In this document: in pieces, positions 1 through 64,000 of the stretch
How the letters are laid out: each line of letters begins with the position of its first letter
How positions within the stretch are numbered: position 1 is the first letter of the stretch
DNA from: Malacoraja senta
Taxonomy: Eukaryota
Direction: 5' to 3'
Assembly: GCA_038087875.1 (NCBI GenBank)
Contig: CM075989.1
Coordinates: 13,332,001-13,396,000, forward strand
Length of the DNA stretch: 64,000 bases
Program-made: the position numbers and the translations under genes
Notes under the pieces: generated by a model
What the model saw: only the letters and a program-made list of their open reading frames with translations
Told to the model about the DNA's origin: nothing
The model's database searches: none

Positions 1-2162
1 CCGACCCCTGACCTAAAGGATAATAAATTGGATAATAATGTGAAGATCTCTCTGCTGGTGTGCCGTGCATTTGGTCAAAATATTCAAATGCAATTGCTGC
101 AATTTTTATTTTACTTTAGACCCTTTTTTACTTCCCTGCAGCAAACTTGTTGGTCATTCTCTACTATCGTTTAAATGATCTCTTAAATGATCCAGCGAGA
201 CACTTTGTTGTGCCATTATTGGTGCATCCAAACAGAAAGATTAAATATTTACCCTTGTCGCTTCATATTCTGCTGCTATCAATTCTTGAAAACATGTTCG
301 GCTATTTTTCATTAAATACATGCACACCTCCAGGTTGTTCTCCTTTCTGCCCATCATTGAATCCCTCCAGTTATTTTTCACCACCACTGAGCCACAGTAC
401 ATTGTTGTCTCAGTGAAACACTCTGCCCCTTGTCGTTCTCTGCATTCTGTTAGATCGATCACAAGCTGCCTGTAACATGTCTTCACATTTTTCAAGCCAA
501 AGATGAAATTGAAGCTTGGTGATAAGACAGGGTATGAAGGTGGTGTGGGGGGGTTCAGAGAAATATTATATCTGTTGGATTAATTTCAGTTTATGATATT
601 TTACTCAAATCTCTTGTATATTTATGTCCTAGAGAGGTAATTCAGCACATGAATTGGGAGACTGGGATTAAAGGAATGATCACGACTCAAGGGATGAGTC
701 TTGATCATTCCTTTAATCCCATTCTCCCACTTAATTTCCTCAAATTTATCTGGTATATATATCCATTACCCCCCCTGATTCTATCATCATGTACTATTGG
801 GGCAATTAATAATGGCCAGTAAACCTGCCATCCAAAAAGTATTCAGGATATAGATCACCAAAAAAATGCAGTTACGGAGAACAAACAAACTCCACACAGC
901 ATTAGAGATCCCAATAAACCCATTTCACTGCAGCTATGTAACATCTGCTGCACACTAAGCATTTTGGAAAATCTGACCAGATTACACGAGCCAGTGTGGA
1001 TTTATTGTGGTAGATAAGTGTGTGTATGGATGGAAAATATTTTTTTGATCCAGAGGTCAAAGTTAGAGTCATAATTACACGGCCCTTTGATCCAATTCAT
1101 CCATATTACTCCCATTTGCTTGTGTTGGCCCATTTTTCTCTAAACCTTTGTTATCCATGTACCTTTTAAACATTGTAATTGTACCCGCTTCTATCAACTC
1201 TTAAGGCAGTTTGTTTCATAAACCAACCACCCTCTGTGTGGAAAATCCCTCCCCTCTCATTTGAAATCTCTGCCCCCTAGTTTTAGATTCCACTGATGTG
1301 GTTAAAGTCTGATCTGCCCCTCTTGGTTTTGTAAACCTCTACCCTCAGCCTCCTTTGCACCAGGGAAAACAGGCCCAACGTATTCAGTTTCTCCATATAA
1401 CTCATGCCCTCCAGTCTCAGTAATTTCCTTGTGAATCTTTTCTGTACCCTCTTTTAATCACATCCTCATAACATGGCAACCAGAACTACACGAAACACTC
1501 CACGTGTGGTCTCACCGACTTCTTGCGCAGTTGCAACATGACATCCCAACTCTTACAACTGTGAACAGATGTCGGATTTTCATAAATCAGTGAAACATAC
1601 TAAGGGGCTGTGCATAAAATGCTGCAAACACTTGGGTCAAGCTGTGAGGGGAAAGAGTTAATATTTCAGGTCCAAAACTTTTTGTCAAAGCTCTGAGATC
1701 TGAAATGTCAACGCTCTTTCCTTTCCCACGGTCTGTCCTGCTGACTCCTTCCAGCACTTTCCATTTTTATTTCAGATTTCCAGCAATGCAGTTTTTTCTC
1801 TCATGATTTTCATCTGATATAATACATTTGCTATCCTATCCTGTGAATGGATGCATCTCTAAAGGCCTCATTTATACTGGTGGCCCATATGTTCTGTGAC
1901 ATATTTGCCTCGGATGTTTCTGATCATTTGAATTTCCTTCCAAACCAATTGAGAAATACAGATGATTAAACATACTGCTGAAACAAATGATGAGTTTAAT
2001 CTGCCTTTTAGTAAATATTGCTGTCGGTGGCAAGATATAGCATGTTTATCTGCTGTTGAGTCATTCCTCCCTATTTCCCCAGACATGGAGCCAAGTTAAT
2101 CTTTTTTACTGTTTTTGATCCGTTGCTTAATCAATATGTCATATTTTATTTTCTGTACTTAG

Positions 2163-2284
2163 ATATCAAAAGGAATGATTATACGCCAGACAAAATGGTA
2201 CTAGCTCAAGATGATGTAGAAGTTGCAATCCAGTCTGGCAGTGGTACCAAAGATGTACGAAACTCAATACGCCTAATGATTTAG
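2163..2284 (+). CDS. TRPM7: TRPM7 channel-kinase, last coding exon (upstream exons lie outside the window)
   Basis: After the acceptor ttctgtacttag it reads (D)IKRNDYTPDKMVLAQDDVEVAIQSGSGTKDVRNSIRLMI*, matching the recalled TRPM7 C-terminus (DLKRNDYTPDK...NSVRLML*). TRPM7-USP50-USP8 is the known human gene order. Confidence 0.93.
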
Positions 2285-3370
2285 GCACTGAGAATGGTAC
2301 AGAGACAGTCTCCCGCTGCCAGAAACTTGAAATTACCTGAAGTCGCCTTTGTCGCTGAATCAGAAGGGCTGCCAAGAGTTCTGTGGAAGCAAGTTCCCAA
2401 AATCTAATCACGGACGATTTGTTGAAACAAAAACAAAGGGTAAAGAATGCTGTGACTTGTCTGTAGTCTTGCCTGATGCATTTGCAGTGCAATCTAAATG
2501 TAACTAGCTATTTTGTTGTTGTGTAATTGACCTGTTGTGAGAATTGCAGCAAGCGATGTTGAGGTTAATGAACTGAAATTATCTGTTCTCTACAGAGCAA
2601 TCCATGTTGAAAGCAAATTTAATTGAAGTGTAAAGATTTTAAACAAAGCAAAATGCCGGTTTTAAGTCTTCACAATGCATACATTTTAAACCATTTTTAA
2701 TCAATTTATTTAATAAAGCCATGTATATTGGTACAATTGTACCAAGATGCAAATAATATTTAAACTACAAATTACCAAGCAGAAAAATCCTCTATAAAAT
2801 GTGAAGTAGTGTTATGTCTGACAAAATATGGCGGGTTTTTAATAAGCCGATCAATTAAACTAACACATGAAACAAGCAAGAATTGTTTAGTCAGCACAGT
2901 CAAAAGAATGTTCTGGTAATCTGATTTTAATGAATTTCCGTTGTAATGCTAGAATTTGTGGTACATGCAGATTGAATTTAAAAGGAAGTATTGAAATCCT
3001 TGTATATATGGTAATGGGCAGATTGCAATCTATCTTTATGCAAATAATGAGACCTGAATTGGTTGAATTGTCAGCACGATGTCAGCATGTCGACCTTAAA
3101 ATATTTATGTAAATGGTGGCATCGGGCATCTTTTCTATGTTACAGAGGTACTATTGTCATTTTTAAAACAAGGGTGTTTATATGAAGAGCTGTATAATTT
3201 TTAATCTAATAGATGTATCTTATAGATACTGTATCTAAGGCACGAACACAACTTAAAATAAGATGGTGGTTTTACATAGGTTGGATGGTAAAGGCCAAGC
3301 GCTAATGGGATCATGCTGCTTAAATTTTGTACATCATTTAATCTAATAAAAGATTTTTTTGAAGTTTGTC
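2285..3370 (+). other. TRPM7: Probable TRPM7 3' UTR with candidate polyadenylation signals
   Basis: AT-rich, repeat-poor sequence after the stop; AATAAA at 2712-2717 and 3345-3350. The true end cannot be determined from sequence. Confidence 0.55.
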
Positions 3371-3569
3371 TTGAATATACTTCACTTGCTAGTCGAAAAT
3401 CCATCCAGAAGATTAGGAAGATTTGGAATCAAGATTGGAATTTAAAAGGCATAAATCGTGATGCCTTTCTTCCTGAATGATGAAATTCACAGTGCATCTT
3501 GGGCATATGACACTTATAAGGTGTTAACACTGGTAGAACAAGTCATTGCAATACAGTTTGAGGTCTAAA

Positions 3570-4900
3570 TAGTCATACAGAACTGAAGCAAGCCCTTCAG
3601 TCCACCAAGTCCGTGCCAGCCATCAAGCTCGCTTAAAAAGCTGCATCATGACTTTCTGACTCCTATACTCAATGCCTGACCCATGAAAGCAAGTATGCCT
3701 TTACGACTATCTACTTGTGTTGCCACTTTCTGGGAGTTACGGACTTGACGCCCCCCCCCCAAAGATCCCTCCATATATTAATGCTGTTAGGGGTATTTCC
3801 ATGATTACTTTCCCCTTACATTCAACCTCCAAAATGCAGCACCTTGCACATGCTCAGATTAAACTATATCTGCTATTTCTCTGCACATTTTTGTAGCTGA
3901 TATAATCCTGCCATATACTTTGACAGCCGTCTTCAGTCCACACTCCAGCAAACTGGTGTTGTCTGCAAATTTACTAACCAACCGTCTATATGTGTATATA
4001 TCACAAACAGAGGTCCCAGCATAGATCCCTGTAGAACTCCACTGGTCACAGACATCCAGCCTGAATAATGCTCTCCCACCACAACCCTGTCTTCTGTTAG
4101 TAAGGCAGCTCTGAATACATACAACCAGGTCACTGTGAATCCTTTGCATCTTAATGTTCTGGATCAGCCGACCAAGGGGGAAACCATCAAATGCCTTACT
4201 AAAATCCATGTAAACAACATCCACTGCCTTACCCTCATCAATCGAATTCATCACCTCAAAAATAGATCGAGGTACATACAAAGTTGACTGTCCCTAATTA
4301 GCCGATTCTCTTCCAAATGGATGTAAATCTTATCCCAAAGAATCCTCTCCAACCCTACCACCAAAGATGCTACTCTAGTATCTTTGCCTACCACTAACGT
4401 GAAGCTCACAGTCCTGAATTCTTTCTATTCACACTTAAACAAAGTCACAACATTGGCTACTCTCCAGTCCTTCAGGACCTCATCCAAGATCCTACCCAAG
4501 GCTCCAACAATCTCCTCTCTTAATAACCAGGGATCAATCGACATTAATGATTTTCAAGAGCTCCCAAACCACCTCTTTCTTGATTTCAAATAGTTCTTAC
4601 ATATTATTTTCTCCACACTGATCTCATAGTCAATCCACGTCCTTCTCCTTGGTGAATAGAAATGCAAAGTATTTGTTTAGTATCTTGCCTTCATCCCCTG
4701 ACTCCAGACATACATTTCCTCCTTTATCCTTGAGCAGTCTAATCTTTTGCCTGGTTGCCCTCTTGTTTTAATGTAGTTATAAAACGGCTTGGGATTTTCC
4801 TTAAACTTTAACGCCTTTCACCAAAGCCTTTCCTTTGGTCCATTTTGGCCCTTCTAATTGTCTGCTAGAGTTCTTTCCTATTTGCTTTATAATAATTTGC
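3570..4900 (-). mobile_element. CR1-type LINE fragment (resumes at about 6200-6420)
   Basis: AVDVVYMDFSKAFD, SGVLQGSMLGPLF and SKFADNT motifs with frameshifts. Confidence 0.8.
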
Positions 4901-4924
4901 TTTTTAGAGCAGATAATAATACTG

Positions 4925-6200
4925 GATTCAGCCGACGTGTGAAGAACCATAACCAGGGTTGACCGGGACCAGACAACATATTTGGTTGTCTGCTCAAGGA
5001 ATGTGCTAACCAGCTGGCGGATGTCCTCTCACACATTTTCCACATCTCCCTGAGCCAGGCTACTGTCCCCACCTGCTTCAGAGTCGCCACCATCATCCCA
5101 GTGCCAAAAAAAGTCATCTGTCTCCTGCCTCAATGACTACCGTCCCGTGGCACTGACCCCCATCGTGATGAAGTGCTTCGAATGGTTAGTCATGGGACAC
5201 ATCAAGAATAACCTCCCCACCTCACTAGACCCCCACCAGTTCGCATACCACCCTTAACCGCTCCACAGAAAACGCCATCTCCTCCACCCTCCTGAACACT
5301 GGAGCCCCCCAAGGCTGTGTCCTTAGTCCACCACTATTCACACTAATCCACGACTGCCGCCAAACACAACACCAACTAAATAATCAAATTTACAGATGAC
5401 ACTACAGTGGTGGGCCTCATCAGAGACAACAATGAGACTGCCTACAGAGAGGAAGTGGCACAGCTTGTGAACTGGTGCGAAGATAACAATCTGTCTCTGA
5501 ACGTCACCAAGACCAAAGAGATGATTGTAGACTTCTGGAGAACTCCCCCCTGCACATCAATGGCTCCATCGTGGAAAGGGTGAGCAACATCAAATTCCGA
5601 GCGGTGCACCTCGCTGACGACCTCTCCTGGTCTCTCAACACTACACACCTGGCCAGGAGGGCTCAGCAGAGGCTGTACTTCCTCAGGAGGCTGAAATGAG
5701 CGAGGCTTCCCCCACCCATCCTATCTATGTTCTTTAGAGGTACCACAGAGAGCATCATGACCAGCTGCATCACCGTCTGGTACGGGAACTGCACCACATC
5801 AGGCAGAAAGACCCTGCAGCGATTAGTCAGGGCAGCGGAGAACATCATTGGGGAGCCTCTCCCAACCATGCCGGACAATTTCAACAAAATGTGCATTTCA
5901 ACAACAAAAAAACTCCAACATTATAAAGGACTCCTCCCACCCTCTCCATGGACTCTTTGCCCTTCTGCCGTCCGGCATGAGGTACCAGAGCATCAAGGCC
6001 AGCGCCACCAGGATGTGCAACAACTTCTTCCCCCTGGCTGTTAGAATGATGAATACCCTGCTGATCCCCCAACGCACACACACACCTCACCTAAAACACA
6101 ATATCAACCACTATGCACCTTGCACCTCAGTCCCGTGAGAAATGACATTTCGCTCAAATGTATACTTATATGTTCGAATGACAAATAATTTATTATTATT
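4925..6200 (+). mobile_element. Rex1/Babar-like non-LTR retrotransposon, 5'-truncated and decayed, nested in a CR1
   Basis: Remnant RT motifs [43 protein letters not shown]; 3' peptide ESIMTSCITVWYGNC; (tta)n tail near 6190. Confidence 0.75.
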
Positions 6201-8179
6201 CCACAAAGATCCTGTCTGATTTCATCTTCTTAAACCTTACATTAACTTCATTTTGACCAAATTTACGATCTCTGGCCATCCATAGTCCCTTACCTTGCCA
6301 TTCTTTATCAGTAATTACTGGAACATGCTGGTCATGGATTTTGATCAACTGGCTTTTAAATGACTCCTACGTGTCAGGTGCTGACTTACCCAATAACAAC
6401 TGTATTTAATTCCTTCAACTAGCATCACAATCGCAACTTTTTAATCCTGTCTCACACCTTCTGTCTTTTTATTTCTGTCTTTGTCCAACCATCTGCTTAT
6501 CAAAACCCCCCCTCACCTGCATCCATCTATTACTTGCTAGGCTGTTCTCCCCGTAACCTTTGACATTCACCTTAAAAGCCTCTCTGCCTTTCCTCTGTTC
6601 CAGCTGTCATTCTTCCCCCCCCCCCCAACAAATCGTCTCCTATCCGTGTTCTCCAGAGATGCTGCCCGACCTGCTGAGTTACTCCAGAGCTTTGTCTTTT
6701 TTTGTAAACCAGCATCTGCAGTTCCTTGTTTCTACTTCTTTTATCTTCCTCTCTATCGCATCTGAAACATCGAAACTCCGAAACATGGTATCCAAAATGA
6801 TATATTTGTTACAGAGAGTAGTATTATTGTGTTCTGGTCACCCCCCCCCCCCCCCCCCTTTTGGAAGAATGAGGAAACTTTGGAAAGGGTGCAGAAGAGG
6901 TTTACCAGAATGTGCCTGGATTAGAGAATACTAGCTATAAGGAAAGGTTGAACAAACTTGGCTTATTTTTCTGGAGGGTGATAGGAGACCTGATAGAAGT
7001 ATATAAAATAATGAGAGGCAAAGGTAGGGTGGACAGTCAGAAACTTTTTTTTCCCCAGGGTGAAAATGTCAAGGGCATAGCTTTAAGGTGAAATGGGCAA
7101 ATTTTAAAGGAGATATGTGGGGTACGTTTTTGACACAGTGATGAGTGTCAGGAGCACGCCGCCAAGTGTGGTGGTTGGGGCAAATATGATAGTGGTGTTT
7201 AAGAGGCATTTGGATACACACAGGGATATGCAGAGAATTGAAGGAAATGGATCACTTATCCATATCTGAGGCGATTAACTTGTCATCACATTCAGTGCAG
7301 ACATTGTGGGCTAAAGAACTTGTACCTGTGCTATATTGTTCCATGTTCTGTGCCAGGATCAGCCACAGACAATCCTGCACTCCATACCTAGCACTCTGCC
7401 TTTCCTGGGAGTTACTCATCTACCTGGTGTGACAACCTCATTGAAATTCCTACCTATGACGCTCTCAGCATCACGGTCCAGGGTGCGTCCAACTGCATTT
7501 CCAGCCACTCAATTTCCATAGATGCTGCCGCACCCGCTGAGTTTCTCCAGCACTTTTGTCTACCTTCGATTTTCCAGCATCTGCAGTTCCTTCTTAAACA
7601 CTCAATGCCACTAGTTACGAGCTGTAGCTGGACACATTGCCCACAGGTGTAGTCCGCGGGAACACTGGAAGTTTCCCTGGTCTACCACTTTCAGCAGGAA
7701 GAGCACTGTCCTGACTACGTTAAAGCAAAAGAGGAAAGGTAGAAAGATTGTATCTTGCTTTTCCACTTCTCAGCACCTCCGCTGAAGCCTTTAGTGATAA
7801 AGCCTCAGAAGTTTCCATTCATCCGCATCTTATGTGCTCAGTGTGTGTTCCGCATGTGCGAAGTCTGTACAACTTGTTTCGCATCGGAGGTAGACACAAA
7901 ATTCTGCCGTAACTCAGCGGGACGGGCAGCATCTCTGGAGAGAAGGGTCTCGACCCGAAACGTCACCCATTCCTTCTCTCCAGAGATGCTGCCCGTCCCG
8001 CTGAGTTCGTTACTCCAGAATTTTGTTCGAATCTACCTTCGATTTAAACCAGCATCTGCAGTTATTTCCGACGCACATTGTTTGGCATCGGCATCGACCT
8101 CTGCTCACTGTGGACGCAGGCCATAGATGCTGGAATCTGAAGCAACAAACGAGCCAACCTTCACTTTGTTCTGTTGCCG

Positions 8180-8600
8180 ACCGCAGGTGGGTCAGCTGGC
8201 GAGCTCTTCCCAGCCTCCCTTCTCCTGCATTTTGTTTTATTTCGAATTCAAACTGCTGGCCTGGCTTCGATGTCCGGTGTGTTGCAAGCCACCCGCTGGG
8301 CCTGGGACGGTCTCGGGTGGGGCAACGTCAGTGGTGCCGGCCTGTGCGCGGCTCTGGGGGGCGAGTGGTCACAAGAGACCCCGGGACGTCAACGGGGCCC
8401 CGGGCTCAGGTGGCGGTCGTCGCCCGTAAGATGAGGCCTTGTGGATGTGGCTGCGGCGTCCAGCCTGAAGATATCCCCTCGGAAAGCCAACAAAGCCTGG
8501 CGGAAAGCAGCCTGGCTGGGGGCGTGTACGAAGGCGAACACAAAGTTGATGTCAAGGTGGAGTACTGGTGAGTGGGGCGTGTCTACCGTCCCGGGAATTG
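8180..8600 (+). promoter_or_regulatory. CpG-rich promoter/first-exon region of the selenoprotein gene
   Basis: Local GC and CpG enrichment against a CpG-poor background, overlapping coding exon 1. Confidence 0.55.
8431..8567 (+). CDS. selenow2: SELENOW2/MIEN1-like (Rdx family) selenoprotein, coding exon 1
   Basis: ATG at 8431 (A at -3) in a CpG-rich region; MRPCGCGCGVQPEDIPSESQQSLAESSLAGGVYEGEHKVDVKVEY plus a split Cys codon (tg|); donor gtgagt at 8568. VKVEYC is the Rdx-family first strand. The choice of start codon is inferred. Confidence 0.8.
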
Positions 8601-9086
8601 GTTTAGGTTTATTATTGTCACGTGCACCGAGGTACAATGAAAAGGTTTGTTGTGCCTTTTGTCCAATCCCATCAGATATTACTATACATAAATACAATCA
8701 AGCCAAACTCAATAGATAGAGCAAAGGATAGAATATATAGTGTAGTATAGTGCACCAGTTCCAGAGACAACGTCCATGTCAAGGGTGCAGGTGAATCTGA
8801 CATTATCCAAGCTTATGAAGGACAAGTTGGCGATATGCAGAGTACTGCGCTGCCGACTACAAATTCAGAAGATAACAGAGGCAAAGAAGCTGTTCCTAAG
8901 TTGCGGGGGCGTCCCCGGGTACTATGGGCTATTGGTTCTGGCTGCACTGTGACTACAAAATAGTGCAGATTAGTTCAACATCAATGCTGTTGAGATAATC
9001 TGGGGTAAGTACAGACACTCACTGGGACAGCGGGTTGTGGGGGGATGGCGCTGGTGCTGCTTGTCATTCTGACACTCTGTCCCCAG

Positions 9087-9184
9087 TGCCGGATGAGGCT
9101 TCCTGGCGCGTTTCCTGTTCCTTGCCACTGAGATTAAGGAGCAAATTCCAGAGGCGCACATCACCGGGTTCATAGGACAGAAAG
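9087..9184 (+). CDS. selenow2: SELENOW2/MIEN1-like selenoprotein, exon 2 with in-frame Sec UGA (9094-9096)
   Basis: Acceptor ctctgtccccag, phase matches exon 1; (C)AG-TGA-GFLARFLFLATEIKEQIPEAHITGFIGQK(G); donor gtgagt at 9185. Gives a C-x-x-U motif. Confidence 0.9.
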
Positions 9185-9949
9185 GTGAGTGGACCTATCA
9201 CATAATGCAGACTTTAATTTGCCCAACGTTCTGTAAGAATCGCTTCTCATTTAGTTTCTTTATTCGCCAACTCAGAGGCTCCCCTGACTTTTGAAACAGC
9301 TCTAATCACCTCCACTGGGACCACCTTGACATCCGACCCCCTTCTGGTTGCCAGGGAACAGCCTCTCCACCACCTCGGCCCCCTCCTCCCCTGTAATATC
9401 TTCATAGATCTTTTATGCACCCGTTTCCTGTTAAATGGCATAATTCCTCTAACAGGGTGACCAGAACTGTACACTGTACTCCAAATGTGGCCGTCCCAAT
9501 GTCTTGGGCAATTGTAGAAACAAGAAACCTGCTTATGCTGGTTTACATAAAAAGACACAAAGTGTTGGACTAACTCAACAGGTCAGGCAGCATCTCTGGA
9601 GAATGTGGATAGGTGACGTTTTGGGTCGGGCCCTTATTCAGACTGATTGTTGGGTCGAGAGAGAAGAGGAACAGAACAAAGCCTGGCAAGTAATAGGTGG
9701 ATACAGGTGAGGGTGTTTTTGACAGGTAGATGGTTGTTCAAAGGCCAGAGATGAAAAGACAGAAGGTGTGCAACAAGAAGATTGAAGAGTTGCGAATTGT
9801 GAAGATAGAGGGAGGAATGTAGGTGGAAGGGGAGGGTTGGAGGATAAATAGGGGAATGTCCAGATGGGGCACAGGGGAGATAGGGTGGGAGGAGAAGGGG
9901 GGGATTATCTAAAATTGGAGAATTCAATGTTCATACAAATTCAACCCGT

Positions 9950-11990
9950 CGACCAGGCACCAGCACTCGGACACCTCAGACTTATAACTTGACCATGACC
10001 GTACAGTCGAACACCAGGCCATCATCTCCCAGACTGTTTCTGATCTCATCAGCTCTGGTCATCTCCCTCCACAGCCCCCAAATGTAACACACCCCAACCC
10101 CACACTGCCTGCTTCTATCTCCTTCTCAAAATCCACTGTTAAGACAGCCCTGGCAGACCCATTCTTTCTGCTTGTTCCTGCCCCACAGAACTCACCTCCA
10201 AATACCTTGATTCCATCCTATCACCCCCCCCCCCCCCCCCCCACCTTGACCAGTCCTTTCTGACTTAAATCGGTCGTGACACCTCACATGCCTTTCAACT
10301 CTTCAACAACTTTCAGTTTCATGGTCCCTATCGCCTAATTTTTACCATGGACATCTAGTCCCTTTACACCTCCACCCCCAATCATGAAGGTCTAAAGGCT
10401 CCCCAGTTCTTCCTTGAACAGAGACCAATCAATTTCCTTTTATGAACACACTTCTCGGCCTACGGAACCTGTCCTCGCCCTCTACTGTTCTCCTTTGACT
10501 TACTTTCTCCAAGTTAAAGGTGTAGCCATGAACACTCGCATGAGACCCAGCTATGCCTACCTTTTTGTTGGTTACGTTGAACAGGCCTTATTCCAAATGT
10601 ACACTGGCACCATCCCCCAACTCCTTCACAGCTACATTGATGACTGCATTGGGGCTGCCTCCTTTATACTTGCAGAATTTGATAATTTTAATAACTTTAC
10701 CACTAACTTCCACCCTGCTCTCAAATTCATTTGGACTACCTTTGACACCTCCCTCCCCTTTCTTGATTTCTATGTCTCCTTCACAGGGGACAGACTATTG
10801 ACTGATATCTACTACAAACCTACCGACTCCCAGTTATCTGGACTACACTTTCTCCCACCTTGCCTCTTGCAAAGCCGCTATCCCCTACTCTCAATTTCTC
10901 TGCCTCAGCTGCATCTGCTCCCAAATTGAGGCATTCCATTCCAGAACATCCGAGATGTCCTTGTTCTTTAGTAAACGTGGTTTCTCTCCTGCTGTCAAAG
11001 ATGTATCCTTCACCCGCATCTCCTCTGTGTCCCGCTGTTCTGCTCTCGCTCCCCCTCCTCCGAGATGGAACAAGGAAAGAGCCTGGTCTTCAACTATCAT
11101 CCTACGAGCCACCGCATCCAACGCATCATCCTCTTACATTTTCAACACCTCCAGCGTGATCTCACCCCAGTCGCATATTCCCATCTCCACCCTTTTCCGC
11201 CTTCCGGAGAGATGACTCCCACCTCCGCAGATGTGTCACCTGTCCCTATACCTCCTCCCTCACCTACATCCACAGCAGTTCTTCCAGGTGAGACCGAGGA
11301 TCACGTGCACCTCATCTAACTGTACCTACTGCATCCAGTATTCAACGATGTGGGCTCCTGTACATCATCGAGACCAAGTATAGACTCGGCGAACATTTCG
11401 CCGAACACTTGCGCTCAGGCTGCCAAGGCCTGCTGAATCTCCTGGTTGCTACCCATTTTAACTCCTCTTCCCATTCCCATACTGCCCTTCCTGTTGAGGG
11501 CCTCCTCTATTGCCAGACTGAGGCCACATGCAAACTGGAAGGACAACATCTCGTATTCCGCTAGGGTCGCTTACAACCATTGAATTGTCCAATTTTAAGT
11601 AACAACAAAACCCTCCTCCCCATTCTTTGCCCCACCCCCTCGGTCCCTCACCACTGAGCCTCACCCAGACTCGCACCTATTTCTTCCCTGCCCCCCCCCT
11701 TCCACTACACTCCTTCCTCTTGCTTCGCAATTCTTCAATCTATATGTCTCACATCTTCAATCTTTTCATCTAATTTCTAACCGTTTGCCTAACAAAAAGC
11801 CCACTATTATCAACCTATTACCTACCAGGCTTTGTCCTGGCCCTCCTCTCTTCCAGCTTTCTCCCCCCTCCCCCGAAATTAGTCTGAAGAAGGGTTCCAA
11901 CCCAATACATCACCTATCCTTGGTCTCAAAGGATGCTGCCTGACCCTCTGAGTTACTCCAGCACCTTGTGACATTTTTTTTGTAGTTCCT
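9950..11990 (+). mobile_element. Penelope-like element (RT plus GIY-YIG), decayed, in intron 2 of the selenoprotein gene
   Basis: QVKGVAMNTRMRPSYAYLF, YIDD, LPFLD, DIYYKPTDS; Uri-domain remnant near 11290-11420; characteristic 3' repeat at 11880-11970. Confidence 0.8.
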
Positions 11991-12574
11991 TGTTCCTTCA
12001 ATGTTCAAACTACCCAAGCAGAACATGGCTCCAGGGGAGTCAGCCGCTCTTTTTCAGACTGATGTCAGGGGGGTGGCTGTCTCGACCCGAAACATCATCC
12101 ATTCCTTCTTTCCAGAGATGCTGAGTTACTTCAGCATTTTGTCTCTACCGTCTATAATTAATACCCTGACCGATGAAGGCAAGCATGGCAAACATCTTGT
12201 TCACCACCATGTCAACCTATGTCAACAGTTTCATAAACTATATACCTGCACCCCTAGGTCTCTGTTCTACACCACTCCCCAATGCCCTATTATTTACTTT
12301 GTAAGTCTTGCCCTGGTTTATGCTACCAAAATGCAAAATTTTGCATTTATCGGAATTAAACTCCGTCTGCCATTCCTCGGCCCATTGAAGTAACTAATAC
12401 TCTCAACCAAGATAATAAAGCTACAATTCACAGTCTATCATGGTCTAACACATGTGAAACATCAGGGTGAGACCAGTTCCCCCTGAACTCCAGCTGTTTG
12501 AACCAATTTCAGTTTGGGCAGAGACTGCATTAGGTTTGTGAAATGCTGCAAATTATATTTCTTTGTCTCCTCAG

Positions 12575-12651
12575 GAAGTTTTGAAGTTACAATTAACAAT
12601 AAGTTGGTTTTCTCTAAACTGCAATCAAATACATTCCCTCATCATGGCGAC
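12575..12651 (+). CDS. selenow2: SELENOW2/MIEN1-like selenoprotein, exon 3
   Basis: Acceptor ctttgtctcctcag; (G)SFEVTINNKLVFSKLQSNTFPHHGD, the Rdx signature GxFEV...LVFSKL...FP; donor gtgagt at 12652; phases compatible on both sides. Confidence 0.92.
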
Positions 12652-13048
12652 GTGAGTAAATTAGTTAGAAAGCAGTTTTTCCAGTAATATGAACAATGCG
12701 ATGTTGGCATGTGTTGGTATAATCACATCCAGAACCCTGAAGTGTCATTAAGGTGTTATTCCCAGGAATACTGAGCTACCTGCCTCAGAGTAATCGTAAG
12801 ACATTCAATCCATTGAAATCATGCGGGTGCCTGGTAATTTCAACTGCCCTATTTTCTGCTCTGTCCTCATTATATCCTCTAAATGATTCTCCTTCACATT
12901 CAATTAGTTCCCACTCAAAGGTCCAGATTCATCAGTGAATTCTACGCCATAAAATAGCAGGAAGATGCCCCACAGAACCACTGCTGGAGCCACATGCATC
13001 ACTTGTGGCAAGGCAACAAAAGCAGTAGCAGTATTGTGAAGGGAAATT

Positions 13049-13350
13049 TAGTTTAGAGATGCAACACGGAAACAGGCCCTTTGCCCCCAGCCCGCACCAA
13101 CCAGTGATCCCCGCACATTAACACTACGCTACACACTAGGGACATTTTTTTACAGTTACACCAAGCCAATTAACCCGCACAAACCTGTACATCTTTGGAG
13201 TGTGGGAAGAAACTGAACATCTCGGAGAAAACCCACGCAGGTCGTGGGGAGAACGTACAAATTACGTACAGACAAGCACCCGTAGTCAGAATCAAACCAG
13301 GGTCTCCTGCACCGTAAGGCAGTAGCTCAAGCGCTATCTCACCGTGCCGC
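13049..13350 (-). mobile_element. tRNA-derived V-SINE (HE1-like)
   Basis: Head gcggcacggtg, V-domain-like core (tttgtacgttctcccc...cccacactccaaaga), LINE-type tail ending ctctaaactaaa. Related copies at about 13585-13860 (-), 33330-33520 (-) and 59260-59570 (-). Confidence 0.7.
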
Positions 13351-14239
13351 AATTAATTGTTAAGTGGGAAGGTTGCTCACTCTTAAGCCATGATCTTAGT
13401 GAACATTTTTTAAGTCCCCGAGGAAGCATTTGGATGTCACAGTAGCAGGGGGCATGCAGCTCTTTCTCTACAGGAGACCCAAGATGGCGGGCACCTCCCC
13501 ATCATTCAGTCTGGTCATAAATGTCTACAGATACACTCAACACCAGTACTGCCAAAAAAAATACTCAGTATAAATGCTATATTGTTTTAGTTTAGTTTAG
13601 TGATACAGAGTAGAAACATGCCCTTTGGCCCAACGAGTACACGCCAACCAGTATTCACCCGCACGCTCATTCTATCCTACACACTAGTAACCTACAAACC
13701 TGCACGTCTTTGGAATGTGGGAGGAAACCAGAGCATCCGAACAAAACCTATGCGGTCACGGGGAGAATGTACAAACTCCGTACTGACAGCACTCGTAGTC
13801 AGGATTGAACCAGTGTCCCTAGTGCTGAGGCAGTAGCTCTACCTCTGCACCACCATGCCTGCAAAGTTAGAGTGGAAGTCTATTGTGGGCAGTTAGGGGA
13901 ATTAAATAAATCTTTCAAGAGTGCTCCCTAGGTCTATGAGAAGTCGGTGATGTTAGACCTGAAGAAGTGTTCTTTCATTAAAGGATTTGTCCTGAGTGGA
14001 GCCCTGAGTGCTTGAAGTGTAGTTATCTGTCCAGCTCAGTGTAGCTCAGTTTGTCTTTGTTCAGGTTTGCCGATGACTTGAGGCTTGCTAAGAAAATGAG
14101 CTGTATCTGTCGAAAGTTGCACGTGGATAGTTGAAAATAATGTGAAAAATATGTGTCGTTTTACTTTGGGAGAAAGAATAGAAAAAATGAATATCTTCTA
14201 AACAAGCAGATATTGGTGCACAGAAGGATCAGAGTGTAG

Positions 14240-15275
14240 TAACAAAGAACTGTAGATGCTGGTTTACCGAAGATTGACATAAAATGCTGAAGTAACAGGT
14301 CAGGCAGAATCCCTGGAGAATGTATAGGTGATGTTTTGGGTCGGAACCCTTCTTCAGACTGATTGTAGGGAGCAGGCAAGAAAGCTTGGATAGAGATGGG
14401 GCAGGACAGAGCATGACCGGTAATAAGTGAACGCAGGAGATGGAGTTATCTGAGAGGCGGATGACCAGGGATGAGACAATAGATGTGAGCGGATAAAGAG
14501 TTGCAAATTGTTAAGTTTGGAGATGGAAAAGTTGAGAATTGTATATCCTTTGTAAACGGTACAAGTGAAGGGGGAACGGCAGGTGCGAGATCAATCAGGT
14601 TTGGAGAGGAGGGAGAGACAGGAGGAAGGAAAGGAGAGGGAAGATGGCTGTTGTGGGTTAGTCACTTAAAATTGGAAAATTCAATGTTCATATCATTGGG
14701 TTGTAAGCTACCCAAGCAGAAAATAGAAGTGCTGTTCCTCCAGTTTGCGTGTGGTCTCACTCTGGCAATGGAGGAGGCCCAGGTTGGAAAGGTCAATGTG
14801 GGAAGAGGGGGGTTTAAATGGTTAATAACCAGTAGATCCGGTAGGCCTTGGCAGAATGAGCGCAAGTGCTCAGTAAAGTGGTCTCCGAGTCTACGCTTCC
14901 TCTTGCCGATGTACAGGAACCCATTGGGAACATTGGATGCAGTAGATGAAGTTAGAGGAGCTGCATGTGATCCTCTGTCATAGTCATAGAGTCTTACAGA
15001 GTGGAAACAGGCCCTTCAGCCCAAATTGCTCACACTGGCCAACATGTCCCATTTACACTAACCCCACTTGCCTGTGTTTGGCCCATATCCCTCAAACCTG
15101 TCCTATTCATATTCCTGTCTAAATGTTTCTGTCTCACTTGGAAGGACTGCTGGTGTCCCTGGATGGAGGCGAGAGAGGTGGTATAGGGACAGGTGGTTGT
15201 GGAAGAAACTACCTGGGAAGGGATGAGTGAACCGAGGAGTTGCGGAGGAAGCAGTCTCTGCGGAAGGTGGAACAA
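14240..15275 (-). mobile_element. Penelope-like 3' fragment interrupted by a short CR1 tail (about 14980-15130)
   Basis: IFCLGSLQPNDMNIEFSNFK and the same terminal repeat as the other copies. Confidence 0.7.
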
Positions 15276-16131
15276 AATGTGTTGTTTATGAGATTCAGAA
15301 AGTAGGCATGAAGAAGTAGCAGGCAGATAGGAACTAAATGGTGGTTATGTCAGAGTTGTACAGCACACAATAAGCCCTTCTGCCCACGATGCCTATGTGA
15401 CCTTTTTGTCATCTTCGCTAAACCCATTTGCGCACAATAGAATTGTATCATAGAACATCCTACAGTAGAACTCAAGAACATGCCTGTCAGCCCACGCCAA
15501 AGGCAAACACGATGCCAAGACCAACTGTTATCTGCCTGCACGTAATCCATATCTCTCCATTCCTTGCATATCCATATGCCTATCCGGAAGGGTCTTATTT
15601 GCCTCAACCACCATCCCCGAGCCCTCATCACTCTCTGTAAAAAAAACTAGTGCTGCACAACTCCTCTAAACTTTGCCCTTCCCACCTTAAAGCTATGCTC
15701 TCTACTATTTATTTTTTCCTTCCTGGGAAAAAGGTTCTGACTGTCTACCCTATCTATGCCTCTCATAATTCTATCGGAGCTCCCCACAACCTTTGGCTTT
15801 CCAGAGGAAACAATCTGAGTCTGTTCAACCTTTTTCCCTGTAGCTAGGCATCATTCTGGTAAACCTCCTCTGTACACTTTACAAAGCTTCCACGTCCTAC
15901 CTATAATGGTAATAACAGGTATGCCATTAATCGTATGTTTTCCCCTTACATTTTATCTCCCTATGTCTAACATCTTACACTTGCTTAAAGTAATCTCCAT
16001 CTGCCATTTCTCTGCCCATTTCTCTAGCTAATCTATATCTCACTGTATAATTTGGCAGTTTTCTTCACAGTCCACTTCACCAGCAATCTTGGTGTCATCT
16101 GCAAATTTAGTAACCAACCTGTCTACATTTA

Positions 16132-17896
16132 CAGTGCATTCAGAAAGTATTCAAGATACATTTATTTGTCACATGTACCAATTGGTACAGTGAAATGTGT
16201 GGTCAGACCCCTTCACTTTTTCCACATTTTGTTACATTACAACCTTATTCTAGAATGGATTGAATTCATTTTTTTGATCATGAATCTATACATAATACCC
16301 CATAATAACAAAGTTAAAACGGGTGTTCAGAAATTTTTTCAAAATAATTAAAAATAAATAACTGAAATATCACATTTACATAAGTATTCAGATCCTTCAC
16401 GCAGTACTTTGTTGAGGCATCTTTGGCAGCGATTACAGCCTCAAGTTTTCTTGGGTATGATGCTACAAGCTTGGCACACCTGTATTTGGGTAATTTCTCC
16501 CATTCTTCTCTGCAGATCCTCTCAAGCTCTGTCAGGTTGGATGGGGAGCGTCAATGCACAGCTATTTTCAGGTCCCTCCAGAGATATTCGATCGGGTTCA
16601 AGTCCGGGCTCTGGCTGGGCCACTCAAGGACATTGAAAGGCAGTGAAGAAAGCGAATGACATGTTGGCCTTCATAACAAGAGGAGTTGAGTATAGGAGCA
16701 TAGAGGTCCTTCTGCAGTTGTATAGGGCCCTAGTGAGACCACATCTGGAGTATTGTGTGCAGTTTTGGTCCCCTAATTTCAGGAAGGACATTCTTGCTAT
16801 TGAGGGAGTACAGCATAGGTTTACAAGGTTAATTCCCGGGATGGCGGGACTGTCATATGCTAAGAGAATGGAGCAGCTGGGCTTGTACACTCTGGAGTTT
16901 AGAAGGATGAGAGGGGATCTTATTGAAACATGTAAGATTATTTGGATACGCTAGAGACAGGAAACATGTTGCCGACGTTGGGTGAGTCCAGAACCAGGGG
17001 CCACAGTTTAAGAATAAGGGGTGAGCCATTTAGAACGGAGACGAGGAAACACTTTTTCACACAGAGAGTTGTGAGTCTGTGGAATTCTCTGCCTCAGAGG
17101 GCGGTGGAGGCAGGTTCTCTGGATACTTTCAAGAGAGAGCAAGATAACAGAGTCAGGGGATATGGGGAGAAGGCAGGAACGGGGTACTGATTTGGGGATG
17201 ATCAGCCATGATCACATTGAATGGCGGTGCTGGCCACAAAGGAACTCTGGAGCTCTGTCAGAGTGACCATCAGGTGCTTGGTCACCTCCCTGACCAAGCC
17301 CTTCTCCCCCGATTGCTCAGTTTGGCCGGGCAGCCAGCTCTATGAAGAGTCCTGGTGGTTTCAAAGTTCTTCCATTTAAAAATGACAAGGCCACTGTGCT
17401 CTTTGGGAGCTGCAACGCTGCAGAAATTGTTTTATACCCTTCCCCAGATTTGTGTCTCGATACAATCCTGTCTCAGAGGTCTACGGACAATTCCTTTGTC
17501 TTCATGGCTTGGTTTTTGCTCATTGTCAACTGCGGGACCTTATATAGACAGGTGTGTGCCTTTCCAAATCATGTCCAATCAATTTAATTTACCACTTGTG
17601 GACTCCAATCAAGTTGTAGAAACATCTCAAGGATAATCAATGGAAAGAGGATGCACCGAAGCTCAATTTTGAGTGTCATAGCAAAGGGTCTGAATACTTA
17701 TGTCAATGTGATATTGCAGTTATTTATTTTTAATTATTTGCAAAAATTTCTAAACACCAGTTTTTGCTTTTATATTATGAGGTATTGTGTGTAGATTGAT
17801 GATTAAAAAAATGAATTTAATCCATTTTAGAATAAGGCTGTCTTGTACCAAAATGCGGGAAAGGTGAAGGGGTCTGAATACTTTCTGAATGCACTG
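16132..17896 (-). mobile_element. Tc1-like (IR/DR type) DNA transposon, internally deleted, with a nested CR1
   Basis: TA|cagtgcattcagaaagtattca ... tgaatactttctgaatgcactg|TA; long TIRs; minus-strand remnants MKTKELSVDL*DRIVSRHKSGEGYKTIS (from 17505) and [15 protein letters not shown] (near 16630). Confidence 0.88.
16632..17237 (+). mobile_element. CR1 LINE 3' fragment, low-divergence family
   Basis: LYRALVRPHLEYCVQFWSP...; very similar copies at about 28670-28975 and 30315-30835. Confidence 0.85.
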
Positions 17897-19039
17897 TATG
17901 TCCAAGTCATTTATATATATCACAAACAGCAGAGGTCTCAGCAGAGATCATTGCGTATCCTTCTATGCCTTCCATATTCAAGTTCATATAAATGTCTCTT
18001 AAATATAGTGATTGTATCAGATTCCACCACCTCCTCTGGCAGTGAGTTCCAGATATCAACCACTCTGTGTAACAAACAAAAAATCCTCCCTCAGATCTCC
18101 TTTAAAACTCATTCCTCTCACTCTAAACCTTTGACATTTTTAATATCCTCTACCATGGGAAAAAGATTTGAACAATCTCTCCAAACTGTGCCCATCAGAT
18201 CACCCCCTCATCCTCCTTCACTCCAAGGAAAACAAGCCCATCCTATCCAATCTCTCACCATAACTAAAGTCCTCTAATCCAGGCAAAACCCTGGCTACAG
18301 TAAGGGTGTGGGCTGCAGAAATAAGAAAATAAGACAGATTCGTTGAGCTAGTTCAGGGCTTGCGCGACTGGAGGGACGGAGGAAAATATTACCTTGGTCG
18401 GTGCAGTGTATATTCATTGGATTGATTCTGGGGATGAGGGGTTGCACCACGAGGGAAGTTTAAGAAAGATCTGCAGCACTGAAGAATGACAGATGATCTC
18501 ATTAAGAAAGAACTGTGTGAAGGGATTTGTCAGGATCGTGGCTGTTTGTCAGGCTGAAATCTGGGGCAACGCAGAGTCTCAGGATAAGGGACCATGGTTT
18601 TAGGGCGGGAAGAGAAGAAATGTCTTCACTTAGAGAGCAGTGAATCTTCTGAATTCTCTACCCTGGTGACTACTGATGGTGCCAAATGATTCCTGTTTAA
18701 ATACTGAGGGAATGAAGGGATGGGATTGGAAAATAGATAAAGAACAGCACCAATCCCAATGCTACTGAATCAGGAGACATGTTGAGGAAGGAGCACCTGG
18801 TCCTTCTCCAACTTGTAACTGTCAAACAATGGTCATTTTCAGAGGGAGGGTGCACACACGGAGCGATCAGCCTTTTCTAGGATTGCCTCATGTTGATACA
18901 TATTGGATTAATTTATCTTTGAACATGTCTGTCAGCCTCCAACTTGTGAGAGAGAAACTCTGACAATAACAATGCTTGTGTTTTTCGAAGCTTTTGGACG
19001 TTGTTGGCTCTTGTGTTCAAAATATTATCTCCAATTCAG

Positions 19040-19138
19040 ATCGTTTCGGCAGTGAAGGCAGCGAGAGATGGATTGATGCAGAACATTATAAGTGGGGAGA
19101 ACATTATGATCAAGAAGAAAACCTGCACTGTATTGTAG
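19040..19138 (+). CDS. selenow2: SELENOW2/MIEN1-like selenoprotein, exon 4 ending in a CAAX box
   Basis: Acceptor ctccaattcag, phase 0; IVSAVKAARDGLMQNIISGENIMIKKKTCTVL*, paralleling the MIEN1 tail (LIEAIRRA...CVIL); SECIS follows directly. Confidence 0.87.
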   Translation: MVSAVKAARDGLMQNIISGENIMIKKKTCTVL

Positions 19139-19182
19139 CAGAGACTGAGGAACCTGACATTAGTTTATGGTTCAGATTGATG

Positions 19183-19258
19183 AAGCATCATTCTGTCAAT
19201 GATTGTTTTCCCCTAAAGCTGGTGGTGAAGACATGAACAGAAATCAGAAAAGGTGCTT
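19183..19258 (+). promoter_or_regulatory. SECIS element in the 3' UTR of the selenoprotein gene
   Basis: AUGA at 19199-19202, AAA at 19215-19217 (12 nt later), GA at 19235-19236. Helix II tgttttc/gaagaca; helix I ttctg/cagaa extended by aagcatc/ggtgctt. Confidence 0.88.
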
Positions 19259-22200
19259 CTCCTGTTTGGGATCTGCTGCAAACATTGTCATTGGCCAGTC
19301 TGTTGTACACAGATAACCTGCTGTCATATTGTCACATTAAACTGAATTTGTTAAACTTTCCAGTCTTGTTCTCTATGTCAAGAGTAAAGAGTATGTCATT
19401 GTCGTGTGTATCAAAATCGGAACTATTAAATTATTACTTGCAGCAACATATAAATGCAGCAGCATAAAGGCATGTAACCATGGTAACCGTGGTACTCTTA
19501 TATAACACAATAAAAAAATAAAAAATTACATTAAAAAATTGTTCAGGCAAAAATGTCCAAAGTCCCAAGTACAACTAAAACAGTTCATAGTTCAGTTGGT
19601 GTTTGTAGTGTTTAAGTGCCTGGTCGTTGGGAAGAAGGTGTACCTGAACCTGTCAGTCAGCTTTCAAACTCCTATATCTTCTTCCCGATGACAGGAGTAA
19701 AATGAGAACATGGCCAAGGGAACTTGATGATACCAGCTGTCTTTTTGAGGCAGCACTTCCTATAGATCCCTTCGATGGGGGGGGGGGGGGGGGGGGGGTC
19801 AGTATCCGTGATAGCCTGGGCAGTGTCGTCCACTTTTTTAAATCTCCTTTGTTACTGGGCATTCGGGTTGCCGAACAAGGATGTGATGCAACCAGTTAAT
19901 AGACTCTCTGCCATACATCTGTAGAAGTTCTTGTGAGTATTCCATGATCACAATGACTGGTGGTGCTGGCTCGAAGGTGGTGCTAGCTCCTCCTGCACCT
20001 ATTTTCTATGTTTCATCGACATATCAACTCTCCTCAATCTTCTAAAGAAGTAGAAGCATTGCTTTGTTTTCTTTATAATTGCATCAATGTGCTGGGCCCA
20101 ACACAGATCTTTAGAGATGTGCACACCCAGGAACATGAAGCTGTTGACTCCCTCCACCACCAAGTCAATTATGAAGACAGGTTCATGAATCCTTGGCCTA
20201 CCTCTTCTAAAGTCAACAATCAGCTCCTTGATCTTAATGGCATTGAGACCTGTTGGGTGTGTTGATATTCAATAGACCTATCAGCTGTGGAAATGGCTGT
20301 CTCCATCAGGCACAGTGGCTCAGATTTAACAGTAGTCGATCTTTCGTTCTCATGGCCAGTTCTTAGTGTTTCCTCCTCCTCTGTGACATATCCTGACACA
20401 TTCCAGGCAGGAGATACCAATAGAAATAAGAACAAAGGAAATAGAAATAGGAGCCAGCCCTTCATCTCGAGTCTGCTGTCAATCATCAGGACCATGGTTG
20501 ATCCCCCTGATCGTCACTATCCCCATCTCCCTCGATTCCCTTAATATCCAGAAATGTATCAATCTCAGTTTGAATGAACCCAGCCTCCTGGGTACAGAAT
20601 TCCAAAGATTCACCTCCGAGTGTGAAGAAATATCTCCATCTCTTCACCAAATTGTTTGCCCCTCTGCCAGGGATAACCTCCACCCTGCCACCAGCCTATC
20701 AAACCTGTAAGAATTTTGTGAGTTCCAGTGAGATCTCCAAAAAAGAATGGAGTCCAATTCTACACAATCTCTCCTTACATGGCTGGCCCGCCACCTAGGA
20801 ACCAGTCTGGTGAGTTATGAAAAGTATCTCCTTTTTTAGGTGGAGCCCAAAACTATCTACAGTACTCCAGGGTAAAGAATTCCAAAGGTTCACAATTCTG
20901 AGTGGTCGCTCTTTTGTTCTCATGGCCAGGAGGAGCCAGCACCACCTTCGAGCCAGCACCACCAGTCATTGTGATCATGGAATACTCACAAGAACTTCTG
21001 AGTGAATACATTTCTAATTGCAGTCCTATATGGCCTACTACTCATTGGACAGTGACTCCTAGCTATGTAAACATCCTACTCCATGCAACAGATCAGCTAT
21101 CCTAGGAACCAGCCTGATGAATCTCAGCAAGAATATTCTTATTCTTATTCTACCCAACACCATTTCGTGCCTAATGTGAATTTCCTTCAGTTCCTCTGTC
21201 ACCCTAGGTCCTCTGGCCACTAGTACATCTGGGAGATTGTTTGTGTCTTCCTTAGTGAAGTCTTCCAAAATACCTGTTCAACTCGTCTGCAACAGAGATT
21301 TACGAGGATATTGCCAGGACTCGAGTGTCTGAGCTATAGGGAGAGGTTGGGCAGGTTTGGACTTAATTTCTTCGAACACAGGAGGCCAAGGGGTGGTATT
21401 ATAGAGTATAATATCATGTGGGGAATAGATGCACTGCATGCACAGAGTTTTTCCCACGATAAGGAAATCAAGAACTAGAGGGAAAAGGATTAAGGCAAGA
21501 GGGGAAAGATTTAATAGGAATCCAAGGGCAACTTCTTCACACAGAGAGTGGTGGGTATGGAACAAGCTGCCAGAGGAAGTAGTTGAGGTTGGTACAATTG
21601 CGGCATTTTGGTTGGCATGGACGGGTTTGGCTGAAGGACCTGTTTCCCTGCTGTATGACTCCAAGACAATTATTTTCTTTCACAGCAAATTCTCACTAAA
21701 GAATGTCGCTGAGCCATAGATACACACTACACACATATATGTATATTATAATAATATGAAGCTGAAAAGAGTGCAGACATATATAATGTGTGTGTGTGTG
21801 TATGAATGCTTCAGTGACATGCTTTAATTGCTTCCCCTGGTACATCACTCAACTGCACTTTGACTAGCCCCAGGCACATCCTGCAATCAACTATTCTCTG
21901 ATCACCCACAGGTTATATCACCGGCTTCGTTTCGGTGTAGTCAACCACCAGACACACCACTTTTATTGCACATACACAACAGTGACACCAGTGGGTTGGA
22001 TGGTGTTGTATTCTTCATGTATGACCATTTTGTGTCACAAATGTCTTGCGTTGATGGATGCCTACGCACACAGCTGTATCGTTAATTCATGCGAAAGTGT
22101 CCAACAGGAGCCTCACTGATCTCAAACCTGCTCTCATTCTCACTAGACATCAGTTAGTGCTTGGTGTGTGCATCAGTTGCACCACTGACCTGATATGGAC

Positions 22201-22778
22201 TATGCTGCAACATCCTGGGCATCATTGGCCTCAGAGGTAAACTCATCAACCACTGGATCTTGACCTCAAAATCAGATGTACACAAGAATAATATTTTTAG
22301 CACATACCGTTGGTAGGAGCCGGGTGGTTCAACAGCAAAATAATGTAACTTTATGACCTATACATTTTAACATTTTATCTCCAGTAATTACAAGCGTGAG
22401 GTATTGCAAACCAGGGCAGTAAATGGTAGAGCCCTGGAAAGTGTTGTAGAACAGAGAGATCTGGGAGTACAAGTGCACGCTTCCCTGAAAGTGGCAGTTC
22501 AGGTGGATACAGTGGTGAAAACAGCATTTGGCATGCTTTCCTTCATTGGGAAGGGTATCGAGTACAAAAGTTGGAAGTGTACAAGCTGTTTTTTGAAACC
22601 ACACTTGGAGTACTTTGTACCATTCTGGTCACCCAACTATAGAAAATACGTCTAAGTTAGAAAGGGTGCAGAAAAGATTCGCCAGGATATTACCTGGACT
22701 TGCGGGCTTGATTTATAGGGAGAGGCTACACAGGATGGGACTTTTTTATTTTCAGCAGTATCGGCCGAGGGTGACTAT

Positions 22779-24153
22779 ATGTGTCTTTTTACAATACTGC
22801 ACACAAAAATGTGACAAAGAGGGTCAAATTTCAAATTCCTTCAAAAAAGTGACAAGCACTTTATTGGGTTCAAGGCTAACATAGTATCAACAAAAAATAT
22901 AAGAAAAGATAGCATATTGATGGAAAGTTTCCGAAAATGGCATCAGAATAGACAAATACATTTTGTGTAACGTTTGTCGCGTGGTGTCCACCAGTGACCT
23001 GGTTGGCGCAGTAAGTGCACGTATTTCTTATTCCTTTCTATGTTTATGAATACTACATGGAACAATAAATTTGCAAACACCGTTTCCACTTCATTCACCT
23101 GATCATGTAGTAGAATACTGCATCCATCTGAGTGGACACCACAACGCGCATCACACATCATACACACAAACATACGTTGCGGTGGACACTAAAATGTTTG
23201 GTGTCCCAGAAAACGAACGTTACATTATTAGCGAGAACCAAGCATTTTCACCAATGTGATCTAAACGGTACATTACCTTATGGATTTGAGCTATCAATGG
23301 CCGTTGATTCGTCAGATCGTTTGATTTGGGCTGATTTTTTTGTAGGTAAAATGTTTTTTTGTAAGTAAACCGTTGCGGAGCTTCCCAAAGTTAACACGAA
23401 GGAATGAAGTTGGCGACTTGATCCGTACGAAAGGTAAACAAGAGACAGTGTGTTGCCAAATTAAAGATTGGCTCAGTTTCTTAGTTTTGATGACCAATTT
23501 ATGTCCAAAACATTTTTTTTAATCGATTTTAAAAAGTTGGAAAATATATTGTAAACGGTCGTTGCGTTTTTGACACCACAATGTTTTTGATATAATAAAT
23601 TGGAAAATAAGAAAAAATAATTAACTCGTCCAAAAATCGCTACTACCATACGATACCTCGTTGGGTTTTTGAAAAACATTAGAGGTTTGGAGCCTCCGTG
23701 GTTTAACTTGCGGAGGTACCGACCCCGATAACAGTCATTGTGACAATGGACACCAAGCACGATGACCGTTACGGGATCTTTACTGCACTGTATTATCTTT
23801 ATGTTACTGTATTGTGCTCCTGGTATTGATGAAGATATTTCCCTAGATCATTATCAAAACGTATATGTATGAGGGGCCGTATGATGTTTATTTATGAATT
23901 AAATATTCATGACTAAATGTGGCAGCGTTTTTAATGTCACATTTTTGGTGTCCAAATTGGTGGTAAAATGATGAAGATTTGTCTGTCATGAAAAAAGTTT
24001 TTGACTTTCGGTCTTGAAGTTATCTAATTTATATCTGTTATTTATAAGGTTTCACATGATGGGCAGATTTTTGTTTAGAACAGTGTATTGGTGTAAAAAA
24101 CTGAATAATAATCTTGTTCCTCAAAATCTCTCCAGTATTGTAAAAAGACACAT
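22779..24153. mobile_element. Non-autonomous DNA transposon with perfect 21-bp terminal inverted repeats
   Basis: atgtgtctttttacaatactg (22779-22799) and its exact reverse complement (24133-24153); it splits a CR1 fragment (about 22400-22778 and 24154-24480). Confidence 0.78.
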
Positions 24154-25121
24154 CTTGAAGTATGCAAAATAATGAAAGCGTGGATAAAGTGAACACTAAC
24201 AGTATCCCCAGAGTAGAGGATTCTAAAACTGAAAGGCATAGTCTAAAGGTGAGAGCAGAGAGAGGGCAGAACAGACAACATGGGCAGAAATGGACAAGAA
24301 ACTGACTGCTGGAGGAGGCTAACAGGCCAGATATTTAAAAAGGATCTCATGGGCAGCTTTTTTATTCAGTGGGTTCACCGTATCTGGAACAAGTTTTCAT
24401 AGGAAGCTGAGATGTGGATACAACTGCAAATTTCAAAAGACACAGACAGGTTTAGAAGGATAAGGGCCAAATGTAGGCAAATTGTGGAATTGTATTAAGT
24501 GCCTTGAGAAGCTGATGGTGAGCCTAATTTTGAACTGCTGCAATCAGTTTCATGAAGGTGCTTTTGAGGGAATTCTAGGATTTAGACATGGCAATGATGA
24601 ATGATGCAGATATATATACAGCGCTCGATGGTGTGTTGCCCAAATGGGAGCCTGCAGACTCTTATACAACTTCATGCCAGAAGTTGCAGGTTTGGGAAGT
24701 GCTGTCAGAGCAGCCTGGGCAAGTAACTGCAGTGCATTTTGTAGATGGTTCACACTTGCAGCCACTGTGCATCCATGGTGGAGGGAGGGAATGTTTAGGG
24801 TGGTAGATAAGTTCCCAATTGCACTGGAAGGAGTTGAGATTTTTGAGAGTTGTGCACATCCAGGCAAATGAAAACTATTCCATCACACTACTGAATTGTG
24901 CCTAGTAGATGGAATGACTGTCTAACATCAGGAAGTGATTCACTCATCACAGGATACCCAGATTTAGACCTGTTTCCATTCAGAACTGTTCAAAAATTGA
25001 GCAAGGGGTGAAAACCCAAATGGAAGATTTTATGAAATTAGCCCAAGTGGCTATGATTTTGGTTGGCAGTTATGGTCAGGTTTACATCTATAGCTGAGTA
25101 AGATGACTGGATATTTACAGC

Positions 25122-25247
25122 GTTAGTTATTATTGCCCATACACTGAGTTAGTTATTACTGCCCTTACACTGAGTTAGTTATTACTGCCCTTACACTGAG
25201 TTAGTTATTACTGCCCATACACTGAGATGGTTATTACTGCCCATACA
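25122..25247. repeat. Minisatellite, 26-bp unit, about 5 copies
   Basis: gttagttattactgcccwtacactga repeated head to tail with no spacers. Confidence 0.92.
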
Positions 25248-27446
25248 TCGACCCTCTCAGGGGGCTCCTATTTGTTGATTATTTCCACCATATATTATTG
25301 GATACATTGGGTATTTAAAACAGAGATTGATAGGTTCCTGATTAGTAAGGGTGTCAAAGGTTACAGGGAGAAGGCAGGAGAACGGGGTTCAGAGGGAAAC
25401 ATAGATCAGATAAGATCGAATGGCGGCGCAGACTTCATGGGAAAATTGGCCTAATTCTGGTCCTATGACATATGATCATATTATCGTGCCAATAACTGAG
25501 CCATGGATGGAGTTACGACTCAAAATTACCCACCACAATCCAAACCTCGGCTGTGAATGTGACTGGAAGATTAGATAACAGGAAGGCGTTGGCCAACAGA
25601 GCCACTGCATGGCAGATTAGACACTGGGAGCTGTGGGCTGTAACATAAACCCTTCAAAAGGAAGCTTTACAGAAGGAACTGTGTTGGATTCAGCTGGTTT
25701 AAGGTTTACTAATGTAATATCTGAGGAAGAAATGTTTCAAACCCTGCAGCTGCTAGAGGACTTCTTGGCTAGGCAGTGATGTTCCAAGTAAATATCAGAT
25801 TGAATGTAATGACAAGACACCAAACAGTGTTCTAGAATCTAGATGACAAGAATTTATTAAGTGGCTTCACCCATGTTATATAATTGGCTACTTATTAATT
25901 GTATTATAATGATTGGCTAGGCATCACCATCAGCAAGCTCCACCCACCTTCCCTGCTCTTTGATCTCCCTACTTTTGGACGAGTTGGGCCAAAGGGCCTG
26001 AGTCCATGCTGTAATAGCTCTACGCAGTCTATTAGAGTGTCGTGTTTGGATGGGGACTCTCAGCAAGATCCTGGTCACTTTTCACTGAGCTTGTTTACAA
26101 CATCTCAACTGCATATTTGACTGGTGCGAAGGTACACTATATCAATTGCACTGTCTGCTGTGGGCACTTTGTGATGTCACTTCAGGCAATGATATCATGG
26201 GAGCTGTGCTTTGCTGAAGATTAATGGGAAAGGATCCAGGTCACAGAGTTCTTACAGTTTAAGCTTTGTAACAATGATCCAAATTCATGGAGGATAACAA
26301 CAGCAGGTAAGGTCTGACTGTATTCTCTCCAGCTAAAGAATCATAAAATCCTACAGCACAGTAATAGTCCCTTTAGACCCATGTCGACCGTAATTCCTAT
26401 CCATACTAATCCTATTTGCCTACATTAGGCCTATATCTGTTTACTCCTATCCTATCTAAGTAACGGTCCAAATGCCTTTTAAGTATTGTAATTGTATCTG
26501 CCTCCTCCACCTCCTCAGGCAGTTTGTTCCAGATAACTACCACTCTTAGTTTGGAACAACTTACCCTTTAAGTAACCCTCTAGTTTTAGATCCCCCTGTC
26601 TTGGAAAAAAGATTCTGCCTGTCTGTCATATCTATGCTCCTCATAATTTTTATAAATCTCTATCAGGTCACACCTCAACTTCCTGTGTTGCAGTGAGAAT
26701 AAACCCAACCTATTCAATCTTTCTTTGTAACAAAAAGCCTCCATTCCAGGCAATATCCTGTTGAAACCATTGTTTGTGTTGTTACCACCTCCATGCTGTA
26801 ATGTGGTAACTAGAACTGTACACAATACTCCAAGTGCTGCCTGGACAATGCTTTATTTAACTGCAACATGACAACCAATACAACGTACCATGATCATTTT
26901 TCAGAAAATCTATTGGTTGGAAGATTTCCTAATCATGAGTTTGATCAAAAGCATAATTAATTAATTCAATGTAAATATTGTGCTGGTCCCACAAATTCTC
27001 CACTTCTTCTGTACTTCACAATGCCTCGGGAAAGCATCCAATATAATCAAGGACCACTCACACCCCAGTCATCCACTCTCCCCCCCCCCCTCCCCCCCTC
27101 CCATCCAGCAGAAGATACAACAGCTTGAAGGTATGTAACATCAGATTCAAGAACAGCCTCTTCCCTGCTGTTAGCAGAGTCGTGAAAGACCTCTCATAAG
27201 CTTAGGATGTATTCCCGATCTTCCAATCTACCTCATTACGAGTTTTGTTTAAATCTTTACTTTCTCTGCAGTTCTAACACTATATTCTACACTGCGTTTC
27301 CTCTGTTGTACTCGTGTATTATATTGCTTTGTCTGGTTAGCACAGAAAACTAAATGTTTTGCTGTACCTCAATACTCATGACAATATTAAACCAATAACA
27401 ATACTAAATATTTTTGTTTTCTCAAAAGATGCCTTTAATGTCCCTC

Positions 27447-27646
27447 NNNNNNNNNNNNNNNNNNNNNNNNNNNNNNNNNNNNNNNNNNNNNNNNNNNNNN
27501 NNNNNNNNNNNNNNNNNNNNNNNNNNNNNNNNNNNNNNNNNNNNNNNNNNNNNNNNNNNNNNNNNNNNNNNNNNNNNNNNNNNNNNNNNNNNNNNNNNNN
27601 NNNNNNNNNNNNNNNNNNNNNNNNNNNNNNNNNNNNNNNNNNNNNN
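27447..27646. other. Assembly gap (200 N)
   Basis: Run of N characters. Confidence 1.
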
Positions 27647-27693
27647 AGAGGTGAAACAAGAGATAGATGAGGGTATGGGGGTTCAGCGGTGGA

Positions 27694-27786
27694 AGTAGAG
27701 GTAGTGGGGGTGTGGGGTAGAGGTAGTGGGGGTGTAGGTAGAGGTAGTGGTGGTGTAGGTAGAGGTAGTGGCGGTGTAGGTAGAGT
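27694..27786. repeat. G-rich minisatellite, about 21-bp unit, next to the gap
   Basis: gtagaggtagtggsggtgtag-like unit, about 4 copies. Confidence 0.8.
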
Positions 27787-29581
27787 GTGGTAATGTTTGT
27801 GTCATTGCGTAACCTAACACAGAAACAGGATCTTGGGTCCATCATGTACATGCCAAAATCAAGTAAATCTTTACACTTATCTTATGTATCAGCACTTAGT
27901 CCATAGGCCTTCATTCTGTGGCAATTTAAGTGCTTGAATTACGCCATTGCCAGAATGAGGCCACTGTTCACTCAAACTGGAGGAACAGCACCTCATATTA
28001 ATTCTACAACAAAGTAAGAGGCCCTTCAGCCCACAACGTCAGTGCTGCTTAGGATACCAAATTAAACTGCACATTTGCCTGCATGTGGTCCATTCCCTGT
28101 CTGTTCGTGTGTCCATTTAAATATCTCTTAATTGCTGTTTTCACCACTCCACTCGACCAGGACTGGGTACATACTTTCACAAAAAGCTCACCTAGAAGCA
28201 CTTTACAAATTCCACCCCATTTAATACTTTCACACTAAGTCAATCGCAGGCAAGGAATATTGAAATTCCCAACAATGACATCCCTATTCCTATTAACACC
28301 TCTCTGCAGATTTGACTACATGTCTGCTGACTGTAGGGTCTGTGGTACAATCCCAGTGGCTGACATATCTACGGTATTTCATAGATCTATCCATACGGCT
28401 TCATTTGAAGTATCTTCTGAGACATGCTGTGATGTCTCCTTAATTCATATTGCTTCCTCTTTTTCATCCACCCCTGTCATGCCTGAAACTTCCATACCCA
28501 AGAATGTTGAATTACCAGTCCTGCCCACATCAACCATGTCTCAGTGGTCATATTCCTGCATGCTGATCAATACTTCAAGTTCATTATCCTCATCAGTCAG
28601 GTTCCTTGCATCAAAATAGTTGCAATTCAGCCTTCCAATCTTTCTATTTGCCTTACCAATAACCATAGACCAGAACCAGGGGCCACAGTTTAAGAATAAG
28701 GGGCAAGCCATTTAGAATGGAGACGAGGAAACACTTTTTCTCACAGAGAGTTGTGAGTCTGTGGAATTCTCTGCCTCAGAGGGCAGTGGAGGCAGGTTCT
28801 CTGGATGCTTTCAAGAGAGAGCTAGATAGGGCTCTTAAAAATAGCGGAATCAGGGGAAATGGGGAGAAGGCAGGAACGGGGTACTGATTGGGGATGATCA
28901 GCCATGATCACATTGAATGGCGGTGCTGGCTCGAGGGCCGAATAGCCTATTCCTGCACCTATTGTCTATTGTCTATAGTGTTTTCTCCGAGGCAGGGGAG
29001 TCTAAAACTGAAAGGCAAAGGTTTAAGGTGGGAAGAGAAAGATTTAAAAGTGATCTAAGGGTGTGTGTGTGGTGCATAAGTAGAATGAGCTGCCAGAAGA
29101 ATTAGTTGAGGTGGTACAATTAAACATTTAAATGATTCTTCGACAGATACAAGGATAGGAGAGTTGTTGAGGGACATCGGCCAGGTGCAAGCAAGTGGGA
29201 TTAGCTCTACTAGACAATGGTGTCGATGATTTAGGCTGAAGGGACTGCCTCCATGATGTATAACTATGCCATATCTGCTCTGCCTTTGGACTGACTTATT
29301 TTTTCTCCTATATTTCAGTGAATCTTGTCCCTAAGATTGGCACCTTTTTTTCTAGCCTTGCCAAATTATTGTTGCAATGGAGATTTGGGTGATCTTTGGT
29401 TTGCAGAGTAGAGGGAGGTACAAGCAATGCATGGGTTACCTCGAGGTTTTGTTTGGCAGAACTGGTAGCAATCTAAACTGTTCGTAAACCGGAAATAAAA
29501 CCATTGTGCGAGGAAGAGAATCATAGAAACAGCTGTGCTGGGAGAGCAGCAGACATGGTAACAAACTCAGTCAGTGAGTTT

Positions 29582-30314
29582 GGACAAAAATGCTGGAGAA
29601 ATTCAGCGGGTGAGGCAGCATCTATGGAGCGAAGGAATAGGTGACGTTTCGGTTCGAGACCCTTCTTCAGACTGATGTGGGGTGGGGGGTGGCGGGAAAA
29701 GAAAGGGAAGAGCGGAGACAGTAGGCTGTGGCTGGAAGGGGAGGGGAAGGAGGGAGAAAGCAAGGACTACCTGAAATTGGAGGTCAATGTTCATACCGCT
29801 GGGGTGTAAACTACCCAAGTGAAATATGAGGTGCTGCTCCTCCAATTTACAGTGGGACTCACTCTGGCCATGGAGGAGGCCCAGGATAGAAAGGTCGGAT
29901 TCGGAGTGGGAGGGAGGAGTTGTAGTGCTGAGCCACCGGGAGATCAGGTTGGTTATTGCGAACTGAGCGGAGGTGTAGGGCGAAGCGATCGCCAAGCTTG
30001 CGCTTGGTCTCACCAATGTTGAGCAGTTGGCACCTGGAACAGCGGATGCAATAGATGGGGTTGGAAGAGGTGCAGGTGAACCTCTGCCTCACCTGGAAAG
30101 ATTGCTTGGGTCCTTGGATGGAGTCGAGGGGGGAGGTAAAGCGACAAGTGTAGCATTTCCTGCGGTTGGAAAGAAAAGTACCAGGGGAGTGGGTGGTTTG
30201 GGTGGGAAGGGGCAAATTGACGGGTAGCTGGTCAATTAGTCCCTTCCCACCCAAACCACCCCTCCCCTGGTACTTTCCTTTGCAACCGCAGGAACTGCTA
30301 CACTTGTCGCTTTA
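29582..30314 (-). mobile_element. Penelope-like element 3' fragment (GIY-YIG region) with inverted 5' end
   Basis: FQVRQRFTCTSSNPIYCIRCSRCQLLNIGETKRKLGDRFALHLRSV ... KLEEQHLIFHLGSLHPSGMNI. Confidence 0.82.
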
Positions 30315-31096
30315 GGAATTTGAGGAAGGACATTCTTGCTATTGAGGGAGTGCAGCGAAGGTTCACCAGGTGAATTCCCAGGATGGCGGGACTGTCATAT
30401 GTTGATAGAATGGAACAGCTGGGCTTGTACACTCTGGAATTTAGAAGGATGAGAGGATATCTTATTGATACATATAAGATTATTCAGGGTTTGGACACGC
30501 TAGAGGCAGGAAAACATGTTCCCGATGTTGGTGGAGTCCAGAACCAGGGGCCACAGTTTATGAATAAGGGGTAAGCCATTTAGAACGGAGATGAGGAAAA
30601 ACTTTTTCACACAGAGAGTCGTGAGTCTGTGGAATTCTCGGCCTCAGAAGGCAGTGGAGGCCGGTTCTTTTGATGCTTTCAAGAGAGAGTTAGATAGAGC
30701 TCTTAAAGATAGCGGAGTCAGGGGATATGGGGAGAAGGCAGGAACGGGGTAGATTGTGGATGATCAGCCATGATCACATTGAATGGCGGTGCTGGCTCAA
30801 AGGGCCAAATGGCCTACTCCTGCACCTATTGTCTATATCATCAGTCCCGTGCCCCACAGCGTTACTTGGGTCCCCTAAATTGAATGGTCGACGGGCTCTT
30901 GGCGGTGGACGCGGGCCGGTGGGACGACTGGCCTGCTTCCGTGGTCTGTCACCCGGCCTCGCCCCCTCTGTTGATGTCGGGTGATCCCGCGGCCTGTTCC
31001 CAGGCCAGGGCCCCACGAGAGCCTGCTGGACCAGGCGCGCTCGGCCCATCGCCCCAGGCCTGGTCCTGCGGTTGAAAGACTCACCACCAGGCTGTG

Positions 31097-31110
31097 GTTG
31101 CCATGGAAAC
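31097..31110. promoter_or_regulatory. X-box (RFX-binding) motif in a CpG-rich region upstream of USP50
   Basis: GTTGCCATGGAAAC, a near-palindromic match to the X-box consensus, within CpG-rich 30845-31180. Confidence 0.5.
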
Positions 31111-31402
31111 CAGTCTACCCGCGCGGGTGGGGTCACGCTGGGTTCAGCCCGGCGAAGGAGCAACGTCCCTTCAGCGGCAGAGTTGTGATTAGTTTTATTC
31201 AACCCTCTCAACTACCCTCCACCTCCCACCCCTCTACCTCACCCTCCTACCCATCCATACTCCAACCTTCACCTTCCTCTCATTCCTTCACCCCTCCCCC
31301 CCTTCTTCACCCCCTCTTTCCTTTCCTCCTTTCCTGTTTCTTCATCCCCACTTTCCCTCTATCCCTCCCACTCCCCCCTACCCCCCTCCCCCCCCTCCCC
31401 AG

Positions 31403-31624
31403 AGCACGATACTACCACCTTGTCCCCAAGTACAGCAATGGCTCGCTGTTTGACTCCAGCGTCTCCAGCGCTGGCATCGAGCGGCAGGATGGAGGCGCAG
31501 GACAGACAGGCCTGGGCAACACGGGCAACACCTGCTACATGAACTGCATCCTGCAGTGCCTGAGCAACACCACGCCGCTGGTCGAGTACTTCATCACCGG
31601 GGCCTACGCTGATGATATAAGCAG
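31403..31624 (+). CDS. USP50: USP50-like ubiquitin-specific protease, Cys-box exon (start-codon exon not resolved)
   Basis: ARYYHLVPK...GQTGLGNTGNTCYMNCILQCLSNTTPLVEYFITGAY; acceptor after a long pyrimidine tract; donor gtgggc at 31625. Position and orientation relative to TRPM7 and USP8 match USP50. Confidence 0.88.
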
Positions 31625-32144
31625 GTGGGCACCAGCTCAGCGCCCGACCCTCGCCCCCAGCAGTCGGCTGAAGGGGTGAGGTTAAGGGGAGAAGTGGGTG
31701 GAATGAGGTGACTGGGAGGGGTTAGTTGAGTGGGTCAGGGGAAGGCTGGATGGGGCAAGCTGAGAGTAGGAGTGAGGGGTGAGTGAAAGGGGAGGTGAGT
31801 GGGAAGGGGTGAGTAAGGTGAAGGAGTGAAAGGAGAGGGAGGGGTGAGTGGGTGTGTGTGGGTCGTGGTGAAAGTGAAGGGATTGGTGGAGGAGGGTTAG
31901 CTGGGTAATCCAGGAGTGGGTAGGTGAGGTAAGCGGAGAGGTGGGCTTGGTGAGTGGGGTTGAGGGGTTGGGGTTGGCTGAGGTGAGAGGGTGAGGGGAG
32001 GATTGGAATGGGTGGGGTGGGTATGGTGAGGGTTGGTAGGGTGAGAGGAGGAGGTTGTGGCATGAAAGGTGGGCTGTGTGAAATCTGGCGCCATCTAATG
32101 GATCTGTATCATCTGCACTCGGATGTTTTTTCCTCTTCTGACAG

Positions 32145-32355
32145 ATTTTCCTTCTGCAGAGGCCGTGGGGAGCTATCTAATGCCTTCTCGGCTTTAGTGA
32201 TGGACATGTGGTTGGGGGATTGTGTGTACGTCTTTCCGGATGAAGTGAAGAGAGTTCTTGGAAAGATGCACGCTTCCTTCTCCGATGGGACCCAGCAAGA
32301 TGCCCAGGAGTTGCTTCTCTTCTTTCTCAACATTCTCCAAAATGATCTGAAGAGG
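32145..32355 (+). CDS. USP50: USP50-like exon (QQDAQE box)
   Basis: FSFCRGRGELSNAFSALVMDMWLGDCVYVFPDEVKRVLGKMHASFSDGTQQDAQELLLFFLNILQNDLKR; donor gtgagt. An alternative in-frame acceptor would start the exon at 32160. Confidence 0.88.
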
Positions 32356-33630
32356 GTGAGTGCTCAGGGAATGCATGCAGTGGACAGCACTGAAAGGGCA
32401 AGGACGTTTACCCTGAAGAGCAGTCAGCAGCCCATTCCACTGACCTTCCCTGACAACCTGACTGCTTAAACCAGTGGCCAGCTCTTGCCCTTCTGGCCCT
32501 TCTTCTTTCAAAAGATTACTTTACTCATAAAATGTACAAATAGACAACTCACTTGCCAATAGTGACATGAGATTGCAGATGCTGAATTCTTAAACAAAAC
32601 AAAAACTGCTGGAGAACGTAGTTGGGTCAGGCAGCATCTGTAAAAGGAATCGGCAGACAATGTTTTGGGTCAGGACTCTTCACTCTGAAGAAGGGTCCCA
32701 ACCTGAAACGGGACTCGTCCAATCCTTCCACAGTTGCTGTCTGAATCGCTGAGTTCCTCCAACATAGTTGCCATTATTCCATTGCTGTTGCCTTAGGGAA
32801 GTCAAAAACTAGAGGGAAAAGTTTTAATAGGAACCCGAGTGACAACCTTTTCAAACATTGGGTGGTGGGTATATGAAACAAGCTGCCATAGGTACTGGTA
32901 AAGTAGTGACATTTCAATAATATTTGGACAGGTACATGGATAGGAACGGTTTAGAGGAATATGGGCCAAATGTGTGTAAATGGACTAGCTGAGATGGGGG
33001 CTTCTTGGTCAGCATGGATGAGTCAGGCCAAAGGCCCTGTCTACATGCTGTATGACACTATGACTTTATTATTCGTTGTACCAGCCCATCATTGCATTTG
33101 TTTGCGATGTTGCGATTAATAATACCATCATGTATTGATTGATATTTGACAACAATTCCAACCCTCAGTGCTGGGCAGGACCTTTGCCACTCAGCCTTTC
33201 TCCATGGGGCAGCCCCATGTCTTGACATGTCCCTCACAGCTATTTCATTGCCCCACTTATATCCCTGGAACCTCATTTCTCTGACAAACCCGTTAACTCC
33301 GTCATGCTTCTCCTACCACCCACAAACACCAGGGACAATTTGTAGCCGCCAGTTAACCTATCAGTCGCACGTCTTTGGGATGAGGGAGGAAACCAATGCA
33401 GCTGGAAAACCTGTGTGGTCGCAGGGAGAACGAGCAGACTCCACATCAACAGCATCCAAAGTTGGGATTGGACACAAGTCACTGGAGCTGCAAGGCAGCA
33501 GCACGACTTGCTGCACTGCAATGCTGCCCTATAATCACCCTTGTTGGCGAGGTGCCATGTGCCAAGTACCTATTAAGATACACCAGACCTTTTGAGATGG
33601 ACAGTGAACTGAAGAATATTCTCTTCTCAG

Positions 33631-33795
33631 TCTTCAGGTGTGAGAAACATAGAAACATCAATCGTTACAAAGTTGTTCCAAGGGCAACTGAGCTACATAA
33701 AACTCTGCCTGAATTGTTACCACAAGTCCAACCAAACCGAGAACTTCCTGAGCCTCTCACTCCCCATGCCAACAGACAGCAGATGTTCCATTCAG
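33631..33795 (+). CDS. USP50: USP50-like exon
   Basis: SSGVRNIETSIVTKLFQGQLSYIKLCLNCYHKSNQTENFLSLSLPMPTDSRCSIQ; phase-0 acceptor ctcttctcag; donor gtaaag. The 5' boundary is less certain. Confidence 0.82.
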
Positions 33796-34691
33796 GTAAA
33801 GACTCACCATTATGTTAATGCCAAGAAAAAGGATTTCAAACTTTCGGTGCACTAACCTGATACCACATTTAGCACTAACACTTGATTGCGTAGTTGGCCA
33901 GAAACCTGCTAATATGTGACCTTCGGTTTCCAAAGACATTTCAAAAGGCTGCGAGGTGGAGGGAGGAAAGAGACACAGGGATCAAACAAAAAGTGAGATA
34001 TGTCAGGAGGGGAGCTAGAAGGTTGGGCAATTTCTCATTCATCATGCAGATTAGTTGTGCTCCCAGGTGAAACTTGTTGAGATTGAGATGCATTGTTGTG
34101 GTGAGAGGTAGGATATCAATCTGCACGGACTTCATTAGAATCATCGTTTGCCTGTCATCAAGTACGTAGAACAGTACAGTACAAGACAGGCCCTGCGGCC
34201 CACATTATCTTTGTTGAACACAATGCCAAATTAATCTTTTCTTCTTCCTCCATGTGATCCAGATCCCTTCATTAGCAGGGTATTCATAAGCCTCTCCAAA
34301 AACCTGTAAAATGCCACGATCGTATCGGCTTCCACCATCACCCCTGGCAGCAAATTCCAGGCACCTGTGTAAAAAAAAAACTTGCCCTGTACATCTCCTT
34401 TAAACATTCCCCTTTTCACACTTCACTGGTAGATGTTTCTGGACTATTGCAATTGCACCTCTGGTGTGTAGGCTGTCTCCTGGTTGCCGGCTGCATCAGC
34501 CTGGGCCGGCCAGCGCTGCAGGGATAGCAATGTGCTCAGTGAAACCTCTGCAGTAGAGGCTGGTCAAAGTGGATCTCCTGACCTCAGGCTACAATAGCCC
34601 ACTGGGAGGGGAATCTGTGTCAGAGTGACAGTGTTGTGTTGGGGTGTGTGGCGTCTGCTGCAGCTTTGCTAATGATGGCTGCTGGTTGCAG

Positions 34692-34834
34692 GACTGTCTC
34701 AGGCTGTTCTTTAAAGAAGAGGTTCTGAGCTCGAGGGACCAGCCTTTCTGCTCCTTCTGCGGCCAGAAGCAGGACCTGGCGGAGAGTATCCAGCTGCTGA
34801 AGGCTCCTGACATCATCATCATCCACCTGAAGCG
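34692..34834 (+). CDS. USP50: USP50-like exon
   Basis: DCLRLFFKEEVLSSRDQPFCSFCGQKQDLAESIQLLKAPDIIIIHLK(R); ag/gtgagt boundaries; 143 nt. Confidence 0.9.
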
Positions 34835-35175
34835 GTGAGTTCTCGAGCTTTGGTTTCCTTCCGTCAGGGGAGGTGGGGGCAGGAGATGGTCCCAAGTCCC
34901 ACTAGAAAGCGCCAGCTTCGGTGACCATGCTTGACTCTCTGTGAGCTAGAATTTCCATTAATTATTAATCAGTGCCAGTCTTTGATACCAATCTTTGAAT
35001 AATTTGAATGATGGCGATTTTCTCTGTGCAGGAGCCATCAAACACCTTCCACTGGAATATTCAAGGGCATTGACTGCCCCTCTCCCCCTGTTGTTCTCCC
35101 TTTCGGTGTCAATGTCTTGCCTCACAATTGTTCAATAGTTCTGTCTGCGATTTAATCATTCCCTTTCCCCACCAG

Positions 35176-35308
35176 CTTTGAATCAGACGATCATGGCCAC
35201 AGGAAACTGACCAGTACGGTGACTTTTCCACTTGAAGATCTCGATCTGACTCAGTACACAACCACTCCATCAACTCAGCAGATGAAGTATCAACTCTATG
35301 CTGTGGTG
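35176..35308 (+). CDS. USP50: USP50-like exon (absent from the ORF track)
   Basis: FESDDHGHRKLTSTVTFPLEDLDLTQYTTTPSTQQMKYQLYAVV; acceptor cccaccag, donor gtgagt; 133 nt; phases fit both neighbours. Confidence 0.9.
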
Positions 35309-37091
35309 GTGAGTCTCACCTTCACCTGTTTGTTAATGAAGTTCCGATCCATTCATCAAACTCTCCTTTGCAAAGTCTAAAGCAGCAGTTTATAAAGATC
35401 CGTGTCTGTTCGAGGGGCTGGGTTAGGGAAGTATGGAAGCTGGTAACAGCTGGGAACTGGCAGTGAGGGACGGGCAGTCCCGTCTCCACAATGAGTGTGA
35501 ATCTAACTGAAAGATCAGGCAGATGGCGATTCACAAATGAACCTGAGAATCATGGCAAACTACAAACAGAAGTTCATTCGGCCCTTCCACATTATCTTGG
35601 CTGATCATGTATCACAATACCAGATCGTTTCCACAGATTTTTTATGTACCAGAAATGTATCCACCTCCTCCTCAAATATGTTCAGCAACTTAGCTTCTAC
35701 ATACCAATGTTGTAGCCGTACGTATCCATCATGACCAAGGTGCCCCATCTAAGTGAGTCCCATTTACCTGCGTTTGGCCAAAATCCCTCTCAACCTTTCC
35801 TATGCATGTACCTGTCCAAATGTATTTTAATGTTGCTGTTGTACCTGCCTCTGGTACCTCTTTTGGCAATCATTCCATATACTCACTACAACTCTGGGTG
35901 GGAAAAGTTTCCCCTCAAGTTCCTATAAAATCTTTTCCATCTCGCCTAAAATCTATGCCCTCTGGTCCTTCATTTCCCCCATCCTGGGAAACAGTCTCCG
36001 TGCATTCATCCTATCTGTTTCCCTCATGATTTAATACACCGATATTAGACCATTCCTCAGCCTCCTGCACTCCAACGAATAAAATTCTAACCTGCCCAAA
36101 CTCTCCCTGTAGCCCAGGCTTTTGAGTCCTGGCAGGATCCTTGTAAACTTTTTCTGCATTCTTTCCACTGTAATATTTGATAAACATCTGTCACATCTCC
36201 CTCAGTTCTGACACCCGGGCGTCAGAGGGTGAATGGAGACCTGATAGAACTTTATAAAATTATTAAGCTGGAAAGAGTGCGGAGACAACAATCCACATTT
36301 TATGAAAACAGTCCAGGTTTGTCCAACCACTTCTTTTAACTAATTCTCTCTAATCCAGGCAACATTCTGGTGAACCTCTTCTACACCTTCTCCAAAGCCT
36401 CAACATCCTTCCTGTAATGCAGTCAGCAGAACTGTGCCTTATACTCCTAATTAAAGTTTCATAAAGCTGCAAAATGATTTCCAGATTTATCAACTTTTAT
36501 ACTCAATGCTCTGACTGATTCAGGCAAGCATGTGGTATGCCTTCTTCCCCTCCCCCTCCCCCCTCCCCCCTCCATCCACTTGTGTTGACACTTTCAAGAA
36601 TCTATGAATCTATGGACTTGCATCCCAAGAACTGTCTGTACATTAATGTTCCGAAGGGTTCTGTCGTTTACTGTATATTTTCTTTTTACATTTGACGTCC
36701 CAGTATGCAACATTTTACACATGCCCGGATTAAGCTCCACCTGCCATTTCTTCCCCCATATTTCCGACTGATCAATGTCTCGCTGCTTCCTTTGACAACC
36801 TGCTCACTAATCACCTACATTTTTGTGTCATTTGCAAACATAATCCGCCCACCTAGATTTTTCATTGCATCAATTGTTTACATTACAGGGGTTCTAGCTC
36901 TAATCCTTGTGAAATGCAACTGATCACAGACCTCCACTCAGGAAAATACCCTTCTACCATTCTTCTGTTATGTATGGCCAAGCCAATTTTGGATGCAAAG
37001 TGTAACCTATACATTGAGCTTTTCAATGTGTGAAAATGTTTCATATAAAATCTTTTCCTGAAGTTGTCAAATTTCTGTGCCCTGTCCACAG

Positions 37092-37268
37092 AACCACACC
37101 GGCACCTTGGACAGTGGCCACTACACTGCCTTCTGCAAGAACCCAGTGACACAGATCTGGCATGAGTTCAATGATGCAAAAGTAACCAGCATTTCTGAGC
37201 AGAAGATCCAGTCGCCAGCAGCCTATGTACTCTTCTATAATTGTGTGAATTTTCAGTGGCCTCAATAA
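37092..37268 (+). CDS. USP50: USP50-like last exon (His box)
   Basis: NHTGTLDSGHYTAFCKNPVTQIWHEFNDAKVTSISEQKIQSPAAYVLFYNCVNFQWPQ*; AATAAA at 37288-37293. Confidence 0.92.
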   Translation, partial: NHTGTLDSGHYTAFCKNPVTQIWHEFNDAKVTSISEQKIQSPAAYVLFYNCVNFQWPQ

Positions 37269-40200
37269 TGGCATCCCGGATCATCGTAATAAACAGTTTC
37301 CCCATAATCCAGTTTTCATTCTGTACTAGCCCTAAAGGGCAGCAATCTATATAAATTATGGAATTTGTTCTAATTTTGGCTAACATATGCTGTTATTTTG
37401 TTGGTTATTGTCTAAAGTGGACAGTGTCTCATGAATGAAAGGAATCCCCTCTGTAAACAGTCCACGCTGCAGTATGTGATCACTTTCTGGTACCAAGTCA
37501 TCTTTATAGCATGGAAAAAAAAACGTCCTTTGGCCCAACTCATACATGCTGGCCAAGATGTCTATCCCAGCTATCCATCTAAACTATCTCTACCCTACAC
37601 AGGTTTCTACAGCTTTCTCCGACAGTTCATCACCCTGTCTGTGAAAAGGTTGCCCCATACATCCCTTTTAAATCATTCCACTCTCAAAATCTATTCTCTC
37701 CAGTTTTATACTCTACTACACAGTGGAAAGACTGATCATCCCTTATCTAGACTTGGCATGATTTTAAGGTCATCACTCGGCCTGCCATGCTCAACCTATC
37801 CAGCCTCTCAATTTAACCTCCAGTTCCAGTCACGTCCTCACAAATCTTTTCTGCACCTTTTCCATTTTACTGACAATAGACTACAGATTATACTGGGCCC
37901 AATTGATTTACTTTTTTTCCCCAAAATTCTGGAATCCAGTTTAGAATAGGGTCGCTTAGCACTAACTCTTTTCACAAGTTGCACAAGATGTTTCAGTTCA
38001 ATTTCAAAGGTGCTTAAGTGATTAGTGGGTGCCTCACACTGAAGCCCCAGAATCTCACTGAAGCATGTTATTATGTAGGTAGACTGAACACAAGCCTACT
38101 GATGTGTGAGAAGAATGAATCTCAGCCCTTGTTTACCATTCCTCATGCCTCTTTGCAGCCACATCAACCACTGTAAAGGTCTTCTCTTACAGCCAGTCTA
38201 CCCATGGGTCCGTTTTTGGACAATTTCCCCCCATAAAAGGGCATAGCATCTAAATTATTAAATTCATTCATCTTCATCTGAAATTGGACAACTGCAAAAT
38301 ATATTTAAGCTAACCAAGAACAAATCCTAAAGGTTTGTTTGTAAGAGGACTCGAGCTAAACCCCAACATAATGCCCATACCAATGACCCCAACCCAAATC
38401 CATGGCCTGGATCAAATAAAATTAATATACAGCTCTGTATTAATGCATATACAGGACACGTTTTATTTATTTATAGTGATGGATGCCTGGACAGTGCAAC
38501 CAGGGTGATAGTAGTAGATATGATAGTGGCGTTTAAGGGTCTTTTAGATAAGCACGTGGATATGCTGGTAAGAGGGATATGAATACAATGCATGCAGAGA
38601 TTAGTTTATGTTGACATCATGCACAGGCCAGTCATTGTGGGCTAAAGGACCTGTTCCTGTGTTGTATTCTTCTATGACATCCATAGCACCTTGAAATCAG
38701 CATGCACACTTTCACATGCAAAGTAGGACCACTGTTTCATAGACATTATACAGCATAGAAACTTGAAGCCCGACTCGTCAAAGTAATAATCTATGCAAAT
38801 CCTTTTCCCGCGTTTGCCTCATCTCTAAATCTTTCCACTCCATGCACGTGCAAATGTCTATAAATGTTGTAATTATACCTGCCTCTACTGATCCCTTTGG
38901 AAGCTCATTCCAACATCCTGTGGGGTAAAACATGTTCTTCGGGTCTCCCTTCCCTTCTCACTTTAAACCTATGCCCCTTAGTTTTAGAATCCTCTACCAT
39001 GGGGAAAAAAGGCTGTGATCATCTATTTTATCTACATCTCTCAATAATTTTACATAACTCCAAGGTCACCCCTCAAACTCACACATTCCATGAGAAATGA
39101 GCTCCAATTTATTCAAATTCTCCTTATAACTCATGCCCATCACTATCATTGAACAATGAACATAGATCTCTATTCAATAACACTCCCAGGGCCCTGCCAT
39201 TCACTTATGTCCTGACCTGGTTTTAACTTTCCAAAATCTCACTTCACATGTCAGTTAAATTCCATGTGCCAGACCCTTGGCGTATCCAGTTGATCTAAAT
39301 CCTGTCGTAAACTTTGACAATCTTCTTCACTGTCCACTACACCACAAATGTTGGTGTCATCCACCAACTTATTAATCATGCAACCTGCATTCTCTTCCAA
39401 AATCTTTAGTATAAACTAGACCAAGTGGGACCCGTTGGACCCCATTCCTCCAATGTAATATTCCACCACTCATCCATAGCCCCCAACTGCGCAGGCAGTT
39501 GGGGGCTATGTTGGGTTCCCGTTGTGATGCGAGTCACGGCAACCCTCCCCAACTGCCTCGCCATCCCTCTTCCTAACCCATCCTCCTCCATTCCCCCGCC
39601 CTTTCCTTTCCCTTACCCCGTCATCCCTCCCTCCCTCCATCCATAACCCCTCCCCTCCCTACCCCTCTCCTCTTCCTCTATCTCCCTGCTCCCCCACGCC
39701 TCACCTCCCCCACTGAACTCTTCTCCCTCTATCCCCTACTCATCTCCCTCTATCCCCCCCTCCTCACCTCCCCCACTTGCCCCTCCCGCTCCCGTCCCTA
39801 CCCCCTTCTCTCCCTCTATCCCCTGCTCCCCCACTCCTCACCTCCCCCCTAACCCACCCCCCCATAATGAAAATCCTCTCCTCGATCCCAGCCCCCCCAT
39901 GAAAATAGTTTTTTTTGTAAATGAAACCTCTCCCCAAGAATTTGATTAAAACTGAGGGCTTTTTTAAATCGCGATTTTTTTATGTAAATGAGATTTGGGA
40001 TCCCATTTGACGTCATACGCTGCTAACGGGCAGTGCAAGTAGAGTGATTGTCAAAGTGTTTTTTGTAAAGTTTAAAATGTGAATAACTTGTAAAATATAC
40101 CATCAATCTGAACGAAACTTGCCACAGCGCACCACAGGACAATGGTAAGGTGGGCCAATAATTGTAGCGCTATCGTGTTCTGTTTTGGCTCAGTTTCAGG

Positions 40201-40614
40201 ATCACACACACACGCATACAAACAAACAAGACGAGTGTGAGTGTGCGTGTGTGAGCGCGTGATTGAGCGCGGGAGCGAGTGTGTGTGTGAGTGAGTGAGA
40301 TAAGGGATTCAGCACCAATTTCTGCAGGGCACCAATGGTTGTAGTTCTCCAATGTGAAAATCAACCCTCCACTGCCACCCTCTGTCTTCTACCCTGGATC
40401 CCATGTGATCAACCCTTTTGGACCAATTTACCATGTGGGACCTTTTCAAAGACCTCTCTAAAGTTAATGTAAACATGGTCCACCAGGTTGTTCTCATCAA
40501 TCCTCTTGGCTGCCACCTCAAAAAATTGTTAATCTTGGGGTGGAATAGCAAATTGCTGAACACATTTTTCAAAGATACAAGGGGGGGGGGGGTGGTGGGG
40601 GGGTGCGAAGGGGG

Positions 40615-40900
40615 CAGGGGCACAGTGCTGCCTTATAGTGCCAGAGACCCTGGTTCAATCCTGACTACGGGTGTTATCTGTATGGAGTTTGTACATTCTC
40701 CCTGTGCCCACATGGGTTTTCTCTGGGTGCTCCTGTTTCCTTCCACACTCCAAAGACGTACAGGTTTGTTGGTTAGTTGGCGTCAGCAAAATTATAAATT
40801 GTCCCTAGTGTGTAGTATAGCGCTAGTGTACAGGGTGATTGCTGGTTGGCGCGAACTCGGTGGGCCAAAGGGCCTGTTCGTGCTGTATCTCTAAAGTCTA
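40615..40900 (+). mobile_element. tRNA-derived V-SINE (HE1-like)
   Basis: Same head, core and tail as 13049-13350, on the plus strand. Confidence 0.7.
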
Positions 40901-43449
40901 AAAAGCCAAGCTCAGCAAATGATCACTTGTATCAGCAATGTTTAATATTGAGAAAAATACAGAAAAATGCTAGCAAAGCATCACATCTCAGGAACAAAAC
41001 TCCCAATGTGAAGTATTAAAATAATACAATTTAAGGCATGTAATATGATAGATGCCACAGAAATAGGATAAGGTGGAATATCTTGTACTACAACTATAAT
41101 ACCACCAAAGACCTGTTTCCACTGTTGCTTTCGTTAATAAATGTTGAAAACACAGTGGACCATCTTCAAATAATGGAAGTTTAATAATTTCAAACAAATA
41201 GTGTCAATATAATCAGATAATATTTTATTAATCCAAATGAAATATTTAGTGTTGTTACCGCACTAAGCTTACAGATTCATTAAAAGGCGGTCAAGCAAGG
41301 ACAGCAACTTGTTAGATCCTCAAAATAAAATTTGGACTAAGCCAGGCCATCATGCATCTTGATGTGGTTTCAGATCTTCCTGTCATGTGTTGGTGTGGGA
41401 ATATAAATGACTAACTCCAACAAGAAGCAGATAAAATAAACATTTAAATTAAAAGTTTCTCAAATCAAAGTGCCAATACAAATCTTTTTCTGAGCAAAAT
41501 GAATTCTGTAGAACATGTGCTGGTATTTCTAGACGGTCATTAGAAGTTTCATCTATTCTATAAAAGTATAATCTCCACTTGGTGAATGGGTTTCCATATT
41601 TAATGTTTGGATTGCCGTTTAAAATTGCTAACTCAGTGTACCATATTGCTCTGAGCAGAATCATTTTGTTTATCATTTGGGCAAGGAACAGCTAATTTCT
41701 GGACTTTGTCAAAGTTTTATTGTCAATCTGTTATGCAAGTCTCCCACTAAAAGAGGAACTGGGGATTGCAACAGCAACGTTTTCTTAGTTGATGCCAAAA
41801 GTAATTTGTACACAATCCCTTACTGTGATCCCAGGGATACATGAGAAACACAAAGGAGGGAGTGAGGTGGTCAACAACAGGAGGGAATAATCATCCCTCA
41901 TACACGTACCTCCAACAAGATCATGGCCAGTTTCTTCCACACTAACTACCCAACTTTGTTTTGTAACTCACAATATCTACTGCTCAATAATTCATGTGTT
42001 TTTAACTTTGTCAAGAGTAAAAAGTAATTTGAAGTCCTGCAGAACCCCAGCAGGATCTGCGTTAACATAGCCTGAATTCTTGAGCCTCTCCCATTAGAAG
42101 AAACAATTTTCATTTTTCACCTGCATCGTTTGAAGCAGAGCTGGCTTTACCTGCCAGCAGGATACGTTGCTCAGTTTTTTCTTACAGCAATGGTCTTGTA
42201 ACCTTTGGTAATTGAGAGAGAACCTTACTGCTAGGGCCTGGGGATGATAGGGGGAGTAGAAGGAGATTAACTGGATCCACATCCTTTGAATACATTAAAC
42301 ATCTTGGGTAAATTACTCCTTCACTTTCAAACTTTATGGGAATACAGGCCTGGACTGTGCACAGAAATCTCCCAATTGAACTAATTTAGCTGCACTTCCA
42401 CTCTGGTAAATTTGCACTGCACCAATGCTGGTGCTTTGAGAAGTGAACCCAGAATCGTAGATGGAGTCTGAGCAGAACCCTTTAGCTTCACCATCTCTTT
42501 CATCCATTCTAACTCAAGACCAACATTCAATTTCCCAATTATTCTTTGCCTTCACCGAGGAAGGAGATAAGAATTTCAGCAATATCAACAACCTTATTGA
42601 AAAGCAGGCAGTGGAGATTTCATTAGGGTTTACTTACATTCCTCCACTTAAATTACCTTGAGACTGCAGTATTGGTACATCAATAAACACAGGCAATTAT
42701 ACAGATGTGGAAATGGTCCCACTACTCTCCAATAGAGAGAACAATCATTCATCAGCAAATCAGACAGGTTGTTTGGATTAACTGTTTAGTATATTTTAAA
42801 TGCATAGGTTTTGCAAAAATCTGAAAAAAATTGCAATACAACTTTGGGATAAGATCAGGTGCAGCAGTTACATTTTCATTTAAGCACTTGTTCAGGTTTT
42901 AGGTAGAAATATAGCCAACATTACTTCAAAAAAAAGTATTACTTTTTAAAAGTATTTATAGCTTATGTACACACAAACACAGACATTTTGTGCAATCTGC
43001 AGTTATTATGTACAGATACATCTCCATCAGTTTATATTACTCCCGGCTATTTTCCACAGTACAGAAAGATTCACTATAACTGATATAGAAAGGCCAATAC
43101 AACAGGAAGTTAATTTGGGAGAATCATACAAGTACCTCTTTTTCACATAGCAGCAAAGATAATCTGACGGGCAATGGAATTTTGGCTGTGAAACTATCGC
43201 AAACTACAATCTCTGCTCAGAGAACAGAATTTGACATTCTAATAGAAGATTTTTAATTCTGTTACATAACTGAAGTTCACCTTTCTGGTATGCAGGTACT
43301 CCAAGTACAATGGACAGCTCATCCAGTTAAGCTCTCATTGTGAAAATGTTTTGCTTCAGCTGTATATACTGCTAGTTCTTCTAGGCACATGCCCAATGCA
43401 GCCAGATATAACGCTAACAGAGTACAACAAAGTGGAGCAATAAATGCTG

Positions 43450-43635
43450 TTATGTAGCTAAGTCAGCTACACAGAGCTCCAATGAACTGTAGAAGAGAAT
43501 GTAAGCAGCTGAAGACCTCACCGAGGAAGAAGATATCTCCGAAACATCTTGGTCATCGAACTTGAACCAGCGCTGCTTCACTGCATTCTTGCAGTATGCT
43601 GTGTAGTGCCCTCCATCTAGTCCTCCATAATGGTT
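43450..43635 (-). CDS. USP8: USP8 last coding exon (His box)
   Basis: [61 protein letters not shown]; matches the recalled USP8 C-terminus. Confidence 0.95.
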
Positions 43636-44579
43636 CTATACGAATTAAAACAATTAAATCAATGTGATTAACATCAACCACTTTTCAAAATGACCAACAA
43701 CATCACATGGTTATAGAGCAAAATATTTTTGAAACTTAACAGAATTTGATGTTGAGTTGCAGTTTAGTTTGATTTGACCATTTTGACCGACAGAGCTATG
43801 AGCAAGGCAAAGCCATTAGAGGGCATCTGTAAATCACACAGCCCCAGTCATCCTGCTGGAACGAGGTTTGACCCAGGGAGCATTAGTTTATAGCAAAAAT
43901 ACAAAATGCAGGAGGAACTCAGCAGGTCAGGCAGCATCTATGGAGGAAATGGACAGAATCCAATGTTCATAGTTGGGTTGTGGACTATGAGGTGATGTTC
44001 TTCCAGTTTGCATGTGACCTAACTATGGATATATCTTAGTTACGGGGAAAGTTTGGATAGACTGCGCTTGTTTCCTTGCCTTCCATCACAGTGAAGAATG
44101 CTGTGGTGGATGTCTGTGTTGAATTATGTTGTGTATTATGTCCTTTTTAAATTGTAACGCTGCATGATAAATTAATTTCACTGCACCTTATGGTGCATGT
44201 GACAAATAAATTTGAACTTGAAGGACACTGGGGTATACAAGGTATGAGAGGTGTACAAGATGAGTCATTTGAGATCTTTCTCCCATGGTAGCTGTATCAC
44301 AGAATAGTTGATGTCTGGTACGTGCTACTAGAGGTTAGAGAATTGGGCACAATCACTATATATAATGGGCATTTAGATCGACACTTAATGGAATTAGAGT
44401 TCGATTAGTGTAAATGGGTGCTTGATGGTTGTTATCGATTAGTGTAATTAGGTGCTATCCTCTCCATCACCTCACAGCGGGTCAGACAGAGATGCTGTCT
44501 GACCCGCTGAGACCCGCTGACCCCCAACCTTTTGTGTCTATCTTCGGTTTAAACCAGCATCTGCAGTTCCTTCCTACAC

Positions 44580-45630
44580 ATGAATATTATAGACTTGGAA
44601 AAGAATGTAGGTAGTATGATTAATACATTTGCAAATTACACCAAAATTAACATTAAAGTGGACAATGAAGAAGGTTGTCTAAGGTTACAACAGGATATTG
44701 AGCAACTGGGAAAGTGGGCAAAGGAATGGTATATGGAATTTACCTCTGACAAGTGCAAAATTATGCATTTTGGGAAGTTGAACCAATGCAAGACATACTC
44801 AATGAATTGTAGGGCCATGAGGAGTGTTTTTTAAGAGAGAAAACTTTGGTTATACTAGCAAACCCTGAAAGTAGCAACATAAGTAAAAAAGGGTGGTGAA
44901 GACGACATATCATATACATGCCTTCGTTAGCTGTGGCATTGAGCACAAGAGTTGGGACATCATTTTACAAATCATTGGTTAGGACCCATTTGGGGAATTG
45001 AGTGCAGTTTTGCTCACCATACTACAGGAAGGGCATGATGAAGCTATGGGGGATGCAGAAAAGATTCACAAGGATGTTGCCTGGATTGGAGGCTTTATTT
45101 TAAAGGAGAGATCGAACAGGCAGGACTGTTTTTCCCAGTGTGAAGGAAGCCGAGAGGTGATGTGATACAAGTATTTAAAATAATGATAGGCACAGATAAA
45201 GTAGATAGCCAATGACCCATTTTCCATGGCAGGGGTGTCTAAAGCTCAAAGGCAAAGGGATCAGGGGGTATGGAGAGAAGGCAGGGATGGGATACCGAGT
45301 TGGATGATCAGCCATGATCATATCAAATGGCGGTGCAGGCTCGAAGGGCCGAATGGCCTACTCCTGCACCTATTTTCCATGTTTCTATGTTTAAGAGGGT
45401 TGGATTAAACGGTATCTTACTGCAACATTTGTAACTCGAATAGTTGGTATCTGGAACAAGCTGCCGGAGTTGGTGGTTGGTATAGGCTGAAACAGTAACA
45501 ACATTTAAGAGGCATTGGGACAGGTATTTGAACGAGCAGGGCATAGAGGGATATGGAATTAGTATGGACAGGCATAATGGTCAGCATCGATGCAGTGGGC
45601 TTAAGGGCCCATTTCTATGCTGTATAACCC
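44580..45630 (+). mobile_element. CR1 LINE 3' fragment, decayed
   Basis: INTFANYTKI...LQQDIEQLGKWAKEWYMEFTSDKCKIMHFGK. Confidence 0.78.
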
Positions 45631-45717
45631 TACGAGAGTCCCTCTTACCTCTACGGGACTTGCCCTAATTTAAGTAGAATGTTAGGCCCGAAATGTAGCA
45701 ATAAAGGAGCTACCTAC

Positions 45718-45850
45718 CGACTCCGCGAATAAATTGTATTTTTTCACATTGTTCTTTGGACCAATCACATAGTTTGACAGCTCCAGATTCTCCAAAGGAA
45801 AGTCGACATTTGTCTGCAACTTCTGTTTCCATCTTCCTTCATAAGAGAAT
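45718..45850 (-). CDS. USP8: USP8 exon
   Basis: FSYEGRWKQKLQTNVDFPLENLELSNYVIGPKNNVKKYNLFAES; canonical ag/gt; 133 nt. Confidence 0.93.
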
Positions 45851-46254
45851 CTGCGGTGAAAACCATGATCGAGATTACAATTAAAACACAAAGTACTTGT
45901 GCTATAACTCCAGATAAGCGTTCAACTAAGAAAAATAAGCCCAAAACCAAAGTATTATCATAATCGTAATTTAATAGCCAAGTATGTTTTGCAACATACG
46001 AGGAATTTGATTTGCCATACAGTCATACCAAAAAAGCAACAAGACACACAACTACATAAACATCCACCACAGCAGCTCCTCCACATTCCTCACTGTGATG
46101 GAAGGCAATAAAGTCTTATCTTCTTTCCTCCTTTTTCTCCCGCGGTCGGGGGAGTTGAACCTTCTGCAGTTGGAGCGATCGAAGCTCCCACATCTGGCGA
46201 TCGGGGCGGTCGAAGCTAGTGTGGTTGGAGCTCCCGAAATCGGTCCATAACTGG

Positions 46255-46970
46255 CCTGACTCATACCTATCTGCAAACTTCTCTCCTCTGCCTTTCTCTC
46301 TCTCACGGACAAAATGAATCGCTAAACTCCCAGTCCTGATGCCTACCGAATTCACCTGTACTCCCCCCACCCCCCCTTCAATTGCTGCAGCTGTGCACTT
46401 CAATACCTGGTTATGCCGCCAAGTATACCAACCCTGAGAAAGACTAGTCCGACATCCTGATAAAATATGCCTCAATGTTGCGTTGCCACCTCTAAACACA
46501 AGGGACACACGGCAGGTCCCCACCTACCCATTGTTTGAGGTTCTGCGGTGATAGCAGCACATCATAAATAACCCTGGTAAGGAAACTTACATGACCCACC
46601 TCCATGCACCACAGGTCCCTCCAGCTAAAACTCCTCTTTACACTTCCCCAGTTCATCCACTGTCCCTGCTTAACCTGAGCTACTGCCCTTACACATCTCA
46701 CGTCTTCCTCCCGACGACGTACCTGCTCGACAACCAATTTCCTCCTCTCAGTTGGACCTGCCTTTCTCCACACTGAGAACCAAGCAGCACAGAACACGCA
46801 GGCAAGCTGGTGTGAAGGAATGTCGACTCAGTACTACGAATATGCACCAGTTACATAATTCCCTCGTTACCAATAATGCTCTGACAGTCTTCATGAAGGC
46901 TTCACAGCCCCTCCAACCCAGTCTTCACCAATCATATGCACATTTCTCAAAGTGGACATTATCATAAGCA
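46255..46970 (-). mobile_element. Hero/R2-group (restriction-like endonuclease) non-LTR retrotransposon fragment
   Basis: QGQWMNW...SWRDLW...IYDVLLSPQNLKQW...C..C...TLRHILSGCRTSLSQGWYTWRHNQVL: a CCHC knuckle followed by the RHN motif. Confidence 0.7.
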
Positions 46971-47094
46971 CAACTTTGGTCAATTTATCCACACATTATA
47001 ACATTGAGTTTGATTTGTATGTCCAACTACACTTAATTTAGAATTGCCCTCCTCCAACCCACATGTGTCAACTTTCTTTTCATTATTTGTCACT

Positions 47095-48338
47095 TTTGAT
47101 ACAAAAGTAGGGTGGTTTTGCAGATAATGAAGATGGTTGTGAAAAACTGCAGTAGGATCTTGATCAATTGGCCAAGTGGGCTGAGGAATGGTTGATGGAA
47201 TTTAATGCAGAAAAATGTGAGGTGTTGCATTTTAGTAAGTCTAACATGGGCAGGACCTACACAGTGAATGGTAGGGCTTTGGGTAGTGTTGTAGAGCAGA
47301 GGGATCTAGGAGTTAGTTGATAATTTCCTGACGATGGATTCGCAGGTAGATCGTGTGGTCATAAAGGCTTCTGGCACATTGGCCTTCATCAGCCAGAATA
47401 TTGAGTATAGAAGGTAGACAAAAGTGCTGGAGAAACTCAGCGGGTGCAGCAGCATCTATGGAACGAAGGAAATAGGCAACGTTTTGGGCCGTAACACTTC
47501 TTCAGACTGATGTAGGGTGGGGGGGGGGGGGGGGTGGGAAGGAGAAAGGAAGAGGAGAAGACAGAGGGCTGAGGGAGAGCTGAGAAGGGGAGGAGACAAT
47601 AAGGGCTACCAGAAATTAGAGAAGTCAATGTTCACTGCCCAAGCAGAATAGAATTGAGTATAGAAGTTGAGAGGTCATTTTGCAGTTGTATAAGACGTTG
47701 GTGAGGCCACATTTATAGTCTGAAGAAGGGTCTCGACCCAAAACGTCACCCATTCCTTCTCCAGAGATGCTGCCTGTCCCGCTGAGTTACTCCAGCATTT
47801 TGTGTCTACCCACATTTATAGTATTGTGTTCAGTTCTGGGCACGGTGTTATAGGAAAGATGTTGTCAAGTTGGAAAGGGTACAGAGAAGATTTACGAGGA
47901 TGTTGCCAGGACAAGAGGGTCTGAGCTCTGGGCAGAGGTTGAGTAGGCTGGGACTCTATTCCTTGGAGCGCAGAAGGATGAGGGGTTATCTTATTGAGGT
48001 GTATATGATCATAAGAGGAATAGATTGGGTAGATGCATAGAGTCTCTTGCCCAGAGTAGGTGAATCGAGGACCAGCGGACATAGGTATAAGGTGAAGGGG
48101 AAAAGATTTAATAGGAATCTGAGAGGTAACTTTTTGGTGGTGGATGTATGGAACAAACTGCCAGAGGAGGTAGTCAAGGCAGGACCTATTCCAACATTTA
48201 AGAAACAGTTTGACAGGTTCATGGCTAGGACAGGTTTGGAGGGATATGGACCAAATGATGGCAGGTGGGGCTACATGTTGGCCGGTATGGGCAAGTTGGG
48301 CCAAAGGGCCTGTTTCCACACTGTATCACTCTATAACT
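47095..48338 (+). mobile_element. CR1 LINE 3' fragment carrying two nested short insertions
   Basis: FADNE-type RT end, EFNAEKCEVLHF and CR1 3' tail; insertions at 47414-47652 and 47720-47809. Confidence 0.8.
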
Positions 48339-48354
48339 TATCAAAGAGCCCTAC

Positions 48355-48497
48355 CGTTTCAGATGCACCAGTAGAATGGGGGGCAGTTTCCAGATCTCTA
48401 GCTTCTTTGTGGAATCGCGGTGAGCCTTACAATTGCTACAATGGAAGCGATTGTTGTCTGTGAGTTTCTCTTCTTTGGAAAATGATTTGAGACAATC
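48355..48497 (-). CDS. USP8: USP8 exon
   Basis: DCLKSFSKEEKLTDNNRFHCSNCKAHRDSTKKLEIWKLPPILLVHLK(R); 143 nt; canonical sites. Confidence 0.93.
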
Positions 48498-49159
48498 CTT
48501 TAAAAGAAAATGTTGATTTTAATTGAAACTAAGCAATCAAATCAGCAATGAGTGACTAAGTATTAGATTGTTGAAAACATCCACCTACGTTTGCAAGAAA
48601 TAATGTGTCTTGACCACTCATTTGTAGCAGCCAGAGAGATGTCAAGTAACCTATTGTGCTCTGAAGGACACTCTGCTGACTAAAAAGAGATGCATACATC
48701 TGTACAAAACACAGGGGAGGAAGGTCATGTAATCAACACCTGGGTCAGTGCCAACTGAGAATATAGTGGACAGCTTTACAGCCCTGAGAACTAACCCATT
48801 ATAAACCATCCCAGTGAACCATCGGGAGAACGAGCTAAATAAATGGATATGTTTATGAAAGGGATAATCTAATATATTGCAAACTAACAAACAACTAATC
48901 TGATAATTAAGGAACCAAATGATTGAAGTAATTGTGGACTGGCATTAGCAGGCCTTTGAAATTGTTAAGGATAAGGATGAATAAAGATTGGGATTGCAGC
49001 TGTGTAAATGGTAATAAAGAGCCAAGTAGTACAAAGAGGTGCCTTACAAGATCACCAGCAGTGAGACTTCGGAAGATGATGACTGTGCGTCAAAAACTCA
49101 GAAGAACGCCTCAAGATCAAAACTAGCCAGGTATACACAGTGGGTAGTGGGTTTGAGCC

Positions 49160-51310
49160 AGAGCTGTACAGCATGAAAACAGGCCCTTCAGCCCAACTTG
49201 TCCATGCCATTTAAGGTGGTATTTAGAGCCTGTCCCATTTGCCTGCATTTGGTCCATATATTCTTCTAAACCTTTCCTACCCATATATTTGTCCATACAT
49301 CTTTGAAAATTGTAATTGCATCTATTCATTATAGCATACTCTGGAAGTTCATTCCAAATACAGACTACCTTCCAAGTGAAAAGTTGCCCCAAAAGTCCCC
49401 ATCTGCATCACGATGTCCTAACTTTTGTATTCAATACGTTTTACTAAGGCAGTAAGATTGCCAAATGCCTTCTTTACCACCTTGCCCATCTGAACCGTCA
49501 CCTTCAAGGAATTATGCACTTGGATCTCTCTATTCCACAACACTCTCCAGGGCACTGTGCTGGGCCAGGATAACATCTACTTCATCGATCCAATGCCACT
49601 AAGACACCAAGCTATAAAGTGAGAATACAAGAACTTGCTTATCTCCGTAGGCCAAGATTGGAGTTCTCAGAAATGTGGAAATGTGGAATGTGGTGACTGC
49701 GTGCTGTTCCAGAAGAGGATCTATTGTACTCATGTATGGTATGATTTGCCTGGATAGCATGCGGAACAAGCATTCCACTGTATCTCTGTACATGACAATA
49801 AATAAACCAAACCAAATATTTACTGTACAAGTCCTGTCTTGGTTTGACATAAAGTGCAACACCTTATACTTGTTTTATTTGCCATTCCTTTGCCCACCTC
49901 TCAAAAAGATTTTTTGCAAATATGTGCAAGTTTATGAGTATTGTTTTGACACAATAGAAATTGTATGTTTCAGTATAAAAAAGATTTTGTCAAAGATCAA
50001 ACACTCTATATGAATGGCAGAATGGGTTTGAGAGCTAAACGGCCTACAATTTCTGATGCATTGTTGTAGACTGCACCATATTAGTGTCACCTGCAATTTT
50101 ACTAACAATGTTCACCACATTATCATCCAAATTGTTAATGTAGATAACAAACAGTGGACCCAGCACTGACCTTTGCAGCACACTATTGGTCACAGGCCTC
50201 CAACTAGCACAACAATGCTCCACAACTACTTTTTGACTCCTGCATCCAAGCTTACTTTGAAATCAATTGGCTGCCTCTCCTGGATTCCTCGTGATTCCAA
50301 ACTAGCCTACCATGCGGGACTATGTCAAAGGCCTTGCTAAAGTCCATATAGTCAACGACTGCTGCCCTGATCAATCCTATTGGTGAACTCTTCAAAAACC
50401 ATGTCAGATTTGTGAGTCAAGATTTCCCACACACAAAGCCATGCTGGCATACTCGTATCCGTCCCCATCTATCCAAGTGCCAGCACACACTGCCCCATAG
50501 AATTTCATTCAACAATTGTCCCATCACTGACGCCAGGCTCACCCAACTTTAATAATGTCCAGTCTTTTTCAGTCCACTCCACCCTTTCAAAGTTCATCTG
50601 TGGCTAAAGATAATGCATACATCTATGCAAGGGCCTCCGCGATTTCTTCTCAACCTTATAGGAAGGTCTGAGGATATGTTTGGTCAGGCTCTGGCGATTT
50701 AACCATCTTAATGCACTTTAAAGCTACCAATACCTCCCCTTTGGTAATTCATATATGAGCTAAGGCATCACAATTCTATGCCACAATTTCTTAGCGACCT
50801 GATGCTTGAGCAAATACGGATGAGAAATATTAATATAATATCTCCCCCATATCTTGTGGCACTACACAAAGACAATTATATTGCTCTTTAGGGCACCTAT
50901 TCTTGGTCACCCTTTTAATATACCTGTAGAATCTCTCAGGATTTTCCATTACTTTGTCCACCTGATTAATTTCATGTTCTCCTTTAATCCTCCGATTGCC
51001 TCACGTGTACTCCCGTCCCACTTGTGACCATGTCCCTATCGTTTTTAACATCTTGGGCCAACAGGCAAAGTTTTCTACTACCTACCCTATTCATGGTGCT
51101 CCTAATTTTATACACCTCTCTACTAGGTCTGCTGCTCAGGTTACTCTGCTCCAAGGAAAGCAAACCTACCCTTCCCAATGTCTCCTCACAATTGAAACAC
51201 TCCATCCCAAACAACATCCCGATGATCGCACTCTGCCACGTCTCCACTGCACGTTTTCCCTATCGTGTGGTGGCTAGAAATATACGCTGTACATTAAATG
51301 TGGCCTCAAG
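49160..51310 (-). mobile_element. Cluster of decayed CR1 LINE fragments
   Basis: Minus-strand MDFSKAFD-like motif near 50330 and CR1 3' tail near 49160-49400; boundaries approximate. Confidence 0.62.
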
Positions 51311-51590
51311 GTGCAGTCCCACTCCCATTGATTCAATGGAACGTTTGACAAAATGTCTCGCCTTTATCTATATCCAAAAAAAAGAGTAATGGCAGACAAC
51401 TCAGTTGGAGGAGGCACCACCAATGAACCTACTCATGGCTGCTTTTCATCAGAGATCCCCAAACAGCAAACCAGGAGCAGAAATTTGTACTCATTGCTCT
51501 CTTGCTCCACCAATCATGAGCCCCATCCTGAATAAAACAAGTTTACAAACCACAAATAACCGTTACCTACAAAACTTAGGTAAGTTTTAC

Positions 51591-51824
51591 CTGCAGAGAA
51601 CACTTGCTGGAAGAAGGAAGTGGCAGAGATAGATACATGAAGGCCTCAAATGTTCGTGACCTCTTATGACAAGTCAGACACTGTACTGTTGATTTAAACT
51701 GGCCTTGGAACAAGGTAACTATTATGGATTTGTTGAGACATTTGTGCTTTGTCCAGGCCAGATCAGCTGCTCTTGTATCATCCAAGCTGTCATTATTCTC
51801 CTCTTTGTACCGTTTCTTTTCAGC
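51591..51824 (-). CDS. USP8: USP8 exon
   Basis: AEKKRYKEENNDSLDDTRAADLAWTKHKCLNKSIIVTLFQGQFKSTVQCLTCHKRSRTFEAFMYLSLPLPSSSKCSLQ. Confidence 0.93.
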
Positions 51825-52018
51825 CTTAAGGAAGATTAAAAGAGAGGAAAGTTAGCTGCCATACATACTATGGTTTATGATACCTGTGAAAAGAACAGTG
51901 GGCTGCCAGTACAATGGGACTTTCCCCAATTACATAGAACAGCACAAAAACAGGCGTTAGGGCGCACAAATTCTATGCCGAACATAATGCAATAATAAAT
52001 CAATCTCATCTGCCTGTA

Positions 52019-53662
52019 CAGTGCCCTCCATAATGTTTGGGACAAAGACCCATCATTTATTTATTTGCCTCTGTATGCCACAATTTGAGATTTGTAATAG
52101 AAAAAAAAATCACATGTGGTTAAAGTGCACATTGTCAGATTTTATTAAAGGGTATTTTTATACATTTTGGTTTCACCATGTAGACATTACAGCTATGTTT
52201 ATACATAGTCCCCCCATTTCAGGACACCATAATGTTCGGTACACATGGCTTCACAGGTGTTTGTAATTGCTCAGGTGCCTCCTCAATGCAGGTATAAGAG
52301 AGCTCTCAGCACCTTGTCTTTCCTCCAGTCTTTCCATCACCTTTGGAAACTTTTATTGCTGTTTATCAACATGAGGACATACAAAGTTGTGCCAATGAAA
52401 GTCAAAGAAGCCATTATGAGACTGAGAAACAAGAATAAAACTGTTAGAGACATCGGCCAAACCGTAGGCTTACCAAAATCAACTGTTTGGAACATCATTA
52501 AGAAGAAAGAGAGCACTGGTGAGCTTACTAATCGCAAAGGGACTGGCACAGGACAAGGAAGACCTCCACAGCTGATGACTGAAGAATCCTCTCTATAATA
52601 AAGAAAAATCCCCAAACACCTGTCCGACAGATCAGAAACGCTCTTCAGGTGTGGCTTTGTCAATGACCACTGTCTGCGGAGGACTTCATGAACAGAAATA
52701 CAGAGGCTACAGTGCAAGATGCAAACCACTGGTTAGCTGCAAAAATAGGATGGCCAGGTTACAGTTTGCCAAGAAGTACTTAAAAGAGCAACCACAGTTC
52801 TGGAAAAAGGTCTTATGGACAGATGAGACGAAGATTAACTTATATCAGAGTGATGGCAAGAGCAAAGTATGGAGGAGAGAAGGAACTGCCCAAGATCCAA
52901 AGCATACCACCTCATCTGTGAAACACGGCGGTGGGGGTGTTATGGCCTGGGCATGTATGGTTGCTGAAGATATTGGCTCACTTATCTTCATTGATGATAT
53001 AACTGCTGATGGTAGTAGCATAATGAATTCGGAAGTGTATAGACACATCCTATCTGCTCAAGTTCAAACAAATGCCTCAAAACTCATTGGCCAGCGGTTC
53101 ATTCTACAGCAAGACAATGATCCCAAACATACTGCTAAAGCATCAAAGGAGTTTTTCAAAGCTAAAAAATAGTAAATTCTTGAGTGGCCAAGTCAATCGC
53201 CCAATCTGAACCCAATTGAGCACGCCTTTTATATGCTGAAGAGAAAACTGAAGGGGACTAGCCCCCAAAACAAGCATAAGCTAAAGATGGCTGCAATACA
53301 TGCCTGGCAGAGCATCACCAGAGAAGACACCCAGCAACTGGTGATGTCCATGAATTGCAGACTTCAAGCAGTCATTGCATGCAAAAGATATGCAACAAAA
53401 TACTAAACATGACTACTTTAATATACATGACATTGCTGTGTTCCAAACATTAAGGTGCCCTGAATTGGGGGGACTATGTGTAAACACTACTGTAATTTCT
53501 TCATGGTGAAACGAAAATGTATAAAAATGGCCTTTATTAAAATCTGACAATGTGCACTTTAACCACTTGTGATTTTTTTTCTATTACAAATCTCAAATTG
53601 TGGAGTACAGAAGCAAATAAATAAATGATGGGTCTTTGTCCCAAACATTATGAAGGGCACTG
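52019..53662 (+). mobile_element. Full-length Tc1 (DD34E) transposon with inactivated transposase, in a USP8 intron
   Basis: TA|cagtgccctccataatgtttgggacaaagaccc ... gggtctttgtcccaaacattatgaagggcactg|TA; about 220-bp TIRs; WTDETK, QQDND and SPNLNPIE with 34 residues between D and E; frameshift near 52550 and stops at 53170-53175. Confidence 0.93.
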
Positions 53663-53772
53663 TACCTACATATTCTCCAGACTGTTTCACAGATATCTCT
53701 TCATTCCCTGAAACAGATCTCTACAAATAATTTGTCTTCGCCCTGCACAAACAGCATGCAATCACTTCTTAC

Positions 53773-53983
53773 TTCATTTAGATCTTCGTGAAGCCCATCC
53801 ATGAGAAAAAGGAGCAGTTCCTGGGAATCCTGCTGCACATACTCTCCAAACGTTTCATTTATTTTTCCAATGCGCCCCCGGAAGTCTCTTGGACTGATGC
53901 ATTTGTATTGTCCTGACCACAAAGTCTTCATTATTATGCCAAACTCTTCAGCAACCTCACCTTTATGACCAAGAATGTTTGAC
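53773..53983 (-). CDS. USP8: USP8 exon (QQDSQE box)
   Basis: SNILGHKGEVAEEFGIIMKTLWSGQYKCISPRDF...QQDSQELLLFLMDGLHEDLNE; 211 nt. Confidence 0.94.
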
Positions 53984-54339
53984 CTACAAGAAAAGTATAT
54001 TATTAACAATACATATTGAACTATCAATTGTTGGCATTTCTTCACTTGCTGCGAGGGCAAGTTGCCTTCAAAATTTGGCCTAGTTATAATGAGCAGGCAG
54101 AGATTTCCACTTCAAATATGTGTTGTGTTCTTAGTGAAACTCAGCTTCAAGTTCAGGAACTCAAAAGATACCCTGTTTTTGTGAAGCGATGGTGCCTTTA
54201 GTACTGCAAGCGGATAGTATATTTCGGTGTTCTTGACCATGTTGCACAAATAGATTTTTGGGGGAACGTCCAGTGAGGTATCACTTGAAACAAAAAGGGG
54301 GATCATCGCTTTGATGGGACTGTATTGTAGCTGCCACTC

Positions 54340-56270
54340 CCAATCATTTGTGGGAATTAATGGAGCAGATGTAAGGAGATCACAGATAGTTGTATGAACC
54401 TCCAGTTTAAATTCCATTTGGAATATTTTGGAGAACCAGGAAAACAAAACCAAAATACAAACAATAAGATATCAGTGGGAGATTGTAAATTTCCTAATAT
54501 TGACTGGGTTACCCACTTGCAAAGAACAAGGTGGAACTTGTTAAATGTCTCTAAGCAAGCTTCCTTAATCAATACCGAGGACTCTACTGCACTGGACCTT
54601 TTGCAAAGGAGGTAGGTCAAGTGATTACAATGTCAATTTGGGGGTAATTTGGGACCAGTGACCATAACTATTAGTTTTTAAATAGTTATGGAGAAAGATA
54701 GAACCAGTCTACAAATTTACAAGTTCAGATTCTAAACCTAAAGAGCAATTTTGGAGGCAATAGGCAGGAACTTGCAAAGGTTGATCAGGCAAGTAAAGGG
54801 ACGACTGGCAAGTGGGTACTTAAAAAAAAAGAGATAGCAAGAGTTCAGGGACAGCGTGTTCCTGTTGGGGTGATGGGGCAAGGTTGGCAAGTTTAAGGAA
54901 CCCTAGATGACAAGAGATATTGCGGCTCCGGTCAGGAATAAGGCACGCATCAGGATCAAGCGAACCTCTAGATGCTTGATCCTGGAGTACAGCAAGAGGG
55001 ATATCAAGAAGGCAAAAAGAGGGCATGAGATGAATCTGGCAGGCAAGGTAAAGGAAAATCCCAAGAGATTCTGCAGGTATATTAAAAATAAAAGGGAGCC
55101 TTGGGAGAGCAGTTTTCAACACCTTGGCCAACAAGCAACATTTCTTACTATCCACCCTATTCATGCTGCTCATTTTACACACCTCATTAGTTTTTACTAT
55201 GTAGAAGATCCATGGATGCTGAGAAATTGAATGGAATTACCAAAGAGGTGATATTGGCTGTCTAAAAGCACGATAAGGTTGATAAAACACTAGGGCCTGA
55301 CCAAATGCATTCTCAGACTTTGTGGGAAGCTGGTAAAGGAATTATGGAGCATCTTGCAGAGATATTTACATCAACTTCAGCCAAATGTGAAGTTCCAGAA
55401 GACTGGAAGGGGGATAATTGTACAGTTATTTATGGGCAGCGAGGACAATCCAGGGAATTACAGACTGGTGACCATGACATCAGCGCTGGGTAAGTTATTG
55501 GAGGGGATTATGAGGGACAGGATCTACCAGGATTTGAAATCACATAAACTGATTGGGGATAGTTAGTGGGATATTGTTCATGGGAAGTCATACCTCACAA
55601 ATCTGAGTCTTGTTTTAAGAGGTAACCAAGGAAATTGATTAAGGTCAAACTTGGGGAATGGACAAGTCCATTTGGATTTCAACAAGGCCTTTGACAAGTT
55701 CCTGCAGAGTAGGCTAGTCTGGAAGGTTAGATTGTACGGGACTCGGGAAAGTTAGCTAATTGGATACGTAATTGGTGGGTGACGACGGAAGGCTGTTGTA
55801 CGGACTGCAGGCCTATGACTCATGATGTGCCGCAGGGGTCGTGCTGAGCCCATTACTGTTTGTCATCTGTGTTGATGACTTGGATGAAAATATACACGGC
55901 ATAGTTAGTAAGTTTGTAGATGATACTGAAATAAGTGGTATCGTAGACAGAGAGGGAGGTTATCAAGAATGAGTGGGATCTTGATCAGCTGGGTAAGTGG
56001 GCTGAGAAATGGTAAAGGGAATGTAATTCAGATAAGTGGGAGGTGTTGCATTTTGGAAAGTCAAACTAGGGTAGTGTAGGGTATGTGGAACAAGTTGCCA
56101 GAAGAAGTGGTTGAGGCAGGTACAATAACAATTAAAAGACATTTGGACAGGGACATGGATATGAAAGGTTTAGAAGGATAAACACGGGCAAATGGGACTA
56201 GCTTAGCTGGGCAGCTTGGTTGACTGAGACAACATGGACAAGTTGAGCCAAAGGACCTGTCTCCTGAGCT
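54340..56270 (+). mobile_element. CR1 LINE ORF2 remnants
   Basis: KENPKRFCRYIKNKR, PGNYRLVTMTS, DFNKAFDK and SKFVDDT motifs. Confidence 0.8.
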
Positions 56271-56504
56271 GTTGGCTCCATGAAAAGTAGTCATTTAACA
56301 GCTTTTAATTCTTAATGAGGCCTATTCTCTCCTTTGTTAGCCTTTGTTCTCAATATACCCTTTCTCTTATCTGCCAGACCAATCTCTTGCCTCATTTTGC
56401 TCTCCTGATTTTCCTCCTAACTGCACCCCACGTTTCTTATGTTCCTTGCTTGATCTAGGTTCTAGACTGTTGCACTTAAACTTGTTTATAAGTGAAAACT
56501 TTTA

Positions 56505-56741
<237 letters not shown>

Positions 56742-57162
56742 TTATTTCGAACTCAGAATAATGGAACACTTCTTACTGTCTAAAACACAAACACCATGAA
56801 GCTTTTATAATTGGTTACTGAAGAGAATGTTCATGGTTTAGCTGATTATGACACTACAACACTGCAATTAAGACTAAATAACAGACACAGCATTATCAAG
56901 CACACCATAATCTCATGGCTGTTAAGTCCAGAGCTATGCCAGATGATTTGCAGTGGGACAGGGAGGGGGGGGGGGGTACAAGATTCAAAATGGGAATAGG
57001 GAAATGATTATATTGGCCGAGTATGGATTCACTAGTTAAGTCCAGTGTGTCCATGACAAAGGAGTAGGAACAAATCCAAAGGAGGTTACAAAGTATAATA
57101 TAAAAAGCAATGTCAATACATAAACACATACAAAGCAGCTTGAAGATTTAAAAAAAACCTAC

Positions 57163-57425
57163 TTTGTTTCCCGATTGATTGTGGGCACCGGTTTGGTTAT
57201 TATCGCCTTCCTTTGCTCATCGTGAATTGCTTGAGCAATATCCGGCGAGGAGTAGGAGCGTTTCAGTTTGGGGACATCAGCATCTGTTGCACTTTGTGGT
57301 TTGGCTTTGTGAGTTGGAGGGGTTGCAGGTGGTGTGATTGATGGCACCATTTCAGGTGGGTACATGTGAACAGCATTGGTCGGTGAATGATAGTATCGGT
57401 AGGTTCCAGTCACCACATCAAGAAA
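57163..57425 (-). CDS. USP8: USP8 exon with the 14-3-3 motif RSYSSP
   Basis: FLDVVTGTYRYYHSPTNAVHMYPPEM...KLKRSYSSPDIAQAI...PTINRETK; motif at 57243-57260. Confidence 0.94.
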
Positions 57426-58052
57426 CTAATAAGGAATAGAGTCAAAGTGAAAATTATACTCGATAGTTAGATTTGCTTTATCCTAATCAAAGTATCAAAG
57501 GAGGAATCGGAAAGCCAAATCTTTTAGAATGAAAAATAAAGAAGATCACGCAGGATTATGAAAAACAATAAAATGCCCACGGCTTGTTTACTTGCTTTAA
57601 ACAAACCTTGATAATTTGACGACAGAAATTACTACCCTCACTTAAGAATGTATGTATGCAGAATTTACAAGCAGAACTTGGATAGTCAGTTTCTTGATTC
57701 CAAAACCAACCTCCACACAATTAAAACTGGCTACCAATATTTCAAGTGAAAGTCATGTAAGCCCAACAAGCAGGTTTAAAAGGCCCATCTTTACTGTGCT
57801 ACAGTTACAAGTGTAAGGGGAAAATAAAATGTCAGTGTCTTGCTGAACCTAGCATGACACTGTTTATGATATGCATGTACTGGAGAAATTCAGCAGGCCT
57901 AAGAGACAAAATATGGGACCATGTATAAAGCACTTGTTTTCTTAAGTTATAGATTTATTTCATGTATTTAGGGAAAAAAGCAAATAAATAATATGGGAGA
58001 ATATGCACCTGATTATTTACACTTCTAACAAGTAAAAACATGCCCACTGTAC

Positions 58053-58133
58053 CTTCATCCATCCTGGTGGCAGGCCTGGAACAGTCCGACCCATTTCTTC
58101 ACTTCTTGCTCTGGTTAACATATCTCGAGGTTC
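58053..58133 (-). CDS. USP8: USP8 exon (start of the WW-like region)
   Basis: EPRDMLTRARSEEMGRTVPGLPPGWMK; 81 nt, phase 0-0; not in the ORF track. Confidence 0.92.
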
Positions 58134-59811
58134 CTACATTTTAAATAAACATTTTAGAGGAAAATATTCTCAAACATCGTGCATGATGAATTTTCTTATA
58201 AACCATTATTAATATATTTGCTCAATACTGCGGTCTCAGAATCACAATGCAGCACAGAGGGAATTTCAGTCAGTCAGGCCCTTGCAGACTCGTTGACCAC
58301 GAATGCCCAGTCACACTTTCACATTTGGTTAGAAACCAAAATATTCCATCAAAAACTCTGAAATTATTAGAGTGGGTTTTTTTCCTCATGAAGAACTTTC
58401 CAGGTACCAATAACAATGAAAAATCTTGTCTGAATTTTGATTAATCGTCAATGAAACGGACAGAACAGTTTTACTTCAAAATGAATTCTCATTTGAAAAC
58501 TTGTTTTCGTTTAATCCTCTTTCTCTAGGGAGCAGAGCCAAAACATATTTAATATTTTTCTTCATTTTAAAAGGAAATACATATTCTTAAAAGCAAAGTA
58601 CAGGAACATTTATTACTTGCAGGCAATGATATGCCAAAGTGCTGCTCAGTGGCTGCTGAAGGAATATTAGGTTTTAGATGTCAAACTAGACTGGGACAGT
58701 TACACCATGATTACTGCCCTCCATTTTCCTGTCCCCTTTGACCAAGATCTTGCTGCTTTGCCTAAATAAATAGCTATTATAAACCAATGAACAGCCCTTC
58801 CTGCAATGACCAAACTTGCAGACAAACACCAACTTTTAAAATCATTAGATGCTGGTTTTAGGTTCCATCAAGTTTAATCCAATTTTCCTGCACTTCCTTT
58901 TTTTTTTTTTTTTTTAAAGTTGGGCAGGCTGGAACGTTATTCCTTGGAGCGCAGGAGGCTGAGGGGGATTCTTAAAGGTGTGTAAAATCATCAAGGGTAA
59001 TTGTAGAGTCTTAGTCCCAGGTTATGGGAATTAAGAACTGATGGGCAGATGGTGAGATGGAATGAGCTGTCAGAGAATGTCATTTAGGTAGGTACAATAA
59101 CATTTAAAAGACATTTTGACAAGTGCATGGATAGGAAAGGTTTAGAATGATATGGGATAAACAAGGGCAAACGAGACTTGCTTAGTCGACATCTTGGTCG
59201 GCATGGACGAGTTTAGCCAAAGGGCATTCTTGTGCATTGTACCATGCTTACAGAAACATACTGCATGGAAACAGGCACTACAGGCCACATAGTCCAAGCC
59301 AACCACCAACACCTTTTTATACTAATCAAACATTAATGCTGTTTTTTTTTAATTCACTCCACATTTCCATCAATTTCCCCTACATGGAATGGAGAATGTG
59401 CAGTGGCCAATTAATTTACAACCCAGATGCCTTATGGAGGTGGGAGAAAACTGGAATACCAAGATGAGACCCCACATGATCACCCTAATGTACAGCCACC
59501 ACACAGACAATACCTGAGATCGGGATTGAACAGAGACAGAGTCTCTAGCCATGAGAGGTAGTGGACCTATTAGCTGTACCGATTTGCTGCTCTTTTAATC
59601 TCCCTAATGCACTGGAGTCATCTTTCAATACATCAAGCTGGGTCTTGTCTCAACAACTTGCAATGAGAAAGATGACGTACAAAAGTGAGGAAATTACCAT
59701 GGGGACAAAATCAATTGATAGTCAGAAGAACAAGGACAAATTGCAGCACAAATGTGGTCCAATGATTCAAAGCACAAAGGACAATTAATAATTTAGCAAT
59801 GAAAATGAATC

Positions 59812-60570
59812 CACCGGGTGGCGCTGTCAGCAATGGCAGCCTCGCCAACGGTCTGTCTGTCTTTTCTAGTTATTTTTTTGTGTGTTTTAAAAAGTATGTG
59901 TTAATGTTCTCTGGTTTGTTTTATGTGGGAGGTGGGTGGGGTGGGAGGTCGGTGGAAACTTTTTTCCAATCTCTTACCTTACCTGAGATACGATTGTTTT
60001 CCGGATAGTATCTCCGGTCGCTCTGCGGCCTAACATCATGGAGCTGGTGGCCTTGCTCGAGACTGACTTTGAGCCCCACCGCGGGGCCATGGACTTATCA
60101 TCGGAGCCTGCGATTCCTCGCCTGGGATCAACGCGCCAACCGCGGCCTGCGGATTTCACCATCGAGGAGCTCGCAGTCTCTGGTAGAGACTGATGTCGGG
60201 AAGCTCCAAAGTCGCAAGAGGTTCGACTAGCTCCGACCCGGGGTCCGATCGCCCGGCGTGGGGGAGCCGAGATCCCCCCCGATGTGGGAGCTTGATCACC
60301 CCGACGAGGCGGGCCTGACCGTCGGCTACGGGAGCCAAGATCATCCTGGAAGGCTCGAGGCCCCCAACCGTGGGAGGACAAAGAAGGGAAGAGATTGAAT
60401 TTTTTTCCCGCCTTCCATCACAGTGAGGAATGTGGAGGAGTCACTGTGGTGGATGTTTATGTTAAAATGTATTTTGTGTGTCTAGTTACTTTTTATTGGT
60501 TTGACTATGGCAAATCAAATTCCTCGTATGTTGCAAAACATACTTGGCTAATAAAGTATGATTATGATTA
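59812..60570 (+). mobile_element. GC-rich non-coding retroposon with (attatg)n tail; truncated relative at about 45955-46250 (-)
   Basis: Shared 3' part gccttccatcacagtgaggaatgtggagg...caaattcctcgtatgttgcaaaacatacttggcta in both copies; a shorter match lies near 44077-44220. Confidence 0.6.
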
Positions 60571-61785
60571 ATGTAGGTATGTTACAAAACTTACCTTCAG
60601 TCGCGCTGTAATTCTGCCACTGGCCGTGTGCGCGATTTTGGCGCCTTTAAGGGGGGGCGGGGTTAAAACGCAGTTTCTCCTCCCTTGTCCTGGAAATATT
60701 TTGTTGGAGTACAAAACTTCGCTGACAAAATCGTTCCTACCCGCGATTTGTGAATTTTTTTTTAAAATTAAATCGTCAATGTCAACGCTACAGTCATTTT
60801 AAAAGCAGCTCCTGAAGCGTCAACGCCAATAACGGGGACGGATTTCACACAATGGACAGGTAAACAAAAGTGCTTTCTTTAAATGTATAAAAGTGCTTCT
60901 TAAGAAGCCTTTAATTCACATTTTGTCATGCGACACGGTGATTTTATTCCCCGAATTAACGGCAGTATTTTTCATGCCAATACGGGGTTAAATTCACCGC
61001 AAATGAACGTTCCAAAAGATCGCGTTCCAGCAAATCCTCACTCGCAAAATGAATTAAATGCCCATTAATTTACAGGTATTAAACATTCAATTCCTTCCAT
61101 TTGGCCTGTAAATTCATGAAAATTAGATTTAAAAATTATGTTATATTGTGAATTATTGTGTGAATGTTATTTGGACACTTAGGCTATTTAAAAATGTTAA
61201 TCTATTCTTAAGAAATTGATAGATGTTTAGATCTAGTAATTGAATTTTGTAATTAGCTACAATTAGGTAACTAACTAATTATATGCTTTACTTTCATGTC
61301 TTCGAAGTAAGATTGTTTCATATTTGTTTCAGAATGCTTCAATCTATAATACCTGAAAATTTCTTTCAGTTACCATAATTTTTAAGAAAGTTATGGGCTT
61401 TTAACTGTCCTCGATCACAGCTTTTGTGTTAAGTCAATGGAAAAGCAATAGGGAACTAGATGCTAATTTCTGAGTATGATAATGGCCATAACTTTTTTAA
61501 TACTGAAGATATGAAAGTGAATTAAGTGTCAAATTAAACTTCTTTTTATGCTTTATCTGATGGGATAAATTGCAGACTTTATTTTTTAAATCTCAAAATC
61601 TCAAAGGAATCCAGAATTTACCAATGCAGATAAGTTTAGCCAGAATATATTCATTTTTAGGACCATTGTTGCAACAAATTTAAAATCTCTTTGAAAATAT
61701 AATACTAAGCCATCAAGTTTGTCCCTGTTAGTACTTTTTTTAAGCTGTTTTTTAAAATATTTTGCAATTTGAAGTGTTGAAGTAC

Positions 61786-62343
61786 CTGCTTTTCTCTACT
61801 GGAGCTGCTGGCCTCTGGCTCAGGTACAGTTTGCTCTTGCACATCTTTCCTCATATCCGCTTGCTCTCTTTTCTGACCTTCAGTTTTACCCTTTTCTTCC
61901 AGAGATTTCTTGACTTGCTCTGCCAATAGTTTCCTTTCATCTTCCTCTTTCTGCTCCTTGTCTTCCTGTTCCCGACTTCTCTGCTCTTCGGTTTCTTTGC
62001 TCTGTCTGTCTTGCTCTGCTTTTAGTTTGAGCTCTTTTTCTTCTTCCTCTTGCTGCTCTTTTTCCTTTTCTCGCTCCGATTGCTCCTTTTTTCTTTGCTC
62101 TTCCTGTCTGCGTCCACGCTGTTCTTTTTCCTTTCTGGCCTTCTCCTTAATCTGTGCTGCTTCAGCATGGATCTGACTTATTTCTTCGTCTGTTAAAATG
62201 TTTTGTGGTTCCACAAATGGCTTTGTTGACCGATCAGGTATCACTGGTCCGTTGTGAACTGGTAGGCTCTCTGTACCAGCAATGTCAGATTTGGGATGAG
62301 ACCTCTCTGGCATTTTTAGTGCAGGTTTCTTAGTTCGATCAAT
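61786..62343 (-). CDS. USP8: USP8 exon (SH3-binding motif and charged coiled coil)
   Basis: IDRTKKPALK...PVIPDRSTKP...Glu/Lys-rich tract...SSSSREKQ; canonical boundaries; 558 nt. Confidence 0.92.
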
Positions 62344-63630
62344 CTGTTCAAATACATAAAAATACAATTGCACCTGTGAATCTTAAAAGATATTCACTTT
62401 CAGAAACACTTAATACATAGATTTTACAATCCATAATTTACAATCAAGGCGCCAATCAGAGACAAAACACCTGGAATTCATTGCACATTTTCAATCTCAA
62501 GATGTGAAATCAATGCAAAACAGACGACTCGAGTAAGTGGATCATTATTCAAAAATGGGAACATAAGCATAACTAGCGATGGTCCATGACTGTTTACCTA
62601 CTTCCCGAATGCTGGCTGCAGATGCACACCTACATGCAGAAGAACATAAATTGACTAGATTGGGGGAAAGCACAAACCATGGGATTTTTAGGAAGTATGA
62701 CTTTAAAAAATGAAAAAAAGCTAATTTTATTGTTACACAAGGCCAATTTCCATTTCAATAATGTAGAATTAAGAAATGGCAGATCAATTAAATTCACATT
62801 TTGTGAATTCACAATGTCGCATTGAGCTTCCAAAGGCGAAGCTATAATTTAAGCTTTTTGATATCCAATAGAAATAGTTGCTTGCTGAAAGGGAAAGAAA
62901 GATGAATACTGAAGACTTGATTAGGTATCACAAAGGTCATGGAATTTTTTTTTTACTCATGAGGTAACATATTGGTATGGACACGTCTGGCTGCCTAGCA
63001 AAAAATTGGGAAATAAAGGCATAATTGAATTTTTTTTTTAATGTGAACAAATGAAATAAAAATAGAAAATGCTGAAAATACTCAGCTGCAGGCAGACAGC
63101 ACCAATGGAAAAAACACCTATGGGTCCTTATAACAAAAAGAAAATAAGTTGCACAGAATGTGTGGGGAAGGCATGATTCTGTAATGGATCCATTGGATAA
63201 ATTGTAGAGGATGTACAATCAGTAGATTAGAGAGAGAGTAAAACAAAAGCTACGAGTAAGAATATAAACAAAGAAATGTGAAGAGATTAAAAATGCGATT
63301 CTATAGGACTTGCCCAAAGGACACGCTTCACTAATGGAAAGGATTGAAAGTTTCAGATTCTGTACCCCCAGCTTATCCTTGCCATCAACCCAATGATTAA
63401 CCCACTTCAAAGTTCCAGAAATATCACACATTACAAAATCCTAGTTTTATTCGCACCAGCCTTAAAGACAAGAAGAAAAATTAAATAAGACTTCACAGCA
63501 ATTAACTCTGGGCAGAAGGTTTGTTTTCGTTTTACTTAAAAGGGGATACAGTAAGAATGAAATATGGGTCAGAACCATGGAAGCTAGCATTTTAGAGGAC
63601 ACTGCATTCTCAGTAGTATAGCACACATAC

Positions 63631-63860
63631 CTGTGGAATGGTTTTTACTGCAACAGGCAGCACACCAGTTGATACTGAAACTTTCGGACCAGGGACACCA
63701 TTAGCAATTGTTTCTATGCTGACTTCTTTTGTAGTCTCTTCCAACTCAGCTATGTTTCCATTAAAACTTCCCAATTCTTGGAAAGCCTCCACTTCATCAT
63801 GGTCTGCAGGAGGTGGTTGAAGAGGTGGTGGTTCCTCCAAAGATGGATAACTAAAGTTCA
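63631..63860 (-). CDS. USP8: USP8 exon following the rhodanese domain (more 5' exons lie outside the window)
   Basis: NFSYPSLEEPPP...VAVKTIPQ; splices in frame to IDRTKKP, giving PQIDRTKKP. Confidence 0.88.
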
Positions 63861-64000
63861 CTGTTATAAAATAATGAACACAGTATTTTGTTCCAAAGCT
63901 TTGAGTTAGCATCCGGTTGAACAAACTAAAATTCCACAGAGCGTTCATTCCCACCAAGCTCACAGGGCGAGCACAGTTGCTATAGTAAATGTGACTTAGT

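Follow-up and report, generated by a model that had tools for sequence, protein, structure and literature searches.

The window analysed here, a stretch of 64,000 nucleotides from Malacoraja senta (assembly GCA_038087875.1, contig CM075989.1, positions 13,332,001 to 13,396,000 of the forward strand), very probably holds an intact SELENOW2 gene, one that has kept its old position next to TRPM7 and that skates and sharks alike have conserved. A first-pass annotation of this DNA had proposed a UGA-recoded gene of the Rdx family with a CxxU motif, a SECIS and a CAAX box; judged from the anatomy of the locus (exons, TGA, SECIS-like fold and Rdx motifs), this is the best reading. Its label, SELENOW2/MIEN1-like, did not choose between the two and is refined to SELENOW2 by the gene neighbours and by a separate MIEN1 gene on another contig, C10.

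Features of the window

2160..2284, plus strand: probable last coding exon of TRPM7 (open reading frame)
7751..8750, no strand: CpG-rich region spanning exon 1 and the probable promoter (CpG observed/expected)
8431..8567, plus strand: coding exon 1, 137 nt; ATG, Cys-rich start, acidic linker, strand β1; ends within the Cys46 codon
9087..9184, plus strand: exon 2, 98 nt; completes CxxU; helix α1, strand β2
9094..9096, plus strand: in-frame TGA, putative Sec49; unchanged in the X1 and X2 contigs, aligns with the Sec/Cys position of the family
12575..12651, plus strand: exon 3, 77 nt; C-terminal Rdx half, with the GSFEV motif; Pfam PF10262 above cut-off
19040..19138, plus strand: exon 4, coding part, 99 nt; helix α2, tail, TAG; kept in skate and shark models
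19112..19135, plus strand: three lysines, Thr and CAAX box CTVL (sequence); identical in two other skates
19182..19259, plus strand: SECIS-like element in the 3' UTR, core 19199-19237 (fold, pattern, Rfam SECIS_1)
19509..19522, plus strand: two AATAAA signals (19509, 19517), probable mRNA end (sequence; putative use)
31455..37265, plus strand: USP gene, downstream neighbour, USP50 by position (UCH domains)
43453..56741, minus strand: USP8 catalytic-domain exons (best PDB match USP8, E 6e-33)

Exon structure and the in-frame TGA

The four exons, bounded by GT-AG splice sites, join to 411 nt and yield the 136 residues written in the first-pass annotation, with a terminal TAG and, as claimed there, one internal TGA three codons after Cys46. 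The donors of all three introns read GTGAGT, and the AG acceptors are pyrimidine-rich. Four 250-nt bins over the probable promoter and exon 1 have CpG observed/expected ratios of 0.76-0.89, whereas the eight surrounding bins range from 0.26 to 0.53. Among the NCBI models of relatives, the exon 1 donor is found again, as are junctions 2-3 and 3-4, and junction 1-2 is seen in none; the Leucoraja erinacea model uses the exon 1 donor, but in a different reading frame. With a custom aligner, the N-terminus of the whale-shark model aligned best in the frame of exon 1 (score 37 versus 14 and 24), a modest signal (4/2000 shuffles), and BLASTP gave no alignment between exon 1 and that model. The two public runs, X1 and X2, behave as genomic contigs, with no splice joint among those listed.

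Over 8834-9564 these contigs show no difference from the window. Since X1 and X2 may be the source sample, their agreement argues only against a consensus error; an assembly error at the TGA, which is unchanged in the contigs of both runs, was rejected. Sec49 falls opposite the second Cys of the human MIEN1 CxxC, and the C10 paralog has its TGA at the aligned position. The two Rdx motifs announced earlier, CxxU after strand β1 and GxFE(I/V), are present as C46-A-G-U49 and GSFEV. Exon 3 alone scores 23.7 bits against the Rdx domain PF10262 (cut-off 22.6), while the domain reached 32.2 bits in the genome search and 43.2 bits in the Rhinoraja ortholog. The fold of a shark ortholog is best matched by MIEN1 (2LJK), with mouse SelW second. 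Three MIEN1-named clusters at 0.80-0.81 in the ESM Atlas are noted as a lead only. A stem-loop directly after the UGA was rejected, its fold being no better than shuffles (z -0.45).

The SECIS-like element

The SECIS predicted after the TAG is present as a SECIS-like helix, but it starts 43 nt after the stop codon and not 45. The core comprises AUGA at 19199-19202, AAA 12 nt later and a 3' UGAA at 19234-19237, with both helices present. The helix has a folding energy of -26 kcal/mol (z -3.54), and none of 200 shuffles was equally good. A strict SECIS pattern occurs at two places on the plus strand of the 64 kb, 19199 and 37162 (the latter within a USP coding exon), at none on the minus strand, and in 1/1000 dinucleotide shuffles of the 3' region. 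Moreover, SECIS_1 is the best Rfam family, matched over its full length at 19191-19249 with 21.6 bits, below the gathering score of 35 and with an E value of 0.097 across 4227 families; this sub-cut-off match came from a narrow scan, and a scan of the wider 14 kb (8000-22000) returned no SECIS. For the SECIS candidate of the C10 MIEN1 gene, shuffled sequences fold just as well (z 0.15), and Rfam gave no SECIS match.

Neighbouring genes and a second Rdx gene

Alpha-kinase exons are firmly placed 1-10 kb upstream of the window, on the same strand as the SELENOW2 gene. The call of TRPM7 rather than TRPM6 rests on a 1IA9 match and on the order of USP50 and USP8. The reading frame at 2160..2284 is probably the last TRPM7 exon, by its likeness to the human tail, and a PDB search with it gave no TRPM7 match. 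UCH domains were found in all four scanned reading frames of the plus-strand USP gene (one weakly), for which the identity of USP50 is suggested by position. Of the interval between TRPM7 and USP50 described earlier, the TRPM7-type kinase exons upstream and a USP gene downstream are retained, with the name USP50 given by position only.

In a recent survey (Tico, Lozano-Fernandez, Mariotti 2026, PMC13134290), SELENOW2 has TRPM7 as a neighbour in every ray-finned fish and amphibian tested. The neighbourhood of MIEN1 is GRB7/ERBB2 in amniotes and UBTF/ATXN7L3 in ray-finned fishes; it is absent at the TRPM7-linked gene, and the marker domains that were found, of the GRB7 family and of the ATXN7L3 type, both sit on C10 and not on C13, the contig of the SELENOW2 gene. 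Indeed, the skate MIEN1 is a separate gene on C10, about 90 kb from the GRB7-family domain. It carries a TGA of its own, shares the 98/77-nt exons and ends in CVIL, and it is nearly identical to the Amblyraja MIEN1 given in the survey. Identity of the TRPM7-linked gene with the skate MIEN1 was rejected, and the gene neighbours together with this second Sec paralog on another contig make SELENOW2, and not MIEN1, the most likely assignment. Motif searches for exon 1 of the C10 gene gave no match, nor did ERBB2 motifs in 70 kb of C10. A genome-wide Rdx search returned only three places and missed SELENOT and SELENOH, so it is too insensitive for testing the reported loss of SELENOW1.

MIEN1 contains Sec in fishes and Cys in amniotes. 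The family shorthand of the first-pass annotation, with a Cys MIEN1 in mammals and a Sec SELENOW2 in fish, is outdated, since fishes carry Sec-MIEN1 as well as SELENOW2 according to the survey (PMC13134290), and this skate does so too.

Orthologs in skates and sharks

Five NCBI models from two skates and three sharks (XP_078283304.1, XP_055517292.1, XP_043529905.1, XP_060708816.1 and XP_048471728.1) group with this gene in the tree. The Sec site and CxxU are missing from all five: homology starts at, or at most two residues after, the Sec position in four of them, and the fifth, that of L. erinacea, omits exon 2 and translates exon 1 in a wrong frame. One model has a LINE-like N-terminus and one is partial, starting at the residue after Sec; the N-termini of the models were rejected as real protein ends. 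Loss of the site in each model is expected if the TGA blocks the gene caller, and the earlier warning that gene finders would truncate the gene is borne out in the public models. Read in this way, the truncated models suggest that the relatives share the TGA and the SECIS.

Over the 87 residues downstream of the TGA, identity is 57-61% to the three sharks and 79% to Rhinoraja, versus 38-43% to ray MIEN1s, in agreement with the coding constraint for which the first-pass annotation had proposed a check. The best-scoring match outside elasmobranchs, in a search of 1.84 billion proteins, is an Albula model fusing a TRPM7 kinase exon to Rdx exons.

Discussion

With published SELENOW2 proteins the skate gene shares the Rdx domain, a CxxU encoded with UGA and the position adjacent to TRPM7, as well as a third exon of 77 nt, the length also given by the frog prediction, and basic residues before a C-terminal CAAX-like end. 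It differs by an N-terminus that is longer by about 38 residues and includes three additional cysteines (C4, C6 and C8), by a few extra tail residues, and by its host, since the published SELENOW2 branch has no cartilaginous fishes. Furthermore, helix α1 starts with a hydrophobic F-L-A-x-F-L where most relatives have Y-x-P-R-Y-x-E. In common with MIEN1 (Rdx12, C17orf37) are the thioredoxin-like fold, the 98/77-nt internal exons and a CAAX box ending in Leu; as such an ending is common to MIEN1 and SELENOW2-type proteins, CTVL is not diagnostic of MIEN1. Tyr39 and Tyr50 of human MIEN1, presumably its ITAM-like tyrosines, are replaced by Phe and Ile, and Glu36 and Glu41 of its acidic patch by Leu and Phe. 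SELENOW (SELENOW1) and SELENOV share the Rdx fold and CxxU, but have other gene neighbours and, in the supplementary sequences of the survey, no CAAX tail.

It is very unlikely, in our view, that the gene is a functional selenoprotein of another origin, namely an elasmobranch-specific, fast-evolving MIEN1 duplicate that came to sit next to TRPM7 or took over the position of the old SELENOW2 at that locus. The tree, of 31 rows (29 hand-chosen, with non-homologous N-termini trimmed on 26 of these 29) and built without a SELENOW1 outgroup or frog, gar or lamprey SELENOW2, unites the six TRPM7-type elasmobranch rows in a starred group (98/96), which lies outside the MIEN1 group of 18 rows (93/93). 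In this tree the MIEN1 branch is unstarred, the bootstrap is not settled, the outgroup is not one clade, and neither the TRPM7-linked bony-fish rows nor the invertebrate rows group firmly with the elasmobranch group. A duplicate would fit the long stem branch of this group (0.67), the name "MIEN1-like" given by NCBI to all five orthologs, and the AU test, in which joining the group with elasmobranch MIEN1 is not rejected (p-AU 0.165), but the free tree is better by 10.4 log-likelihood units. An intron-bearing copy would also have had to insert at exactly the place by which SELENOW2 is recognised in bony fishes and frogs, and by eye the tail (basic-Thr-Cys) and the helix resemble frog SELENOW2 of the survey supplement.

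That translation really ends at the UGA, or that splicing removes this codon, the gene decaying or its main transcript skipping exon 2 so that no redox protein is made, seems most improbable. The L. erinacea model may mirror a real skipped transcript, exon 2 is so strongly diverged that a Pfam scan of it by itself gave no match, and the survey (PMC13134290) scores seven chondrichthyan RNA sets as SELENOW2-negative. Against this, 20/29 residues of exon 2 are identical between the skate and the shark Hemiscyllium, this skate lacks the ATGs used by the L. erinacea model, and skipping from the skate ATG shifts the frame into a stop within three codons; the TGA, moreover, falls at the Sec position of the family and is accompanied by the SECIS-like element.

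For an intact SELENOW2, the biochemistry is probably that of the known family. Following family knowledge, the four exons would be spliced to one mRNA, whose 3' UTR SECIS would recruit SBP2 and eEFSec. The exon 2 UGA would then be decoded as selenocysteine and translation would continue to the UAG, giving a thioredoxin-like (Rdx) protein of 136 residues. By analogy with MIEN1, whose redox potential is -225 mV and whose CVIL is prenylated, the Cys46-x-x-Sec49 pair may cycle between a selenenyl-sulfide and a selenol/thiol state, with glutathione as the probable reductant. The CTVL box is likely geranylgeranylated, and with the basic tail it could anchor the protein to a membrane from the cytosolic side; there the protein might reduce or isomerise disulfides of proteins close to the membrane.

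A further proposal, which we regard as rather unlikely, is that SELENOW2 was kept since the shark-skate ancestor and reshaped into a membrane-hugging Sec oxidoreductase with substrates unlike those of MIEN1, its divergence hiding the gene from profile searches. The acidic face of the helix beside Sec would have become hydrophobic, the basic CAAX tail would add to membrane contact, and the three N-terminal cysteines would be possible acylation sites. If so, detection failure may also account for part of the 13 SELENOW2 losses that the survey (PMC13134290) reports in ray-finned fishes.

The family is already described, and the gene fills an apparent gap: the survey supplement (PMC13134290) lists no Sec-SELENOW2 for any cartilaginous fish and contains none of 15 diagnostic peptides of this gene. 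The cartilaginous-fish selenoprotein set would gain one member, and what looks like an absence in the most complete survey of vertebrates would be filled; five database models are wrong at the active site. Frog SelW2 and SelW2c were described by Mariotti 2012 (PMC3316567), where SelW2c probably corresponds to SELENOW2. That study dated the duplication just before amphibians, and the survey to the root of jawed vertebrates; the coexistence in one cartilaginous fish of SELENOW2 beside TRPM7 and Sec-MIEN1 near GRB7 supports the latter dating against the former. A diverged Sec exon can escape profile searches, which calls for caution in counts of gene loss.

Results

The window gene consists of four exons on the forward strand, whose joined length is 411 nt, and all three introns carry a GTGAGT donor and an AG acceptor.

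8431-8567, 9087-9184, 12575-12651 and 19040-19138, +: exons 1 to 4 of the window gene
over exon 1: CpG-rich stretch
19182-19259: SECIS-like hairpin (z -3.54; 0 of 200 shuffles as good)
19509 and 19517: AATAAA signals
27447-27646: assembly gap of 200 bases, between the window gene and the USP gene
31455-37265, +: USP50-like gene, in which a Cys box, a His box and then Asn-Asp are seen

The 136-residue translation proposed in the first-pass annotation was reproduced from these exons; it ends in CTVL and is crossed by one internal TGA (9094-9096), within C46-A-G-U49. If exon 2 is omitted, the frame meets a stop within three codons. A sequencing error at the TGA had been named as a possible refutation, and contigs from two public runs show zero differences from the window over 8834-9564, although these may derive from the source sample itself. 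The exon 2 region is single copy in the 1.94-Gb genome (contig C13). Two ATG frames lie upstream (8127-8434, +), the first running from 8127 to 8429 and the second from 8271 to a TGA that overlaps the start codon of the gene; a transcript beginning far enough upstream would carry both as upstream ORFs.

When the 3' region was shuffled 1000 times, the strict SECIS pattern arose in one shuffle; it occurs at one further place in the window, within a USP exon. Rfam SECIS_1 ranks top of 4227 families at the hairpin with a full-length match, whose 21.6 bits are below the cut-off of 35 bits. This shortfall carries little weight, since a wider Rfam scan did not pick up the window hairpin at all and the SECIS candidate of the second Sec-encoding Rdx gene of this genome, MIEN1 on contig C10, gave no Rfam SECIS match. 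The earlier observation, and its reading as a UGA-recoded selenoprotein gene, hold.

Protein searches returned five NCBI 'MIEN1-like' proteins, from Rhinoraja longicauda, Leucoraja erinacea, Chiloscyllium plagiosum, Hemiscyllium ocellatum and Rhincodon typus. Over the 87 residues after the Sec position, identity to the window protein is 79% for Rhinoraja and 57-61% for the three sharks, versus 38-43% for ray MIEN1s. CxxU is absent from all five models, which bears out the expectation that gene callers mishandle such a gene. In the Rhinoraja model a LINE-like N-terminus gives way to homology directly after the Sec site; at this place the window contains an AG, sharing bases with the TGA, which gene-calling software might take for an acceptor. 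The partial Hemiscyllium model begins at the residue after Sec. In the Leucoraja model exon 1 is translated in a different frame and exon 2 is left out; when the window is read likewise, 85 of 92 residues match, which would also put the source organism among skates. From this pattern of breaks around the Sec site, we infer that the five relatives carry the TGA.

Upstream of the gene, alpha-kinase exons match the TRPM7 kinase structure (E 3e-39), and downstream lie a USP gene and USP8. The proposed placement between TRPM7 and USP50 thus stands as to a TRPM7-like kinase and a USP gene, while the name USP50 is given by position. Human USP50 is described as lacking a catalytic residue; the catalytic triad of the skate gene looks complete from its sequence.

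SELENOW2 is reported to lie near TRPM7 in every ray-finned fish and amphibian tested in a 2026 vertebrate survey (Tico 2026, PMC13134290). Among 17 matches of a representative protein search, the best outside elasmobranchs is an Albula glossodonta model (KAG9341356.1) that fuses a TRPM7 kinase exon to the SELENOW2 Rdx exons. The fusion is probably a mis-join that sidesteps the UGA exon, and it marks a TRPM7-linked SELENOW2 in a bonefish.

In a 31-row tree built on 82 columns, whose bootstrap had not converged, six TRPM7-type elasmobranch rows fall into one starred group with support of 98/96, which the MIEN1 group (93/93) does not include; their position among TRPM7-linked fish and invertebrate rows is not settled by it. 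Because of this short alignment, the unsettled bootstrap and an AU test that does not reject joining the six rows with elasmobranch MIEN1 (p 0.165), orthology is based mainly on gene order, and on this footing the window gene is very probably SELENOW2. We regard a MIEN1 duplicate, with which that AU result is compatible, as improbable. A non-functional copy is rated slightly less probable still.

For Hypanus and two Mobula species only MIEN1-type proteins were among the matches, with no TRPM7-type copy, and none was found for Callorhinchus; these are protein matches, not genomes. A weak Rdx match on contig C4488 (18132-18293, segment L005; E 7.6, below cut-off) is probably due to chance.

Discussion

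The window gene adds a member to a known family, and is of value for mending both the database models and the published distribution of SELENOW2. A 2012 study reports a Sec-containing 'SelW2' from bony fishes, frog and elephant shark, the last of which its available text does not assign to either paralog, and dates Rdx12 to just before amphibians (PMC3316567). The 2026 survey treats MIEN1 apart from SELENOW2, whose branch it lists as comprising invertebrates, cyclostomes, amphibians and ray-finned fishes (PMC13134290). The survey text, as available, does not state a chondrichthyan loss of SELENOW2. In its Table T2, all 7 RNA sets from sharks, skates and rays are scored negative for SELENOW2 and positive for MIEN1. 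Of the 80 SELENOW2-labelled entries in the accessible supplement, the single chondrichthyan one is a Mobula fragment labelled 'unaligned', without visible Rdx likeness. Of 15 peptides chosen as diagnostic of the protein in skate or shark, none is present in that supplement, in which both control peptides are found; Chiloscyllium plagiosum, Hemiscyllium and Rhincodon belong to the data set. Elsewhere we found no literature on chondrichthyan SELENOW2, in a search that was thin for subscription journals. A diverged Sec exon is a likely cause of the survey's apparent miss, since Pfam finds nothing in exon 2 and a sturgeon MIEN1 query matched exon 2 of the C10 gene, not that of the window gene.

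The SECIS-SBP2-eEFSec machinery recodes UGA as Sec and, following established selenoprotein biology, would do so here, where about 300 nt of mRNA separate the UGA from the SECIS downstream of it. As two junctions lie downstream of the UGA, selenium shortage is expected to expose this message to nonsense-mediated decay.

MIEN1 has a thioredoxin-like fold with an active-site potential of -225 mV (PMC3527542), and its CVIL end is geranylgeranylated, holding the protein at the cytosolic membrane face (PMC6738349). By analogy, the window protein may share this fold, potential, lipid and anchoring. The predicted model of a shark ortholog (without beta1, pLDDT 73) has MIEN1 as best match and SelW next. 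Unlike MIEN1, the window protein has Leu and Phe in place of acidic-patch Glu36 and Glu41 (Leu and Thr in sharks), Phe and Ile in place of Tyr39 and Tyr50, three lysines before the CAAX box and three extra N-terminal cysteines. These differences may be read as stronger membrane targeting and partners other than those of MIEN1.

C10:5658753-5665662: Sec-MIEN1, with a TGA in the place matching that of the window gene

The C10 gene has exons of 98, 77 and 84 nt, ends in CVIL, and is almost identical to the MIEN1 that PMC13134290 lists for Amblyraja radiata in its supplement. Its exon 1 was not located by motif searches. A GRB7-family BPS domain lies about 90 kb away in divergent orientation. GRB7 is a MIEN1 neighbour in amniotes, and the survey (PMC13134290) reports the linkage within amniotes only; the C10 arrangement extends it to a cartilaginous fish. 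A weak SECIS candidate lies at about 3949-3985 of C10 segment L010, and a G+C-rich tandem array of ~21-nt units lies upstream of exon 2 (segment L009, about 900-1400; C10 about 5652900-5653400).

Follow-up and report, generated by a model that had tools for sequence, protein, structure and literature searches.

A type I SECIS hairpin behind an in-frame UGA in a SELENOW2-like gene of the skate Malacoraja senta

A hairpin at 19182–19259 (+) on contig CM075989.1 of the skate Malacoraja senta was read in a first-pass annotation, which placed it at 19183–19258, as a canonical SECIS element that supports the recoding of UGA as selenocysteine (Sec). The surrounding stretch of 64,000 nt (positions 13,332,001 to 13,396,000 of the forward strand), referred to here as the window, raises three connected questions, i.e. 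whether this hairpin is a genuine SECIS, which UGA it would serve, and to which member of its protein family the host gene belongs.

The consensus of the SECIS core is given as UGAN/KGAW (PMC3753652). In the skate hairpin, this core consists of a 5′ half UGAU (19200–19203) and a 3′ half UGAA (19234–19237) that place GA opposite GA. The 5′ half is preceded by an A (together 19199–19203), with AUGA at 19199–19202, while the GA of the 3′ half occupies 19235–19236 and would form tandem G·A pairs with 19201–19202. Helix II and the apical loop fill the interval between both halves (19204–19233): 19204–19210 pairs with 19227–19233, followed by CC:GG with the GG at 19224–19225. This results in a register of ten pairs (19204–19213 with 19224–19233) with a single C·U mismatch and an apical loop of 10 nt, in which AAA (19215–19217) is located 12 nt past AUGA. 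Below the core, the 5′ arm of helix I (19191–19195) pairs with 19245–19249, and a lower stem of eight pairs (19182–19189 with 19252–19259) follows. The minimum free energy fold has 11–12 helix II pairs with two bulged U and closes the loop to 4–6 nt. Checked by hand against the limits of the SECISearch3 filter (apical loop 8–30 nt, helix II 7–15 pairs, bending at most 2; supplement of PMC3753652), the ten-pair register with its 10-nt loop complies, whereas the loop of the minimum free energy register is shorter than the 8-nt minimum. All SECIS features named in the first-pass annotation were recovered at their positions in the sequence and in the folds.

The predicted fold is stable. Pair probabilities amount to 0.93–1.0 for helix II, both for the hairpin alone and within the whole 3′ UTR, and to 0.73–1.0 for helix I with its lower extension. 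As the partner of the 5′ arm of helix I, 19245–19249 (0.73–0.9) is clearly favored over 19238–19242 (0.04–0.06). The + strand folds better than its shuffled counterparts (z −3.33; 1 of 200 shuffles as good), and no such advantage is seen for the − strand (z −0.44; 59 of 200).

For a comparison with published descriptors, the strict and default SECISearch1 patterns were re-implemented from the supplement of PMC3753652. The strict version calls for a helix II arm of 11–13 nt followed by unpaired AA, and for helix I within the allowed spacing. The hairpin complies with this pattern and has type I geometry, which bears out its description as canonical. Across both strands of the window (128 kb), the strict pattern is matched five times and the default pattern 13 times. 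The energy cut-offs of SECISearch are −7.4 and −12.6 kcal/mol. When these are added to the strict pattern, two matches survive, at 19199 (+) and 63797 (−). The second one, a SECIS-like pattern spanning 63750–63810 (−), was dismissed as background, since it falls within an open frame on the USP8 side, upstream of which no UGA gene is known. The 392-nt UTR was also dinucleotide-shuffled 1500 times: 29 of these sequences match the strict pattern, and three match it when the energy cut-offs are added. An initial descriptor gave one match in 128 kb and none in 2000 shuffles with thresholds that had been set post hoc, and the strict pattern was therefore preferred. Since the strict pattern also arises by chance, in the window as well as in shuffles, shape by itself is no proof of a SECIS; the call becomes convincing through the position of the hairpin behind a UGA gene. 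This background speaks for a very unlikely reading in which the TGA is a true stop, in a gene that decays or skips an exon, and the hairpin arose by chance or was left over: four further strict matches are present in the window, one of which also passes the energy cut-offs.

The scores obtained with covariance models count against the assignment. The Rfam model SECIS_1 (RF00031) matches 19191–19249 with 21.6 bits, below its cut-off of 35, corresponding to an E-value of 0.092 on 401 nt and 1.2 on 5 kb; at the gathering score, Rfam gave no match in the whole window. The first-pass annotation had named the lack of a covariance-model hit as grounds for giving up the SECIS. Such a hit exists, but it stays under the cut-off, and Rfam was judged invalid as a refuting test. 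The gathering score of 35 is a curation threshold and not a defining biological feature. Moreover, the model was applied to the hairpins of L001 and L002, mRNA-like contigs of two fish homologues (MIEN1-type) that carry TGA at the redox position. These stem from a metagenome scan with at least 592 pattern matches and are the two confirmed loci among the matches listed, neither of them from the shark/skate clade. Each contig has exactly one strict SECIS match, located in the 3′ UTR (584–624 in L001, 576–615 in L002), and zero on the opposite strand. Both hairpins show the geometry of the skate element, with a ten-position helix II, at most one mismatch and a loop of 10–12 nt with AA. SECIS_1 yielded nothing for either of them at E-values up to 10, also when 401-nt stretches were searched. 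As SECIS_1 misses these two hairpins, the low score of the skate hairpin does not refute its assignment. A de novo MAFFT alignment placed all three hairpins in register; of the 30 helix II cells, 28 are paired, compared to 33–48% paired cells in slid controls, and five of the ten pairs are changed on both sides. As all three hairpins come from paralogues and had been selected with one and the same pattern, the alignment documents a shared geometry and not independent covariation. With a model trained solely on L001 and L002, the skate hairpin ranked second among 14 window matches (13.0 bits, E 0.37), which is not significant.

The gene in front of the hairpin is encoded on the same strand by four exons with GT–AG ends that together provide 411 nt in frame, i.e. 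136 codons with a final TAG. The coding part of exon 1 (8431–8567, +) begins with ATG and ends at a GT donor that splits the Cys codon in a CxxU motif after its second base. It is located in a CpG-rich stretch (7800–8600) with a CpG observed/expected ratio of 0.75–0.88 versus 0.36 window-wide, and its DNA is common to the gene model of Leucoraja, there in another frame, and in part to that of the whale shark. Exon 2 (9087–9184, +), which harbors the putative Sec codon, has AG/GT ends and was found by tblastn with the orthologue model P0001. The Rdx-family core is encoded by exon 3 (12575–12651, +), which matches Pfam Rdx (PF10262) with 23.7 bits (cut-off 22.6) and TIGR02174 with an E-value of 2.2e-06, under the whole-protein cut-off of the latter model; its sole PDB match is human C17orf37/MIEN1. 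No Pfam or NCBIfam model was matched when exons 1, 2 and 4 were searched singly. The coding part of exon 4 (19040–19138, +) specifies the end KKK-T-CTVL, a lysine run followed by a CaaX-like box, as well as the TAG, and matches the ends of the orthologue models P0001 and P0002. Membership in the Rdx family follows from the Pfam match of exon 3 and the C46-x-x-U49 motif. Similarity to MIEN1-family clusters in the ESM Atlas (0.77 and 0.75) can serve as leads only. At its start (8431–8460, +), the protein is rich in Cys and Gly, with three Cys among the first eight residues. This stretch is absent from the whale-shark model, though both proteins begin with MR; it is possible that it acts as a second lipid anchor.

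In the spliced model, the A of AUGA lies 61 nt past the stop codon and 325 nt past the UGA. For the UGA-to-SECIS distance, a range of 207–5207 nt and a minimum of 51–111 nt have been published (PMC3316567), and the spacing in the predicted skate mRNA falls in this range and exceeds this minimum. Two AATAAA polyadenylation signals (19509 and 19517; together 19509–19522, +) are located downstream of the hairpin. ATTAAA occurs at 19336, the first such signal after the hairpin, and again at 19425 and 19530. None of 13 poly(A) signal variants, including AATAAA and ATTAAA, was found between stop codon and hairpin, and one weak AAGAAA is present at 19115 in the coding region. The first-pass annotation had placed the hairpin on the correct strand and 3′ of the stop, which agrees with its position behind a gene that has a single in-frame TGA at the CxxU position.

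This TGA (9094–9096, +) forms codon 49 in a C-A-G-U context and is the only in-frame TGA of the four-exon frame. The contigs of two DNA sequencing runs, X1 and X2, which come from one study that is possibly the source of the assembly, cross exon–intron borders and show not a single differing letter over 8834–9564. The hairpin region is carried by the contig of one run, likewise with no differences. Further evidence comes from the homologue alignment: among the 107 homologues that share the first Cys and extend over position 49, out of 276 proteins matched by blastp, position 49 is C in 55, W in 47 and another residue in five. The W is likely a TGA read as Trp, and TGA is found at the redox position in L001 and L002. 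The frequent Cys, which also occurs here in amniote MIEN1 according to Tico et al. 2026 (PMC13134290), could suggest that an error in the assembly turned a Cys codon into TGA, in which case the gene would encode a CxxC protein and the hairpin would be unused. This is scarcely credible in view of the contigs of X1 and X2 and of the behavior of the orthologue models, all five of which avoid the codon, as a Cys codon would not cause such avoidance.

The five models (P0001, P0002, P0007, P0155 and P0156), which are named MIEN1-like and represent the closest relatives of the skate protein, stem from Rhinoraja, Leucoraja, Chiloscyllium, Hemiscyllium and Rhincodon, with 93% identity to the Leucoraja protein over 58 residues. 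Three of them join unrelated sequence ahead of the residues that follow the UGA, one starts directly after the UGA, and that of Leucoraja leaves out exon 2 and takes exon 1 in a different frame. The first exon of the Rhinoraja model is a fragment of a LINE reverse transcriptase. That all five avoid the codon is indirect evidence that the UGA may be conserved. The residues after the UGA are conserved in the orthologues from skates to the whale shark. For the reading as a true stop, the skipped exon in Leucoraja and the long branch of the shark/skate clade (see below) can be brought forward. Yet, the frame is intact and its single TGA is located exactly at the redox position, exon 1 is CpG-rich, and conservation continues beyond the UGA over the whole distance from skates to the whale shark. 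Furthermore, skipping of exon 2 would delete the redox motif and put exon 1 out of frame. A stem resembling a Sec redefinition element (SRE) behind the UGA was also considered and rejected, as 113 of 500 shuffles folded equally well.

Taken together, the hairpin is a genuine type I SECIS of the ordinary sort, and both such elements and its selenoprotein family have long been known. It shares with eukaryotic type I elements the AUGAN/KGAW core, a helix II arm of 10–11 nt, the unpaired apical AA, helix I, and the location downstream of a UGA gene, in what is here the predicted 3′ UTR. Nothing about it is different in kind; it deviates in its score under the Rfam cut-off, the C·U mismatch in helix II, and the extra eight-pair stem below helix I. 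From the sequence, this SECIS very probably recodes the UGA at 9094–9096 as selenocysteine. By analogy with established selenoprotein biology, the four-exon gene would be transcribed and spliced, and the tandem G·A core would form a kink-turn that is bound by SBP2 as in eukaryotic Sec insertion. SBP2 would then bring eEFSec with Sec-tRNA to the UGA, which would be read as selenocysteine to afford a predicted CxxU redox protein of 136 residues. Its CTVL box may be prenylated, in analogy to human MIEN1, which is geranylgeranylated at CVIL (PMC6738349). The SECIS supports the Sec reading and thereby offers a correction for the gene models of five shark and skate species, in which the active site is truncated or circumvented.

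Which paralogue this gene represents is suggested by its neighbors. Upstream, the C-terminal translation of an exon at 2162–2284 (+) identifies the last coding exon of TRPM7; the call is based on this one short exon, of which 10 of 11 residues equal the C-terminal peptide printed in PMC6055029, and the tail gave no match in the PDB. Downstream, after an assembly gap of 200 N (27447–27646) between the SELENOW2-like gene and the next one, follows a USP8-like deubiquitinase (31987–34945, +) with a Pfam UCH domain and USP8 as best PDB match, which is likely USP50, a name given for its position. USP8 exons (51579–57425, −) were recognized by Pfam UCH and WW_USP8. TRPM7, USP50 and USP8 also occur within one window of the cattle genome (PMC4928802). 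According to the text of Tico et al. 2026, TRPM7 is close to SELENOW2 in every ray-finned fish and amphibian that was tested there, and SELENOW2 and MIEN1 have no common neighbors (PMC13134290). MIEN1 is flanked by GRB7/ERBB2/PGAP3/IKZF3 in amniotes or by SLC4A1A/UBTF/ATXN7L3 in ray-finned fishes. The skate gene lies beside TRPM7, and the neighbors identified are TRPM7, the USP8-like gene and USP8, none of which belongs to the MIEN1 sets. The host gene is therefore probably SELENOW2.

An improbable alternative accepts the SECIS and regards the gene as a relocated or duplicated copy of MIEN1. The databases indeed name the orthologues MIEN1-like, and the best PDB match is human MIEN1 (also C17orf37 or Rdx12; PDB 2ljk), which belongs to the same family with an E-value of 1.4e-13 through P0001. 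In addition, the survey text lists invertebrates, cyclostomes, amphibians and ray-finned fishes in the SELENOW2 branch without naming Chondrichthyes, and mentions a chondrichthyan MIEN1; in this text, no loss of SELENOW2 in cartilaginous fishes is stated (PMC13134290). Phylogenetic trees were calculated over 86–87 columns from 50 and 23 hand-picked rows, none of which carries a verified SELENOW2 label; P0002, which lacks exon 2, and P0155, a near copy of P0007, were left out. In both trees, the deep forks that would separate SELENOW2 from MIEN1 groups lack resolution, and the name SELENOW2 consequently rests on synteny. The shallower branching is informative: the skate protein from the window forms one clade with those of Rhinoraja, Chiloscyllium and Rhincodon (support 99/100 and 97/96), which sits on a long branch. 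The proteins of Mobula and Hypanus, which have MIEN1-like ends, fall outside of this clade, and a single clade of all four batoid rows, a group named after the first tree, was rejected (p-AU 0.0043). This points to two paralogues that are older than the split of sharks and rays. Rays (Mobula and Hypanus) have a separate MIEN1-type gene apart from the skate gene, which, along with TRPM7 as the marker of SELENOW2 upstream and the lack of neighbors common to MIEN1 reported by Tico et al., argues against a MIEN1 copy.

The assignment as SELENOW2 agrees with the described features of this protein, as the CxxU motif, the Rdx fold family, the TRPM7 neighbor and the SECIS are the same (PMC13134290, PMC3316567). 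Compared to the 95-residue forms of fishes, the skate protein has about 35 more N-terminal residues and an insertion of five to six residues before the CaaX box. MIEN1 shares the family, and its Sec forms in fishes have a SECIS of the same build, as exemplified by L001 and L002. In contrast, MIEN1 has other neighbors and Cys in amniotes (PMC13134290), and its CaaX box is CVIL in human instead of the CTVL of the skate gene. In the portion of the literature on skate and shark SELENOW2 that was covered, only two surveys are relevant. One of them, Mariotti et al. 2012, records SelW2 as a selenoprotein in the elephant shark under a naming that may include the present MIEN1. The other is Tico et al. 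2026, with cartilaginous fishes unnamed in the SELENOW2 branch of its text (PMC13134290). SELENOW2 has also been reported from the tuatara (10.1101/867069).

It is conceivable, albeit tentative, that sharks and skates have retained both a MIEN1 and, at the TRPM7–USP50 locus, a Sec-containing SELENOW2. The latter would form a fast-evolving clade that is mis-built in five of five models and that the survey text does not assign to its SELENOW2 branch. If true, this would supply the cartilaginous fishes that are missing from the duplication of SELENOW2 and MIEN1 at the base of the jawed vertebrates. The sole fresh point of the present locus is SELENOW2 in cartilaginous fishes, which the 2026 survey does not list in its text and may show in its figures (PMC13134290). 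If the name holds and the figures lack them, one branch would be added to the history of an often-lost redox gene; MIEN1, the paralogue of this gene, is a subject of cancer research.

The window also contains several repeats. Pieces of a Tc1/mariner-type transposase are found in a USP8 intron (52233–53403, +), with a match to the Pfam model HTH_Tnp_Tc3_2 and one to DDE_3 below its cut-off. A microsatellite of CA, TA and TG repeats behind the SELENOW2-like gene (21700–21820) folds into a hairpin and gives weak matches to miRNA families far below their cut-offs. Exon 3 of the gene is flanked by inverted repeat fragments (11237–11917 and 14324–15195) that are 77–89% complementary, have no Pfam match and resemble a retroelement. 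In intron 3, a high-copy repeat is enclosed by arms in inverted orientation (151 and 66 nt; 16203–16397 and 17684–17877), which together with it may possibly represent a transposon that was interrupted by a LINE fragment.
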